Source: Ignavibacteria bacterium
GTDB lineage: Bacteria; Bacteroidota; Ignavibacteria; Tepidaquicellales; OLB5
Length of the DNA: 54,475 nucleotides
Assembly (NCBI GenBank): GCA_013140565.1
Contig: JABFSP010000207.1
Coordinates: forward strand, 1 to 54,475
Reading direction: 5' to 3'
Below, piece after piece: positions 1-54,475 of the stretch. Made by a program: the position numbers and the translations under genes. The notes below the pieces were generated by a model. It saw only the letters and a list, made by a program, of their open reading frames with translations. It was not told the DNA's origin and did no database searches. How positions within the stretch are numbered: position 1 is the stretch's first letter; each line of letters opens with the position of its first letter.

Positions 1-8
1 GGGGGAAA

Positions 9-1292
9 TTATATCATCTCAATATAGTCAAGATCCTTACCATAAGTTTCCTCAAGTTTTGATGCTGATATGTACGCCAATAATAGTGCGATACCCGCCA
101 CTATTGCTGCGGAATATATTATTCCCGTAGGACCCTTCAAATACTGGAACAAAAGCGTTAAGGGAACGACTGCTCCCCTCACGAAATTAGGCACAGTTGT
201 TGTTACTGTTGCTCTCAGGTTTGTACCAAACTGTTCAGATGCATTTGTAACAAACACTGCCCAATATCCGCAGCTCACGCCAAGCAGCAGGCAAATTGTA
301 TAAAAGTAAAATGAGCCGAAATGATTGAAGAAAAGATATATTACTATCAGGATATTCGTTGCAAGTATAAATGCAAATATTATTTTCTTTCGTGATTTGA
401 AATACTGGCTTAAATATCCGCTTAAAAGGTCACCGAATGCAAGACCGATGTATGTGAACATCACTGATTTTGCCGGGGCAATGCCTTCAACTCCCAACGC
501 TTTGGCAAAAGCGTCACTGAAGGTAATCAGCACACCAACAACAAACCATAGCGGTGCGCCTATCAATATACATTTTACGTACTTTTTAAATCTTAGCCAG
601 TTGGTAAACAGGTGCTGGAACTGTCCCCTGCCTATTTCATCCTTCTTAATATTTTTGAACATTCCTGATTCATATACACCAATCCTTAAGAACAGTAAAA
701 GTAACCCGAGTCCCCCGCCGACAAAATAAGCGGTGCGCCAGTCAAATATATCAGCTACAAAAGCCGCCACAACCGCTCCAAGTATTCCAACTGATGCAAC
801 AATTGTAGTTCCGTAACCGCGTGATTCTTTGCTCATTACTTCGCTTACCAATGTAATTCCCGCGCCAAGCTCCCCAGCCAGGCCGATTCCCGCAATTACT
901 CTTAACACAGCATACTGCTGCACATCCATCACAAATCCGTTTAAAATATTAGCCACAGAATACATTATGATAGAACCAAACAGAACAGAAATTCTTCCGC
1001 GTTTATCGCCAAGTATTCCCCACAAAATTCCGCCAATGAGCATACCCGCCATCTGCATGTTAAGCAGCATTACACCGTCAGATAGCAGCGCATCACCTGT
1101 AACGCCAAGTGATTTAAGCGAGGAAATCCTAACAATGCTGAAGAGTATCAGGTCATAAATATCAACAAAATATCCCAGTGCGGCAACAATTACTATTGCA
1201 GAGACATTTTTTTTATGTTCCAGCGGTTTTTTTGAACCGCCGGGAGAATTATTTGAACCGCCAGAGATATTTTTTGAACCGGATTCTTGCAT
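9..1292 (-). CDS. MFS-family secondary transporter
   Basis: 427-aa ORF, hydrophobic throughout with about 12 helices. Loop motif GDKRGR after TM2 is typical of the major facilitator superfamily. Substrate not assignable. Confidence 0.8.
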   Translation of the reverse strand: MQESGSKNISGGSNNSPGGSKKPLEHKKNVSAIVIVAALGYFVDIYDLILFSIVRISSLKSLGVTGDALLSDGVMLLNMQMAGMLIGGILWGILGDKRGRISVLFGSIIMYSVANILNGFVMDVQQYAVLRVIAGIGLAGELGAGITLVSEVMSKESRGYGTTIVASVGILGAVVAAFVADIFDWRTAYFVGGGLGLLLLFLRIGVYESGMFKNIKKDEIGRGQFQHLFTNWLRFKKYVKCILIGAPLWFVVGVLITFSDAFAKALGVEGIAPAKSVMFTYIGLAFGDLLSGYLSQYFKSRKKIIFAFILATNILIVIYLFFNHFGSFYFYTICLLLGVSCGYWAVFVTNASEQFGTNLRATVTTTVPNFVRGAVVPLTLLFQYLKGPTGIIYSAAIVAGIALLLAYISASKLEETYGKDLDYIEMI

Positions 1293-1372
1293 TAAATTAA
1301 TTGAAGATTAATGTTAAATTTGAAAATTAATCCCCGAAAATAATACATTTACAGTAATTTAAAAAGCATAAT

Positions 1373-2302
1373 ATGGCTATTGTTAAATTAATTTCAGATT
1401 TTGACGGAGTATGGACGAACCAGGATATTGAGGCTGGTTATGTATGGAATTACATCTTGGTTACGACCGCATCACTTTCGGGCGATACACCAAAAGAAAT
1501 TGACAGTTTGCTTCAGGAAGCGAAAAAAGATATGGATAATACACCCTATGAATACGGCTGGTTTTTGGAAGGGAGTGTTTCATGCTATTACCAGGAAGAC
1601 CCTTTTGGAGATAACAACGCGATATTTGATTACATGAACAGGGCAGCCAGCAAGCGTTCATACTCACATTTTAAGCAGGAGCTTGCAAGATTAAAAGACG
1701 CCATATTAAAAAAGGGCAATATGACACTGGCTGAGTATTCCAATGACTGTTTCATGAAATCAACAACACAGTTTAAACTGGAAGGAAAATTGAAACCGGT
1801 TGAAACTTCGGGTGCAATTGTGAAGAAACTGAATTCCGCGGGCGTTGAAATTGTTGTTGTATCAAACTCCAAAACTGAAAAAATTGAACACCTTTTCCGC
1901 AAAGCGGGTCAGACTGTTACTAACGAAAACGCCATCGTAAGGGGAAGACTTCACGCAATAGGAGACGCCAGGAAATTTGTGGTTGATAATTCATTCAAAG
2001 AGCTTCCTGAATCACTGGAGATTACCAAACGCTTTAAAGTGAATCTGAGAAGGAAGAACTATTTTAAAATTTTGCTCGCCGAAAAACCCGATTATGTAAT
2101 TGGCGATGTGTTTTCGCTTGATCTTGCTCTCCCCCTTTATTTACGAATGAACGATGAAAGATTTTCTAAACTGAAAGTAATTCAGAAAGTGCATAAACAT
2201 ACACCAAGCTGGGTAAAAGATTATTTAGGAAAAGATGAATTTAAAGGGATCGCGTTTATGATTGATTCAATAGACGAATTGCCGGGAATTTTGCTGAAGT
2301 AA
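1373..2302 (+). CDS. HAD-superfamily hydrolase-like protein
   Basis: 309-aa ORF. N-terminal DFDGVWT fits HAD motif I (DxDx[TV]). VVVSNSKT (motif II-like) and KPDYVIGDVFSLD (motif III/IV-like) follow in the expected order. Substrate unknown. Confidence 0.45.
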   Translation: MAIVKLISDFDGVWTNQDIEAGYVWNYILVTTASLSGDTPKEIDSLLQEAKKDMDNTPYEYGWFLEGSVSCYYQEDPFGDNNAIFDYMNRAASKRSYSHFKQELARLKDAILKKGNMTLAEYSNDCFMKSTTQFKLEGKLKPVETSGAIVKKLNSAGVEIVVVSNSKTEKIEHLFRKAGQTVTNENAIVRGRLHAIGDARKFVVDNSFKELPESLEITKRFKVNLRRKNYFKILLAEKPDYVIGDVFSLDLALPLYLRMNDERFSKLKVIQKVHKHTPSWVKDYLGKDEFKGIAFMIDSIDELPGILLK

Positions 2303-2520
2303 TTTACGTAGATAATTGTATTTTTTAGAGTTTTATTTACTGCTATATTTAGTAAGTAAATCTAAACTTTAATGATCTGTTAAGTAATAAATTTAAAATC
2401 TTATTATTTTCATTAATTATACTAAATAACCTTTATACTCAAGTTCAGCAGGAATGGTTACTGAGGTTTAATGGTTCAGCAAACTCTTTTGATGCTGGTC
2501 AGTGTTGTACATTAGACAAT

Positions 2521-4023
2521 TTGGGAAATATAATTATTGGGGGATCCAGCTCAACTGCTCAAAATTTCAGAGATTTCATTACAATTAAATACAATCCTAG
2601 CGGTGTTTTACTTTGGATGCAAACATATAATGGTCCCGGGAATTCAGAAGACCATATTTTATCGATAGAAAGTGATAATTCGGGTAATATTTATGTTCTG
2701 GGCAGAAGTAAGGGAAATGGAACTGGAGATGATTACGCAACAATAAAGTATAATTCAAACGGCATACAACAATGGGTTCAAAGATATAATGGTGGTGGAG
2801 GTGGAGATGACGATCCTAATAGAATTTTAGTAGATGACTCATCAAATGTTTATATTACCGGCAGAAGCCAGCAATCTATTGGAGGAATTTATCATATCGC
2901 AACTGTGAAATACAATAAAGATGGAGTCTTTCAATGGGCCAATTGGATTAGCGGTGAAGGAGGAGACAGTTTTGGCTGGGATGCTATTTTGGATAATCAG
3001 AATAACATATATGTAACTGGTTTCTTATCTGAACTTTTCACGGGAGCATCAACTGTATTAGTAAAATATAATAAAACAGGTAATCCTCTTTGGTTAAGAA
3101 AATATTCAGGCGAAACTGAAGATACTGAAGAGGCTAGGTCAGTATCAATTGATAATTTAAACAATGTTTATATTTCTGGATATAGTTGGAGTTTAAACAA
3201 CGGTCCTGATTTTTTAACGATAAAATATGATTCAAGCGGAAATCAAAAATGGGTAAAAACTTACAATGGTCCTGGCAATAACTACGATTGGGCAAATAAA
3301 ATTATTGTTGATAATCAAAATAACATCTATGTTACCGGTTTTATTTCAGTATTAAACCCAATATCAAGCGATATTGCAACTATTAAATATGATTCATTGG
3401 GTAATGAGCTTTGGGTTCGTACATACAATGGACCTGGTAATAACAATGAATTTCCTACTTCAATTGACATAGATAATTTGGGCAATGTTTATGTCGCAGG
3501 TTCCAGTAACAACAGTAACAACAGTAACAACCTTTCAGATTATGTTTCAATAAAATATGATCCTCAAGGCAATGAACAATGGGCTTTAAGATACAATGGA
3601 CCACCCGATAGTTCAGACATGGCAAATTCAATTGTTGTTGATAACGAAAATAATGTATACGTTACGGGTTCAAGCAGAGGTTCAGGATCTTCCAGTGATA
3701 TAGTTACTATAAAGTATTCACAGCCAATCGGGATAATTTCCAGTTCGAATGAACAACCAAAATACTTTGCTTTAGAACAAAATTATCCTAACCCATTTAA
3801 TCCGCATACTTACATAGGTTTTCAAATTCAAAAAAGGGGGTACGTAAAGCTTACCATATTTGATATTCGAGGGAGAAGTATTGAATCTTTGGTCAATCAA
3901 GTTTTAAACACAGGGTTCTATAAAGTTCAATGGGATGGTTCAAACATGCCAAGTGGCATATATTACTATAATATTAGAACAGATCAATTTAACGAAACTA
4001 AAAAATTGGTGTTGTTGAAATAA
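2521..4023 (+). CDS. SBBP-type beta-propeller repeat protein with T9SS C-terminal sorting domain
   Basis: Repeated units of about 50 aa of the form ..D.ATIKYN..G...W...YNGPG...D... The C-terminus is FALEQNYPNPFNP...SGIYYYNI...KKLVLLK. The ORF-track start is a TTG, but the frame is open from 2356 and the upstream part encodes a signal-peptide-like KFKILLFSLIILNNLYTQ. The true 5' end is therefore probably near 2372-2398 (see finding). Confidence 0.75.
   Translation: MGNIIIGGSSSTAQNFRDFITIKYNPSGVLLWMQTYNGPGNSEDHILSIESDNSGNIYVLGRSKGNGTGDDYATIKYNSNGIQQWVQRYNGGGGGDDDPNRILVDDSSNVYITGRSQQSIGGIYHIATVKYNKDGVFQWANWISGEGGDSFGWDAILDNQNNIYVTGFLSELFTGASTVLVKYNKTGNPLWLRKYSGETEDTEEARSVSIDNLNNVYISGYSWSLNNGPDFLTIKYDSSGNQKWVKTYNGPGNNYDWANKIIVDNQNNIYVTGFISVLNPISSDIATIKYDSLGNELWVRTYNGPGNNNEFPTSIDIDNLGNVYVAGSSNNSNNSNNLSDYVSIKYDPQGNEQWALRYNGPPDSSDMANSIVVDNENNVYVTGSSRGSGSSSDIVTIKYSQPIGIISSSNEQPKYFALEQNYPNPFNPHTYIGFQIQKRGYVKLTIFDIRGRSIESLVNQVLNTGFYKVQWDGSNMPSGIYYYNIRTDQFNETKKLVLLK
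3505..3531 (+). repeat. In-frame 9-bp microsatellite AGTAACAAC x3 (encodes SNNSNNSNN) inside the SBBP gene
   Basis: Three perfect tandem copies read directly from the sequence at 3505-3513, 3514-3522 and 3523-3531. Confidence 0.85.
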
Positions 4024-4037
4024 GAGTTATAGATCTT

Positions 4038-5897
4038 TTATAACCCCGTCCTGTAGAACATTTTATCAAGCTCATCCATAGAGAGCTTTACTATTGTGGG
4101 TCTGCCGTGGGGACAAACATACGGCATCTTGACAGAAAACAGCTTATCTATGAGGTTCAGCATTTCACCTTCAGTCAGATGGTCACCCGCTTTAATTGCA
4201 TGCTTGCATGCATATGATTTTGCAAGGTTATCACGCTTTTCAAGGTTCAGTTTAATATCATACTCCTTAAACTGATCTATCAGTTCCTGCAGTATCTTGC
4301 CTTCATCACCTATTCTCACATCAGATGGAATTCCCTTAATTTTAACTTTCCGTTTGCTTTGCACTTCAAGATCAAACCCCAATGAACCAAGCTCCGCAAC
4401 AATTGATTTCACCACTTCATAATCAACCGGGTTCAGCTCAACGTATATAGGTATTAGCAGCTGCTGTGTTAAATTGGCATTTGAGTTAAGCCTGTCTATT
4501 GCCTGTTCATACAATATTCTCTCATGCGCCGCATGCTGATCAATTATCATCAAAGTACTTTCAAGCTGGTACATTATATATTTTCTCTGGAACTGCCATA
4601 TTTCGTTCTTATTTACAAGGCTGTCGGTATCAGGTTCTTTATACATCTTTTCATCAAGCGCGGTTTTTACAGGTTCAACCAAACCTTCATCTGTAAATTC
4701 AAATGCTGATTTTTGGTTCTTCCCGAACATTTCATGAATTACTGTTGATTCACCCTCGGAGCCTTCATGTTTTTTGAAAGTAAATCCGCCGCTTTGTGGC
4801 GTTTTGCCGGTGAAATTTGAGGATTTAAAAATATTGGCATTATATACCGGTTTATTCTGAACCGCATCAAATCCGGCGGTTTCGGGAATCTTAACCTTAA
4901 CTATCAGGTCATTTTTTTCAAGTGTACTCCATACACCCCTTCGCACAAAACTGAATATTGCGCGCTCTTCTTCAAACTTAACTTCCAGTTTTGAAGGGTG
5001 AACGTTGATATCAAATTTTTCAGGGTCAAGTGTTATGAAAAGGAAAAAATTAGGATAGTCGCCCTTATCAACAAGGTCTTCATAAGCTGAGTGCACTGCA
5101 AATGATAAAGCTTTACTCACAACATATCTGTTGTTCAAATACAGATTCTGGTCCTGTTTGCTTTTTTTGGTAAAACTGGGTTTGGAAATGTACCCTTTAA
5201 GAGAAAGCAGTTCATTTGAATGCTCTACTTCCAGCAGGTTCTCACCTGCTTCTTTGCCAAATATAGATGTTAGTCTATCAATTAATGAATGTGCCGGCAG
5301 GTCGAAGATCTCTTCATCTTCATTGATAAATGAAAATGCGCATCCCGGATTTGCAATTGCTAGCCTTGTAAATGTATCGTAAATATGCCTGAATTCGGTC
5401 TGGTTGGTCTTTAAAAAATTTCTTCGTGCGGGGGTATTGTAAAACAAATTCCTTACAGCAATTGATGTACCTTTTTCAGTTTGTACCTTTGTATGCTCAA
5501 CAATTTCATTTCCGTGATTTTTGATCAGAGTGCCAAGTTCATCCTCTTCCGTACGGGTTTTAAGCTCAACCTGCGCCACGGCTGCAATTGAAGCAAGCGC
5601 TTCACCCCTAAAACCAAGTGTTGTGATATGTTCTAGGTCATCAGCAACGGATATTTTGCTTGTTGCATGCCTTTGAAAGCTTAAGATAGCGTCATCCTCA
5701 TTCATTCCGCTGCCGTTATCAATTACCTGTATCAATGCTTTACCCGCATCGCGAATTATCAATTGAACAGAAGCCGCGCCGGCATCAATTGAATTTTCGA
5801 TGAGCTCCTTTACAACAGCTTCGGGTCTGCCTACAACTTCCCCGGCCGCTATTCGGTTAGCTATGAACTGGGGTAATATTTTTATCTGACTGGTCAT
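4038..5897 (-). CDS. mutL: DNA mismatch repair protein MutL
   Basis: N-terminal GHKL ATPase motifs IANRIAAGEVVGRPEAVVKELIENSIDAGA and DNGSGM. C-terminal dimerisation/endonuclease region ends in ..CPHGRPT... The start is set at the internal Met (MTSQIKILPQ), 9 codons inside the ORF-track start. Confidence 0.92.
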   Translation of the reverse strand: MTSQIKILPQFIANRIAAGEVVGRPEAVVKELIENSIDAGAASVQLIIRDAGKALIQVIDNGSGMNEDDAILSFQRHATSKISVADDLEHITTLGFRGEALASIAAVAQVELKTRTEEDELGTLIKNHGNEIVEHTKVQTEKGTSIAVRNLFYNTPARRNFLKTNQTEFRHIYDTFTRLAIANPGCAFSFINEDEEIFDLPAHSLIDRLTSIFGKEAGENLLEVEHSNELLSLKGYISKPSFTKKSKQDQNLYLNNRYVVSKALSFAVHSAYEDLVDKGDYPNFFLFITLDPEKFDINVHPSKLEVKFEEERAIFSFVRRGVWSTLEKNDLIVKVKIPETAGFDAVQNKPVYNANIFKSSNFTGKTPQSGGFTFKKHEGSEGESTVIHEMFGKNQKSAFEFTDEGLVEPVKTALDEKMYKEPDTDSLVNKNEIWQFQRKYIMYQLESTLMIIDQHAAHERILYEQAIDRLNSNANLTQQLLIPIYVELNPVDYEVVKSIVAELGSLGFDLEVQSKRKVKIKGIPSDVRIGDEGKILQELIDQFKEYDIKLNLEKRDNLAKSYACKHAIKAGDHLTEGEMLNLIDKLFSVKMPYVCPHGRPTIVKLSMDELDKMFYRTGL

Positions 5898-5969
5898 GGT
5901 TAAATAAGAATTAAAGCAACCCAATGGAACCCTTCGTTCCTGCCTGCGGCAGTCTCTCAGGATTAGAGG

Positions 5970-6893
5970 TCAATCTTCAAGCAAAGCGTGAACAAAACTT
6001 TCCTTATCAAAAACCTGCAGGTCGTCAATTTGTTCACCTACTCCAATGTATCTCACGGGAATTTTCATTTCGCTGCTTATCTTCAATACAATTCCGCCTT
6101 TTGCGGTTCCGTCAAGCTTTGTTAATACAAGTCCGGTAAGCGGAATTGAATTACTGAACTCTCTTGCCTGTGTCATACCGTTTTGACCAGTGGTTGCATC
6201 CAATACAAGAAGCACTTCGTGCGGAGCATCCGGTAGCTGTTTTTGTATAACGCGGTTTATCTTGCTGAGTTCTTCCATCAGGTTAACTTTTGTATGGAGC
6301 CTTCCCGCAGTATCAATTATAACAACATCATATCCTTTTGCTATACCTGATTGAATTGTATTGTAGACAACTGCGCTGGGGTCGCTGCCATGAGCCAATT
6401 GAATAATTTCTGTCCCTGATCGTTTTGCCCAGGTTTCAAGCTGTTCGTTAGCAGCCGCGCGGAAAGTATCCGCTGCGCCAATAAGCACACTATAACCCGC
6501 ATTTTTATAATTGTAAGCAAGCTTACCTATTGAAGTTGTTTTGCCTACACCGTTTACTCCAATTACTATTATTACGTATGGTTTTTTATCTACTTTGAAT
6601 GGTTCTTTTACTTCACCGTTACCGCTTACGAAAGCTTTCTTCAGTTCATCTCTTAAAATCGCCTGAAGCTGGTCAGTGCGCTCGTATTTTTCTTCCTTAA
6701 CGCGCTCTTTAAGATTCTTGATTATCTTTTCAGTGGTATTTACGCCTACATCAGAGCTCAAAAGGATCTCTTCGAGGTTATCAAGGAAATCGTCATCAAT
6801 ATCGCTTTTGGCATTAACAAGCTTATCAATTTTATTGAATATATTTTCATGGGTTTTCTTCAAACCCTGCTTTAATTTATCAAAAAGTCCCAT
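5970..6893 (-). CDS. ftsY: Signal recognition particle receptor FtsY
   Basis: SRP-GTPase NG domain with GVNGVGKTTSIGKLA (G1), DTAGRLH (G3) and TKLDGTAKGG (G4). A short form without the acidic A domain. Confidence 0.92.
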   Translation of the reverse strand: MGLFDKLKQGLKKTHENIFNKIDKLVNAKSDIDDDFLDNLEEILLSSDVGVNTTEKIIKNLKERVKEEKYERTDQLQAILRDELKKAFVSGNGEVKEPFKVDKKPYVIIVIGVNGVGKTTSIGKLAYNYKNAGYSVLIGAADTFRAAANEQLETWAKRSGTEIIQLAHGSDPSAVVYNTIQSGIAKGYDVVIIDTAGRLHTKVNLMEELSKINRVIQKQLPDAPHEVLLVLDATTGQNGMTQAREFSNSIPLTGLVLTKLDGTAKGGIVLKISSEMKIPVRYIGVGEQIDDLQVFDKESFVHALLED

Positions 6894-6951
6894 ATTTTGT
6901 ATTGATTAAGTGCAAAGTTACTTAATAAGGGCAAGATTAACAATGAACAAT

Positions 6952-6977
6952 AAAAAACCCGCTTTAATGCGGGTTTT
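6952..6977 (-). terminator. Rho-independent terminator downstream of the 6984-9023 gene
   Basis: Stem AAAACCCGC / GCGGGTTTT with a 6-nt loop, followed by a T-run on the minus strand. Confidence 0.6.
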
Positions 6978-6983
6978 ATTGAA

Positions 6984-9023
6984 TTATTTTATTAATATCA
7001 TTTTCCGTGAATCCGAAAATTTTTCAGTAATTATACGGTAGAAATAAACACCACTAGGCAAATTTGCAGCGTTCCATTTGATTTCATAACTTCCTCTACT
7101 CATAGCATCATCTAACAATACTTCAATTTCCTTTCCTGTAATATCAAATACAATTAACTTTACAAATGTATTTTCCGGCAAATCAAATCTAATATTGGTT
7201 TCAGGGTTAAACGGATTTGGGTAATTTTGATGAAGTAAAAACTGATTCGGGATTTCGCTAGAAATTGGTTCAATGCCAATTGCGGCACTGTTTGTATTTC
7301 TGAACAAAGAACCATTTTCACCCGCAACCCAGCCGGTATTTTCATTAATATATGAAATACTATAGCATGTATTTGGAGAATTATTTAATTCAGAATTAGC
7401 CCAATTGATTCCCCCGTTCACAGATTTATAAACATTTGAACCTGTAACCGCATATAAAGTGTTTCCTATTGTGCTTACTCGTTTTAAACCATTCATCAGG
7501 TCGTTATTAACTTTAATCCAGTTCAATCCCGAATTTGAAGTTTTAAATATATATTTATAACTAAATGCATATGCAGAATTGTTATCTGTAATGCATACAT
7601 CAAAGATCCAGTTTTCTTCCGGGATATAATTTTCTGACCAGTTAATTCCCATATTTGTTGAAACCAGAATTATACTATCCATGGTAATTGCTGCTAAATT
7701 TTGATTACTAAACTGAACGGTCCTCAAAATCTTTGAATGAATCCCGGTATTTAAGTTTGACCAATTTGAGCCGCTGTTTGAAGTATACAATATTGTACCT
7801 GAATCACCGGATATCCATCCTTTGTTCTGATCGGCAAAATAAATATTGAACAATTGTTGTGTAGTATTTAAATTTGTAATACTCCAGTTAATTCCCGCAT
7901 TTGTTGTTTTGTATACTTTTCTGTCACCTGACAATAACCAACCTGTATTAAGGTTCAAGAAATATAATTCCAGCTTTTCAAGTGTTCCTATTTGAATTTT
8001 TGTCCATGTATTCCCTCCATCAAAAGATTTCGCAAAAATTCCTCTTACACCTGAAATATAACCAGTATTTTGATCAAAGAACTTTACAAGCATATCAGTA
8101 TTGATTTTTTTCGAAATATTATTCCAATTCAGACCGGAATTAGTTGTTTTTGCAATAAAATTGTATCCGCCCGCAATCATAGCTGAATTTGAGTTTAGAG
8201 CTTTCACGTCAGCACCCTCACTTCCTGCCTGCAATATTGACCAGTTATTACCGCCGTTGGTAGTATACATAGTATTTGGATATCCAATTCCGTATCCTGT
8301 ATTAGCGTCAACAAATTCAATTGAAAGCAAACGGGTTAAAGGATGTGATTGTACAAACCAGTTCATCCCGCCATTAGTGGTTTTTCTGAGTGTATTTACA
8401 AATTGATTTCCTTCGTAATGCCACCCGGTATTTTCATTGGCAAAAAAGAGCTTGCCGTAAGGTGCAGTGTTAGAACTCCAGTTGTTTCCAAAATTCGTTG
8501 TCTTCAGCAATTCACCGTTAAAGGAAGATACATATCCGGTACTTGTATTAATAAAGAACGTGTAAAGGAAATATCTGTTGCTTCCCCTCAGAATTATATC
8601 CCAGTTAGTCCCGCCATTTGTTGTCTTAATTAAATTATATCCTGCGGCAACTATTCCGGTGTTAGCATCTGCAAAATAGTAAGAATAGATCGGGGAATTA
8701 TTATTCATATCCAATTGAGACCAGTTAACTCCACCATTCGTTGTTTTGAACATTATATTACTTTCACTGCTGACGTATCCTGTATTGCCATTCACAAAAT
8801 CAATATTTATCAAGTTAGCTGAAGGAGTATTTCTGTATACCCAGTTTGCTCCGCCGTCACTTGTATGCAATACTATCCCCTGATTACCAACTATCCACCC
8901 GGTATTTTGGTTAATGAAATCAATTTTATGGAGATCTTCAAAAGGCTGGATTGGATTTAGATTTACCCATTGCGAAAAAATATTCGCTGAAAACAAAAAA
9001 ATGAATGAAATTATCAGTTTCAT
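6984..9023 (-). CDS. BNR/Ycf48-like multi-blade beta-propeller protein with T9SS C-terminal sorting domain
   Basis: Signal peptide MKLIISFIFLFSANIFSQ. About 13 repeats of the T[TS]N.G.NW signature (TSDGGANW, TTNGGVNW, TTNGGTNW and so on). C-terminus LLHQNYPNPFNP...SGVYFYRI...RKMILIK. Confidence 0.75.
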   Translation of the reverse strand: MKLIISFIFLFSANIFSQWVNLNPIQPFEDLHKIDFINQNTGWIVGNQGIVLHTSDGGANWVYRNTPSANLINIDFVNGNTGYVSSESNIMFKTTNGGVNWSQLDMNNNSPIYSYYFADANTGIVAAGYNLIKTTNGGTNWDIILRGSNRYFLYTFFINTSTGYVSSFNGELLKTTNFGNNWSSNTAPYGKLFFANENTGWHYEGNQFVNTLRKTTNGGMNWFVQSHPLTRLLSIEFVDANTGYGIGYPNTMYTTNGGNNWSILQAGSEGADVKALNSNSAMIAGGYNFIAKTTNSGLNWNNISKKINTDMLVKFFDQNTGYISGVRGIFAKSFDGGNTWTKIQIGTLEKLELYFLNLNTGWLLSGDRKVYKTTNAGINWSITNLNTTQQLFNIYFADQNKGWISGDSGTILYTSNSGSNWSNLNTGIHSKILRTVQFSNQNLAAITMDSIILVSTNMGINWSENYIPEENWIFDVCITDNNSAYAFSYKYIFKTSNSGLNWIKVNNDLMNGLKRVSTIGNTLYAVTGSNVYKSVNGGINWANSELNNSPNTCYSISYINENTGWVAGENGSLFRNTNSAAIGIEPISSEIPNQFLLHQNYPNPFNPETNIRFDLPENTFVKLIVFDITGKEIEVLLDDAMSRGSYEIKWNAANLPSGVYFYRIITEKFSDSRKMILIK

Positions 9024-9163
9024 AAGGCACTCCGTTATTTAAATTAATAAGATTTATTATATCAAACTTAATTATTCATATCAAATAAATCAATCTATTT
9101 TCCCTTTAACCTGAATTTTACTCTGGTTATATTTGCAGTACAACAAAAACTAAATCCATCAAA

Positions 9164-9679
9164 ATGAAGATTTTCCTCAATTTTGCCTCATTTTTTGCCA
9201 TAATTTTCTTCTTGAATGCCTGCGGAAAAGATACAAAACAAACGCAATCAAGCTTAACCAACATCGAAGATGAAAAGAAATTCGCTCAGACTTTGTATGG
9301 CGATGAAGTAAAAGTCATTGCAAAAGGAGACCTCCTTAGTAACGGTAAACAGTCAGCAATTGCCGCTATAGTTATGAAGCAGACAGATAACAGCTACTGG
9401 ATAAAACGCGGAAGTTTTATGCAGAAAGAATCTGACGGATGGAAAGTGCTGTTAAAAATGGAAGATAAAATATCTAATCCAAAAGGAAATCTTGTTGAAC
9501 AGGTTGACGCAAAGAACGGCTACATAATCAGGTTTGATTCAACAAAAAAGCCGCTTGTAATTAATATAGTAATGGCAAATGAGTACGGCAAATCAGAAAG
9601 CGATGAAGCTGAAATAAAATGGAATGACAAAATAAGCAATTTTGAATTCACTTCGCCAAATAACGAGATCCCTCAATAA
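9164..9679 (+). CDS. Hypothetical lipoprotein
   Basis: 171-aa ORF with a lipobox-like signal (FFLNAC). No recognisable family. Confidence 0.5.
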   Translation: MKIFLNFASFFAIIFFLNACGKDTKQTQSSLTNIEDEKKFAQTLYGDEVKVIAKGDLLSNGKQSAIAAIVMKQTDNSYWIKRGSFMQKESDGWKVLLKMEDKISNPKGNLVEQVDAKNGYIIRFDSTKKPLVINIVMANEYGKSESDEAEIKWNDKISNFEFTSPNNEIPQ

Positions 9680-9700
9680 TAGACTGCGTTAAAAATTTAA

Positions 9701-10534
9701 ATGGAACCTAAAAAAGCACTCAAGTGGGTTATATTCTGGATAAGTATTGCATTAGCCTTCAATGCGGGAGTATATTATTTTTTAGGTCAGCAAAAAGCAA
9801 TTGAATTCCTTACAGGTTATATAATCGAAGAATCTTTAAGCGTTGATAATCTTTTTGTATTCTTGGTTTTGTTTAAATATTTCAAAATACCTTTCCACGC
9901 ACAAAGGCGCGTTTTGAACTGGGGAATTGTTGGTGTAATAATCCTGCGCGGCGTTTTCATATTGCTGGGTTCCGCGCTCATTTCAAACTTTGGATTCGTA
10001 CTTTACTTCTTCGGTGCCATATTGATCTATTCAGGTTACCAAATGGCATTTGGTAAAGAAAAGGAAATTCACCCTGAAAACAATAAAGTTCTAAAACTTT
10101 TTAAAAGGTTCTATAAAGTTACCACGGAGTATCACGGTGAACATTTCTTCATCAAAAAGAATGGTCTGCACTACGCAACTCCGCTTTTTGTTTGTCTTTT
10201 GGTAATTGAATCAACTGACCTCGTATTTGCGATAGATTCAATTCCGGCTATTTTTGCTATTACAACCGACCCCTTCATAATTTTCTCTTCTAACATACTG
10301 GCTGTTCTCGGGCTCCGTTCAATGTATTTTCTGCTTTCAGCCGTTGCTGATAAATTCGAATTTGTCAAAAAAGGTGTGGGGATCATACTGGTTTATGTTG
10401 GCATAAAAATGCTGCTTCCCATGATAAATTCAGCGTGGCACATACCTGTTTTCATTTCCTTAATCGTCATACTTGCCGTATTGGCACTTTCCGTGCTGAT
10501 TTCAATCATTCAGAACAAAAGGGCAGCAAATTAG
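9701..10534 (+). CDS. TerC-family integral membrane protein
   Basis: 277 aa and polytopic. The signature EESLSVDNLFVF and a second AIDSIPAIFAIT repeat are typical of the TerC/Alx family. Confidence 0.8.
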   Translation: MEPKKALKWVIFWISIALAFNAGVYYFLGQQKAIEFLTGYIIEESLSVDNLFVFLVLFKYFKIPFHAQRRVLNWGIVGVIILRGVFILLGSALISNFGFVLYFFGAILIYSGYQMAFGKEKEIHPENNKVLKLFKRFYKVTTEYHGEHFFIKKNGLHYATPLFVCLLVIESTDLVFAIDSIPAIFAITTDPFIIFSSNILAVLGLRSMYFLLSAVADKFEFVKKGVGIILVYVGIKMLLPMINSAWHIPVFISLIVILAVLALSVLISIIQNKRAAN

Positions 10535-10670
10535 CACTTTTTTACGTTATTTTTTCTTTAATTATACCGTATTGAGATTATTTCTTTTGGGTTTTAAAAA
10601 TGGTTATTTTTAAGTAATTTTAACAAAATTTTGCAACTAAACTCGACCATAATAGAAAGTTAAGTGATTA

Positions 10671-11780
10671 ATGAACGTTCCTTTTGTTGATCTCAAAACC
10701 CAGTATCAGGGTATAAAAGAAGAAGTTTTAAAAGAAATAAATGATGTATTGGATAATACGGCATATATATGCGGTAAAAAGGCCAAAAAATTTGAAGAAG
10801 ATTTTGCTAAGATACATAATGTAAAACACTCTGTTGGATTAAGTACCGGTACCGATGCCCTTCATGTGGCAATGCACGCACTCGGAATTAAACAGGGAGA
10901 TGAAGTAATTGTACCGGTAAATACATACATAGCGACTGCCGAAGGCGTTTCCTTATGTTACGCAAAACCCGTTTTTGTTGATAATGACGAGAAAACATAC
11001 AATATTGATGTTAATAAGATTGAATCTGCAATAACACCAAATACAAAAGCAATAATCCCTGTCCATCTTTACGGTCAACCCGCTGAAATGGATACAATAC
11101 TGGATATTGCAAAAAAGCATAACCTGCATGTAGTAGAAGACTGCTCACAAGCTCACCTTGCGACGTATAAAAGTAAAAAGATTGGCGGATTAGGAGTAAT
11201 TGGTACTTTCAGTTTTTATCCCGGAAAGAATCTTGGGGCATATGGTGAAGGCGGCGCTGTTACAACAAACGATGACAAGCTGTATGATTATATGTATAAA
11301 TACCGTCAGCACGGCTCAATTGAAAAGTATATTCACGATATCGAAGGACACAATTACAGGCTTGAAGAAATTCAGGCAGGTGTACTGAATGTTAAGATGA
11401 AGTATATCGAAAAGTGGACCAACATGAGAAGAAAAGCTGCAAAGTTGTACACAGAAACTTTTAATTCATTAGGAATTGAAGAAGTTGTTACTCCATGGCA
11501 CCCGGAGTATGTTGATCCTGTATATCATTTATATATTATCCGTGTAAAGAACAGGGAAAAACTGATTGATCACCTCAACAAAAACGGAGTTCAAAACGGG
11601 TTACATTACCCGCTCCCGCTTCATATGCAGAAAGCGTATTCACATTTAGGTTATGCCGCGGATGATTTTCCGGTTGCTAAAAAATATGCTGACGAAATAC
11701 TTTCAATTCCCATGTATCCCGAAATAACAGAAGAAATGATACAATATGTTTGCGGCACAATTAAGAAATTTTATTTATAA
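10671..11780 (+). CDS. DegT/DnrJ/EryC1-family PLP-dependent sugar aminotransferase (WbpE/WlbC-like)
   Basis: Starts MNVPFVDLKTQYQ. Contains GTDALH and FSFYPGKNLGAYGEGGA (PLP-lysine region). Length is typical at 369 aa. Confidence 0.85.
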   Translation: MNVPFVDLKTQYQGIKEEVLKEINDVLDNTAYICGKKAKKFEEDFAKIHNVKHSVGLSTGTDALHVAMHALGIKQGDEVIVPVNTYIATAEGVSLCYAKPVFVDNDEKTYNIDVNKIESAITPNTKAIIPVHLYGQPAEMDTILDIAKKHNLHVVEDCSQAHLATYKSKKIGGLGVIGTFSFYPGKNLGAYGEGGAVTTNDDKLYDYMYKYRQHGSIEKYIHDIEGHNYRLEEIQAGVLNVKMKYIEKWTNMRRKAAKLYTETFNSLGIEEVVTPWHPEYVDPVYHLYIIRVKNREKLIDHLNKNGVQNGLHYPLPLHMQKAYSHLGYAADDFPVAKKYADEILSIPMYPEITEEMIQYVCGTIKKFYL

Positions 11781-11815
11781 TATTACTCTCAATTATTAAC
11801 CGGTAACAAATTAAA

Positions 11816-13276
11816 ATGCTCGATGAATTCATAAAAAAATGGGGTGCAAAAAAACTGATCTTATCAGTTAATGATATCCTGTGTACTTTTATCGCGTTCA
11901 TACTTGCGCTTTACTTTACAGCACCCGGTATTGAATTTTATTTTACCGAACTATCCTTCATTGAGAAATTCCTTATATTCATGTTTGGTGCGTTACTTAT
12001 TATTCCCATATTCAGATATTACCAGCTGTATAAGCATAAATATTTCCTTCGTGTTGGTGAGCAAACCCTGCTTATATTAAAGGGTTTACTGATAAATAGC
12101 ATTATTATTATTATCGGTATCTTTATTATCAAAACCCAGGAAGCTCTTCATGATTCAAGAACACAGGTAATAATTTATTTTTCAATTTCATTTGCGCTTC
12201 TATTCATAACCCGTGTCCTTCTGTTAAGAAGATTATTAAGGGCTAATTATGTTGGCGGAAATATAAAAGATTTTATCACAAGGCGTGCAATTGCTGTAGG
12301 AGCCGGTAACCTGGGCATCTTCTTTTCTGAAATACTAACTGTAAAACCACATTATCATATTGAGCTTATTGGATTTATTGATGAAAATCCTGCAAAAAAC
12401 GGTACAATTGTCAACAGGGTTCCGGTCATAGGTGTGGTGGAAGATATACTTGCAATTACGGAAGAACAGGAAATTGATGAGATCTTTATCACCATTCAGA
12501 ATATTGAGAACAAGAAACTTCTGGATCTGATTGAAAAGTGTAAACTGACCAATTGTCATGTAAATCTTGTTTCAAATCATTTTGATATAATCTCCGCAAA
12601 GCTTGATGAGGGTGAGTATCACGATCTTAAGGTTATTTCAGTTTCACCAAAACTCTCACCACTATATTCTGAAAAATTCAAAAGAATATTTGATATTATT
12701 GCCTCCGGTATCCTGATATTACTGGCAACCCCGCTATTTTTGTTCATTGCTCTTTCGATCAAACTTACTTCCAGGGGTCCGGTCTTTTACAAATCAAACG
12801 TAGTTGGCAAGAACGGTAAGATTTTCAAATGGTACAAGTTCAGAACCATGTTTGCGAATAACGACGCAAGAATTCACGAAATGCATCTTGAAAGACTGAT
12901 AACTGCAAATAAAGGATATAAAAAACTGGTGAATGATCCGAGAATAACATCAGCCGGAAAATTCCTGAGAAAATTCAGTCTTGATGAGCTGCCACAGTTA
13001 TGGAATGTTTTTACAGGAAGCATGAGCCTTGTTGGTCCCAGACCCTGTTTACCATATGAATACGAACACTTCAAGGATTGGCATAAATTAAAATATAAAG
13101 TTATACCCGGAATTACCGGGCTTGCGCAGATAATAGCAAGGAACCGCGATGATGTTACTTTCAGCGATTCAGTGCTGCTTGATCTGTATTATGCGGATAA
13201 CCAGACCTTATGGCTTGACCTTAAAATTCTATTTAAAACAATACCTGTCATGGTATTCGGAAAAGGCGGAGTTTAA
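11816..13276 (+). CDS. Polyprenyl-phosphate glycosyl-1-phosphate transferase (WbaP-type initiating sugar transferase)
   Basis: N-terminal multi-TM region, a central Rossmann-like segment, and a C-terminal bacterial sugar transferase domain (FKRIFDI...GPVFY...KFRTM...[19 protein letters not shown]). Confidence 0.85.
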
Positions 13277-13356
13277 TTATTAAAACTACTGAAAAGATCA
13301 TTAACATAGGTGTAATTGGTGCAGGGTACTGGGGACCAAAGCTTGTAAGGAACTTT

Positions 13357-14322
13357 ATGAGTCTTCCAAACTGCAAAGTTAAAAAAGTAAGCGACCTGAA
13401 ATCAGGAAGGCTTGAATTCATTAAAAAAGAATTTCCGACGGTTGAGATAACAAAAGATTACCGGGAAATTTTACGGGATAAATCTATAAACGCTGTTGTT
13501 ATATCCACGCCTGTAACAACCCACAAAGAACTTGCTGAAGAAGCTATGATACTTGGCAAACATGTGTTTGTAGAAAAGCCCATGGCTTACAGCACAGAAG
13601 AAGCTGAATCTATGGTTTACACAGCCGGCAAATTGGGGAAGAAACTTGCAGTTGGGCATGTGTTCCAGTTTGCTCCTGCTGTAAGAAAAATAAAGGAGCT
13701 GCTTAAGAAAAAAGCAATTGGCAAAGTACTGCATATTACATCAACCAGGATAAATCTCGGGCCTCCGGAAACTGAAGTGGATGTTATTTGGGACCTGGGA
13801 CCACATGATTTTTCAATCATACTTTACCTGTTAGGTGAAGCTCCCTGGAAAGTTAATTCGATAAGGAATGAGTATCCTTTCGGTGCATTTAACGCACCGG
13901 GTTCAAAAAATAAGTTCAGGCATACCAATAACGCGCACATTGATCTAAACTTCAAAAGCGGAACGACTGCTCATATTCATTTAGGCTGGCTGTCATCAAA
14001 CAAAGTAAGATTAATGCAGGTATTTGGCACGGCAGGTACACTTGTTTATGATGAAATGCTTGCGCTTGACGGTAAATTGAAATTGTACGGACTTGGTATT
14101 GATAACAGGATAAAAAGTAAAGCCGGAGATTCAGGGGCGCTTGGTTACCAATCCGGTGAAATTACCATGTTACCACTAGAGCAGCACGAACCACTAAGGC
14201 TGGAATGCCAGGAATTTATTAATTCCATAATTTACAATAAACCTCTTATCAATGACGGTACAATTGGCCTTGAAGTGGTTAAGCTGCTTGAAACTTCAAG
14301 TGAATCATTTAATAAAAAATAG
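13357..14322 (+). CDS. Gfo/Idh/MocA-family NAD-dependent sugar oxidoreductase (WbpB/WlbA-like)
   Basis: VFVEKPMA motif and overall family layout. The dinucleotide-binding motif IGVIGAGYWG is encoded in frame upstream (13306-13340) of the first ATG. The real start is therefore 5' of 13357 and non-canonical (see finding). Confidence 0.8.
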   Translation: MSLPNCKVKKVSDLKSGRLEFIKKEFPTVEITKDYREILRDKSINAVVISTPVTTHKELAEEAMILGKHVFVEKPMAYSTEEAESMVYTAGKLGKKLAVGHVFQFAPAVRKIKELLKKKAIGKVLHITSTRINLGPPETEVDVIWDLGPHDFSIILYLLGEAPWKVNSIRNEYPFGAFNAPGSKNKFRHTNNAHIDLNFKSGTTAHIHLGWLSSNKVRLMQVFGTAGTLVYDEMLALDGKLKLYGLGIDNRIKSKAGDSGALGYQSGEITMLPLEQHEPLRLECQEFINSIIYNKPLINDGTIGLEVVKLLETSSESFNKK

Positions 14323-14325
14323 TTA

Positions 14326-14904
14326 ATGGAAAAGAATTATTTTGTTCATCCCAACGCTATTGTGGAATCGGAAAGTATTGGCGATAAAACAAGAGTTTGG
14401 GCATTTGCACATGTAATGAATAACGTCTCAATAGGAACGGATTGCAATCTTGGTAATTATGTGTTTGTTGAAAGCGGAGTAGTAATTGGCAACAGGGTCA
14501 CAATAAAAAACAGCATTTCCCTTTGGGAAGGGCTGAATATTGAAGATGATGTTTTCCTGGGTCCGAATGCCGTTTTTACCAACGATATGTTTCCAAGGAG
14601 CAAAAGACATTCCGGCAATTTCCTTTCGACTCATATTAAAAAAGGTGCAAGCGTAGGGGCAAATGCAACTATACTTTGCGGCATATCTTTAGGCAAATAT
14701 TGCTTGATAGGTGCCGGTTCTGTTGTTACAAGATCCGTCCCCGATTTTGCGCTGGTAACTGGCAATCCCGCCAGATTCAGGTATTGGGTAGGCAAAACAG
14801 GCGAGAAATTAAGCTTTGATTCAAATAATTCAGCAGAAGATTCAGAAGGAAACAAGTACGCGTTTATCCCTGACAATAAAACAGGAATGGTAAAGGAACT
14901 ATAA
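14326..14904 (+). CDS. Left-handed beta-helix (hexapeptide) sugar N-acetyltransferase, WbpD/WlbB-like
   Basis: Hexapeptide repeats. From memory it resembles WlbB-type enzymes along its length (..HP.A.V......IG..TR.W.F.H...........N..V..GV.IGN.V.I.N..S......EDDVF.GP..VFTND..PR...GA..GAN.T...G...G......GAG.VVT..VPDFALV.GNPAR...W). Confidence 0.75.
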   Translation: MEKNYFVHPNAIVESESIGDKTRVWAFAHVMNNVSIGTDCNLGNYVFVESGVVIGNRVTIKNSISLWEGLNIEDDVFLGPNAVFTNDMFPRSKRHSGNFLSTHIKKGASVGANATILCGISLGKYCLIGAGSVVTRSVPDFALVTGNPARFRYWVGKTGEKLSFDSNNSAEDSEGNKYAFIPDNKTGMVKEL

Positions 14905-14907
14905 CAC

Positions 14908-15897
14908 TTGATAATATCTCAAACTCCATTAAGGATCAGTCTTTCCGGTGGCGGAACTGACCTTTCGAACTATTACCTTCCTCACGAAGGATTCGTAGTA
15001 AGTACTGCAATTGATAAATACATTTATGTTATCGTCAAAGAGCGATTTGATGACCTTATATATGTTGATTATTCCAGTAAGGAGATAATTTCAAACATAT
15101 CTGAGATAAAACATGATCTTGTGAGAGAAGCAGCAAAACTAACAGGTATGACCAAGGGTTTTGAGGTTATGATGTTTGCTGATATTCCCTCTGAAGGCTC
15201 AGGTCTGGGCTCCTCAAGCAGTCTGACAGTAGGTTTGCTGCATGCATTCTACCAGTATCTAGGAAAACTGGTTACAGCAGAGCAATTAGCCAGGGAAGCA
15301 TGCCATATTGAAATTGATTTGCTTGAGCGCCCCATTGGGAAACAAGATCAGTATATCGCCGCATATGGCGGACTCAAATCATTCAGATTCCGTAAAGATG
15401 ATACCGTTGAAGTTGCCCATATTGAAATAGTAAGCGAAGCGAAAAGAAAATTAGGCTCAAACCTGTTATTATTTTTCACAGATACAACCCGCAAAGCCGC
15501 TTCTATACTGGAAGAACAGAGTAAAAACGTATTGAGCAAAATTGAGTTCCATCATAAGATAAAAGAACTTGCTTTTGATACACTTGACGGTCTCAATACG
15601 CTTGACATAAACCGGGTTGGAGAAAACCTTAAAATAAACTGGGAAATGAAAAAACAGCTGGCCTCAAATGTCTCAAATCCCGCAATAGATAAAATGCACT
15701 CTCTCGCGATGGATGGAGGAGCGTTGGGAGCTAAGATATCAGGTGCCGGAGGCGGAGGATTTTTGCTTGTTTATTGTGAAAGAGATAAACAGGATACTTT
15801 AAGAAGAAGTTTAAGACCATACAGAGAGCTGCCGTTCTTCCTTGAAAAATACGGAAGCAAGATAATTTTTGATCAAACCAGATACGATATAAAATAA
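14908..15897 (+). CDS. GHMP-family sugar kinase, D-glycero-D-manno-heptose 7-phosphate kinase (HddA)-like
   Basis: TTG start. N-terminus IISQTPLRISLSGGGTDL, GHMP motif PSEGSGLGSSSS, and C-terminal GAKISGAGGGGF. Confidence 0.7.
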   Translation: MIISQTPLRISLSGGGTDLSNYYLPHEGFVVSTAIDKYIYVIVKERFDDLIYVDYSSKEIISNISEIKHDLVREAAKLTGMTKGFEVMMFADIPSEGSGLGSSSSLTVGLLHAFYQYLGKLVTAEQLAREACHIEIDLLERPIGKQDQYIAAYGGLKSFRFRKDDTVEVAHIEIVSEAKRKLGSNLLLFFTDTTRKAASILEEQSKNVLSKIEFHHKIKELAFDTLDGLNTLDINRVGENLKINWEMKKQLASNVSNPAIDKMHSLAMDGGALGAKISGAGGGGFLLVYCERDKQDTLRRSLRPYRELPFFLEKYGSKIIFDQTRYDIK

Positions 15898-15911
15898 ACA
15901 GGATAATTCTT

Positions 15912-17030
15912 ATGATGGAAAAAGTTTTAGTTACCGGGGGTGCCGGTTTTATTGGCTCTCATACTGTGGATAGGCTGCTTAAGATAGGTTATGAGGTCAG
16001 GATACTGGATAACCTTCAAAAGCCTGTGCATTTAAAGGGTAAACCTTCATATATTCCCGGCAAAGCTGAGTTTATTTTAGGAGATGTACGAGATAGAGAT
16101 ACAATTGAAAAAGCGCTTGATGGCATAGATTATATTTTTCATTTTGCAGCTTACCAGGACTACCTTCCTGATTTCTCCACTTTTTTCCACGTTAATTCTG
16201 TAAGCACCGCTCTTATTTATGAGATCGCAGTAGCCAAGAAGCTCCCGATAAAGAAAATCATTGTAGCGTCATCACAGTTTGTTAATGGTGAAGGTATATA
16301 TAAAAATAAAGAAGGAAGCTTCGTATATCCAAAGCGCAGGTCAAATGAGCAGCTTGAAAAAGGCCGGTGGAATTTTACAGATAAAGATGGCGATCCTATG
16401 GAATATATCTGGACGCCGGAAACTTATGCCTGTCCGCCAAACCAATATGCAATTTCAAAATATTCGCAGGAACTGATGGCTTTGAATTTTGGGGAACGTT
16501 ATAATATTCCCAGTGTGGCTCTGCGGTATTCCATAGTTCAGGGCTCAAGGCAATCGTTTTATAATATGTACAGCGGTGCCTGCCGGATATTTTCCTTGAG
16601 CTACTTTTTTGATAAGGCGCCAACTGTTTACGAAGATGGTATGATGATGCGTGATTTTGTAAATGTACACGATGTTGTTGATGCCAATATACTTGTTATG
16701 CAGGATGAAAGAGCTGATTACAATGCTTTTAATGTTGGCGGCGGTAAAGCATACACTGTAAAGGGATTTTCGGAAATTGTTGCAAAAGAATTCGGCAAAG
16801 AAAGCATAGCGGCAAATATATCCGGCGAATATCGCTTTGGTGATACCAGGAATGCATGTTCGGATATTACCAAACTTAAGTCATTGGGTTGGTCACCACT
16901 CAGAACAGCCGAAGACAGCGTAAAAGAGTATGTTGACTATCTTAAAGCTCAAACTGATATTGAAGATATTTTAGCATATGCTGAAAGTACCATGAAAAAC
17001 CTTAATGTAGTAAGAAAAGCAGGGAATTAA
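15912..17030 (+). CDS. NAD-dependent sugar epimerase/dehydratase (extended SDR)
   Basis: VLVTGGAGFIGSH Rossmann motif and YAISK catalytic YxxxK. 372 aa. Confidence 0.8.
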   Translation: MMEKVLVTGGAGFIGSHTVDRLLKIGYEVRILDNLQKPVHLKGKPSYIPGKAEFILGDVRDRDTIEKALDGIDYIFHFAAYQDYLPDFSTFFHVNSVSTALIYEIAVAKKLPIKKIIVASSQFVNGEGIYKNKEGSFVYPKRRSNEQLEKGRWNFTDKDGDPMEYIWTPETYACPPNQYAISKYSQELMALNFGERYNIPSVALRYSIVQGSRQSFYNMYSGACRIFSLSYFFDKAPTVYEDGMMMRDFVNVHDVVDANILVMQDERADYNAFNVGGGKAYTVKGFSEIVAKEFGKESIAANISGEYRFGDTRNACSDITKLKSLGWSPLRTAEDSVKEYVDYLKAQTDIEDILAYAESTMKNLNVVRKAGN

Positions 17031-17129
17031 TCATTTTTTTAAATTATTTTACCTTTATGTAGTATTTTCATTGTGATAATATTAATTTATGTGGATTTTT
17101 GTAATTAATTAAACTTATTTTATATATTT

Positions 17130-17699
17130 ATGGAATTTAAAAGCTATAAAAAACTTGTAACTGATACTATGGATTCAGTAGATCAGGCTGAAATTGATAA
17201 CTTTATTGACCTGATTGTAGACGCCTATAAAAACGATAAGTTTGTTTTTGTAATTGGCAATGGAGGCAGCTCAGCTAATGCTTCTCATTTGGCACAGGAC
17301 CTGGCAAAAGGTACCAAAGTACATCCGGTACACGAAGTAAGATTAAAAGCATTAAGTTTGACAGATAACACTCCTTTTTTAACCGCACAGGCAAATGATG
17401 AAGGTTACGATACAATATTTGAACAGCAGCTTGTAACTTATGCAAAAGCAGGAGATTTAGTTATTGCAATTAGCGGTTCGGGCAACAGTCCGAATATTAT
17501 CAAAGCTATTGATTGGGCAAACAACAATGGCATGGTTACAATTGGTGTTACTGCTTACGATGGCGGAAAGTTATACAAGATTGCTCACCATAAACTCCAC
17601 GTTCCTCTAAATGAAATGTGCACTGCAGAAAGTATTCACTCAATTGTATTTCATTATGTTATTCTTGAACTCAGAGAAAAATTCAAGCAGCTTAACTAA
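17130..17699 (+). CDS. SIS-domain sugar-phosphate isomerase, phosphoheptose isomerase (GmhA)-like
   Basis: GNGGSSANASHLAQDL and ISGSGNSPNI SIS motifs. 189 aa. Confidence 0.75.
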   Translation: MEFKSYKKLVTDTMDSVDQAEIDNFIDLIVDAYKNDKFVFVIGNGGSSANASHLAQDLAKGTKVHPVHEVRLKALSLTDNTPFLTAQANDEGYDTIFEQQLVTYAKAGDLVIAISGSGNSPNIIKAIDWANNNGMVTIGVTAYDGGKLYKIAHHKLHVPLNEMCTAESIHSIVFHYVILELREKFKQLN

Positions 17700-17724
17700 A
17701 TTTTTTGTAAATAATCCAAACAAT

Positions 17725-19419
17725 ATGCGAAAGTTCAGATACTTTTTAGCTTTATTACTTTTTTTCTGTCTTGCAAAATTTTCTTTTTCCCAGGTTGAGT
17801 TAGTTCCGCTTGCAAACCCTGTGTATGACTTCCTGGACAGAATGTTAACCAACAAAGTAATTGAAGGCTATTCATCTTCAATGGGTCCCATTTCCAGAAG
17901 AGAAGCAGCTAATCATCTGAAAGAAGTCACGGAAAAAAGGAACAAACTTTCAAAAACTGATAAAGCATTATTGAATTATTACACCACTGAATTTGAATAC
18001 GATATGTACGGAACAATGAAAAATTCTTCTAACTTCATTTCTAAAAAAGGGGTAGGTGAACTTTTTTCAAATAAGAAACAAAAATACCTATACTCTTCTG
18101 TTGACTCAAATGTTTCATTTTTCTGGGATGGACTTGCAAATATAAGGTATATCGGGCTTGAGGGGGATTCTGCAGGGAAACCTCATGTTTTGCTTGGTGA
18201 GCTTGGCACAAGAATAAGAGGTACCCTCTTCAATTCTGTTGGTTATTATTTAAGGTTATCAAACGGAGTAAGGCTTGGCGGCACTTCCGAAGACGCACAG
18301 CAAACTGCGTTTGTGGATCCGCTGCTTTCATCAATAAGGAAATACCGAAGCGAAGGCAACAAAACTTTTGACAGTTACGAAGGGTATTTAAGATATGCAC
18401 CGACAAAGGACTGGCTTGGCTTAACAGTTGGAAGAGAAGCATTGAATTTTGGAACCGGCTACATAGATAAATTATTTCTCTCCAATAAAAATTCTGCACC
18501 ATTTGATTTCCTGAAGCTCGATCTTCATTACAAAAAAATAAGATACTCGTTTTTTCATTCCAGTATTGTGGGAAATGATTCTAATGGAGCTCAATTATCA
18601 TCAAAATACCTGGTGTTCCACAGGCTTGAGCTGGGACCATTCTTCAATAATTCATTCAAGCTCGCTTTTAATGAGATGGTAGTTTACAGTAATGTTCCAA
18701 TGAACTTCGCATTCATAAACCCGATAAGTTTTCTCACTTCAGCCGATATGAACACTGAGCTTCCGGGTAAAAATTCAAATAACACACTCCTTGGTTTTGA
18801 TATGCAGGTGTATCCTGCCAAAAATATTTCAATCCAGGGCAGTTTGTTAATTGATGATCTGAATTTTGAAACACTTGGTGTTGATTCTACCAAAGGGAAT
18901 GACAATAAATTTGCCATTCAGGGCGGCGTAAACTGGCAAAGTGCGTTTACACTGCCTAATCTTGGACTTACATATGAATTCACCAGGGTAAACCCGTTTG
19001 TCTATGCGCACAGGGAAGTAAATAATTCATATGCAAACTGGAATCTGCCCATGGGCCATTCACTCAACCCGAATTCAGATGAACATGCCTTCCGTATGGC
19101 TTATAATTTCGGAAGCAGGTTACGGGTAGCCGTAACCTACAAGATACAGCGCACAGGTGAAAATTACACTGATAGTCTTGGAAATTTCGTAAATGTGGGC
19201 TCAAATATCCTGGATGGCAGCGAAGATTTTGCGCGCAAAAATGAATTCTTAAACGGTATCAGAGTTAACAGGAACATTATAATTGCTGAACTGGAATTTG
19301 AACCGATTAAACAGTATTATATTACTATCAAATATCAGCGCAGGAATTATGACTATGTTGACAGAAATATTTCTTACGGTGAAAATATATTCTGGGGATC
19401 ATTCAGAATAGATTATTGA
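17725..19419 (+). CDS. Outer-membrane beta-barrel protein, capsule-assembly Wzi-like
   Basis: Signal peptide MRKFRYFLALLLFFCLAKFSFSQ at the internal Met. The ORF-track start at 17611 would overlap the upstream gene. The N-terminal helical segment (PVYDFLDRML...ISRREAANHL) and a long stretch of alternating beta-strands ending in an aromatic residue fit my memory of the Wzi family. The family call is tentative. Confidence 0.45.
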   Translation: MRKFRYFLALLLFFCLAKFSFSQVELVPLANPVYDFLDRMLTNKVIEGYSSSMGPISRREAANHLKEVTEKRNKLSKTDKALLNYYTTEFEYDMYGTMKNSSNFISKKGVGELFSNKKQKYLYSSVDSNVSFFWDGLANIRYIGLEGDSAGKPHVLLGELGTRIRGTLFNSVGYYLRLSNGVRLGGTSEDAQQTAFVDPLLSSIRKYRSEGNKTFDSYEGYLRYAPTKDWLGLTVGREALNFGTGYIDKLFLSNKNSAPFDFLKLDLHYKKIRYSFFHSSIVGNDSNGAQLSSKYLVFHRLELGPFFNNSFKLAFNEMVVYSNVPMNFAFINPISFLTSADMNTELPGKNSNNTLLGFDMQVYPAKNISIQGSLLIDDLNFETLGVDSTKGNDNKFAIQGGVNWQSAFTLPNLGLTYEFTRVNPFVYAHREVNNSYANWNLPMGHSLNPNSDEHAFRMAYNFGSRLRVAVTYKIQRTGENYTDSLGNFVNVGSNILDGSEDFARKNEFLNGIRVNRNIIIAELEFEPIKQYYITIKYQRRNYDYVDRNISYGENIFWGSFRIDY

Positions 19420-19423
19420 TCAA

Positions 19424-20611
19424 ATGACAAAAGCCGAAATAAAAGATAAAATATCCAAGCTTGCTTCCAAATACAGCAAGGAATTGATTGAACTTCGAAG
19501 GAATATTCACAGTAATCCGGAAACGGCTTTTAATGAATTTGAAACGACTAAACTGCTATACAGCAGACTTAACAAGAATGGTTTTGATAAAGTAAACCGC
19601 GTTACAAAAACCGGACTGTTTGCAGTGCTTAACGGTAAAAAGGGCAAATGTGTTGCCTTAAGAGCTGATATTGATGCCCTTCCTATCACTGAAAATACAG
19701 GTCTAAAATTCGCCTCAAAAAACCCGGGCATTATGCATGCCTGCGGACACGATGCTCATTCCGCAATGGTATATGGTGCAGCGCTGATACTCAAAGAACT
19801 GAAAAAAGAACTGAATGGCTCTGTGAAATTCATTTTTCAGCCTGCTGAAGAGAAGAATCCGGGCGGAGCTTCTGTGTTGATTAAAAACGGGATCCTCCAA
19901 AACCCAAAAGTTGATGCGATTTTCGGTCAGCATATATTGCCGGGTAAACCTGCCGGAAAGGTTGGGTTCTATCCCGGTGTTATGATGGCATCACAGGATG
20001 AAATTTACATTACAATTAAAGGTAAAGCCGGACACGGTGCTAAACCGCAATCAGCAATAGATCCAATTGTAATTGCTTCACAGGTCGTACTTGCACTTCA
20101 AACGATAGTTTCAAGAAACACCGATCCTTACGAGCCGATAGTAATTACTATAGGGAAATTCACAAGCGGCACAATTAATAATGTAATTCCTGATACCGCA
20201 GAGCTTTCAGGTACAGTCAGAACGTTAAATGAAAAACTGAGAAAAAGTACACTTAAACTTATTGAGCGTACTGTAAAGGGTATTTGCCAATCTGCGGGAG
20301 CGGGCTATGAATTCAGAGTTTCACCGGGATACCCTGAACTGAATAATACAGCAGCCGAAACTGCATTCGCTCAAAACTCAGCTCTTGAGTTTTTAGGAAA
20401 AGAGGACATTTTCAAGGGTGAGCGTTTTATGTTCGCCGAAGATTTTGCTTACTACCTAAAAAAATGCCCCGGCTCCTTTTACTGGATCGGGGCAGGAAAC
20501 ACTTCCGGTCTTCATACTTCTACACTAAGCCTTGATGAAAAATTAATTCCAAAGGGTGCGGCGTTTATGGCCTACCTTGCCTGGAATTGGCTTAATAATC
20601 ATTCTTCCTAA
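19424..20611 (+). CDS. M20-family amidohydrolase (aminoacylase/hippurate hydrolase-like)
   Basis: HACGHDAH metal-binding motif, LRADIDALP, and FQPAEE. Confidence 0.8.
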   Translation: MTKAEIKDKISKLASKYSKELIELRRNIHSNPETAFNEFETTKLLYSRLNKNGFDKVNRVTKTGLFAVLNGKKGKCVALRADIDALPITENTGLKFASKNPGIMHACGHDAHSAMVYGAALILKELKKELNGSVKFIFQPAEEKNPGGASVLIKNGILQNPKVDAIFGQHILPGKPAGKVGFYPGVMMASQDEIYITIKGKAGHGAKPQSAIDPIVIASQVVLALQTIVSRNTDPYEPIVITIGKFTSGTINNVIPDTAELSGTVRTLNEKLRKSTLKLIERTVKGICQSAGAGYEFRVSPGYPELNNTAAETAFAQNSALEFLGKEDIFKGERFMFAEDFAYYLKKCPGSFYWIGAGNTSGLHTSTLSLDEKLIPKGAAFMAYLAWNWLNNHSS

Positions 20612-20614
20612 AGA

Positions 20615-21982
20615 TCAAGGTTCCAATATAGTTAACCGAATATTATTGAGAATCCATCTTCCCAATGTATGCCCGGCCGTCAAACCGTTAACTGAATCAA
20701 ACCTGTAATGAATTCCGCCATACTGTCTTGAAAAAGCTGCTTCTTCGGCAATTGCCGCAAACGTATCAAATGATCTTGGCGGGTAACCTATATCCTGATG
20801 GGTGTAATCAGTAATATGCATATCACCAAATAGTTCTTTCATGATCTCAGCGCAACCGCCGGATAAACTGGAATGTCCAGAAGGATACGCAGGAAACGAA
20901 GGCGTAATTAGATATGGGTTCCAATTTGCATCTATGTAATCACGGATATATGATTGCGGTCTTAAAAGATTATAGTGGTACTTAGCTCTCCAGCATACAA
21001 TAAAACCATCCGCCATCATGGGACCCATGTAGGCGTACATTTGTGCAACTTTATCTAACTTTAATCCAGTCTGCCTTGCAACCTGGCTCATAATAGAAAC
21101 CCAATGCCCGGAAGGTGTACCAGTTCTTATCTTGTCATTCCAGAAATTTGCAATTCTTTTTTGCTCTAACGTAAGATTTTGTGAAATTTCGATTAATTCC
21201 TTTGCATCACGATAAATTGCCGAACTTGTATCTGTACTAAAAGTCGGCATAGGAATATAAAATTGTTCAGGATTCCGAACAACAAATGGCCTTAAAGTAC
21301 CCCAATATGGCTCATTTGGCCTGTCACCGGGATTTATAGGTTCCCAGTTCGCCGGATTCAAACTTCTGGGTGGTGCATTGTAAGTCATTGTCCTTGATTC
21401 TTCATAGCCATCAGTAGATATCCATTGCAGCATTTTCTCAGCAATCGCCAAGCCATGTTGTATTGATCTATCAACAACTTCAATTGTTACAGCTGTTTGT
21501 CTTTCAGCAATAACCTCATTGTAATGATCTTCAACCAGAGTCACAGATCCCGGATATAAAGTATCGTATGCTGCATAGATGACGGGTTTAACTGCAGCTG
21601 CTATAACTGTCGGCCAATCGTACTCCAAAGAGTTGTTTATCTGGGGAATTTGCGGCATTTCGTTAAGCTGACCGCTTAATGACCTTGAAAACGGGATACC
21701 CGGAGCAACACATTCATATATTGTTACACAAGTATAAGAATAAAACCTGGATGGCGGCGGGGGACTGTCATTATGCTGATCAGCAATTATTCTGTATTCA
21801 ATGTCCATCCAGTCCAATGCATATTTTGCGTCTATACTTGATGCCTGTACTGAAGGCGACTGAGTTGTTGTTGTCACGATATCAGACTCGTTACTGCAGC
21901 TGAAAGCGAAAAGAACAAATGCAGCAAACAATAGATTTCTGAAAACTACTGAAATTTTGGAAATACTATGCTTCATTTTCAT
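20615..21982 (-). CDS. PAP2-superfamily, vanadium-haloperoxidase/acid-phosphatase-like lipoprotein
   Basis: Lipobox LFAFSC. C-terminal PAP2 signatures YPSGHSSLSG and RQYGGIHYRFD. Lies 3 nt from the upstream FG-GAP gene. Confidence 0.65.
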   Translation of the reverse strand: MKMKHSISKISVVFRNLLFAAFVLFAFSCSNESDIVTTTTQSPSVQASSIDAKYALDWMDIEYRIIADQHNDSPPPPSRFYSYTCVTIYECVAPGIPFSRSLSGQLNEMPQIPQINNSLEYDWPTVIAAAVKPVIYAAYDTLYPGSVTLVEDHYNEVIAERQTAVTIEVVDRSIQHGLAIAEKMLQWISTDGYEESRTMTYNAPPRSLNPANWEPINPGDRPNEPYWGTLRPFVVRNPEQFYIPMPTFSTDTSSAIYRDAKELIEISQNLTLEQKRIANFWNDKIRTGTPSGHWVSIMSQVARQTGLKLDKVAQMYAYMGPMMADGFIVCWRAKYHYNLLRPQSYIRDYIDANWNPYLITPSFPAYPSGHSSLSGGCAEIMKELFGDMHITDYTHQDIGYPPRSFDTFAAIAEEAAFSRQYGGIHYRFDSVNGLTAGHTLGRWILNNIRLTILEP

Positions 21983-21985
21983 ATA

Positions 21986-23755
21986 TTATTTTGTTATTAT
22001 CATTTTCTTTGTGCTAGTAAAACTGCCTGATATCATTTTGTAAAAATAAACACCGCTGGAAATACCGGCTGCGTTAAAATCAGTTTCATAAGTGCCTGCC
22101 TGCATTTTGTGATTTACAAGTGTAGCCACTTCCCTGCCGGTAATATCATAAACCTTCAGGAGCACATTTCCGGCTTCAGGCAAAGAAAAACGTATCCTTG
22201 TAGATGGGTTAAACGGATTTGGATAATTCTGGAATAATCCAAATGCAAACGGTACTTCGTTACCAATAGGCTGGATCCCAATAACTCCGCTTCCTTCTAC
22301 CGCAGTATATCTGCCATTTTTAAGTACATTGTAAGATCTATCCACATTGCCGTTTGTCCAGTTAATAACAATTGAATCAGCCTTATCAGAAGTGCCAAGA
22401 CCGATTATCAGTTCTACATCATCACTGCTTAAATAGCTGCTGCCGCCCAGAATAACCTGGCGATTTATAGAACCACCGGCATATGAAGTTACTACAGTAC
22501 CAATTGCATCCTTATTGGTTTGCATTCCAATGCATTTAAGTTTTATCCAGTTATTGCTGCCGCCGCTGTTTTTATAGAAATGGGCCACTGAATCTCTTGA
22601 CATTGTAGCGCATATATCAGGATAGCCATCGTTATTATAGTCTCCCTTTGCAATTCCGTATGAAAAAGTGCTGTCTCTTATGCCAATGCTGAAACCAATA
22701 TTCGAAAATGTGTTGTTCCTGTTATTTTTGTACAATACATCACACATATCAATTCCCGCTGCTGCCGATGCGTACAGATCAACCCAGCCGTCATTATCAT
22801 AATCAACAAAACTGTTTCCCCAGCACTCTTTATTAATTGTTGTATTTGTAGGTACTGCAACATCTGTAAAAGTACCGTTGCCGTTATTTCTGAAAGTAGC
22901 ATTTCCCGGCGGTCCGTTGCTTACATGCATATCAAATAAACCGTCATGATTATAATCGCCCACAGCAATACCCATTGCATCAAAATAACACATTGTGTTT
23001 GATGAGTATGTTATATCCTGGAACGTTCCATTTCCAAGATTTTTGAACAGAGTGGAGCGCTGATGCTTATCCATAGCCAGGTAAATATCCTGCCAGCCAT
23101 CCATATCAAAATCGAAAATTACAATAGCAAGTGGTTTTTTGTATAAGCTGTCTTTTGCGCCTGAAGAATTTGTAATATCGGTAAATGTTCCGTTGCCATT
23201 ATTCCTGTAAAAATAATTTGGCTGTTCGCCCGCTCCTTCAATATTTCCGTAATTTCCTATATAGAGGTCAATATATCCGTCACGGTTAACATCGCCCCAG
23301 GCCGCTGTTGTTGTTTGATACATAAACGGGATACTGATACCGGCACTTGTAGTAACATCACTAAAGGTTCCGTTGCCGTTATTTTTATATAGTCTGCTTC
23401 CGGAGTACCAGCTTGTCAGGTAAACATCTCTCCACCCGTCATTATCATAGTCACCCCATACCACGGATTTTAAACAGTCACCGTTAAAATTGATTCCGGT
23501 CTGAGAAGTTATATCTGTGTAGATACCATTATCATTCCTGTAAAAAATGAAATTCGTTCTGCCGGCAACCAAAAGGTCAACATCACCATCATTGTCATAA
23601 TCAGCAAAGCCGGCTCCGCCGCCCGGAATGTAATAATCGTCAAAATAAGTGGATGTAATTCCAATTTGCTGAGCTACGTTTGTAAAGGTTTGTGAAAATA
23701 TATTAGTGCTTAAAAACACTAATAAAATGCCAAAAAGTAAAATTTTTACTTTCAT
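21986..23755 (-). CDS. FG-GAP/VCBS-repeat protein with UnbV/ASPIC-type module and T9SS C-terminal sorting domain (CRTAC1-like)
   Basis: Signal peptide MKVKILLFGILLVFLSTNIFSQ at the internal Met. Repeats of GDYDNDGW.D.Y and FYRNNGNGTFTD. ASPIC-like segment NKDAIGTVVTSY..GGSSYLSSDD..LIIGLG. CTD is LFQNYPNPFNP...SGVYFYKM..KKMIITK. Confidence 0.8.
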   Translation of the reverse strand: MKVKILLFGILLVFLSTNIFSQTFTNVAQQIGITSTYFDDYYIPGGGAGFADYDNDGDVDLLVAGRTNFIFYRNDNGIYTDITSQTGINFNGDCLKSVVWGDYDNDGWRDVYLTSWYSGSRLYKNNGNGTFSDVTTSAGISIPFMYQTTTAAWGDVNRDGYIDLYIGNYGNIEGAGEQPNYFYRNNGNGTFTDITNSSGAKDSLYKKPLAIVIFDFDMDGWQDIYLAMDKHQRSTLFKNLGNGTFQDITYSSNTMCYFDAMGIAVGDYNHDGLFDMHVSNGPPGNATFRNNGNGTFTDVAVPTNTTINKECWGNSFVDYDNDGWVDLYASAAAGIDMCDVLYKNNRNNTFSNIGFSIGIRDSTFSYGIAKGDYNNDGYPDICATMSRDSVAHFYKNSGGSNNWIKLKCIGMQTNKDAIGTVVTSYAGGSINRQVILGGSSYLSSDDVELIIGLGTSDKADSIVINWTNGNVDRSYNVLKNGRYTAVEGSGVIGIQPIGNEVPFAFGLFQNYPNPFNPSTRIRFSLPEAGNVLLKVYDITGREVATLVNHKMQAGTYETDFNAAGISSGVYFYKMISGSFTSTKKMIITK

Positions 23756-23837
23756 GTCTGCTCCATTTTGTGAATTTTCTTTATAGTTATTATAGAATAA
23801 TAATATTATTAAAATCATATTACAATACAAATAAGTA

Positions 23838-23871
23838 AAAAAAAAGCCTCAAAATATTACTATTTTGAGGC
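23838..23871 (-). terminator. Rho-independent terminator downstream of the 23897-25270 gene
   Basis: Perfect 11-bp stem GCCTCAAAATA / TATTTTGAGGC with a 4-nt loop, followed by T8 on the minus strand. Confidence 0.65.
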
Positions 23872-23896
23872 AAAAAATGCAATTTTCCTAAATTAT

Positions 23897-25270
23897 TTAC
23901 TTAATCAGCAGCATTTTCCTTGTTTGTGTAAAACCTTCCGCAACAATAGTGTAAAAGTAAATCCCGCTGGCAAGTTCACCGGCATTATAACTAATGGTGT
24001 GATTTCCGGCTGCAAAATATGAATTGACAAGTTCATTTACCTGTTTACCTGTTACATCCCTTACAGTTATGCTGAGATTTGCTCCCTTTGGAACGGAAAA
24101 GCTAATCACTGTTTCGGGGTTAAACGGATTCGGATAGTTTTGCTTTAATTCAAATTTTTCCGGTATCGAATTATTGTTGCCATTGATACCCACCATATTC
24201 ATACAGGGACCTTCAATATTTGTAAAAAATAATGATTCAGTTCTGTTGGAATTTGTGTTTGTTGTATATCCGCCTGTAGTGTAAACAATATCAAATCCCT
24301 TGCCGCAGGCTTTATAATTCGATCTTGCCAGCGTATTATCCGGTAAGCCCGGCTGCCATGATTGCGTGCAGAAATTCCAGAAATGGGTCTGTGCTGTGGG
24401 AATTGAGCCGCCAATTGCCCCTCCTGTGAACATAACGCCAACACCGGTACCTTTAACGGCAACATACGATGCCATTCTGGTAATAGGTCCTGCAGGATAG
24501 CCCGCTATTTGTGTCCAGGTTATACTCATGTTTGAAATGTTTATAACACCCTTATAACAATTCGCAACTGATACGCCGCCTGTTGTATAACCGCCTGCTG
24601 TGATAATAGTATCTCTGTATAATCCGCCTCCAAGCATTGCATTCTGGATCGGAAAATCATTTGTGTAAGAATACGAATTTGAAAATGTATTATAGATCTG
24701 AACTTTGTTGGTTTTTAGTGCATTCTGGCCAAAGTAACCGTCACCGCCGCCAATAATAATTACTACTGATTCACTGTGCTTTAATACCAGCGCGTCTGTA
24801 ATTTTTGTTAGCATATCAGCTTTGGTTTCCCATGAATTTGCAAGTACATTATACTTCAGGGTTTTTCCCAGGGAGTTCGGAGAATTTCCTCCAAATACAT
24901 AGATTTCAGTTCCGCCATTCATTGTTATTGCGGTTCCTGAAGATATCTGGTGCGGCATTGTTGAATAATTGTTCTGCCAGGTATTGGTGGCCAGATTCAG
25001 ACGCGCGACCCGCCTTTGATCGGCCGAAGAATTGCCACCTCCAAATTGATAGAGGTAAGCTACGCCTGCAATTTCCACATAAGCGCAGCAACTCCTTGAT
25101 ACTGAATTGGGTGAATTTGATAAAATTGACCAGTTCCCGGATAAGTCATATTGGGATGGTTCAGGGGTATAATAACTTCCATGCGTGAAATTCTCGTCAT
25201 AGTCCTGGTTTTGAGCCTGGACTACTGAGAAGCTCATCATAAAAGCTATTAAAATGCTCAAAATTTTCAT
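23897..25270 (-). CDS. Kelch-type beta-propeller protein with T9SS C-terminal sorting domain
   Basis: Signal peptide MKILSILIAFMMSFSVVQAQ (internal Met). Blade signatures with a GG doublet (YLYQFGGG, IYVFGGN, IIIGGGDG, ITAGGY, MFTGGA, YTTGGY). CTD is LKQNYPNPFNP...SGIYFYTI..RKMLLIK. Confidence 0.6.
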   Translation of the reverse strand: MKILSILIAFMMSFSVVQAQNQDYDENFTHGSYYTPEPSQYDLSGNWSILSNSPNSVSRSCCAYVEIAGVAYLYQFGGGNSSADQRRVARLNLATNTWQNNYSTMPHQISSGTAITMNGGTEIYVFGGNSPNSLGKTLKYNVLANSWETKADMLTKITDALVLKHSESVVIIIGGGDGYFGQNALKTNKVQIYNTFSNSYSYTNDFPIQNAMLGGGLYRDTIITAGGYTTGGVSVANCYKGVINISNMSITWTQIAGYPAGPITRMASYVAVKGTGVGVMFTGGAIGGSIPTAQTHFWNFCTQSWQPGLPDNTLARSNYKACGKGFDIVYTTGGYTTNTNSNRTESLFFTNIEGPCMNMVGINGNNNSIPEKFELKQNYPNPFNPETVISFSVPKGANLSITVRDVTGKQVNELVNSYFAAGNHTISYNAGELASGIYFYTIVAEGFTQTRKMLLIK

Positions 25271-25398
25271 ATAATTTCTCCTTAAATTGAATAATTTTTT
25301 TGTTTCCCCCTGCTTGTAGTTAAAATAACTACACCGAAGAAGTGATTCAATCACGTCTTCAGTGTAGGCTTCAATTTTTTTTAGAAATATGTTAAAAT

Positions 25399-26694
25399 CT
25401 ACTTAATTAGGACCATTTTTTTCGTATCCACAAACGTACCTGCTTCAATTTTATAGAAATAAACTCCGCTAGCAAAACCGGTTCCATCAAAAACTACCTG
25501 GTGAGAACCTGCGTTCATTAATTCGTCGGAAAGCACTGCCACTTCCCTGCCAAGAAGGTCCGAAATTGTAATTCTCACCTTTTCAGAGGTTGGAATCTCG
25601 TACATTATCCTTGTTTGCGGATTAAAGGGATTCGGATAGTTCTGCATCAGCCTGTATTGAACCGGTATACTGTTGCCCTCAATTCCTGTGAGCGGTCCGG
25701 TACAATTGAGAAGGCATGTATCAGCGAACACATCAAGCGGTCTTGTAGTTTGCCCCTGTATCGAGCCTCCTGCACACCATATCTTAACACCCGGCCGGTT
25801 ATTGCAATAAGTAATACTTGCTGAAATTGATCCATAAAGATTATTGGTCCTGATCGGTTTGCCGTCTCTGTAAGTCCACGCTGATGTGGTTGTATCCCAG
25901 ATAGCAACAGAATCATTGCCTGAACCTCCGCTGATCTCGCCCATAATTACATAGAACTTACCCATGATAGCTGTGCCGCCGGGCCTGCTGGTTGGCACCG
26001 AAATATTTGTTCTCTGCTGCCAGGTTATTTGCAGGTGGTTTGCAGGATTTATTGTACCTACCCAGAAATCATTTCGGAAACTGGAAGAAAAGCCTGCACA
26101 AACAAAAAGTTTATTTCCAAGAATTCCGCCTGCAAAACTGCGTCTTCCGTTACCTGAAGATATTTGAGTTGCCTGTGCCCATGTATTGGTATTTACATTA
26201 TATACCTGGATCAATGTCTCGTAGGTGTTCCAGCCTCCCATCATACAGTAGATCAAACTATCCCTGTAACATTCGGCAACGTTACCTGTCACCGGTGTGG
26301 GAATATCCGCAAGTGCACTCCAGGTGCCTGTACTTACATCGTAAACAAATGTTTCGGCAGTACCGGTAGCAATAGCGGTATTTCCGCCGCCAATGTAATA
26401 TATCTTATTTCTGCACACTACAAGATCACCGCCGGTTTTAGCAACCGGTGTTCCGGCACCTGTATTCCAGTTGTTTGCGCTGATAGAGTATTTATAAAAA
26501 ATTGTTGATGGCGCGCCAGTTGATGACCCTCCGGCCACATATATAGTATCACCAAGCACTACAGAAGCATGACCCCATATAGAACCGGTACCCGGCATTA
26601 CAGGAAAATTTCCGCACCATTGATTAGGCTGAAATATCTGGGAAAACGATGTAAAAGTTAATAGAAATAAACAAATAGAAAAGTATTTTTTCAT
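25399..26694 (-). CDS. Kelch-type beta-propeller protein with T9SS C-terminal sorting domain
   Basis: Signal peptide MKKYFSICLFLLTFTSFSQ (internal Met). Blade signatures IYVAGGS, IYYIGGG, CMMGGW, LFVCAGF, IWCAGGS. CTD is LMQNYPNPFNP...SGVYFYKI..KKMVLIK. Confidence 0.6.
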   Translation of the reverse strand: MKKYFSICLFLLTFTSFSQIFQPNQWCGNFPVMPGTGSIWGHASVVLGDTIYVAGGSSTGAPSTIFYKYSISANNWNTGAGTPVAKTGGDLVVCRNKIYYIGGGNTAIATGTAETFVYDVSTGTWSALADIPTPVTGNVAECYRDSLIYCMMGGWNTYETLIQVYNVNTNTWAQATQISSGNGRRSFAGGILGNKLFVCAGFSSSFRNDFWVGTINPANHLQITWQQRTNISVPTSRPGGTAIMGKFYVIMGEISGGSGNDSVAIWDTTTSAWTYRDGKPIRTNNLYGSISASITYCNNRPGVKIWCAGGSIQGQTTRPLDVFADTCLLNCTGPLTGIEGNSIPVQYRLMQNYPNPFNPQTRIMYEIPTSEKVRITISDLLGREVAVLSDELMNAGSHQVVFDGTGFASGVYFYKIEAGTFVDTKKMVLIK

Positions 26695-26830
26695 GATTCC
26701 ACCCCCTGGAAAATTTGTTCTAAACAATATTTTACTACCTTAAAATAGGTAATGTAGGGCGTTAAAGCAATAAACATAATAGTTAACTAAAAACGCTATT
26801 AAATATGTAAACATATAAATAACAGTAATA

Positions 26831-26860
26831 AAAAAACCCGACTATTTCTAAGCGGGTTTT
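26831..26860 (-). terminator. Probable rho-independent terminator downstream of the 26883-28664 gene
   Basis: Stem AAAACCCG / CGGGTTTT with a 12-nt loop and a T-run on the minus strand. Confidence 0.5.
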
Positions 26861-26882
26861 ATGGAATAAACAAATTTAAAAA

Positions 26883-28664
26883 CTATTTTACCAGAAGCAT
26901 CTTCTTTGTTTCTGAGAAATCATTAACTTTCAATGTATAGAAATAAACACCGCTTGAAAGTGCAGTTGCGTCAAATGTTACCTGGTAGGTTCCAATTTCA
27001 TACGGATCCTGAACCAATGTCATTACTTCTCTGCCAAGTATATCATAAACCTTCATGTCAACAAATCCGCTCTTTGGAATCGAGAACTGGATAACAGTTA
27101 CAGGATTGAATGGATTCGGATAGTTCTGGCTCAGTGAATAAACCTGAGGAATAACATTACCAATAGGCTCAACAGCAACCAAATTACAATTTGCACCCGG
27201 TATCGGGAAAGAAACTGTATCAAAGGTGACTGTTCCGTTAGCTGTTCCGTTAAATCCGCTTACTGAATCAACTAAGTTGTTATCTAAATGCCATAATCCT
27301 CTGAGTCCGGTTGAGTTGTTGAACTGTGATGGATATTTTCTGCATTTGTTAGAGTCAATTGCGCCCTGTGTTCTGGCAACAGTCCAGAGTCTTAATTCTT
27401 CAATGTTTCCGTTTCCAGCATCAGAATTTCCTCTTCCGATTCTCATTTCGTTAGCTGAGCTTCCCGGGGTTCCTGCTAATGGTACTGTTGAAACCAAAGC
27501 GCCATCTTTATAGAACCTTACATTCGTTCCGTCAAATGAAGCAGCAATATGTGTCCAAACTAACGGAGTTACAGTAAAAGCTGTTGCTGTAGCAACAACA
27601 CCCTGCAATCTTACGAACGGGATCATTGTTGTTGCACTGATACCTAACTGATAATCGAAAGAAGCTGCGCCCTTGTTTAAAACTGTAGCAGCGGTAGTTA
27701 TACCACCCGGTTTTACCCAAGCTTCAATTGTCAGATTTGTGAAACCGATCATACCTGACTGGTGCGGAATTGAAACAAAGTTCGTATTTACTCCTGGTGT
27801 AGGAAGGTTCATGGCGTAATTCTGAACACCTGGTGAACCGCCCGGAGGTAATATTGCCATACCTGTAGCCTGAGCTGTGTATGAGCAAAGAACCGGTCCT
27901 AATGTACCTGTTGTTGTATCTACTTTTCTTAATTCTGGTCCTACTGCGTAGTCCATTGCGTAGAATGTGAAATCACTGTTATCAACACTTCCATCCTGAC
28001 CGAAGTTCAAATTCTGGCCAAGTGGTCCAACAAGTGTGAATACACCTGTTGTTTTGTTAGCTTTGTATAAGTTATCCGCAACGATATCAAGTGCGAACAG
28101 GCTATACTGTGCGCCTGTACGGCCAAGTAATGTGATACCGCCTGCGCATACTGCTGATGCTGCACCTATTGGAGTGCAGGCACCGGTTGTCATATTGATC
28201 GTGAAGATCTGTGACTGTGTTATGCTTGTTGAAAGACCATAAACGTTTGTTCCATCCCAGCACATACCTGTGAAGTTTGTCTGTGGAACGCCTGTCATGT
28301 TGAATACTAATGTATGTGTACCTGTTGTGGTATCAATTGACCATAACTGGAACGGTGATGACTGGTTGTATGTGTAAACAACACCATTCCTGTACATCAA
28401 ACCACCCGGAAATGTTATTGTGAAAGGAGCACCAACGTTTGTGATGGTACATGATTCTGTGAAAGCTTTACCGAACTGGAAAGTCGGTGATGAAGAGATC
28501 TGTGAGAAATAACGTTTGCCGATCGATGCATCAAAATCACCTGTTACGGGACCCTGAACCAAATTCTGAACCGGAGCCGGTCCAACTGAATGAGGTGCAT
28601 CCTGTGCGTTTGTAACGAATGTTAAAACCAAAACAGCAAACAAAAGCGAAAAGATTTTTTTCAT
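26883..28664 (-). CDS. Paralog A: unassigned N-terminal domain + LamG/concanavalin-A-like lectin module + T9SS C-terminal sorting domain
   Basis: Signal peptide MKKIFSLLFAVLVLTFVTNAQ (internal Met). The family N-domain runs from DAPHSVGPAP to ATGMAILPPG. A LamG_3-like segment follows (LTIEAWVKPGG...WTHIAASFDGTNVRFYKDGALV...EMRIGRG...GNIEELRLW). CTD is LSQNYPNPFNP...SGVYFYTL..KKMLLVK. Confidence 0.7.
   Translation of the reverse strand: MKKIFSLLFAVLVLTFVTNAQDAPHSVGPAPVQNLVQGPVTGDFDASIGKRYFSQISSSPTFQFGKAFTESCTITNVGAPFTITFPGGLMYRNGVVYTYNQSSPFQLWSIDTTTGTHTLVFNMTGVPQTNFTGMCWDGTNVYGLSTSITQSQIFTINMTTGACTPIGAASAVCAGGITLLGRTGAQYSLFALDIVADNLYKANKTTGVFTLVGPLGQNLNFGQDGSVDNSDFTFYAMDYAVGPELRKVDTTTGTLGPVLCSYTAQATGMAILPPGGSPGVQNYAMNLPTPGVNTNFVSIPHQSGMIGFTNLTIEAWVKPGGITTAATVLNKGAASFDYQLGISATTMIPFVRLQGVVATATAFTVTPLVWTHIAASFDGTNVRFYKDGALVSTVPLAGTPGSSANEMRIGRGNSDAGNGNIEELRLWTVARTQGAIDSNKCRKYPSQFNNSTGLRGLWHLDNNLVDSVSGFNGTANGTVTFDTVSFPIPGANCNLVAVEPIGNVIPQVYSLSQNYPNPFNPVTVIQFSIPKSGFVDMKVYDILGREVMTLVQDPYEIGTYQVTFDATALSSGVYFYTLKVNDFSETKKMLLVK
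27844..28664 (-). repeat. Copy 1 of a near-identical direct repeat of about 0.82 kb (partner 36162-36979)
   Basis: By eye the nucleotide sequence matches 36162-36979, apart from scattered substitutions and one codon indel near the signal peptide. It covers the whole N-domain coding part of paralogs A and E. Confidence 0.85.
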
Positions 28665-28794
28665 TGTTTTGACTAGTTTGTTTTTAAAATAGTTGGTTGA
28701 TTGTATATAAAAATTAACACTAATTGTAATTATTTCAAGCCTAAAATTCATTTAATTAAATAAAACCTTAAAATCCCGCTGAAAATGAGCTTTT

Positions 28795-30195
28795 TTACTT
28801 TATTAAAACCATTCTTTTTGATACAGAATTCTGAAAATCCGATAAAATATAAAAATAAACTCCGCTTGCAAGCCCCTGGCCATCGAATGTAATTTCATAT
28901 GAACCGCTCTTTAAACCGGTGAACGCGTAACTTCGAATCAGCTTCCCGGTAATATCATAAACTCTAAAACTCAGATCATTCACCTCACCGGTTTTTACAT
29001 AATCAAATTTTATTTTCGTAACGGGGTTAAACGGATTTGGATAATTTTGATGCAGCTTAAATACTGAAGGGATCTCATTTGAAATGTTCACAATGCCGAT
29101 TGGCGGAGGTGTAACAAATGAATACTTCTGAGCTGTGTTCAATACATTTGGATTTTTAAATCCTCCGAATAAATAAAAATAATTTGAATCAAGTCCGCTG
29201 ACCGCGGAAAAAGTAGAAATTAAAGCGGCTGAATCTCCGGAAGCAGGCAAAAAATTTGTCCAGTAGCCGGCTGAATCAGTCATATATAATCCCCAGATAT
29301 TATTTAAAGAAGTACCGCTGTTCAATGCCGGACCCATCAGCATGTAATTTTTCCATTTTGTTCCGGCTACCCTGTAAACCGGGCTGCTGAATGGCACATT
29401 ACAGTAAAATTGCCAGTTTATAAGGATAGTATCCGCACTGTAATAATTTACAGTTCCTTTAAAAACTGTATTCAGAAAGCCGGCGCTGTAACCCCCGAAA
29501 ACAAAAATTGAGGAATCTTCACCTGTGATGGTGAATTCCGCATGAGCAGTTGAATTGTTAACAGGGAAAGGTGTAGAATTCTGCCAGAACCCAAGCTCAG
29601 GATCATAGATACGCACACGGTTAATTGCACCCTGGAAACCGTGAGTTGAACCGCCAACAACTACGATCAAACTGTCATTTATCACGGTAACTGCCGGTTC
29701 ATGAACCCAGGGAACAGGCATTGTATCGGCAACAGACCAGCTGTTTTGAAGAAGAGAATACCTGAAGATCTTACCATCAGCGGTGCTGAAGGTTGAATCA
29801 ATTGAACCGACAAGATACAGGTTGCTTTTAACTTTAACAAGCTTCCCTGACCATCTTCCTTCCGGCAGCAAAGCTGCCTGCTGATATACGCCCGTTGAAA
29901 TGTTATACCACCAGCAAGTATCATTTGGTATAGTGCTTTGGTTGGCTCCGCCGCAAATAAATATCCTGTTTGAAAGCGAATCGTAATATGTATTTGTACC
30001 CATTAAAGCTATAGGCAGCGGGTTTAGTGTGCTCCAGGTACCAATAACAGATATAGTAGTATCACCTAACCGATAGGTATCAGGATAATTTACTTTACTT
30101 GCGGAATTATCCTCAATGTAAAAAGGATTTTCCTGAGAAAAAGCAGTGCTTACACTTATAAAGAAAATTGATAAAGCGATTATTCTATTCAGCAT
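28795..30195 (-). CDS. Kelch-type beta-propeller protein with T9SS C-terminal sorting domain
   Basis: Signal peptide MLNRIIALSIFFISVSTAFSQ. Blade signatures IFICGGA, LYLVGSI, VVVGGS, IFVFGGY, FYLFGGF. CTD is LHQNYPNPFNP...SGVYFYIL..KRMVLIK. Confidence 0.6.
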   Translation of the reverse strand: MLNRIIALSIFFISVSTAFSQENPFYIEDNSASKVNYPDTYRLGDTTISVIGTWSTLNPLPIALMGTNTYYDSLSNRIFICGGANQSTIPNDTCWWYNISTGVYQQAALLPEGRWSGKLVKVKSNLYLVGSIDSTFSTADGKIFRYSLLQNSWSVADTMPVPWVHEPAVTVINDSLIVVVGGSTHGFQGAINRVRIYDPELGFWQNSTPFPVNNSTAHAEFTITGEDSSIFVFGGYSAGFLNTVFKGTVNYYSADTILINWQFYCNVPFSSPVYRVAGTKWKNYMLMGPALNSGTSLNNIWGLYMTDSAGYWTNFLPASGDSAALISTFSAVSGLDSNYFYLFGGFKNPNVLNTAQKYSFVTPPPIGIVNISNEIPSVFKLHQNYPNPFNPVTKIKFDYVKTGEVNDLSFRVYDITGKLIRSYAFTGLKSGSYEITFDGQGLASGVYFYILSDFQNSVSKRMVLIK

Positions 30196-30275
30196 TTACA
30201 AGGTTATGGATATTTTAGCTGACTTTCAATTTAAAAATCAGAAGTAATATTTTATTGTTAAATTTATGTTTAATA

Positions 30276-30566
30276 CTATTTAACCAAAAGCATTCGTTTT
30301 GTTTCGGTAACTCTATCTGTCTGAAGCGAATAAAAATATATCCCCGAAGCAAGCTGTGAAGCGTCAAACTTCACTTCATACGTGCCCGGATTTTTATGTT
30401 CATTTATTAATGTTGTCACTTCCCGCCCGAGTATATCATACACTGCAAGCCTTACATTTCCACTTTCGGGAATTCCGAACTTAATATTAGTCACAGGATT
30501 AAACGGGTTGGGGTAGTTTTGGTTCAGAAAGTAATAATTGGGTATTTCCATTGTTTGAATACCGCC
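30276..30566 (-). repeat. Sorting-domain-coding 3' end, highly similar to 31879-32169 and 33539-33829
   Basis: The last 96 codons plus stop of paralogs B, C and D differ at only a few positions (GGIQT[MI]EIPNYYFL[NE]QNYPNPFNPVTNIKFGIPE[ST]GNVRL[AV]VYDILGREVTTL[IM]NEHKNPGTYEVKFDASQ..). The rest of each gene is far more divergent. Confidence 0.8.
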
Positions 30567-31856
30567 AGCAACATAATAATATTGTATTACAAGACACCAC
30601 TTCATTAATATGCCGGTTTCCCCGCCTGCAGTATCTGTGATCAGCAATTTCCAGTATCCGTCAGAGGGAATATAATTGAAAGGAAGCAAAGGATTCGAAG
30701 GCTTGAAAGTCCCTGTAAACGGAGCTGAACCCGAAGATACCGGTACAGCGGAAGAATCATTAAGAACTGTTTGTATGAAATTATCACCGGAACCTCCAAC
30801 ATGATCGATAATTTTCACACCGATTAAGCCCTTTTGCAGGTAAAAAGCAAGTTCAGAATCCCAAGTGTGCAACACCGAATCAATCCTCACGTTCAGATCA
30901 GAAACGAAAATATTGTTACCCAGTAAGACCTGAACTGAATCAACTAAGATACTGCTATCATTTATGGGTTTGTTCAGGTTACTTCTGCAAAAAGTATTAG
31001 TAGGAGGGCCTGGTGGAAGAGGAGGAAGGTCCCTCAAAGTCATCCCTGTAGCTTGCGCAGTATAAGTACATAAAACCGGACCCAAATTTCCGGTAACAGT
31101 ATCAACTTTCCGCAATTCCGAACCCGTAGAATATGCTATAACATAAAAAGTATTATCAAATGGGTCCACACAGCCATCCTGACCAAAATTGAGATTTATT
31201 CCAAGAGGTCCAACACGGGTGAAAACACCCGTTGTTTTGTTTACTCTGAACAGGCTATCAGTAACTATATCAAGCACAAACAAACTGTACTGTGCGCCTC
31301 TGCTCCCGAGTAATATAATACCACCATCACATACAGATGATGCTACGCCAATTGGGGTACAAACACCGGTTGTCATATTTATTGTGAACATTTGGGTCTG
31401 TGTAAGTGATGTAGATAACCCGTAAACATTTGTCCCGTCCCAGCACATTCCTGTAAGGTTTGCAAATGGTACCCCTGTTATGTTAAAATATAATGTATGG
31501 TTACCTGAGACAGTATCAATTGTCCACAACTGGTATGGCGATGATTGGTTCCACGTAAATACTACTCCGTTTCTGATCATCAATCCACCCGGGAAAGTTA
31601 TTGTGAAGGGTGCACCGACATTGGTTATAGTACATGATTCCGTAAAAGATTTGCCAAACTGGAAAGTTGGCGATGATGATGTCTGTGCAAAATATCTATT
31701 ACCTATCGATGCATCAAAACCTGCCATTACAGGACTTTTTGCAAAATCCTGTAATGGCGCCAATCCAACTGAATGCGGTAGATCCTGTGAAAGCATATTA
31801 ATTGAAATAAAAACAATTGCAATCAGAATCTTAAACCAGGTTTTTAAAATGTTCAT
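30276..31856 (-). CDS. Paralog B: unassigned N-terminal domain + proprotein-convertase-type P-domain + T9SS C-terminal sorting domain
   Basis: Family N-domain (..SSSPTFQFGKSFTESCTITNVGAPFTITFPGG..). Pro-rich linker PPLPPGPP. P-domain hallmarks LNVRIDSVLHTWDSELAFYL...GGSGDNF...GYWKLLITDTAGGETGILMKWCLVIQY. CTD is LNQNYPNPFNP...SGIYFYSL..KRMLLVK. Confidence 0.7.
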   Translation of the reverse strand: MNILKTWFKILIAIVFISINMLSQDLPHSVGLAPLQDFAKSPVMAGFDASIGNRYFAQTSSSPTFQFGKSFTESCTITNVGAPFTITFPGGLMIRNGVVFTWNQSSPYQLWTIDTVSGNHTLYFNITGVPFANLTGMCWDGTNVYGLSTSLTQTQMFTINMTTGVCTPIGVASSVCDGGIILLGSRGAQYSLFVLDIVTDSLFRVNKTTGVFTRVGPLGINLNFGQDGCVDPFDNTFYVIAYSTGSELRKVDTVTGNLGPVLCTYTAQATGMTLRDLPPLPPGPPTNTFCRSNLNKPINDSSILVDSVQVLLGNNIFVSDLNVRIDSVLHTWDSELAFYLQKGLIGVKIIDHVGGSGDNFIQTVLNDSSAVPVSSGSAPFTGTFKPSNPLLPFNYIPSDGYWKLLITDTAGGETGILMKWCLVIQYYYVAGGIQTMEIPNYYFLNQNYPNPFNPVTNIKFGIPESGNVRLAVYDILGREVTTLINEHKNPGTYEVKFDASQLASGIYFYSLQTDRVTETKRMLLVK

Positions 31857-31878
31857 AGTTTATTTTGATATTAAGGTG

Positions 31879-32169
31879 CTATTTAACCAAAAGCATTCGT
31901 TTTGTTTCTGTAACTCTATCCGTATGCAATGAATAAAAATATATCCCCGATGCAAGCTGTGATGCGTCAAACTTCACTTCATACGTGCCCGGATTTTTAT
32001 GTTCATTCATTAATGTTGTCACTTCCCGCCCGAGTATATCATATACAACAAGCCGTACGTTTCCAGTTTCCGGAATACCGAACTTAATATTTGTAACGGG
32101 ATTGAACGGATTTGGATAGTTCTGCTCTAAGAAATAATAATTCGGAATTTCTATGGTCTGAATGCCGCC
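31879..32169 (-). repeat. Sorting-domain-coding 3' end, highly similar to 30276-30566 and 33539-33829
   Basis: See 30276-30566. Confidence 0.8.
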
Positions 32170-33465
32170 ACCCATGCAATCATATGTGATAATAAGACAC
32201 CAGCCTGATAAGGTACCCGAATCTCCGCTGGCAGTATCGGTTATAACAAGCTTCCAGTAGCCGTCACCCAAACCCCATGAAAAATTAAACGGAGCAAGTG
32301 GTGTTGATGGAATGTAAGTGCCGGTAAATGGAGCAGTCCCGGATGCAATTGGTATCGTGGCAGAATCATTTAAAACTGTATTGACAAAATTATCGCCTGA
32401 ACCTCCCACTTTATTAATAATTAACGCTCCAACGCTGCCCTTTCTTAAATAGAAAGTCAGGTCTGAATCCCAAGTGTGTGTTACGTTAGTGATCCTGACA
32501 TTTACATCATATATTGCGCAATTTGGACCCAATAAAACCTGAACCGAATCAAAAGTAGTTCCATGATTTATTATCGGTACATTTATGCCTGTTCTGCATA
32601 TTGTTGTTTGAGGCCGCGGAGGAGGAGGCGGTGCTCCCGAGGCAACACAAGCCAATCCTGTTATCTGAGCTGTATATGTGCAAAGTGCAGGTCCAAAACC
32701 CCCCGTACCTTCGTCAAATTTTCTTAATTCAGGTCCCGTGGAGTATGTTGCGCAATATATTGTATTATCATTGGGGTCAACTGAGCCATCCTGTCCGAAA
32801 TTAATATTTATACCCAGCGCGCCATGTAATGTAAATACACCCGTAGTCTTATTTACCCGGTATGAATTATCAGCAACAATATCAATTACATATAAAATTG
32901 ATGCTGCGCCCAGCCTCCCAAACATAGCAATACCACCGGCACACACTGCAGAAGGCGCTCCAATTGGAGTGCATACTCCGGTTGTCATATTAATGGTAAA
33001 GATCTGTGATTGTGTGATACTGGTTGAAAGTCCGTATACATTTGTTCCATCCCACATCATACCGGTTAAATTCGTCTGCGGAACTCCTGTCATATTAAAT
33101 AAAAGTGTTGTTACCCCGCTTACTGTATCAAGTGACCATAACTGGTAAGGCGCAGACTGGTTGTAAGTAAATACAACACCATTCCTGTACATCATTCCGC
33201 CCGGAAATGTAATGGGTACCCCTACGCCTATGTTTGTGACCGCACAGCTTTCCATGAACGCTTTGCCAAGCTGAAATGTTGGTGAGGATGATACCTGTAT
33301 AAAATAACGCGTGCCAATTGCAGCATCATTTTGGTGAACAAAAGGCCTATTATCATTAACAATCGGCGCGGGTCCAACTGAGTGCGGTGCGTCCTGTGAA
33401 TACAATTCAGTTGCTGCAATTGCCAGAATCAAAATTATTGAAAATAAAGTAATTTTAGTTTTCAT
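31879..33465 (-). CDS. Paralog C: unassigned N-terminal domain + P-domain + T9SS C-terminal sorting domain
   Basis: Signal peptide MKTKITLFSIILILAIAATELYSQ. Family N-domain, linker APPPPPRP, then P-domain VNVRITNVTHTWDSDLTFYL...GGSGDNF...GYWKLVITDTASGDSGTLSGWCLIITY and a CTD. AAGGAG lies 9 nt upstream of the ATG. Only 22 nt separate it from paralog B. Confidence 0.7.
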   Translation of the reverse strand: MKTKITLFSIILILAIAATELYSQDAPHSVGPAPIVNDNRPFVHQNDAAIGTRYFIQVSSSPTFQLGKAFMESCAVTNIGVGVPITFPGGMMYRNGVVFTYNQSAPYQLWSLDTVSGVTTLLFNMTGVPQTNLTGMMWDGTNVYGLSTSITQSQIFTINMTTGVCTPIGAPSAVCAGGIAMFGRLGAASILYVIDIVADNSYRVNKTTGVFTLHGALGININFGQDGSVDPNDNTIYCATYSTGPELRKFDEGTGGFGPALCTYTAQITGLACVASGAPPPPPRPQTTICRTGINVPIINHGTTFDSVQVLLGPNCAIYDVNVRITNVTHTWDSDLTFYLRKGSVGALIINKVGGSGDNFVNTVLNDSATIPIASGTAPFTGTYIPSTPLAPFNFSWGLGDGYWKLVITDTASGDSGTLSGWCLIITYDCMGGGIQTIEIPNYYFLEQNYPNPFNPVTNIKFGIPETGNVRLVVYDILGREVTTLMNEHKNPGTYEVKFDASQLASGIYFYSLHTDRVTETKRMLLVK

Positions 33466-33500
33466 TTTAGTCTCCTTTATTTTGTATCCGTTTAATCATC

Positions 33501-33520
33501 AATCCCGATAAATCGGGATT
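33501..33520 (-). other. Intergenic hairpin between paralogs D and C (possible weak terminator or mRNA stability element)
   Basis: Perfect 8-bp stem AATCCCGA / TCGGGATT with loop TAAA. There is no clear T-run on the minus strand. Confidence 0.3.
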
Positions 33521-33538
33521 TCTTGTTAAGTAACTTAG

Positions 33539-33829
33539 TTACTTAACAATCAACATTCGTTTTGTTTCAACTCCCCTAATTGTGTACAGTGAATAAAAAT
33601 ATATCCCCGATGCAAACTGTGATGCGTCAAACTTCACTTCATACGTACCCGGGTTTTTATGTTCATTCATTAATGTTGTTACTTCTCTTCCCAATATATC
33701 ATACACAACAAGACGTACATTCCCGCTTTCGGGAATACCGAATTTAATATTTGTTACAGGATTGAATGGGTTAGGATAGTTCTGGTTCAGGAAATAGTAA
33801 TTGGGAATTTCTATAGTTTGAATACCTCC
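33539..33829 (-). repeat. Sorting-domain-coding 3' end, highly similar to 30276-30566 and 31879-32169
   Basis: See 30276-30566. Confidence 0.8.
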
Positions 33830-35107
33830 GACCGGGCATTGATATGTTATAACAATGCACCATTTTACAAGGCTGCCGGTATCTCCGGTCGCAGTATCTG
33901 TGATAAGTAATTTCCAGGTACGCCCGGTTATTCCGGGATTCCCGTTAAAGACCGTAAGAGGGTTAGATGGCTTATAAGTCCCTGTGAATGGCACAGTACC
34001 TGATTCAATTGTGTTAGCAACCGAGTCGTTCAGTATAGTCCCGATAAAATTATCACCGGAGCCACCGACCTTATTAATTATTTTAGCGCCTATGTTTCCC
34101 CTTTGCAGATAAAAGCTAAGATCTGAATCCCAGGTGTGATAGACCTCATCAATCCTTACGTTCACATCATTTACTATACAGTCATCGCCCAGCACTCCGT
34201 ATATTGAATCAAGAATAGTGGAATGATCATTAATGGGTATATTTACCGTTCTGCAGGCGGTAATTTGGGGACCTATGGGCGGAGTATATATTATATCTCT
34301 CAATGCAATACCCGTACCCTGTGAAGTATATGAACATAATAAAGTACTGCCGGAACCGGATGATGTATCAATTTTCCTTAATTGCGGACCTGTGGTATAT
34401 GCTATCCAGTATAAAGCGCCGTCATTGTTATCAAACTGTGCATCCTGCCCGAAATTCGCGTCAACACCAAGCGGACCGATTAACGTGAATGCTCCTGTTA
34501 TTTTATTTACCTTAAAAAGATTATCGCTCACTATATCAATTGCAAATAATCCGTTGCGGTAATCCCTCCTGCCGGATATGGATATTGCTCCTGCACATAC
34601 AGTACTTGGCGTGCCAACCGGCGTGAAGACACCTGTTGTCATATTCGCAGTAACAAGCTGTGACTGCGTTAGATTGGTCGCGACACCGTAAACGGTAGTA
34701 CCATCCCAGGTTAACCCCGTCAAGTTTGCAAATGGAATACCCGTCATATTAAAAACTAATGTATGCACTCCTGTAACAGTATCTATTGAATAAAGCTGGT
34801 AGGGGGAGTTCTGGTTCCATGTATAAACAATCCCGTTTCGGTACATTAATCCGCCCGGGAAAGACATAGTAAACGGGGCACCTACATTTGTTACTGTGCA
34901 GCTTTCCATGAATGATTTGCCGAACTGGAAAGTTGGCGAACTTGAATGCTGGACAAATGCCCTTGTGCCTATCATATCAGTTTGAGTTTCGCTTGTAATG
35001 CCGGAATTATCGCCCTGGGGTGCCGGTCCCGCTGAAATTATCTTTTCTTGTGAAATTAGATTGATGCCGGAAAGAAGAAAACAAATTATAAGTATCAGTG
35101 TTTTCAT
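33539..35107 (-). CDS. Paralog D: unassigned N-terminal domain + P-domain + T9SS C-terminal sorting domain
   Basis: Signal peptide MKTLILIICFLLSGINLISQ. This is the most divergent N-domain but it is collinear (SSSPTFQFGKSFMESCTVTNVGAPFTMSFPGG..). P-domain is VNVRIDEVYHTWDSDLSFYL...GGSGDNF...RTWKLLITDTATGDTGSLVKWCIVITY, followed by a CTD. Confidence 0.7.
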   Translation of the reverse strand: MKTLILIICFLLSGINLISQEKIISAGPAPQGDNSGITSETQTDMIGTRAFVQHSSSPTFQFGKSFMESCTVTNVGAPFTMSFPGGLMYRNGIVYTWNQNSPYQLYSIDTVTGVHTLVFNMTGIPFANLTGLTWDGTTVYGVATNLTQSQLVTANMTTGVFTPVGTPSTVCAGAISISGRRDYRNGLFAIDIVSDNLFKVNKITGAFTLIGPLGVDANFGQDAQFDNNDGALYWIAYTTGPQLRKIDTSSGSGSTLLCSYTSQGTGIALRDIIYTPPIGPQITACRTVNIPINDHSTILDSIYGVLGDDCIVNDVNVRIDEVYHTWDSDLSFYLQRGNIGAKIINKVGGSGDNFIGTILNDSVANTIESGTVPFTGTYKPSNPLTVFNGNPGITGRTWKLLITDTATGDTGSLVKWCIVITYQCPVGGIQTIEIPNYYFLNQNYPNPFNPVTNIKFGIPESGNVRLVVYDILGREVTTLMNEHKNPGTYEVKFDASQFASGIYFYSLYTIRGVETKRMLIVK

Positions 35108-35315
35108 GATATGCAGTATTTAAGTGTGAAGCATGAATTTATAAAGGTAACTTAACAAATAAACTTCAAAAATACAATTATAGAATGGAGTGTTCAAAGA
35201 GTAAAAAACCACAAATAGCTTACTTTTTTGAGGTTTCTACCTGGCTACGAATGAGAGCATATAAAACACGTTGAGTGGAAATAAAACCGGTAAGTGCAAA
35301 TAAAACAAGTTGGGT

Positions 35316-35352
35316 CAAATAAAAAGCCCGTCCATATTTCTATGGACGGGCT
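35316..35352 (-). terminator. Rho-independent terminator downstream of paralog E
   Basis: Perfect 12-bp stem AGCCCGTCCATA / TATGGACGGGCT with a 4-nt loop, followed by TTTTTATTT on the minus strand. Confidence 0.7.
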
Positions 35353-35401
35353 TGTGTTATTAAATCAAGTTTTAATACAACAGATGTTTGTTCTTATAAA
35401 A

Positions 35402-36979
35402 TTATTTTACAAGTAACATTCTCTTTGTATCTGTGAATTCACCAGCTTCGAGTCTGTAGAAGTAAACACCTGATGATAATGTTGAAGCATCAAAGTTTAC
35501 ATCATAAGTACCTGCGTTTTTGAATTCATTAACTAATGTTTTAACTTCTCTACCTAATATGTCAAATATAACTAATTTCACGTTATCGCCTTTTGGCATT
35601 GAGAATTTAATTGATGTTGACGGGTTAAACGGATTAGGATAGTTCTGGCTTAAGCTATAGAAGTTAGGAATTTCAATTGTCTGAATTCCGCCAACCGGGC
35701 ACTGATAAGTAACTATTAAGCACCAGTTTGTTAATGCACCTGTATCGCCTGTAGCTGTATCTGTGATAACCAGTCTCCAGAATCCATCGCCTAAACCTGC
35801 ACCAAAGTTAAACGGAGCAAGCGGGTTTGAAGGTCTGAAGTTTCCTGTGAAAGGAGCTGTTCCTGAAGCGATTGGTGTAGCTGCTGAATCGTCTAATACT
35901 GTATTTGTGAAGTTATCGCCTGAACCGCCAACCTGGTTTATTATTAATGAACCAACTGAGCCTTTCTGGAGGTAGAATTTAAGATCTGAATCCCATGTAT
36001 GTGTTACACTGCCGATTCTTACGTTTACATCTAAAATTACGCAAGCTGAACCTAAAGCAACCTGGAGTGAATCACGTGAGGTTGAATGGTCATTAATAGG
36101 AACGTTGATACCTGTTCTGCAGATTGTTGTCTGAACACCAACCGGCGGAGGAGGAGCACCAGGAGGTAATATAGCCATACCTGTAGCCTGAGCTGTGTAT
36201 GAGCAAAGAACCGGTCCTAATGTACCTGTTGTTGTATCTACTTTTCTTAATTCAGGTCCTACTGCGTAATCCATTGCGTAGAATGCGAAATCACTGTTAT
36301 CAACACTTCCATCCTGACCGAAGTTCAAATTCTGGCCAAGTGGTCCAACGAGTGTAAATACACCTGTTGTTTTGTTAATTTTGTATAAGTTATCTGCAAC
36401 GATATCAAGTGCAAACAGGCTATACTGTGCGCCTGTACGGCCAAGTAATGTGATACCGCCTGCGCATACTGCTGATGCACTTCCGATAGGAGTACAAGCA
36501 CCGGTTGTCATGTTGATCGTGAAGATCTGTGACTGTGTTATGCTTGTTGAAAGTCCATAAACGTTTGTTCCATCCCAGCACATACCTGTGAAGTTTGTCT
36601 GAGGAACGCCTGTCATGTTGAATACTAATGTATGTGTACCTGTTGTGGTATCAATTGACCATAACTGGAACGGTGATGACTGGTTGTATGTATAAACAAT
36701 ACCATTCCTGTACATCAAACCGCCCGGAAATGTTATTGTGAAAGGAGCACCAACGTTTGTGATGGTACATGATTCTGTGAAAGCTTTACCGAACTGGAAA
36801 GTCGGTGATGAAGAGATCTGTGAAAAATAACGTTTGCCGATAGATGCATCAAAATCACCGTTAACCGGAGCCTGAACAGTCTGAACCGGAGCCGGTCCAA
36901 CTGAATGAGGCGCATCCTGTGCGTTTGTTACAGCCACGAAAGCGATAACAGCAAACAAAAGCGAAAATAATTTTCTCAT
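35402..36979 (-). CDS. Paralog E: unassigned N-terminal domain + P-domain + T9SS C-terminal sorting domain
   Basis: Signal peptide MRKLFSLLFAVIAFVAVTNAQ. The N-domain is almost identical to paralog A up to ..ATGMAILPPG. It then continues with linker APPPPVG, P-domain VNVRIGSVTHTWDSDLKFYL...GGSGDNF...GFWRLVITDTATGDTGALTNWCLIVTY, and CTD LSQNYPNPFNP...SGVYFYRL..KRMLLVK. Confidence 0.7.
   Translation of the reverse strand: MRKLFSLLFAVIAFVAVTNAQDAPHSVGPAPVQTVQAPVNGDFDASIGKRYFSQISSSPTFQFGKAFTESCTITNVGAPFTITFPGGLMYRNGIVYTYNQSSPFQLWSIDTTTGTHTLVFNMTGVPQTNFTGMCWDGTNVYGLSTSITQSQIFTINMTTGACTPIGSASAVCAGGITLLGRTGAQYSLFALDIVADNLYKINKTTGVFTLVGPLGQNLNFGQDGSVDNSDFAFYAMDYAVGPELRKVDTTTGTLGPVLCSYTAQATGMAILPPGAPPPPVGVQTTICRTGINVPINDHSTSRDSLQVALGSACVILDVNVRIGSVTHTWDSDLKFYLQKGSVGSLIINQVGGSGDNFTNTVLDDSAATPIASGTAPFTGNFRPSNPLAPFNFGAGLGDGFWRLVITDTATGDTGALTNWCLIVTYQCPVGGIQTIEIPNFYSLSQNYPNPFNPSTSIKFSMPKGDNVKLVIFDILGREVKTLVNEFKNAGTYDVNFDASTLSSGVYFYRLEAGEFTDTKRMLLVK
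36162..36979 (-). repeat. Copy 2 of the near-identical direct repeat of about 0.82 kb (partner 27844-28664)
   Basis: See 27844-28664. The offset between copies is about 8.3 kb. Confidence 0.85.
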
Positions 36980-37161
36980 AGTTTTTGTTTTCGTTTAGTT
37001 AAAAAATAGTTAATTGAATGACGCATAATATCATTTTTTAATCAGTATGTCAAGTGAAAATTTAATTAAATAATATTTTCAAGTTATTGCATTTAAATCA
37101 ATTTTTTAGCATTTTTGCGGAACTTAACCCAAACATATTTGCATCCTAAATCATTCCAATT

Positions 37162-38019
37162 ATGAGCAAACCGTTAGATTCCGTCATTTCCGGGTCCGGA
37201 TCAGTTGAGATCAATACTTCACTATATATTCCGGATGAACCACCTGCCGAAAATTCTAAATATCCATTGTTAATTTTTGCGCATGGATTTAAAGGATTCA
37301 AAGACTGGGGTGGATTCCCATACTTATGTAATAAACTCGCTGAAGGCGGTTTTGCTGTTTTAAGTTTCAACTTCTCGCATAATGGTGTAAACAATTCTTC
37401 GCCAATGGATTTTACTGAGCTCGATAAATTCGCGGAAAATACACATACAATTGAACTGGAAGATTATAAAGCGGTACTCAACTATATTCCAGCTCTTGAG
37501 GAAAAGTATCCTATTGACGCAAAACGCGTAGGGTTGATGGGGCATTCACGCGGCGGAGGACTTTCCATTATTACAGCCACTGAAAATAACAACATTGTAA
37601 AAGCATTGGTTACACTCGCATCAGTTGCTGATTTTAACAGGTACACAGCAGAACAGAAAAAGAGGTGGCGCCAAAAAGGATTTATTGAAATGCCGAACAC
37701 AAGAACAAACCAGTTAATGAAAATGAATCTCAGCCTGCTTGATGATATTGAATCGAATTCCAAAAGGCTGAGCATAACAGATGCAGCGTCAAAACTAAAG
37801 ATACCTTACCTGATAATCCACGGGAAAGAAGACCTTGCTGTAAAATTCACTGACGCAGAAAAGATCTACAACTCTTCAGATACAGAACGTACTAAATTGC
37901 ATATAATAGATAACACCGGACACACTTTCGGAATTGAGCACCCTTTCAAAGGAACCAACAGGTATTTTGATGAAGCAATTAAGCTTACAATAGATTTCTT
38001 TTCGAAGAATTTGAAATAA
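37162..38019 (+). CDS. Alpha/beta-fold hydrolase (dienelactone hydrolase/esterase-like)
   Basis: 285 aa. Nucleophile elbow GHSRGG, a late HG..D...... and GH motif consistent with a Ser-Asp-His triad. Confidence 0.7.
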   Translation: MSKPLDSVISGSGSVEINTSLYIPDEPPAENSKYPLLIFAHGFKGFKDWGGFPYLCNKLAEGGFAVLSFNFSHNGVNNSSPMDFTELDKFAENTHTIELEDYKAVLNYIPALEEKYPIDAKRVGLMGHSRGGGLSIITATENNNIVKALVTLASVADFNRYTAEQKKRWRQKGFIEMPNTRTNQLMKMNLSLLDDIESNSKRLSITDAASKLKIPYLIIHGKEDLAVKFTDAEKIYNSSDTERTKLHIIDNTGHTFGIEHPFKGTNRYFDEAIKLTIDFFSKNLK

Positions 38020-38062
38020 AAAGGGTGTACTGAATTGAATGGACGGGCTTTGGATACTGATA

Positions 38063-38548
38063 CTATTTTCCGAGTTTTCTCTCAATTACACTAACGGCAG
38101 CTGCGGGAACAAAATCCCTGATATCACCCCCATATTTTGCTATTTCTCTCACCAGAGTGGAGCTTATAAAGGAGTACTTTTCGCCCGGCATCAAAAAAAC
38201 TGTTTCTATATTACCTGCAATTTTACGGTTAGTTAAAGCCATCTGGAATTCATATTCAAAATCGGATATTGCCCTGAGCCCGCGGATAATTACTGAGGCA
38301 TCTTTACTTTTTGCATGATCAACAAGCAGCCCGTCAAAGGTCGCAACTTCGCAATTTGAAATATGCTTTACGGATGCTTTGATGATCTCAATCCGTTCAT
38401 CTATATTCAGCATCGTATTTTTAGCAGTACTGATTGCCGCCGAAACTATAATTTTCCCGAATAATGATGAGGCGCGTTCAATAACATCAAGGTGCCCCAG
38501 TGTGAGCGGGTCAAATGTTCCCGGATAAATTGCGTTTAAATCTGCCAT
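38063..38548 (-). CDS. coaD: Phosphopantetheine adenylyltransferase
   Basis: IYPGTFDPLTLGHLDVIERA (T/HxGH nucleotidyltransferase motif) and ..ISSTLVRE.. near the C-terminus. 161 aa. Its start overlaps the rsmD stop (TGATG). Confidence 0.92.
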   Translation of the reverse strand: MADLNAIYPGTFDPLTLGHLDVIERASSLFGKIIVSAAISTAKNTMLNIDERIEIIKASVKHISNCEVATFDGLLVDHAKSKDASVIIRGLRAISDFEYEFQMALTNRKIAGNIETVFLMPGEKYSFISSTLVREIAKYGGDIRDFVPAAAVSVIERKLGK

Positions 38549-39114
38549 CAGTCTTTTCTTATTAAAATTGTGAAATTAGTTAAGCCGACATTTTTACGAA
38601 CTACGTCAAAATCATTTAAATTGAACATCCCCGCGCTTTCACCGGCATGCTCCAGTACAAATATACTGAAACCTGTATTCAGTATTTCCTTCATCAGTTC
38701 ATTATAAAACTCATAACCATAAGGCGGGTCAGCAAAAATTATGTCGTAAAACTTTTTGTCAGATCTTTTAAGAAAACCAAGTACATTCTCTTCATATATG
38801 TTGATACTATCTTCGCATCCAAGTTCATCGGCGGTTTTTTTAATGTTGAAAAGCTGTTTAACTGAATTTTCAACAAAATCACAGCGAACCGCTCCCCTGC
38901 TTAAGAACTCGAATCCAATTGCACCTGAACCGGCGAAAAGATCCAGACATTCAGTAGATTCAAAATCTATAATATTATTAAGAACGTTAAAAAGTGTTTC
39001 CCTTGCCCTATCTGTTGTTGGTCTGTAGCCTGATATGCTGCCTCTTACGCAGTTTTTGGGTTCAGCCGATGAATGAACTTTCCTTGACCGGAATTTCCCG
39101 CCGATAATTCTCAT
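38548..39114 (-). CDS. rsmD: 16S rRNA (guanine966-N2)-methyltransferase RsmD
   Basis: RIIGGKFRSRK.., SAM-binding LDLFAGSGAIGFE, and catalytic DIIFADPPY. Confidence 0.85.
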   Translation of the reverse strand: MRIIGGKFRSRKVHSSAEPKNCVRGSISGYRPTTDRARETLFNVLNNIIDFESTECLDLFAGSGAIGFEFLSRGAVRCDFVENSVKQLFNIKKTADELGCEDSINIYEENVLGFLKRSDKKFYDIIFADPPYGYEFYNELMKEILNTGFSIFVLEHAGESAGMFNLNDFDVVRKNVGLTNFTILIRKD

Positions 39115-39116
39115 GG

Positions 39117-40103
39117 TTACTCTTCCAGATTTCTCAGCGCAATTCCGCAGCTTGCTGAATACTTATATGAAATTTTCCTCAGCTTATCGTTCTTTAAAAA
39201 TATATCTGATGCATTCATATTCTCAAACGGATTAATAATATGAATTGCAGCCAGTCCCTGTTTTTGAACTGATTCAATTGTATCATCCTTTATTTCATCA
39301 CCGTAAAAGTACATTTCATCCACCCTGCCTGAGATCGGTTCAGATCTTATCACCGAACTAAGCTTCCTGGTAAGGCTTAAATTAAATTCGTTATCGTTAT
39401 AATATTTAGAATGGGCGTAGAATTTATATTTCCCGTTTTCAATGAAGCCGTAATCTATTCTGCCCCGTTTTAAACCCACAAGCAGAACGTTCTTCCCTTT
39501 TAGTTTCTCACTGTAATTTATCCTTACTGCGTTTTCCGCAGAAAAATGGTCAATATCAATTACGCTTAATTCCAGTGAACATATCTTGAAAATCCGTTTT
39601 ATGAATTCAACGGTATTTTTCTGCACGGCTATTATAAGGAAATCATCACTGTTCTTGCATGGCAGAACATTATTAAGCCTGTATGTATTTATCAGGAAGT
39701 CGTTGTAGTTATCCGGAAAGTAGTTGGAAAGCTCCCAGTAAATTTTTGAATTTATTGACTGTTTGCCTTCAGAATAATCTACAGGCAGCATTAGCGTGAA
39801 TGCCTGTGATGAACTTATTGTCAAACCGGCTTTGCTTATGTTCAGGTTTCGTTTAGTGATGTAAGTGCTTAATTCACTCGAAATATTTGCAAGATCTTTC
39901 TGGCTGCTTTTGTACTTGCCAAGCTCATCTTCAAAATCAAAATTTACTTTCACCGAATCTATGTGGTCAACTTTCGGATTACTGCCGCTGCCTACCAGTT
40001 CAGTAAAATAGATCCTGTTGCCTGAAAAACCAATTCCTAATGATCTGTTCAATATTTCCTCTTTAATTGTTACAAAATTAAGGGTTATTAAATCCGCAAT
40101 CAA
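39117..40103 (-). CDS. Hypothetical protein, possibly a PilM-like actin-fold protein
   Basis: TTG start. It shows a loose PilM-like layout: LGIGFSGNRIYFTEL at the N-terminus, SLELSVIDIDHFSAENAV in the middle, and a C-terminal ..SCGIALRNL. There are no clear ATP-binding motifs, so the call is weak. Confidence 0.3.
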   Translation of the reverse strand: MIADLITLNFVTIKEEILNRSLGIGFSGNRIYFTELVGSGSNPKVDHIDSVKVNFDFEDELGKYKSSQKDLANISSELSTYITKRNLNISKAGLTISSSQAFTLMLPVDYSEGKQSINSKIYWELSNYFPDNYNDFLINTYRLNNVLPCKNSDDFLIIAVQKNTVEFIKRIFKICSLELSVIDIDHFSAENAVRINYSEKLKGKNVLLVGLKRGRIDYGFIENGKYKFYAHSKYYNDNEFNLSLTRKLSSVIRSEPISGRVDEMYFYGDEIKDDTIESVQKQGLAAIHIINPFENMNASDIFLKNDKLRKISYKYSASCGIALRNLEE

Positions 40104-40144
40104 TCAATTTTGATATACTTTGTTAACTTTCTCAATCTTAAAAA

Positions 40145-40645
40145 TTATTCCGTAATAATGTGGTTTTTAATATCATCAAACTTTTTATCACCAATGCCCT
40201 TCACTTTTTTCAGTTCTTCCGGGCTGCTGAACTTACCGTTAGTTTCACGGTATTCAATGATCCTTTCGGCCATTACCTGGCCAATTCCGGGCAGCTCAAG
40301 CAGATCCGCTGCCAAAGCAGTATTGATATTCACTTTAACTCCAGGCTTCAGCGATCTTCTTTCCTTTGCATTATTCTCAATTTCAAGTCCCAGGCTATCT
40401 GCAAGTGCATTTAGTTCTGTTGATCTTAGTTTAGCGTTACTATCACCCGGGGCAGACTTTAATTCCTCATAAGTGCTCTTCAGCCTGCTTTCGAAGTTTT
40501 TATCAGTTTCGCTGTAATCATATTCATTGGCTTTTTTCCAGCCGGAATATTTCACAAGCAGTCCGGCACAAAATGTAACAAGCAGAAAACTTATTACACC
40601 AAGTTCCTTTGAAGTCAATCCTGTTTTTTTTATGAACTTCTTCAT
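40145..40645 (-). CDS. ComEA-family helix-hairpin-helix DNA-binding protein
   Basis: N-terminal membrane anchor. C-terminal tandem HhH segment VNINTALAADLLELPGIGQVMAERIIEYRETNGKFSSPEELKKVKGIGDKKFDDIK. Confidence 0.75.
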   Translation of the reverse strand: MKKFIKKTGLTSKELGVISFLLVTFCAGLLVKYSGWKKANEYDYSETDKNFESRLKSTYEELKSAPGDSNAKLRSTELNALADSLGLEIENNAKERRSLKPGVKVNINTALAADLLELPGIGQVMAERIIEYRETNGKFSSPEELKKVKGIGDKKFDDIKNHIITE

Positions 40646-40660
40646 AAGGGAGCGCGCTTA

Positions 40661-41833
40661 TCAGGTAAATGAATCTTTTACTTTACTGAAAAATCCTTTT
40701 GACTTTGGATCAGAATGTTTACCTTTTGGTTTCAGGTGTTCGGATGCGGAAAGTTCTTTGAATGCTTCTTTTTCTTTATTGGTAAGTTTTGTCGGGATAT
40801 ATACATTTATGTGAACAAGCTGGTCACCTTTGCCTGAATGATTCAGATGTTTAATACCCTTATCGCGCAGCCGCAGTATCTTTCCGGGTTGTGTTCCCGG
40901 ATCTATTTTAAGCATTACTGTTCCACCCAGCACCGGTATTTCTGTTTCAGTACCAAGCACAGCATCTGATATACTTATTGTAAGATCGAAGAGTACATCA
41001 TCCTGTTCCCGGATAAAAAATTTGTGTTCCGCTTCCTCTATTAATACTATCAGGTCACCCGCACCGCCGCCTCTGGCGCCGGAGTCGCCTTCGCCTCTTA
41101 ATGGAATGTAATTACCTGTTGAAACACCAGCGGGAATGTTCACTTTAAGTGTTGCTTCCCTGCGTTCTCTTCCTTCTCCGTGGCAGAACTGGCACTTCTC
41201 TTTTATTACTCTTCCTTCGCCGTTGCATGTGGGACAGATCTGTATATTAACAAACTGCCCGAACATGGAGCGCGATACTGTTCTTACTTCACCGCTGCCG
41301 TTACATGTTGTACATTCCGCGGTTCCAGATGATGCTTTCGCGCCGCTGCCGCTGCAATGTTCACATTTTTCATGTCTTTTGATCTTCAGGGTTTTTTCAA
41401 CACCGGCTGCAATTTCTTCGAGTGTAAGCCTCAGGTTAATTTTCAGGTCATTTCCCTGGATACCGGGTTGTTTATGCCTGCCGCTGTGACGCCTTTGTCC
41501 GCCGGAGCCGAAGATCTCATCAAAAATACTTCCGCCGCCAAAAATATCACTGAAATGTGAAAATATATCGTTTACATTTCCAAATCCCTGGTCAAATCCG
41601 CTGCCGCGCATACCCGCATGACCAAACTGGTCATACCTTGCTTTCTTATTTGGGTCACTTAAAACTTCATAAGCTTCGGCTGCTTCTTTGAATTTCGCTT
41701 CTGCTTCAGAATCCCCGGGGTTTCTGTCAGGGTGATATTTCATTGCGAGTTTCCTGTATGAAGTCTTAATTTCAATTTCGGTTGACTGCTTGCTGACTCC
41801 TAATATTTCGTAATAATCTCTTTTGGATGACAT
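40661..41833 (-). CDS. dnaJ: Molecular chaperone DnaJ
   Basis: J-domain DYYEILGV...YHPDRNPGD. G/F-rich region. Four CxxCxGxG zinc-finger repeats (CEHCSGSG, CTTCNGSG, CPTCNGEG, CQFCHGEG). Confidence 0.95.
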   Translation of the reverse strand: MSSKRDYYEILGVSKQSTEIEIKTSYRKLAMKYHPDRNPGDSEAEAKFKEAAEAYEVLSDPNKKARYDQFGHAGMRGSGFDQGFGNVNDIFSHFSDIFGGGSIFDEIFGSGGQRRHSGRHKQPGIQGNDLKINLRLTLEEIAAGVEKTLKIKRHEKCEHCSGSGAKASSGTAECTTCNGSGEVRTVSRSMFGQFVNIQICPTCNGEGRVIKEKCQFCHGEGRERREATLKVNIPAGVSTGNYIPLRGEGDSGARGGGAGDLIVLIEEAEHKFFIREQDDVLFDLTISISDAVLGTETEIPVLGGTVMLKIDPGTQPGKILRLRDKGIKHLNHSGKGDQLVHINVYIPTKLTNKEKEAFKELSASEHLKPKGKHSDPKSKGFFSKVKDSFT

Positions 41834-41838
41834 CTTAT

Positions 41839-42411
41839 TTATTCCGGTTTAGATGAAACAACTACCTTGGCGTGTCTCAAAACTTTATCTTTTAAGTAGT
41901 AACCTTTTTCAACAGTGTTTAGTACTGTTTCAGGTTCTTTTTCCTCATCAGGCTGCTGTAAAATTGCTTCATGCAGGTTTACGTCAAATTGCGTACCATC
42001 AGATTTCATTGGTTTGAGTCCCTGTTTTTCGAGTACACTTCTGAATTTGGCGTAAACCAGGTCAATTCCTTTTTTAAGCGCGTCTTTATCGTGGCTCTTA
42101 TCAAATGATTCCATTGTTCTGTCAAAATCGTCAAGTACCGGCAGCATATCGCTTAATACTCTTTCGCCGGCATATGCGAAAAATTCAGTGCGCTCAGCAT
42201 CTGTTCTTCTTTTATAATTCTCAAATTCAGCCGCAGTTCTTAAATACTGGTCTTTATACAGTGCTGCCTGATTCTCAAGCTCAGCAATCCTGTTCAGTTC
42301 TTCATTTGTTTCAGGTTCCTGTTCATTCGGTATTTCTGCAGTGCTGTCTTCTGATTCTTTTATTTTGATTTCGGTTACTTTTTCCTGTTTTTCTTTTTTG
42401 TTCTTTATCAT
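41839..42411 (-). CDS. grpE: Nucleotide exchange factor GrpE
   Basis: Acidic N-terminus, coiled-coil segment ..YLRTAAEFENYKRR.., and a C-terminal beta domain. It lies between hrcA and dnaJ. Confidence 0.9.
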   Translation of the reverse strand: MIKNKKEKQEKVTEIKIKESEDSTAEIPNEQEPETNEELNRIAELENQAALYKDQYLRTAAEFENYKRRTDAERTEFFAYAGERVLSDMLPVLDDFDRTMESFDKSHDKDALKKGIDLVYAKFRSVLEKQGLKPMKSDGTQFDVNLHEAILQQPDEEKEPETVLNTVEKGYYLKDKVLRHAKVVVSSKPE

Positions 42412-42449
42412 AATTTCACTGATTTTTTATCTTTACCGGTATAATTTTA

Positions 42450-42563
42450 TCAGGTTCTTTCTGTAATGATCCTGGATGTAAAATCAAGCATTGATACCAT
42501 TTTTGAATAATTCATTCTTTTGGGTCCGATAAGGGCAATTCTTCCTTTAATATCACCTACAAT
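42450..42563 (-). other. hrcA: In-frame continuation of hrcA beyond its TAA, encoding the conserved HrcA C-terminal motif
   Basis: Directly after TAA (42564-42566) the same frame reads IVGDIKGRIALIGPKRMNYSKMVSMLDFTSRIITERT, followed by TGA at 42450-42452. G.I..IGP.RM.Y is the canonical HrcA C-terminal signature. Confidence 0.75.
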
Positions 42564-43475
42564 TTATTCAGATGAGACTATACTGTAATCCTTCAGCTTT
42601 TCATCTTTGTTTTCTGATCCGATTGAAATGGAAATTCCGTTCGAATCAACAGGCATATTGTTCAGAACGTGAACCACGATATTTTTTTCATCAGTTAGCT
42701 CAATTATATTTTTATAGTTCTGTGTATCTCCAAACTCCGGCTGTGAAAGTATCTCTGTAGTTCCGCCTATATAAAGGGTCATACCTTCTTTCTCGTCCTG
42801 GAATATCTTATCAATTGAATCTATGAATACTTTCATTATCTCTTTTGAATCATTCTGAATATCTTTAATTCTTTCAAGAAACGTACTTCTTATTTCTGTT
42901 AAAGTTAAACCGCTCAGTTTTTCATTCAGTATTCCGGTCACGCGCTCTATTTTATCTCTTGGAATACCCGATTCCACATCAAACAATAATGTGCGCATTA
43001 ACCCTGATTTAATTGACACCACAACAAGCAGTTTGGTTGAAGAGAGATTGACAAGTTCAAGCTTTTCGAATATACCCTGTGAGAGATACGGCTGAGAAAC
43101 AATACTTATTTCCTTAGAAAGCCTTCCGAGTATTCTTGATACTTCTTTGTAAATTTCATCCTGCACAATGTCTCCATCGTTCAGTTGAGTTGTAAGTATA
43201 TCCTTTTCATTCTGAATAAGCGGTTCGGTTTCCATTAATTCATTTACAAAATACCTGTAACCTTTATCGGTCGGCACTCTGCCCCCTGATGTATGATTAT
43301 GTGTAAGAAAATTCAGATCCTCGAGGTCACTCATAACATTTCTAATAGTAGCAGGAGATAGTTTTATATCAGAGGTCTTGGATATATACCTGGACCCAAT
43401 GGGATTGGCGGTATGTATAAATTCCTCTATAATACACCTTAAAATGACTTTTTCCCGATAAGATAATTCATCCAT
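42564..43475 (-). CDS. hrcA: Heat-inducible transcription repressor HrcA (303-aa reading frame ended by a premature in-frame TAA)
   Basis: N-terminal winged-helix region REKVILRCIIEEFIHTANPIGSRYI...SPATIRNVMSDLEDLNFL..HTSGGRVPTDKGYRYFV. The full-length frame including the stop would be 341 codons (42450-43475), which is a typical HrcA size. Confidence 0.85.
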   Translation of the reverse strand: MDELSYREKVILRCIIEEFIHTANPIGSRYISKTSDIKLSPATIRNVMSDLEDLNFLTHNHTSGGRVPTDKGYRYFVNELMETEPLIQNEKDILTTQLNDGDIVQDEIYKEVSRILGRLSKEISIVSQPYLSQGIFEKLELVNLSSTKLLVVVSIKSGLMRTLLFDVESGIPRDKIERVTGILNEKLSGLTLTEIRSTFLERIKDIQNDSKEIMKVFIDSIDKIFQDEKEGMTLYIGGTTEILSQPEFGDTQNYKNIIELTDEKNIVVHVLNNMPVDSNGISISIGSENKDEKLKDYSIVSSE

Positions 43476-43479
43476 ATTT

Positions 43480-43506
43480 TTAGCACTAATATAGATTAAT
43501 TGCTAA
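43480..43506. promoter_or_regulatory. CIRCE-like operator (HrcA binding site) upstream of hrcA
   Basis: TTAGCACTA-N9-AATTGCTAA compared with consensus TTAGCACTC-N9-GAGTGCTAA. The left arm matches 8/9, the right arm 7/9, and the 9-nt spacer is correct. It starts 5 nt upstream of the hrcA ATG. Confidence 0.7.
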
Positions 43507-43789
43507 CAAACTATAATAGTTTCCTTAACTGTAATATTAGTCAAAAAAGGATTGTTCTTCAATGTATTATAATATATCCCCCATATTCACGTTATTTTTA
43601 AATAAACTCTGATTTTTTGATCTTACATGTTGTTTTTACATCACGTAAATTAAGTATTATGAAGAAATCAAATCATCTAACCTAAACACGGTATTACGTA
43701 ACTTGTTTATATTAATTAAATTTGAAAATCTAATTAACTAAAACTATTATATGAATCTAGGGGATATATTCATTAATACTGGAGGAATC

Positions 43790-46700
43790 ATGATATTCTA
43801 TAAAAGATTTGCGTTAAGTATCATTTTGTTTATGGTACTTGTAAATTATACAAACTCCCAGCCTCTCACAGGTACTTATAATGTGGGTTCAGGACAGACA
43901 TTCACAACTTTAACCGACTCAAATGCTGCCGGATTCTTTCACGCAGTAAATACAAGAGGTTTAAGCGGCAATGTTACTTTAAGTGTAACATCCAACATAA
44001 CTGAATCCGGAACGGTTGAGCTGTATCAATGGTCAGGTTCTCATACTATTACCATAGTACCTTCAAGCGCATCATTAAAAACTATAACAGGTAATGTAGC
44101 GTCGCCGCTGATCGATCTTAATGGAGCTGACCGAGTAACATTTGACGGAAGATTTTCAGGATCGGGCAGATATTTGAGATTTGTGAACACTAACACGGGC
44201 GGACAAACATTCCGATTTATAAATGATGCAACGCTTAATACTATAACATATTGCGTAGTTGACGGAATGAGAGTCGCATCAAACAGCGGGATTATAGATT
44301 TCAGCACAACAACAGGTTCAACAGGAAATGATAACAATACTATTTCAAACTGCACAATGACAGACGCTTCTGGTGGTACTCTGCAAAATGCAATAGTTTC
44401 AAACGGAACTACTACTACTACAGCAAGGAACAACAGCAATATAACAATATCTAATAATCAAATTTCAAACGTTTACAGGAATGCGCAGAGTTGTTCAGCA
44501 ATTTTGCTTCTAAACGGAAGCACAGACTTTACAATTACAGGTAACAGCATGTTTCAGACAGCAACAAGGACGCCAACATCAGCTACAAGCTGGAATATGA
44601 TACATGTAAATACATCAGCGGCAAATAACATTACTATCAGCAATAACTTCCTCGGAGGAACCGCGGTTAACTGCGGCGGTACGGCATGGACAGTAACAGG
44701 GACACAGTCAAATTCCATGTACTTCATCAGAATGCAGACTTCCGGAACAACCACAGCATCAAATATTAACGGTAATACAATTGGCAACATGAGTTTTACA
44801 TCTACACCATCATCAAACGGTGTAACATATTTTGCGGGAATCGTTGTTGAATCAGGTCGTGTAAATATCGGATCAACTACCGGAAATACAATTGGGAATA
44901 CAACATCGAACGGAAACATAACAATAACATTTAATGGTACAGTTGATAATATCATAACAAGGGGCATTATTCATACAGGTACAGGTAATATAGAAAATAA
45001 CATTGTTGGTTCATTCAACTATGCTGGAACAAATAATCAAACAATTAGGCTTGAAAGTATCTATTTTTCAGGTACCCCTACTGCGGGGATCAGCATAAGT
45101 AACAATACAGTAGGAAGCTTAACTACTTCAAACAGTATTCAGCAAACATCATCAACCTTCGAATTTCAGTTAACAGGAATTCACAGCCAGGTCAATACTA
45201 TCCTGGCAACAATAAGCAACAATACAGTATCAAACTTAAGAGTAACAAATACCTCTGCAAATTCAAGGATAAGAGGTATATACCAGTCAAGGAGCACAAG
45301 TGCTTCTCTTTCTGTTACAAATAATACAATATCCAATTTGTACTGCGCAAGCAGCAGTACGGATAGGTATCCTGATAATACTTCACTCATAGGAATGTTC
45401 ACAGGTTCAAGTTCAGTTTCACAAACAATATCAGGAAACACAATAAGCGGACTTTACGGCACAAATAACTCAGATTCATATGTTATGGGATTTGGGTACT
45501 ACAATAATGTTGCTAAAGGGACTTTTGAAAAAAACAGGATATTCAACCTGAACCATTCTTCAACAACCGGCGCAGCCAAGATATGGGGTATCAACGGATT
45601 CTGGGGAAGCTGGAATATTTTAAACAACCAGATAACAATTACAAACGGAGAATTGTCTGATAACTTAAACGGGAACATCAGTCCGGACAAATCAAATAAT
45701 GAAATTATTCCTGAATCAAACTCATATGTTTCGGAAGAAGTTTTGCAGAATTACCTGAAAGATCAAACACTGGTAAAAACTGCCATCGATAAATCAGGTA
45801 ATTATGAGACAGATCTTTCAACAAACGGCGTTGAAATAAAGGGTATTCACGATGAAGCTGAATTCCCGAGTTTATACTATTATAACTCGATCTACATCGG
45901 CGGAACTGCTTCAGGAGGTTCAGCAAATTCATGGGCTTATGATAGACCTCTTTTAGACTGGGCAACAGATGCATCGCTGAGAAATAATCTTTTCTTCAAT
46001 GCCAGAACAGGCGGTACAGGAAGTCATTATGCGATGGGTAACGAAGTTGGATATGACAACTGGACAGGAACATCCGCGGATTACAATGTATATATCGCGC
46101 CAAATTCTTCCAGAATTGCTATCTGGGGCTCAACAAATCAGAATATATACCAGTGGAGAGATTCTTCATTGGGTGATAAACATACCTGGAGCACAACTAC
46201 AGGCGATATTTCTGCTTCAAATCTTTTCACCAGCATTGCAACCGGTGATCTTTCTATCAAAACAGGTAATTGGGAAGCTTGGATCGTCTCCGGAAAAGGT
46301 ATAGCTATAGCTGGAAACGGTACAGATTACAGCGGTAACACAAGACCAACAGCTATTACAGGCGGAACAAGTGATATAGGCAGTTACGAGTTTACAGCTA
46401 CACCCCCGGGAAATCCTTCAGCAACAGCTGATAATGCTCCCGGAAGCGGCGTAACATCTAATTATACGTTATGGGGCAGAGTCATTGTATCAATTAACTG
46501 GGGGGCGGGCGGTTCTGCCTACCCTTCAGCTATTGATGTAAAATATTATTCAGGCGTAAATCATTCGGGTGTTCTTGGAGGCGGGTATTCTAATTCATAC
46601 TGGTCTGTTAACCCGACCGGTTCCCTGACAGGAACAGATTATAATATTTCCATAAACTTTGGAACAAACGAAACTTATACAATTTCAACACCTTCAACAA

Positions 46701-47458
46701 ATACCAGGCTTGCAAAGTATAACGGCACCTGGGAAGTGTTTTCTACACCGGGTACCGGTACATGGCAATCAGAACTGAACTGGGGTTCTGAAATAATAAC
46801 CACCAGGGGTATGAACACATTTTCAGACTACGCATTAACTGACCAGGGCAATCCCCTTCCGGTTGAGCTTTGTTCTTTTAATGCCGTTGTAATAAACAGG
46901 CAGGCAGATCTTTTATGGACAACCTGTTCAGAAATAAACAACAGCGGTTTTGAAATTGAAAGAAGAGATTTTAATCCTGTAACAGCAGCTTACGGTAATT
47001 GGGTAAAAATTGGTTTTGTGCAGGGAAATGGTTCAACAAACCAGCAGCATAATTACAAATACTCAGACCCGAAACTTAACACAGGTAAATACCAGTATCG
47101 TTTAAAACAGATTGATTTCAACGGCAATTTTGAATATCATAATTTAACCGCTCCAAATGATGTAATTATTGGTACACCAAATGTAGCCGATCTTTTCCAG
47201 AACTATCCGAATCCGTCAAATCCAACTTCAAAGGTTGATTTCCAGATTCCTTTCACAGCGAAAGTCTCTCTGAAAGTATATGATATCACAGGAAAAGAAG
47301 TCGCATCATTGATCGAAAAAGATCTGGAAAGCGGTTTCTATACAACAGATTTCAACGGTTCTAATTTAGCAAGCGGCGTTTATTTCTACAGGCTAATCGC
47401 TAATTCTAATGATGGTAACTCATTCAGCAAAACAATGAAACTCATCTTAGTAAAATAA
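43790..47458 (+). CDS. Large right-handed beta-helix (PbH1-type repeat) surface protein with T9SS C-terminal sorting domain
   Basis: GGAGGA lies just upstream of the Met at 43790, followed by signal peptide MIFYKRFALSIILFMVLVNYTNSQ (the ORF-track start is 43751). Many N.TISNN / N.TI.GN turns are present. A conserved beta-sandwich module (LPVELCSFNAVV...LLWTT.SEINNSGFEIERR...YQYRLKQIDFNGNFEY) precedes the CTD FQNYPNPSNP...SGVYFYRL...KLILVK. Confidence 0.7.
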   Translation: MIFYKRFALSIILFMVLVNYTNSQPLTGTYNVGSGQTFTTLTDSNAAGFFHAVNTRGLSGNVTLSVTSNITESGTVELYQWSGSHTITIVPSSASLKTITGNVASPLIDLNGADRVTFDGRFSGSGRYLRFVNTNTGGQTFRFINDATLNTITYCVVDGMRVASNSGIIDFSTTTGSTGNDNNTISNCTMTDASGGTLQNAIVSNGTTTTTARNNSNITISNNQISNVYRNAQSCSAILLLNGSTDFTITGNSMFQTATRTPTSATSWNMIHVNTSAANNITISNNFLGGTAVNCGGTAWTVTGTQSNSMYFIRMQTSGTTTASNINGNTIGNMSFTSTPSSNGVTYFAGIVVESGRVNIGSTTGNTIGNTTSNGNITITFNGTVDNIITRGIIHTGTGNIENNIVGSFNYAGTNNQTIRLESIYFSGTPTAGISISNNTVGSLTTSNSIQQTSSTFEFQLTGIHSQVNTILATISNNTVSNLRVTNTSANSRIRGIYQSRSTSASLSVTNNTISNLYCASSSTDRYPDNTSLIGMFTGSSSVSQTISGNTISGLYGTNNSDSYVMGFGYYNNVAKGTFEKNRIFNLNHSSTTGAAKIWGINGFWGSWNILNNQITITNGELSDNLNGNISPDKSNNEIIPESNSYVSEEVLQNYLKDQTLVKTAIDKSGNYETDLSTNGVEIKGIHDEAEFPSLYYYNSIYIGGTASGGSANSWAYDRPLLDWATDASLRNNLFFNARTGGTGSHYAMGNEVGYDNWTGTSADYNVYIAPNSSRIAIWGSTNQNIYQWRDSSLGDKHTWSTTTGDISASNLFTSIATGDLSIKTGNWEAWIVSGKGIAIAGNGTDYSGNTRPTAITGGTSDIGSYEFTATPPGNPSATADNAPGSGVTSNYTLWGRVIVSINWGAGGSAYPSAIDVKYYSGVNHSGVLGGGYSNSYWSVNPTGSLTGTDYNISINFGTNETYTISTPSTNTRLAKYNGTWEVFSTPGTGTWQSELNWGSEIITTRGMNTFSDYALTDQGNPLPVELCSFNAVVINRQADLLWTTCSEINNSGFEIERRDFNPVTAAYGNWVKIGFVQGNGSTNQQHNYKYSDPKLNTGKYQYRLKQIDFNGNFEYHNLTAPNDVIIGTPNVADLFQNYPNPSNPTSKVDFQIPFTAKVSLKVYDITGKEVASLIEKDLESGFYTTDFNGSNLASGVYFYRLIANSNDGNSFSKTMKLILVK

Positions 47459-47553
47459 TGCAATTATTTTACAACCTTGTTTCTAAGGCGTGTGAAGTAG
47501 AGCTTTTTAGATTGTTATTTCTCCATTAGAGGAAATACAGTTACATATCCCCC

Positions 47554-47583
47554 GCAAAAGGCAGGTAAATTCCTGCCTTTTGC
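47554..47583 (+). terminator. Rho-independent terminator after the beta-helix protein gene
   Basis: Perfect 12-bp stem GCAAAAGGCAGG / CCTGCCTTTTGC with a 6-nt loop and a T-rich tail. Confidence 0.65.
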
Positions 47584-47689
47584 ATTTATTGTTAGTCATT
47601 TTCGCTATTTTTAACGTATTGATTAAATTTCACTTACAATATTATTGTTTTTGTATTATTTTGAGTGAGAAATACTAATCTCATTTGCA

Positions 47690-48904
47690 ATGAAAACACT
47701 ATTAACAATATTCCTTTTTTTACCGGTTATAGCTTTATCTCAATGGGTAGTCAGACCCTCAGGTCATACTGATATTATTTACGGTGTATCATTTTCTGAT
47801 ATCAACACCGGCATGGCATGCGGCGAGGCAGGCAGAATACTGAAAACTGTTAACGGCGGTATGACATGGAGCCAGGTAAACCAGAATAACCAATACTGGC
47901 TTGGCGGCATTCATTTAATTGATAACAATACTGCATGCGCTGTCGGTTACCCGCAGAAAATTCTGCGTACAACAAATACCGGAGGCTCGTGGACTCAGCA
48001 AGGCGGTACAAACTTCATCCCGTATTATTCCGTGAGCTTTAAAGATGCCAATACAGGACTCATCTCTGGCTATGTCGGAACCCTGCTGCGTACAACTAAC
48101 GGAGGTCAGACATGGGTACAGGTTGCCGGTGCACCACAAGTAAGTTTAAACACTGTAAAATTCATTGGCGGCGATAAGGCAATTGTTCTTGGTTTTTATG
48201 GACTGATGCTTTATACAACAGATGCAGGTGCTACATTCAGTAATCTTACCAGCGGCACTACCGCTGATCTTTACGGAATTTCATTTGTTGATAATAATAC
48301 CGGATTTGTTTCAGGCTCAAATGGAACAATATTAAAAACAGTTGATGGCGGCATAAGCTGGCTTCCTCAAACTACACCGGTTGCTAATACCCTGAACAGT
48401 ATCTCATTTGCCAATGCTTTGACGGGCAACGCAGTTGGATATTCATCAGTAATACTGCGCACAACAACCGGCGGTGATAGCTGGTATCAGCAACAATCCC
48501 CTGTCAGCAATATTACATGGTTTGGCGTTCAGCTAACATCAGCGCTAAACGGAGTAATCGTAGGCGGAGCGGGAAAAATATTATACACAACAACAGGCGG
48601 TGATCCCATAGGAATAGAACCCATCAGCAGTGAAGTCCCCGAAAAATTTTCACTCTCTCAAAACTACCCAAATCCGTTTAACCCAACAACTAATTTCGAA
48701 TTTCAGATTGCCGAATCCGGATTTGTTAATTTGACAATTTATGATGTAATGGGAAAAGAAGTTGGATCACTTGTAAATGGTGATCTAAAACCAGGCACAT
48801 ATAAGGCTGACTGGAATGCTGCAAACTATCCAAGCGGAGTGTATTTTTACAAGCTTACTTCTGCCGACTTTACTGAAACAAAAAAAATGATATTGCTGAA
48901 ATAA
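47690..48904 (+). CDS. BNR/Ycf48-like beta-propeller protein with T9SS C-terminal sorting domain
   Basis: Signal peptide MKTLLTIFLFLPVIALSQ. Repeats TVNGGMTW, TTNTGGSW, TTNGGQTW, TTDAGATF, TVDGGISW, TTTGGDSW. CTD is LSQNYPNPFNP...SGVYFYKL..KKMILLK. Confidence 0.75.
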   Translation: MKTLLTIFLFLPVIALSQWVVRPSGHTDIIYGVSFSDINTGMACGEAGRILKTVNGGMTWSQVNQNNQYWLGGIHLIDNNTACAVGYPQKILRTTNTGGSWTQQGGTNFIPYYSVSFKDANTGLISGYVGTLLRTTNGGQTWVQVAGAPQVSLNTVKFIGGDKAIVLGFYGLMLYTTDAGATFSNLTSGTTADLYGISFVDNNTGFVSGSNGTILKTVDGGISWLPQTTPVANTLNSISFANALTGNAVGYSSVILRTTTGGDSWYQQQSPVSNITWFGVQLTSALNGVIVGGAGKILYTTTGGDPIGIEPISSEVPEKFSLSQNYPNPFNPTTNFEFQIAESGFVNLTIYDVMGKEVGSLVNGDLKPGTYKADWNAANYPSGVYFYKLTSADFTETKKMILLK

Positions 48905-48932
48905 ACCGGTCATAATAACGCAAATCATATCA

Positions 48933-48970
48933 AAGCAGGTCTAAAGCATGATTTTTGACCTGCTTTTTTT
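48933..48970 (+). terminator. Rho-independent terminator after the 47690-48904 gene
   Basis: 9-bp stem AAGCAGGTC / GACCTGCTT followed by T7. Confidence 0.7.
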
Positions 48971-49170
48971 GTTGCTTCGTTATGACAATTCAGTTTTTTT
49001 ATCATTGGAAAAACCCTGATTACAGAGTTTTTTCGCTATTTTTACACAAATTCACCGATATTACCCTTTCAAAACATGGTACTTTCCAAAATGCAATTTC
49101 AGTTTTCTCTCTTTGTTCAGGGCTATATCCGTTTCCTATCTTTGTAGCAGTTGAATGAAACACCAAAAAA

Positions 49171-49210
49171 CAAACAACAAAACAAACAACAAAACAAACA
49201 ACAAAACAAA
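49171..49210 (+). repeat. 12-nt tandem repeat (CAAACAACAAAA x3.3) in the leader of the 49227 gene
   Basis: Perfect copies at 49171-49182, 49183-49194 and 49195-49206, plus a partial CAAA. The tract is purely A/C and sits 17 nt upstream of the probable ATG. Confidence 0.85.
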
Positions 49211-49226
49211 GAAAGGATTTACCAAA

Positions 49227-50735
49227 ATGAAAACTTCAACAACATTCACAAAAAACGTTTTAATAGCAGCAGTATTATTTACATTATTCGCTTGTTTCAC
49301 TTTATCATTAAAGGCTCAATATTCACAGCAATGGGTAAATAATATCAGTAATGCTGTTACAAATAACGGGGTACATTCAGTAACAGATCCTGCCGGTAAC
49401 ATTTATGTAGGAAATGGAAATAAACTGGTCAAATTCAATCATACCGGCGCGCAGCTGTTCTCAAATACATATAACGGTATGAGTATAATGGCAATTCAGG
49501 AAGATTCAAACTATATTTATGTTTCAGGTAGAGTTTCAAATACTGAAATATTCCTGAAGAAGATCAATTATAATGGCACAGAAGTATTTAACAAAAGTAT
49601 TAATATGCCGGGTAACTACGTTGGTATACTGTCAATTGCGGTTGAATCAACAGGTAATATATATGTTGCAGGCTTTAAATCACCGAGCGGAGATTTTGCA
49701 AATGGTCTGCTTATAAAATTTGATCAAAATGGTAACCAGCTTTGGGAATCCAGCGACTACAGGGCGCCAATAACAAAAGTAATGCTTGATGACCAGGGAA
49801 ATGTTTATATAGGAGGGGTTCATTCTTCACCTTACTCAACACATCATAAACACTTTGTATATAAGTATAACTCAGCAGGCACAAGAATTTGGTCAACTTC
49901 AGGAACCGAGGGCGCCACTTCGAGAATTGATATGGTTGCAACATGGTATGGCAATGTATTCCTGGTAAGTAACAATGGAATTTTCAGGTATATCGGAGAC
50001 GGCTCTTTGTACTGGAGCAATACCGCGTTTAACGGAAGTACGATCACTGTTGATAATGATGGTTACGTAATTGCCGCAGGAATTGTCTACAACGCATCTT
50101 CATCAAACGATGTTTGCACTATAAAACTTGATATAAACGGAAATGAAATATGGAGAAAGATATATTCAGGTCCCGCATTGGGCGCAGACTATCCTTCAAA
50201 AATTGCAATTAACAATACCAATACCATATATGTGACAGGTTCTTCGCAGCAATACGGGCAGTTTAATGATATCTTTATGCTGAGATATTTGCATAACGGA
50301 CAATTAATGAGTACGCATACTTATAACAACCCTTCTAATCTAAGTGATGATGCTACAGGTCTTTCATTAATTAACAATATTTCTGCAGTAGTTACCGGTT
50401 TTTCAGGCAGCGATGTAATTGTTATCAAGTATGCGGATATTACAGGCATAACTTCGCAAAACGAGATCCCTGAAGGCTTCAGCTTAAAACAGAATTACCC
50501 GAATCCGTTCAACCCCAATACAAAGATCGTATTCAGCATTGCAAAGGCTACTTTTGTAAAAATGGCAGTGTATGATATAACAGGAAAAGAAGTTGAAGTT
50601 CTTGTGAATGAAAACCTGGGTGCGGGATCATTCGAAGTGGATTTTAACGCTTCAAAACTCACAAGCGGCGTTTACTTCTGCAAAGTAACCGCGGGTGAAT
50701 TCACCGATACAAAGAAAATGATACTCTCAAAATAA
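49227..50735 (+). CDS. SBBP-type beta-propeller repeat protein with T9SS C-terminal sorting domain
   Basis: GAAAGGATT lies 7 nt before the ATG at 49227, followed by a signal peptide (..VLIAAVLFTLFACFTLSLKAQ). The ORF-track start at 49155 would add a repeat-encoded NNKT tract. CTD is LKQNYPNPFNP...SGVYFCKV..KKMILSK. Confidence 0.7.
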   Translation: MKTSTTFTKNVLIAAVLFTLFACFTLSLKAQYSQQWVNNISNAVTNNGVHSVTDPAGNIYVGNGNKLVKFNHTGAQLFSNTYNGMSIMAIQEDSNYIYVSGRVSNTEIFLKKINYNGTEVFNKSINMPGNYVGILSIAVESTGNIYVAGFKSPSGDFANGLLIKFDQNGNQLWESSDYRAPITKVMLDDQGNVYIGGVHSSPYSTHHKHFVYKYNSAGTRIWSTSGTEGATSRIDMVATWYGNVFLVSNNGIFRYIGDGSLYWSNTAFNGSTITVDNDGYVIAAGIVYNASSSNDVCTIKLDINGNEIWRKIYSGPALGADYPSKIAINNTNTIYVTGSSQQYGQFNDIFMLRYLHNGQLMSTHTYNNPSNLSDDATGLSLINNISAVVTGFSGSDVIVIKYADITGITSQNEIPEGFSLKQNYPNPFNPNTKIVFSIAKATFVKMAVYDITGKEVEVLVNENLGAGSFEVDFNASKLTSGVYFCKVTAGEFTDTKKMILSK

Positions 50736-50755
50736 AACATTGTTAACTTTTCTTT

Positions 50756-50783
50756 AAGCCTGCGCTCTACCGCAGGCTTTTTT
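50756..50783 (+). terminator. Rho-independent terminator of the 49227-50735 gene, overlapping the 3' end of the convergent gene
   Basis: 9-bp stem AAGCCTGCG / CGCAGGCTT with a 6-nt loop, then T6. The stop codon and last codons of the minus-strand ORF lie inside the hairpin. Confidence 0.6.
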
Positions 50784-52218
50784 CTATTTTATCAATTCTT
50801 TCCAGTAACCAGGATTTATTCACCATCGCTTTGCTGTCTGAAATATCATTTCTTATCCTGAACAGGTCATAGTCACGTTCTCCCAGCCTGTTCTTAATAT
50901 CAAAAAGCTTTTTGGTGTAATTTACATAACTGTTAATAACATTCCTTGTTACTTCAGGAATGTGTTTTTCGTTCAGCAAAAAATGCCTGTAACTATCCAC
51001 GTGACTGTAGAACGGCTCTGTCTCGTTCATATCGTAATAGATCTTCAGGTAAAGAGATTTCAGCTGGTGTTTATATGATAGGTCATCAGTCTTTACCCTT
51101 GCCGCCATATTAAGTGCATCGTTATAGCGGGTTTTATTATAAAACACCAGCGCACGGCTGAAGTTATATGAATTTTCCCTGTTTGTATCATCAAGCTCTG
51201 CTTTGTATTTCTCAATAAATTCTTCAACCCAGGCGCTGTCACCTGCATCAAGCCCTGTTACAACTACGTTCAAATACTGGATGTGATCCAGGTAATTCCT
51301 GCTGCCTTTATAGAATCCGCGCACAATATTTTCTTTATACAGCAGAAAGTGTTCTTTCCTGAAATTAAGCTCACCTTTGTTTACTTTATAGTAACAGTAG
51401 TTAGTAAGGATAGTAAAAATATCTCTCCTGTCCTGTTCCCCAAACTGTTCGTAAGAACTGTAAACTATTGATTTAAGTTCATAGAAATATTTTTCATCCT
51501 GCGTTCTTGCAAGTTTAAAAGCATTATAATAATACTGAAGATATGTTATTTCAGGAAATTTTATTATCTCCTTTTCAGCATAAATTTCCAGTTCGCTTAG
51601 CGCTGTATCCTTTTCAAATTTGAACATTCTGAGATTAGAGTTTGCAATATTTGTTTCACTTCTCAGCATTGAGATCAGAAATGAAACTGTCAGATTTTCC
51701 GCGCTTTCTCTCAGCATATCATTTGAACTGTAAAGGGCACTTTTTTTATTGCTCAGGAATCTTCTGCTTTCATATATCAGGACAAATTTATCATAATAGT
51801 ACTGCTCATCCTTTACCGCTGAACTTTCCAGAATTTCTTTAGCCTTCACTTCTGACCGTTCAAACAGCTTTATCATTTTTCTTTCACTTAGTTCCCTCAT
51901 AAGTGCTACCCTGCCTGAAAATTCATTGGACTGCTGCCTTTTTACAGTCAAGTAACTCTCCGCAAGTTCAAGTGTTTTGGAAAGGATATTCCGCATCACA
52001 CCATCATTATATTTTTTACCGGGGTAAAGTTTCGCAAATACTTTTTCTTTTTCAAAACTGTGACCGCTAAATGAGGGGTAGTATTTTTTCATTACTTCAT
52101 AAAATTTCACCTGTACCGCCTCTTTATTGTAGAACGGTGATGATACAAATAAACCGAATTCTTTAAATTCAGCTTCATTGAATGTACATACCAGGTCAAT
52201 TGCTTTGCTTGTTATCAT
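50767..52218 (-). CDS. Hypothetical all-helical (TPR/helical-repeat-like) cytoplasmic protein
   Basis: 483-aa ORF with no signal peptide or TM segment. It is rich in K/E/Y/L with helical periodicity. No family recognised. Confidence 0.5.
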   Translation of the reverse strand: MITSKAIDLVCTFNEAEFKEFGLFVSSPFYNKEAVQVKFYEVMKKYYPSFSGHSFEKEKVFAKLYPGKKYNDGVMRNILSKTLELAESYLTVKRQQSNEFSGRVALMRELSERKMIKLFERSEVKAKEILESSAVKDEQYYYDKFVLIYESRRFLSNKKSALYSSNDMLRESAENLTVSFLISMLRSETNIANSNLRMFKFEKDTALSELEIYAEKEIIKFPEITYLQYYYNAFKLARTQDEKYFYELKSIVYSSYEQFGEQDRRDIFTILTNYCYYKVNKGELNFRKEHFLLYKENIVRGFYKGSRNYLDHIQYLNVVVTGLDAGDSAWVEEFIEKYKAELDDTNRENSYNFSRALVFYNKTRYNDALNMAARVKTDDLSYKHQLKSLYLKIYYDMNETEPFYSHVDSYRHFLLNEKHIPEVTRNVINSYVNYTKKLFDIKNRLGERDYDLFRIRNDISDSKAMVNKSWLLERIDKIEKSLR

Positions 52219-52417
52219 AATTACGTAAAATAATTAATGCAAAGTTAATGTTTTCATATGACAATTAAAACTATCCATTTCAATTATAACTATCTGTAAT
52301 ACATTTAGTTAGTATAATTCACCCGGCGGCAGGGATATTATTCTATGGTGCATTATTTCCAAAAGTTTCTTTGCCGCCTTTATACCGGAAGCCTATATTT
52401 GAAGCAATTAAAAATAT

Positions 52418-52535
52418 TCCTGTGAGAACAAAAACAACAGAATATTTTTCAGTTTCCTATCTCACAGGAGCGGTTTGAAAAATATCCCCGGGGAGAGTTT
52501 AAAGTGATTTAAACTGAAAATTTGACCGGGGATAT
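52418..52535 (+). other. Two adjacent perfect 10-bp-stem hairpins in the leader/promoter region of the 52595 gene (possible structured RNA)
   Basis: TCCTGTGAGA (52418-52427) pairs with TCTCACAGGA (52460-52469). ATATCCCCGG (52482-52491) pairs with CCGGGGATAT (52526-52535) and encloses an inner hairpin, GTTTAAA (52497-52503) / TTTAAAC (52508-52514). Confidence 0.4.
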
Positions 52536-52594
52536 CAAGCCGAAAAAGTTTTTCTAAAAATAATCTCAAGGTGAGATAGAAAGGATTCAATATC

Positions 52595-54202
52595 ATGAAA
52601 GCAGCAATAATCATTTTTTTGGGATTTTTAACATCTCTTATTTCAGTTTCTGTTTATTCACAGCCTGCTCCGCCGGTTGCATGGATGAGAGATTACACAA
52701 GCGGAAGATCCAATGCTATGAAAGTTGACCCCTCAGGGAATGTTTATATTTCCGGTGAAACATATGTCAATGGCTATACTGATTTCTGCACAATTAAATA
52801 CAATTCTGCCGGTGTGCAGCAATGGATGGTAACTTATAACGGCACAGATAACCTTGATGACAGCCCCTCTTCAATTGCCGTTGATAACCAGGGTAATGTT
52901 TACGTTACAGGTACTGCCAATAAAGATTATAACAACCAGGTCTTTTCAGGTGATTATTGTACCATAAAATATAATTCAATCGGGCAGCAGCAATGGGTCA
53001 AAATATACAGCGGAAATGTAATGGGCAGGGATATACCGTTTAAAATTGCGGTTGATGGCACCGGCAATGTATATGTAACCGGTCAATCATACATTGATGA
53101 TCAAAGATCAGATGATATTGTAACAATCAAATATGCCCCTGACGGTCAGCAGCAATGGCTATCGGTACATGATGGAACCGGTACAAATCCTGAACAGGAC
53201 GCGGGAAGAGATATGGTGCTTGACGCACAGGGTAACGTTTATGTTTTCGGGCACAGTACCAGAATAACTTCATGGTATGACCTCTGCCTGATAAAATATA
53301 ACTCTGCAGGTGCCCTGCAGTTCATAGCACACTATACAGGCACTGATAACAGCATTACGGAGTACGGTGTTGCAATAACACTTGATAATGTCGGTAACAT
53401 ATATACTGTCGGTGATCTGGGTGCCGATATCGCAGTATTAAAATACTCCCCTTCAGGAACGGAGCTTTGGGTTTACAAGTATGAAATGCCGTATTTCAGT
53501 AAAGCAATGGATATCACAGTTGATGCAGCCGGAAATGTCTTCTTCTGCGGCTCCATGGGCGCAACAGGTTTTCTAGCCAAACTCAATGGCAGCGGCGCCT
53601 TAATATGGAATAAGATCATAACCGGAACAGGCGGGAATGAAATCGTGAACGATATACTTGTTGATCAGTCCGGTGATGTATACATTACAGGTAAAGTAGC
53701 GGCAGGCTCATACTTTGATCTGCTGGCAGAAAAGATAAATACAGGAAGCACAACACAGTGGCGTGCAACTCATAACGGCTCAGGTAACTATAATGATTTC
53801 GGTAATAGTATAGGATCAGATGCCACAGGTAACATTTATGTTACAGGCGGTAGCAATGTTGGAGGATTTAACAATATGTGTACTATCAAATTTGCACCCG
53901 GAACTATAGGGATTAATCCTGTTTCAAATGAAATTCCGGATGGATACTCTTTATCTCAAAATTATCCCAACCCATTCAACCCGGTTACAAACATTGAATT
54001 CACAATTCCCAGCAGTGCTTTTGTGAAACTTGTTATATATAATTCACTTGGTAAAGAAGTTGAAACCCTTGTAAACGAGAATTTGAATGCAGGGACTTAT
54101 AACGCTGACTGGAATGCCTCAAATTATCCAAGTGGTGTGTATTTTTACATGATAGAAACAGAAGGATTTACAGAAACAAAGAAGATGTTGATTTTGAAAT
54201 GA
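52595..54202 (+). CDS. SBBP-type beta-propeller repeat protein with T9SS C-terminal sorting domain
   Basis: GAAAGGATT lies 7 nt before the ATG. Signal peptide MKAAIIIFLGFLTSLISVSVYSQ. Repeats ..D.CTIKYNS.G.QQW...Y.G.......IAVD..GNVYVTG. CTD is LSQNYPNPFNP...SGVYFYMI..KKMLILK. Confidence 0.75.
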   Translation: MKAAIIIFLGFLTSLISVSVYSQPAPPVAWMRDYTSGRSNAMKVDPSGNVYISGETYVNGYTDFCTIKYNSAGVQQWMVTYNGTDNLDDSPSSIAVDNQGNVYVTGTANKDYNNQVFSGDYCTIKYNSIGQQQWVKIYSGNVMGRDIPFKIAVDGTGNVYVTGQSYIDDQRSDDIVTIKYAPDGQQQWLSVHDGTGTNPEQDAGRDMVLDAQGNVYVFGHSTRITSWYDLCLIKYNSAGALQFIAHYTGTDNSITEYGVAITLDNVGNIYTVGDLGADIAVLKYSPSGTELWVYKYEMPYFSKAMDITVDAAGNVFFCGSMGATGFLAKLNGSGALIWNKIITGTGGNEIVNDILVDQSGDVYITGKVAAGSYFDLLAEKINTGSTTQWRATHNGSGNYNDFGNSIGSDATGNIYVTGGSNVGGFNNMCTIKFAPGTIGINPVSNEIPDGYSLSQNYPNPFNPVTNIEFTIPSSAFVKLVIYNSLGKEVETLVNENLNAGTYNADWNASNYPSGVYFYMIETEGFTETKKMLILK

Positions 54203-54365
54203 CAAAGTCATTTTAAAAGAAATCCCGCTTGCGGGAATATTGGTTAAATAGATAGCACTTAACTTAATTTTACCAGATTCACGGTAGAATAATTTATCAA
54301 AAGATGAATCATATTTGCAGTGTTATTGAAGTACCTCCAATAGATTCACATAATTTTATTAATGG

Positions 54366-54391
54366 GGCAGGTCTTAAGACCTGCCTTTTTT
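54366..54391 (+). terminator. Rho-independent terminator-like hairpin about 160 nt downstream of the 52595-54202 gene
   Basis: Perfect 8-bp stem GGCAGGTC / GACCTGCC with loop TTAA, followed by T6. Confidence 0.55.
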
Positions 54392-54475
54392 ATTTATTGT
54401 TATAGTATTATTGTTATCAAAGTTAAAAGAAAATAAACGAAATAGTATCCCCTCCCCTTCGGGGAGGGTTAGGGT

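Follow-up and report, generated by a model that had tools for sequence, protein, structure and literature searches.

A tandem family of T9SS cargo proteins with a predicted beta-propeller and a P-domain or LamG module in an Ignavibacteria genome

Results

Five paralogs in a run of T9SS cargo genes

The window, i.e. the complete stretch of 54,475 nt of an Ignavibacteria contig that was analysed, contains a tandem array of five paralogous genes, here designated A to E. All five ORFs were found where the initial annotation had placed them, on the minus strand. [quoted passage not shown] In paralog E (35402–36979, 525 aa), which was characterised by its ORF, domain limits, Pfam and NCBIfam matches, AF2 modelling, and Foldseek, the signal peptide covers aa 1–20 and the N-domain aa 21–269 (36173–36919), followed by the linker, a P-domain at aa 281–431 (35687–36139), and the CTD at aa 437–525 (35402–35671). 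Paralogs D (33539–35107, 522 aa), C (31879–33465, 528 aa), and B (30276–31856, 526 aa) have the same order, with N-domains at 34304–35050, 32650–33396, and 31038–31787, P-domains at 33824–34273, 32164–32616, and 30561–31007, and CTDs at 33539–33808, 31879–32148, and 30276–30545, respectively. Paralog A (26883–28664, 593 aa) has its N-domain at 27855–28604, a Laminin_G_3 module at about 27357–27785, and its CTD at 26883–27152. The mechanical ORF of A reaches 28751, but alignment with the other paralogs places the start at 28664 (MKKIF...).

The five genes are part of a run of nine T9SS cargo genes. Three minus-strand genes identified with Pfam encode a Kelch propeller and a T9SS CTD; one of them (28795–30195) is interleaved with the paralogs and lies within the syntenically conserved array, and the others are located at 25399–26727 and 23897–25354. 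A gene for an FG-GAP/ASPIC propeller with a T9SS CTD (21986–23830, minus strand) is the last of the run. The window contains 15 T9SS cargo genes, at least 13 of which have propeller passengers.

A strong intrinsic-terminator-like hairpin with a 13-bp stem and a T run (35324–35353, minus strand), found by consensus scan only, lies just after E and suggests that E may be transcribed on its own. The best sigma-70-like promoter match of the region (37025–37053, minus strand; 11/12 with an extended −10 TG, likewise by consensus scan only) is located upstream of E. The promoter scan returned 49 promoter-like sites compared with 47.8 expected after shuffling, i.e. no excess, and the single best site is a hint only.

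The N-domain is a predicted propeller of the DUF4394/DUF6923 superfamily

The initial annotation had described a shared block of about 280 aa directly after the signal peptide. The collinear block is real, and its measured length is about 250 aa. In a literal search for the ten motif strings attributed to the family, five were present in every claimed member. Each of the remaining five is altered by one residue in just one member, as in C (LDT for IDT), B (TQTQ and LNVRI), and D (QLRK and VPFTG). The conserved cysteines were recovered: three are invariant in the N-domain (72, 173, and 260 in A numbering), and two are invariant in the P-domain members (287 and 420 in E numbering). The pairwise identities of the five N-domains, 56–97%, are far above chance. 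The domain is built from a repeat with a period of 46 aa and the motif [IV][DN]xxTGxxTxxG. Wherever dS is unsaturated, the pairwise dN/dS values are between 0.05 and 0.18, showing that the five paralogs are under purifying selection; diversifying selection across the paralogs was rejected at the pairwise level.

The AF2 model of the N-domain (pLDDT 83.6, pTM 0.81) is all-beta, with 20 strands grouped by four. Foldseek against the PDB gave 363 matches at E ≤ 1e-3, and propellers account for all of the 50 best listed. A search against viral structures returned generic propellers only. From these models we are confident that the N-domain adopts a beta-propeller fold; judging from the secondary-structure string together with the repeat period, five is the most likely number of blades. 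The match to a named propeller, by fold and by the superfamily assignment given below, is the outcome that the initial annotation had listed as speaking against its reading.

The N-domains of all five paralogs align collinearly with DUF4394 (PF14339) at 14–21 bits, below the Pfam cut-off of 29.6, and Pfam gave no match to DUF6923 (PF21959) at E ≤ 1. Relatives exceed these cut-offs, i.e. P0016, P0022, and P0025 (43–52% identical to E) that of DUF4394, and P0016, P0003, and P0029–31 that of DUF6923. The family profile A6 retrieves P0060 with an E-value of 6.8e-112; the Pfam scores of this protein are 283 bits (DUF4394) and 221 bits (DUF6923). The N-domain belongs to the DUF4394/DUF6923 repeat superfamily, by transitive and structural evidence because the paralogs themselves score below the Pfam cut-offs. 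They share a homologous domain of predicted propeller fold with these proteins, but form a divergent subfamily in Ignavibacteria, which escapes the Pfam models at curated thresholds. Profiles of 5, 25, and 16 sequences built for the N-domain and searched against PDB sequences yielded noise or CTD matches only. Literature searches on DUF4394 and on DUF6923 returned no papers, and hence no experimentally characterised member in the searched literature. A diverged Kelch domain was also considered and rejected, as Pfam finds no Kelch match in the five paralogs and strong matches in the three interleaved or neighbouring genes.

The initial annotation had regarded the N-domain as a new catalytic or binding fold that cannot be assigned, and the array as an undescribed system. 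The five proteins do fall below all Pfam cut-offs for this domain, and a word-indexed homolog search gave only 31 relatives. However, the predicted fold is a propeller, homologs exceed the DUF4394/DUF6923 cut-offs, and an exhaustive profile search retrieved 6,073 cluster representatives, strong DUF4394/DUF6923 proteins among them. In addition, the genes around the array encode housekeeping functions or more T9SS cargo, and a search for accessory, regulatory, or enzymatic partners dedicated to the array gave none. We consider this reading extremely improbable: the family is catalogued, albeit uncharacterised, and the term “undescribed system” overstates the case of T9SS cargo genes in a region crowded with propeller and CTD cargo.

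P-domain and LamG middle modules

The middle domains of B to E are homologous (about 165 aa, 59–73% identity). The AF2 model has a pLDDT of 94.9, and the top 26 Foldseek matches in the PDB are all P-domains of furin, Kex2, or the Aeromonas sobria serine protease ASP (E about 1e-5, TMq 0.47–0.57). The family profile matches the ASP P-domain (3hjr residues 439–560) at E 6.7e-5. With P_proprotein (PF01483), paralogs B to E reach 14–18 bits versus a cut-off of 21, over the last 25 profile positions only; the family member P0026 passes at 28 bits, and more distant relatives score up to 62.5 bits (P0047). Some relatives already carry the NCBI name “proprotein convertase P-domain-containing protein”. 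As modelled, the domain of these four members is a true P-domain with a jelly-roll fold and no attached protease, in line with its first description.

In agreement with the earlier statement that no protease motif is visible, a motif scan of the five paralogs detected no HExxH, HxxEH, or subtilisin-type Ser motif, and Pfam and NCBIfam detected no peptidase domain. The idea of a pseudo-protease was dropped, as the motif scan was empty. The likeness to the proprotein convertases is therefore that of the P-domain fold. In contrast to those enzymes, B to E have no subtilisin/kexin catalytic domain or motif, i.e. no Peptidase_S8 domain with its Asp-His-Ser triad ahead of the P-domain, and the propeller occupies that region. 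The canonical role of P-domains is the stabilisation of the protease domain. Because a catalytic domain is absent and a propeller precedes, the P-domain of B to E is not in this role. P-domains without a protease had been viewed as unusual, but they turned out to be common in this group: stand-alone P-domain and CTD proteins, as well as fusions to Big_5, GEVED, MAM-like, or Ig domains, are frequent among the matches. A literature search combining “proprotein convertase P-domain” and “type IX secretion” returned no papers.

The LamG assignment of the fifth member held, with a match of A to Laminin_G_3 (PF13385) at 72.6 bits (cut-off 27.6, E 5.2e-20, residues 294–436). In other MAGs, Pfam likewise finds LamG at the syntenic position. 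These modules are of a lineage different from that of A, and a single-sequence LamG HMM missed them because the window carries a different LamG lineage.

Export signals

All five paralogs exceed the cut-offs for the type A CTD, with 38–47 bits for PF18962 (cut-off 27) and 40–47 bits for TIGR04183 (cut-off 23). This fourth module had been left out of the title of the initial annotation. The N-termini, as read from the sequence, resemble signal peptides, with a K/R n-region, a hydrophobic core, and small residues before a Gln. The putative cleavage contexts are TNA|QD, MLS|QD, LYS|QD, and LIS|QE, and Gln is the likely +1 residue in each. Both the Q-rule and a likely T9SS in Ignavibacteriae have been reported (PMC5837995). 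T9SS machinery genes (SprA/Sov, PorV, PorU, and others) were not seen within the 54-kb window; the presence of a T9SS in the genome is indirectly supported by the 15 CTD proteins of the window. The first proposal of an expanded, modular, and secreted family is supported.

Type A cargo of Bacteroidota, in which a passenger is followed by an Ig-like domain or beta-sandwich and the CTD, includes the gingipain RgpB and the Flavobacterium adhesins/lectins SprB and RemA. The paralogs resemble such cargo in having a signal peptide, a C-terminal TIGR04183/PF18962 domain, and a beta-sandwich between passenger and CTD, and in their location in a genome region rich in such cargo. They differ from the known Bacteroidota examples in their host, an Ignavibacteria bacterium, and in their passenger, a DUF propeller, and their export is predicted from sequence. 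A literature search on Ignavibacteria, T9SS, and Kelch gave nothing specific to the paralog family.

Domain company of the propeller in other proteins

The paralogs have one N-terminal propeller, followed by a P-domain or LamG module and the T9SS CTD. In contrast, many DUF4394/DUF6923 relatives are giant proteins of 2–4.5 kaa, in which this type of domain occurs in up to 18 copies beside TSP3, Ig, CarboxypepD_reg, and BACON repeats. Such a layout is that of adhesins, not of enzymes. Members of the close subfamily combine the domain with Ig_7, fn3, CARDB, LamG, Kelch, BNR, or GEVED plus P-domain plus PKD, and the CTD is always present.

A different explanation is that the propeller is an extracellular enzyme (a glycoside hydrolase/lyase, lactonase-like enzyme, or cyclase), that the P-domain and LamG modules bind the substrate, and that the family consists of polymer degraders of differing specificity. 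The N-domain is the most conserved part of the proteins, with dN/dS values of about 0.1. It contains many invariant D, N, Q, R, and W residues, which might just as well belong to a catalytic centre. Several enzyme families are five-bladed propellers, and the DUF4394/DUF6923 regions of P0060 pass the cut-off of Pfam Glu_cyclase_2 (34.9 versus 22.3 bits). The layout of the paralogs also matches that typical of T9SS-secreted enzymes, including glycoside hydrolases, i.e. a catalytic domain or propeller, a beta-sandwich or carbohydrate-binding-like module, and a CTD. However, no enzyme family was matched by the five proteins in Pfam, NCBIfam, or the PDB sequence-profile searches. Propellers with a binding or scaffold role (Kelch, YWTD/LRP, TolB, and the designed Pizza/SAKe) make up nearly all of the top 50 structural neighbours; a single enzyme, the gluconolactonase PpgL, is listed at rank 30. 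Giant repeat proteins contain the domain in as many as 18 tandem copies, which is unusual for a catalytic domain. An enzymatic function thus appears rather unlikely.

Gene conversion and synteny

A gene-conversion tract links E (36160–36820) and A (27842–28502, both on the minus strand); the copies are 97–100% identical, and the 3′ edge of the tract is exactly the junction of N-domain and linker. The dS value of this A/E tract pair is 0.14, versus more than 1.5 for the other pairs. The identities are mosaic, with 97% for the N-domains of A and E and 91–94% for the CTDs of B, C, and D, and the trees of N- and P-domains disagree. Such conversion, confined to the N-domain, recurs independently in four or more Ignavibacteria genomes, so that in several genomes the propeller of the LamG member is kept near-identical to that of one P-domain member. 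This is a neat natural example of concerted evolution at the level of modules, and it marks the N-domain as the selected unit.

The array is syntenic in at least six Ignavibacteria/“Chlorobi OLB5” MAGs, and the window is 75–90% identical in nucleotide sequence to the compared loci, none of which is identical. An exact-sequence search of public assemblies gave no entry for protein E. Several paralogs form orthologous groups kept across species, indicating stable, distinct functions rather than rapid turnover. These data bear on the possibility that the array is a surface-variation cassette, in which recombination among paralogs alters epitopes against phages or predators using them as receptors, and the biochemistry of the domains is secondary. 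The mosaic identities, the discordant trees, the recurrent conversion, and the replacement of the LamG module in the lineage of the window would fit such a cassette. Yet conversion makes the copies more alike, not more different, the pairwise dN/dS is low throughout, and the conservation of orthologous groups also argues against it, so that we regard this explanation as very unlikely.

Discussion

We tend towards the view that the five paralogs are T9SS-exported, non-catalytic binding or adhesion proteins, whereby binding is proposed from the architecture alone. The Sec signal peptide would direct the proteins to the periplasm, and its cleavage would probably leave an N-terminal Gln. The T9SS would then recognise the type A CTD, the protein would cross the outer membrane, and after removal of the CTD it would be anchored at the surface or released. 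The exposed propeller, most likely five-bladed with its 46-residue repeat, could serve as the main ligand-binding head. The beta-sandwich behind it (a P-domain jelly-roll in B to E, a lectin fold of the LamG/ConA type in A) could act as a spacer, a second binding module, or both. We infer that the ligand is probably a glycan, an exopolymer, or a biofilm-matrix protein. Tandem duplication may have produced heads that differ in specificity (56–76% identity), and recombination among the copies may shuffle heads, middle modules, and CTDs.

More speculatively, the DUF4394/DUF6923-type propeller could be an unrecognised lectin or receptor head that selection keeps the same on P-domain and LamG handles, with the heads cooperating with the interleaved Kelch proteins and the array acting in concert at the cell surface to recognise matrix polymers or partner cells. 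Selection for the same head on two handles would explain the recurrent conversion limited to the N-domain, and cooperation with Kelch proteins is hinted at by P0062, a natural fusion of a DUF4394/DUF6923-type with a Kelch propeller. Nevertheless, we judge this scenario clearly unlikely.

As binding proteins, the paralogs would be a fairly ordinary family of surface or secreted proteins rather than a new system, and the array one more case of an FCB-group T9SS secretome filled with modular propeller proteins. The paralog family neither opens a long-standing question nor reveals a new kind of system. Its value is practical, as a compact entry point for assigning a function to DUF4394/DUF6923, a superfamily of thousands without a characterised member. 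With about 500 aa and only one propeller each, the proteins should lend themselves well to expression and structure determination.

As a functional analogy only, the paralogs can be compared with tachylectin-2, a five-bladed propeller lectin that is likewise a small secreted propeller with short repeats and one potential binding site per blade. The proteins of the window have no significant sequence match to it, and no sugar-binding residues were identified in them. In P0060, the regions that pass the Glu_cyclase_2 cut-off score 29.5 bits with Pfam Tachylectin, just below the cut-off of 29.8.

Layout of the five paralogs

The ORFs and their alignment bear out the proposal of the initial annotation that the region encodes a tandem family of five members sharing a collinear block. 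All five genes are on the minus strand, i.e. A (26883-28664, 593 aa), B (30276-31856, 526 aa), C (31879-33465, 528 aa), D (33539-35107, 522 aa), and E (35402-36979, 525 aa). In the alignment, all of them start with a signal-peptide-like N-terminus, continue into an N-domain of ~250 aa that is collinear among them, a proline-rich linker, and a middle module, and end in a conserved C-terminal segment (89 aa). The per-domain identities are 56-76% for the N-domains, with the exception of A and E (97%), 59-73% for the middle domains of B-E, and 60-67% for the C-terminal segments, with 91-94% among B, C, and D. Five of the ten motif strings initially listed are literally present in every claimed member, while the other five each miss one member by a single substitution. 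A-E are a real, well-delimited family.

The mechanical ORF of A begins at 28751, 29 codons upstream of 28664 (minus strand). None of the other paralogs has anything that corresponds to the extension (28665-28751, minus strand), and the DNA there bears little resemblance to the region upstream of E; we prefer 28664 as the predicted start.

[quoted passage not shown]

The title of the initial annotation had left out a fourth module. All five paralogs terminate in a T9SS type-A C-terminal sorting domain (CTD), with 38-47 bits for PF18962 (cut-off 27) and 40-47 bits for TIGR04183 (cut-off 23). Because N-terminal signal peptides, as read by eye, are also present, A-E are predicted with high confidence to be Sec- and T9SS-dependent cargo. 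In each of the five, Gln directly follows the likely signal-peptidase site and would be the mature N-terminus; its codon is located at 28602-28604 (A), 31785-31787 (B), 33394-33396 (C), 35048-35050 (D), and 36917-36919 (E). This residue fits the “Q-rule”, i.e. N-terminal pyroglutamate in Bacteroidetes signal peptidase I substrates (PMC5837995), here in a genome of the Ignavibacteria. A T9SS is regarded as probable in Ignavibacteriae (PMC5837995).

Fold and family of the N-domain

The N-domain had been regarded as unassignable. DUF4394 (PF14339) matches are weak but collinear in all five paralogs (14-21 bits, Pfam cut-off 29.6). A word-indexed search retrieved only 31 relatives, the best ones from Ignavibacteria MAGs. 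Among these 31 (P numbers denote homologs from the searched protein library), P0016, P0022, and P0025, which are 43-52% identical, pass the DUF4394 cut-off, and P0016, P0003, and P0029-31 pass that of DUF6923 (PF21959).

The AlphaFold2 model, built from a 25-sequence alignment, is confident and all-beta (pLDDT 83.6, pTM 0.81), with 20 strands arranged as five groups of four and with mature residues 1-28 disordered. Foldseek retrieved 363 PDB matches at E≤1e-3, and the best 50 are all propellers (Kelch, YWTD/LRP, TolB, and designed Pizza/SAKe), with TM values of 0.45-0.6 and identities of 7-16%. For the predicted model, the comparison settles the class of fold but names no close solved relative. 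The motif [IV][DN]xxTGxxTxxG repeats in the N-domain at a strict period of 46 residues, in agreement with five blades.

An exhaustive HMMER search of cluster representatives with a clean N-domain profile (A6) resulted in 6,073 matches at E≤1e-3, 1,783 at ≤1e-10, and 119 at ≤1e-30. Many of them are proteins of 2,000-4,500 aa that contain the domain in up to 18 copies. P0060 is matched by A6 in 17 stretches (E 6.8e-112) and reaches Pfam scores of 283 bits (DUF4394) and 221 bits (DUF6923). Taken together, the weak collinear matches, the relatives above the cut-offs, the model with its structural neighbours, the repeat, and the A6 profile with P0060 identify the N-domain as a divergent member of the DUF4394/DUF6923 propeller-repeat superfamily, which is catalogued but uncharacterised. 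A literature search for DUF4394 and DUF6923 retrieved no paper mentioning either.

The best single structural match of the N-domain model in all libraries searched was BFVD A0A7D3V800_1, a fragment from the giant virus Fadolivirus (TMq 0.68, rmsd 3.6, identity 18%). Its label, “ATP synthase subunit alpha domain protein”, probably concerns another part of that protein.

Middle modules

The LamG module initially noted in one member is confirmed for A (Laminin_G_3, 72.6 bits, Pfam cut-off 27.6). For B-E, P_proprotein stayed below the Pfam threshold (14-18 bits versus 21) and covered the last 25 profile positions only, so that the initial assignment of a P-domain needed testing. It is upheld by homologs 35-56% identical to the middle domain of B-E that contain PF01483; P0026, a truncated member of the A-E family, scores 28 bits with this profile. 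Furthermore, a profile of 31 sequences matched the P-domain of the kexin-like Aeromonas sobria serine protease (ASP; 3hjr/3wqb, residues 439-560) with an E value of 6.7e-5, and the best 26 PDB neighbours of the highly confident AlphaFold2 model (pLDDT 94.9, pTM 0.88) in Foldseek are all furin, Kex2, or ASP P-domains (E 1.7e-5 to 3.7e-4).

In agreement with the initial reading, Pfam, NCBIfam, and a motif scan revealed no peptidase domain or catalytic motif in the five paralogs, and thus the P-domain of B-E occurs without a protease. Such P-domains are not exceptional in the group. Many P-domain matches are proteins of ~263 aa comprising P-domain and CTD alone, others are fused to Big_5, GEVED, MAM-like, Ig, or PKD modules, and the NCBI name “proprotein convertase P-domain-containing protein” is already in use.

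Fusion partners and probable function

In the close subfamily, the propeller is N-terminal, the module behind it varies, and a T9SS CTD is present in every case. The partners are BNR (P0059, P0074), Kelch (P0062), LamG (P0063), Ig_7 or AIR9 Ig (P0070, P0077), fn3 (P0082), CARDB (P0088), GEVED plus P-domain plus Ig or PKD (P0065, P0071), and MAM-like plus P-domain plus Ig (P0068). This pattern looks like that of a binding head on exchangeable beta-sandwich stalks.

A-E would combine a propeller head with a beta-sandwich second module on an exported binding or adhesion protein, and binding is the more probable activity compared with catalysis. The main alternative, in which the propeller would be a secreted enzyme and the second module would bind its substrate, is unlikely, as there was no match to any enzyme family and the propeller domain is often present in multiple copies in giant repeat proteins. 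The best-supported reading is that A-E are T9SS-exported, non-catalytic binding or adhesion proteins; we give it slightly better than an even chance, approximately the product of our estimates for cargo status and for binding over catalysis.

Genomic context and distribution

A-E are part of nine consecutive minus-strand genes (21986-36979), all of which end in a CTD, in the order FG-GAP/ASPIC, Kelch, Kelch, A, Kelch, B, C, D, E. The window encodes 15 CTD proteins (2521-4023(+), 6984-9023(-), 21986-36979(-), 43751-47458(+), 47690-48904(+), 49155-50735(+), and 52595-54202(+)), at least 13 of which have a beta-propeller passenger, i.e. SBBP (two), BNR/YCF48-like (two), FG-GAP/ASPIC (one), Kelch (three), and the DUF4394-like family (five). 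This lineage is strikingly rich in cargo of the “propeller + CTD” type. The array, initially proposed as a candidate undescribed system, is no such system but predicted T9SS cargo, and similar cargo abounds in the genome. In P0062 (690 aa), a DUF4394-like propeller is naturally fused to a Kelch propeller and a CTD. The two gene types that alternate in the window are thereby united in a single protein, a hint of a possible functional link between them.

Two CTD proteins have passengers without a Pfam match (43751-47458(+), 1235 aa; 49155-50735(+), 526 aa), and an ORF of 483 aa (50767-52218(-)) has no Pfam match anywhere; the assignment of these three is now poorer than that of the A-E family.

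Housekeeping genes flank the array. One side has dnaJ and hrcA together with a PilM-like gene and that of an alpha/beta hydrolase; the other has capsule/EPS genes and that of an M20 peptidase. The upstream polysaccharide/capsule cluster (10671-19419(+)) encodes a DegT-type aminotransferase, a Bac_transf sugar transferase, an NAD-dependent epimerase/dehydratase, and a Wzi-like capsule assembly protein.

A strong hairpin terminator-like site is located 3′ of E (35324-35353(-)), and the best promoter-like site of the region is upstream of E (37025-37053(-)), suggesting that E may have a transcript of its own, apart from D-C-B and the remaining genes. The region contains 22 terminator-like sites versus a shuffled expectation of 11.3, about twofold.

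Among GTDB contigs, with one genome per species, the family was found at 12 loci of Ignavibacteria or “Chlorobi OLB5” MAGs, together with one weak match in Acidimicrobiia. The loci L003 and L007 are syntenic, each with four genes for N-domain plus P-domain, a Kelch gene, a gene for N-domain plus LamG, and further Kelch genes. OLB5 (L005) is also syntenic, with three N-domain plus P-domain genes and three Kelch genes.

Gene conversion and module exchange

The pairwise dN/dS values of A-E are 0.05-0.18 where dS is unsaturated, which indicates that all copies are functional. A tract of ~660 bp in the N-domains of A (27842-28502) and E (36160-36820) is 97-100% identical (dS 0.14), and its 3′ end is exactly the N-domain/linker junction. 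The LamG member is again paired with one P-domain member of its own genome in L003 (9926-11512 and 18171-19949, 100% identity over ~700 nt), in L007 (3093-4658 and 7970-9721, 100% over ~450 nt, the partner being at a different position), and in bin.560 (L001 2481-4313 and L002 9926-11512, 90-98%). Each within-genome pair groups together and not with the counterparts from other genomes. The pattern points to recurrent gene conversion that is confined to the N-domain and always ends at the N-domain/linker junction. The CTDs of B (30276-30545), C (31879-32148), and D (33539-33808) are 91-94% identical (dS 0.66-1.03), unlike the N-domains of the same proteins (56-67%), and represent a second homogenised block.

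The trees of the N-domain and the P-domain disagree; like this CTD block and the LamG module of the window, the disagreement is a sign that whole modules have been shuffled. A role of the array in surface variation would agree with such mosaicism, but the low dN/dS values and the homogenisation of copies by conversion make it improbable, and exported binding or adhesion proteins remain the preferred reading.

The linker and LamG region of A (27153-27854) has only ~30% identity over ~60 aa to the syntenic LamG modules of L001, L003, L004, L007, and L008, which are 40-87% identical to one another, whereas the N-domains joined to these modules are 94-97% identical. The LamG module of the window belongs to a different LamG lineage, a mismatch that implies that the module was replaced in the lineage of the window.
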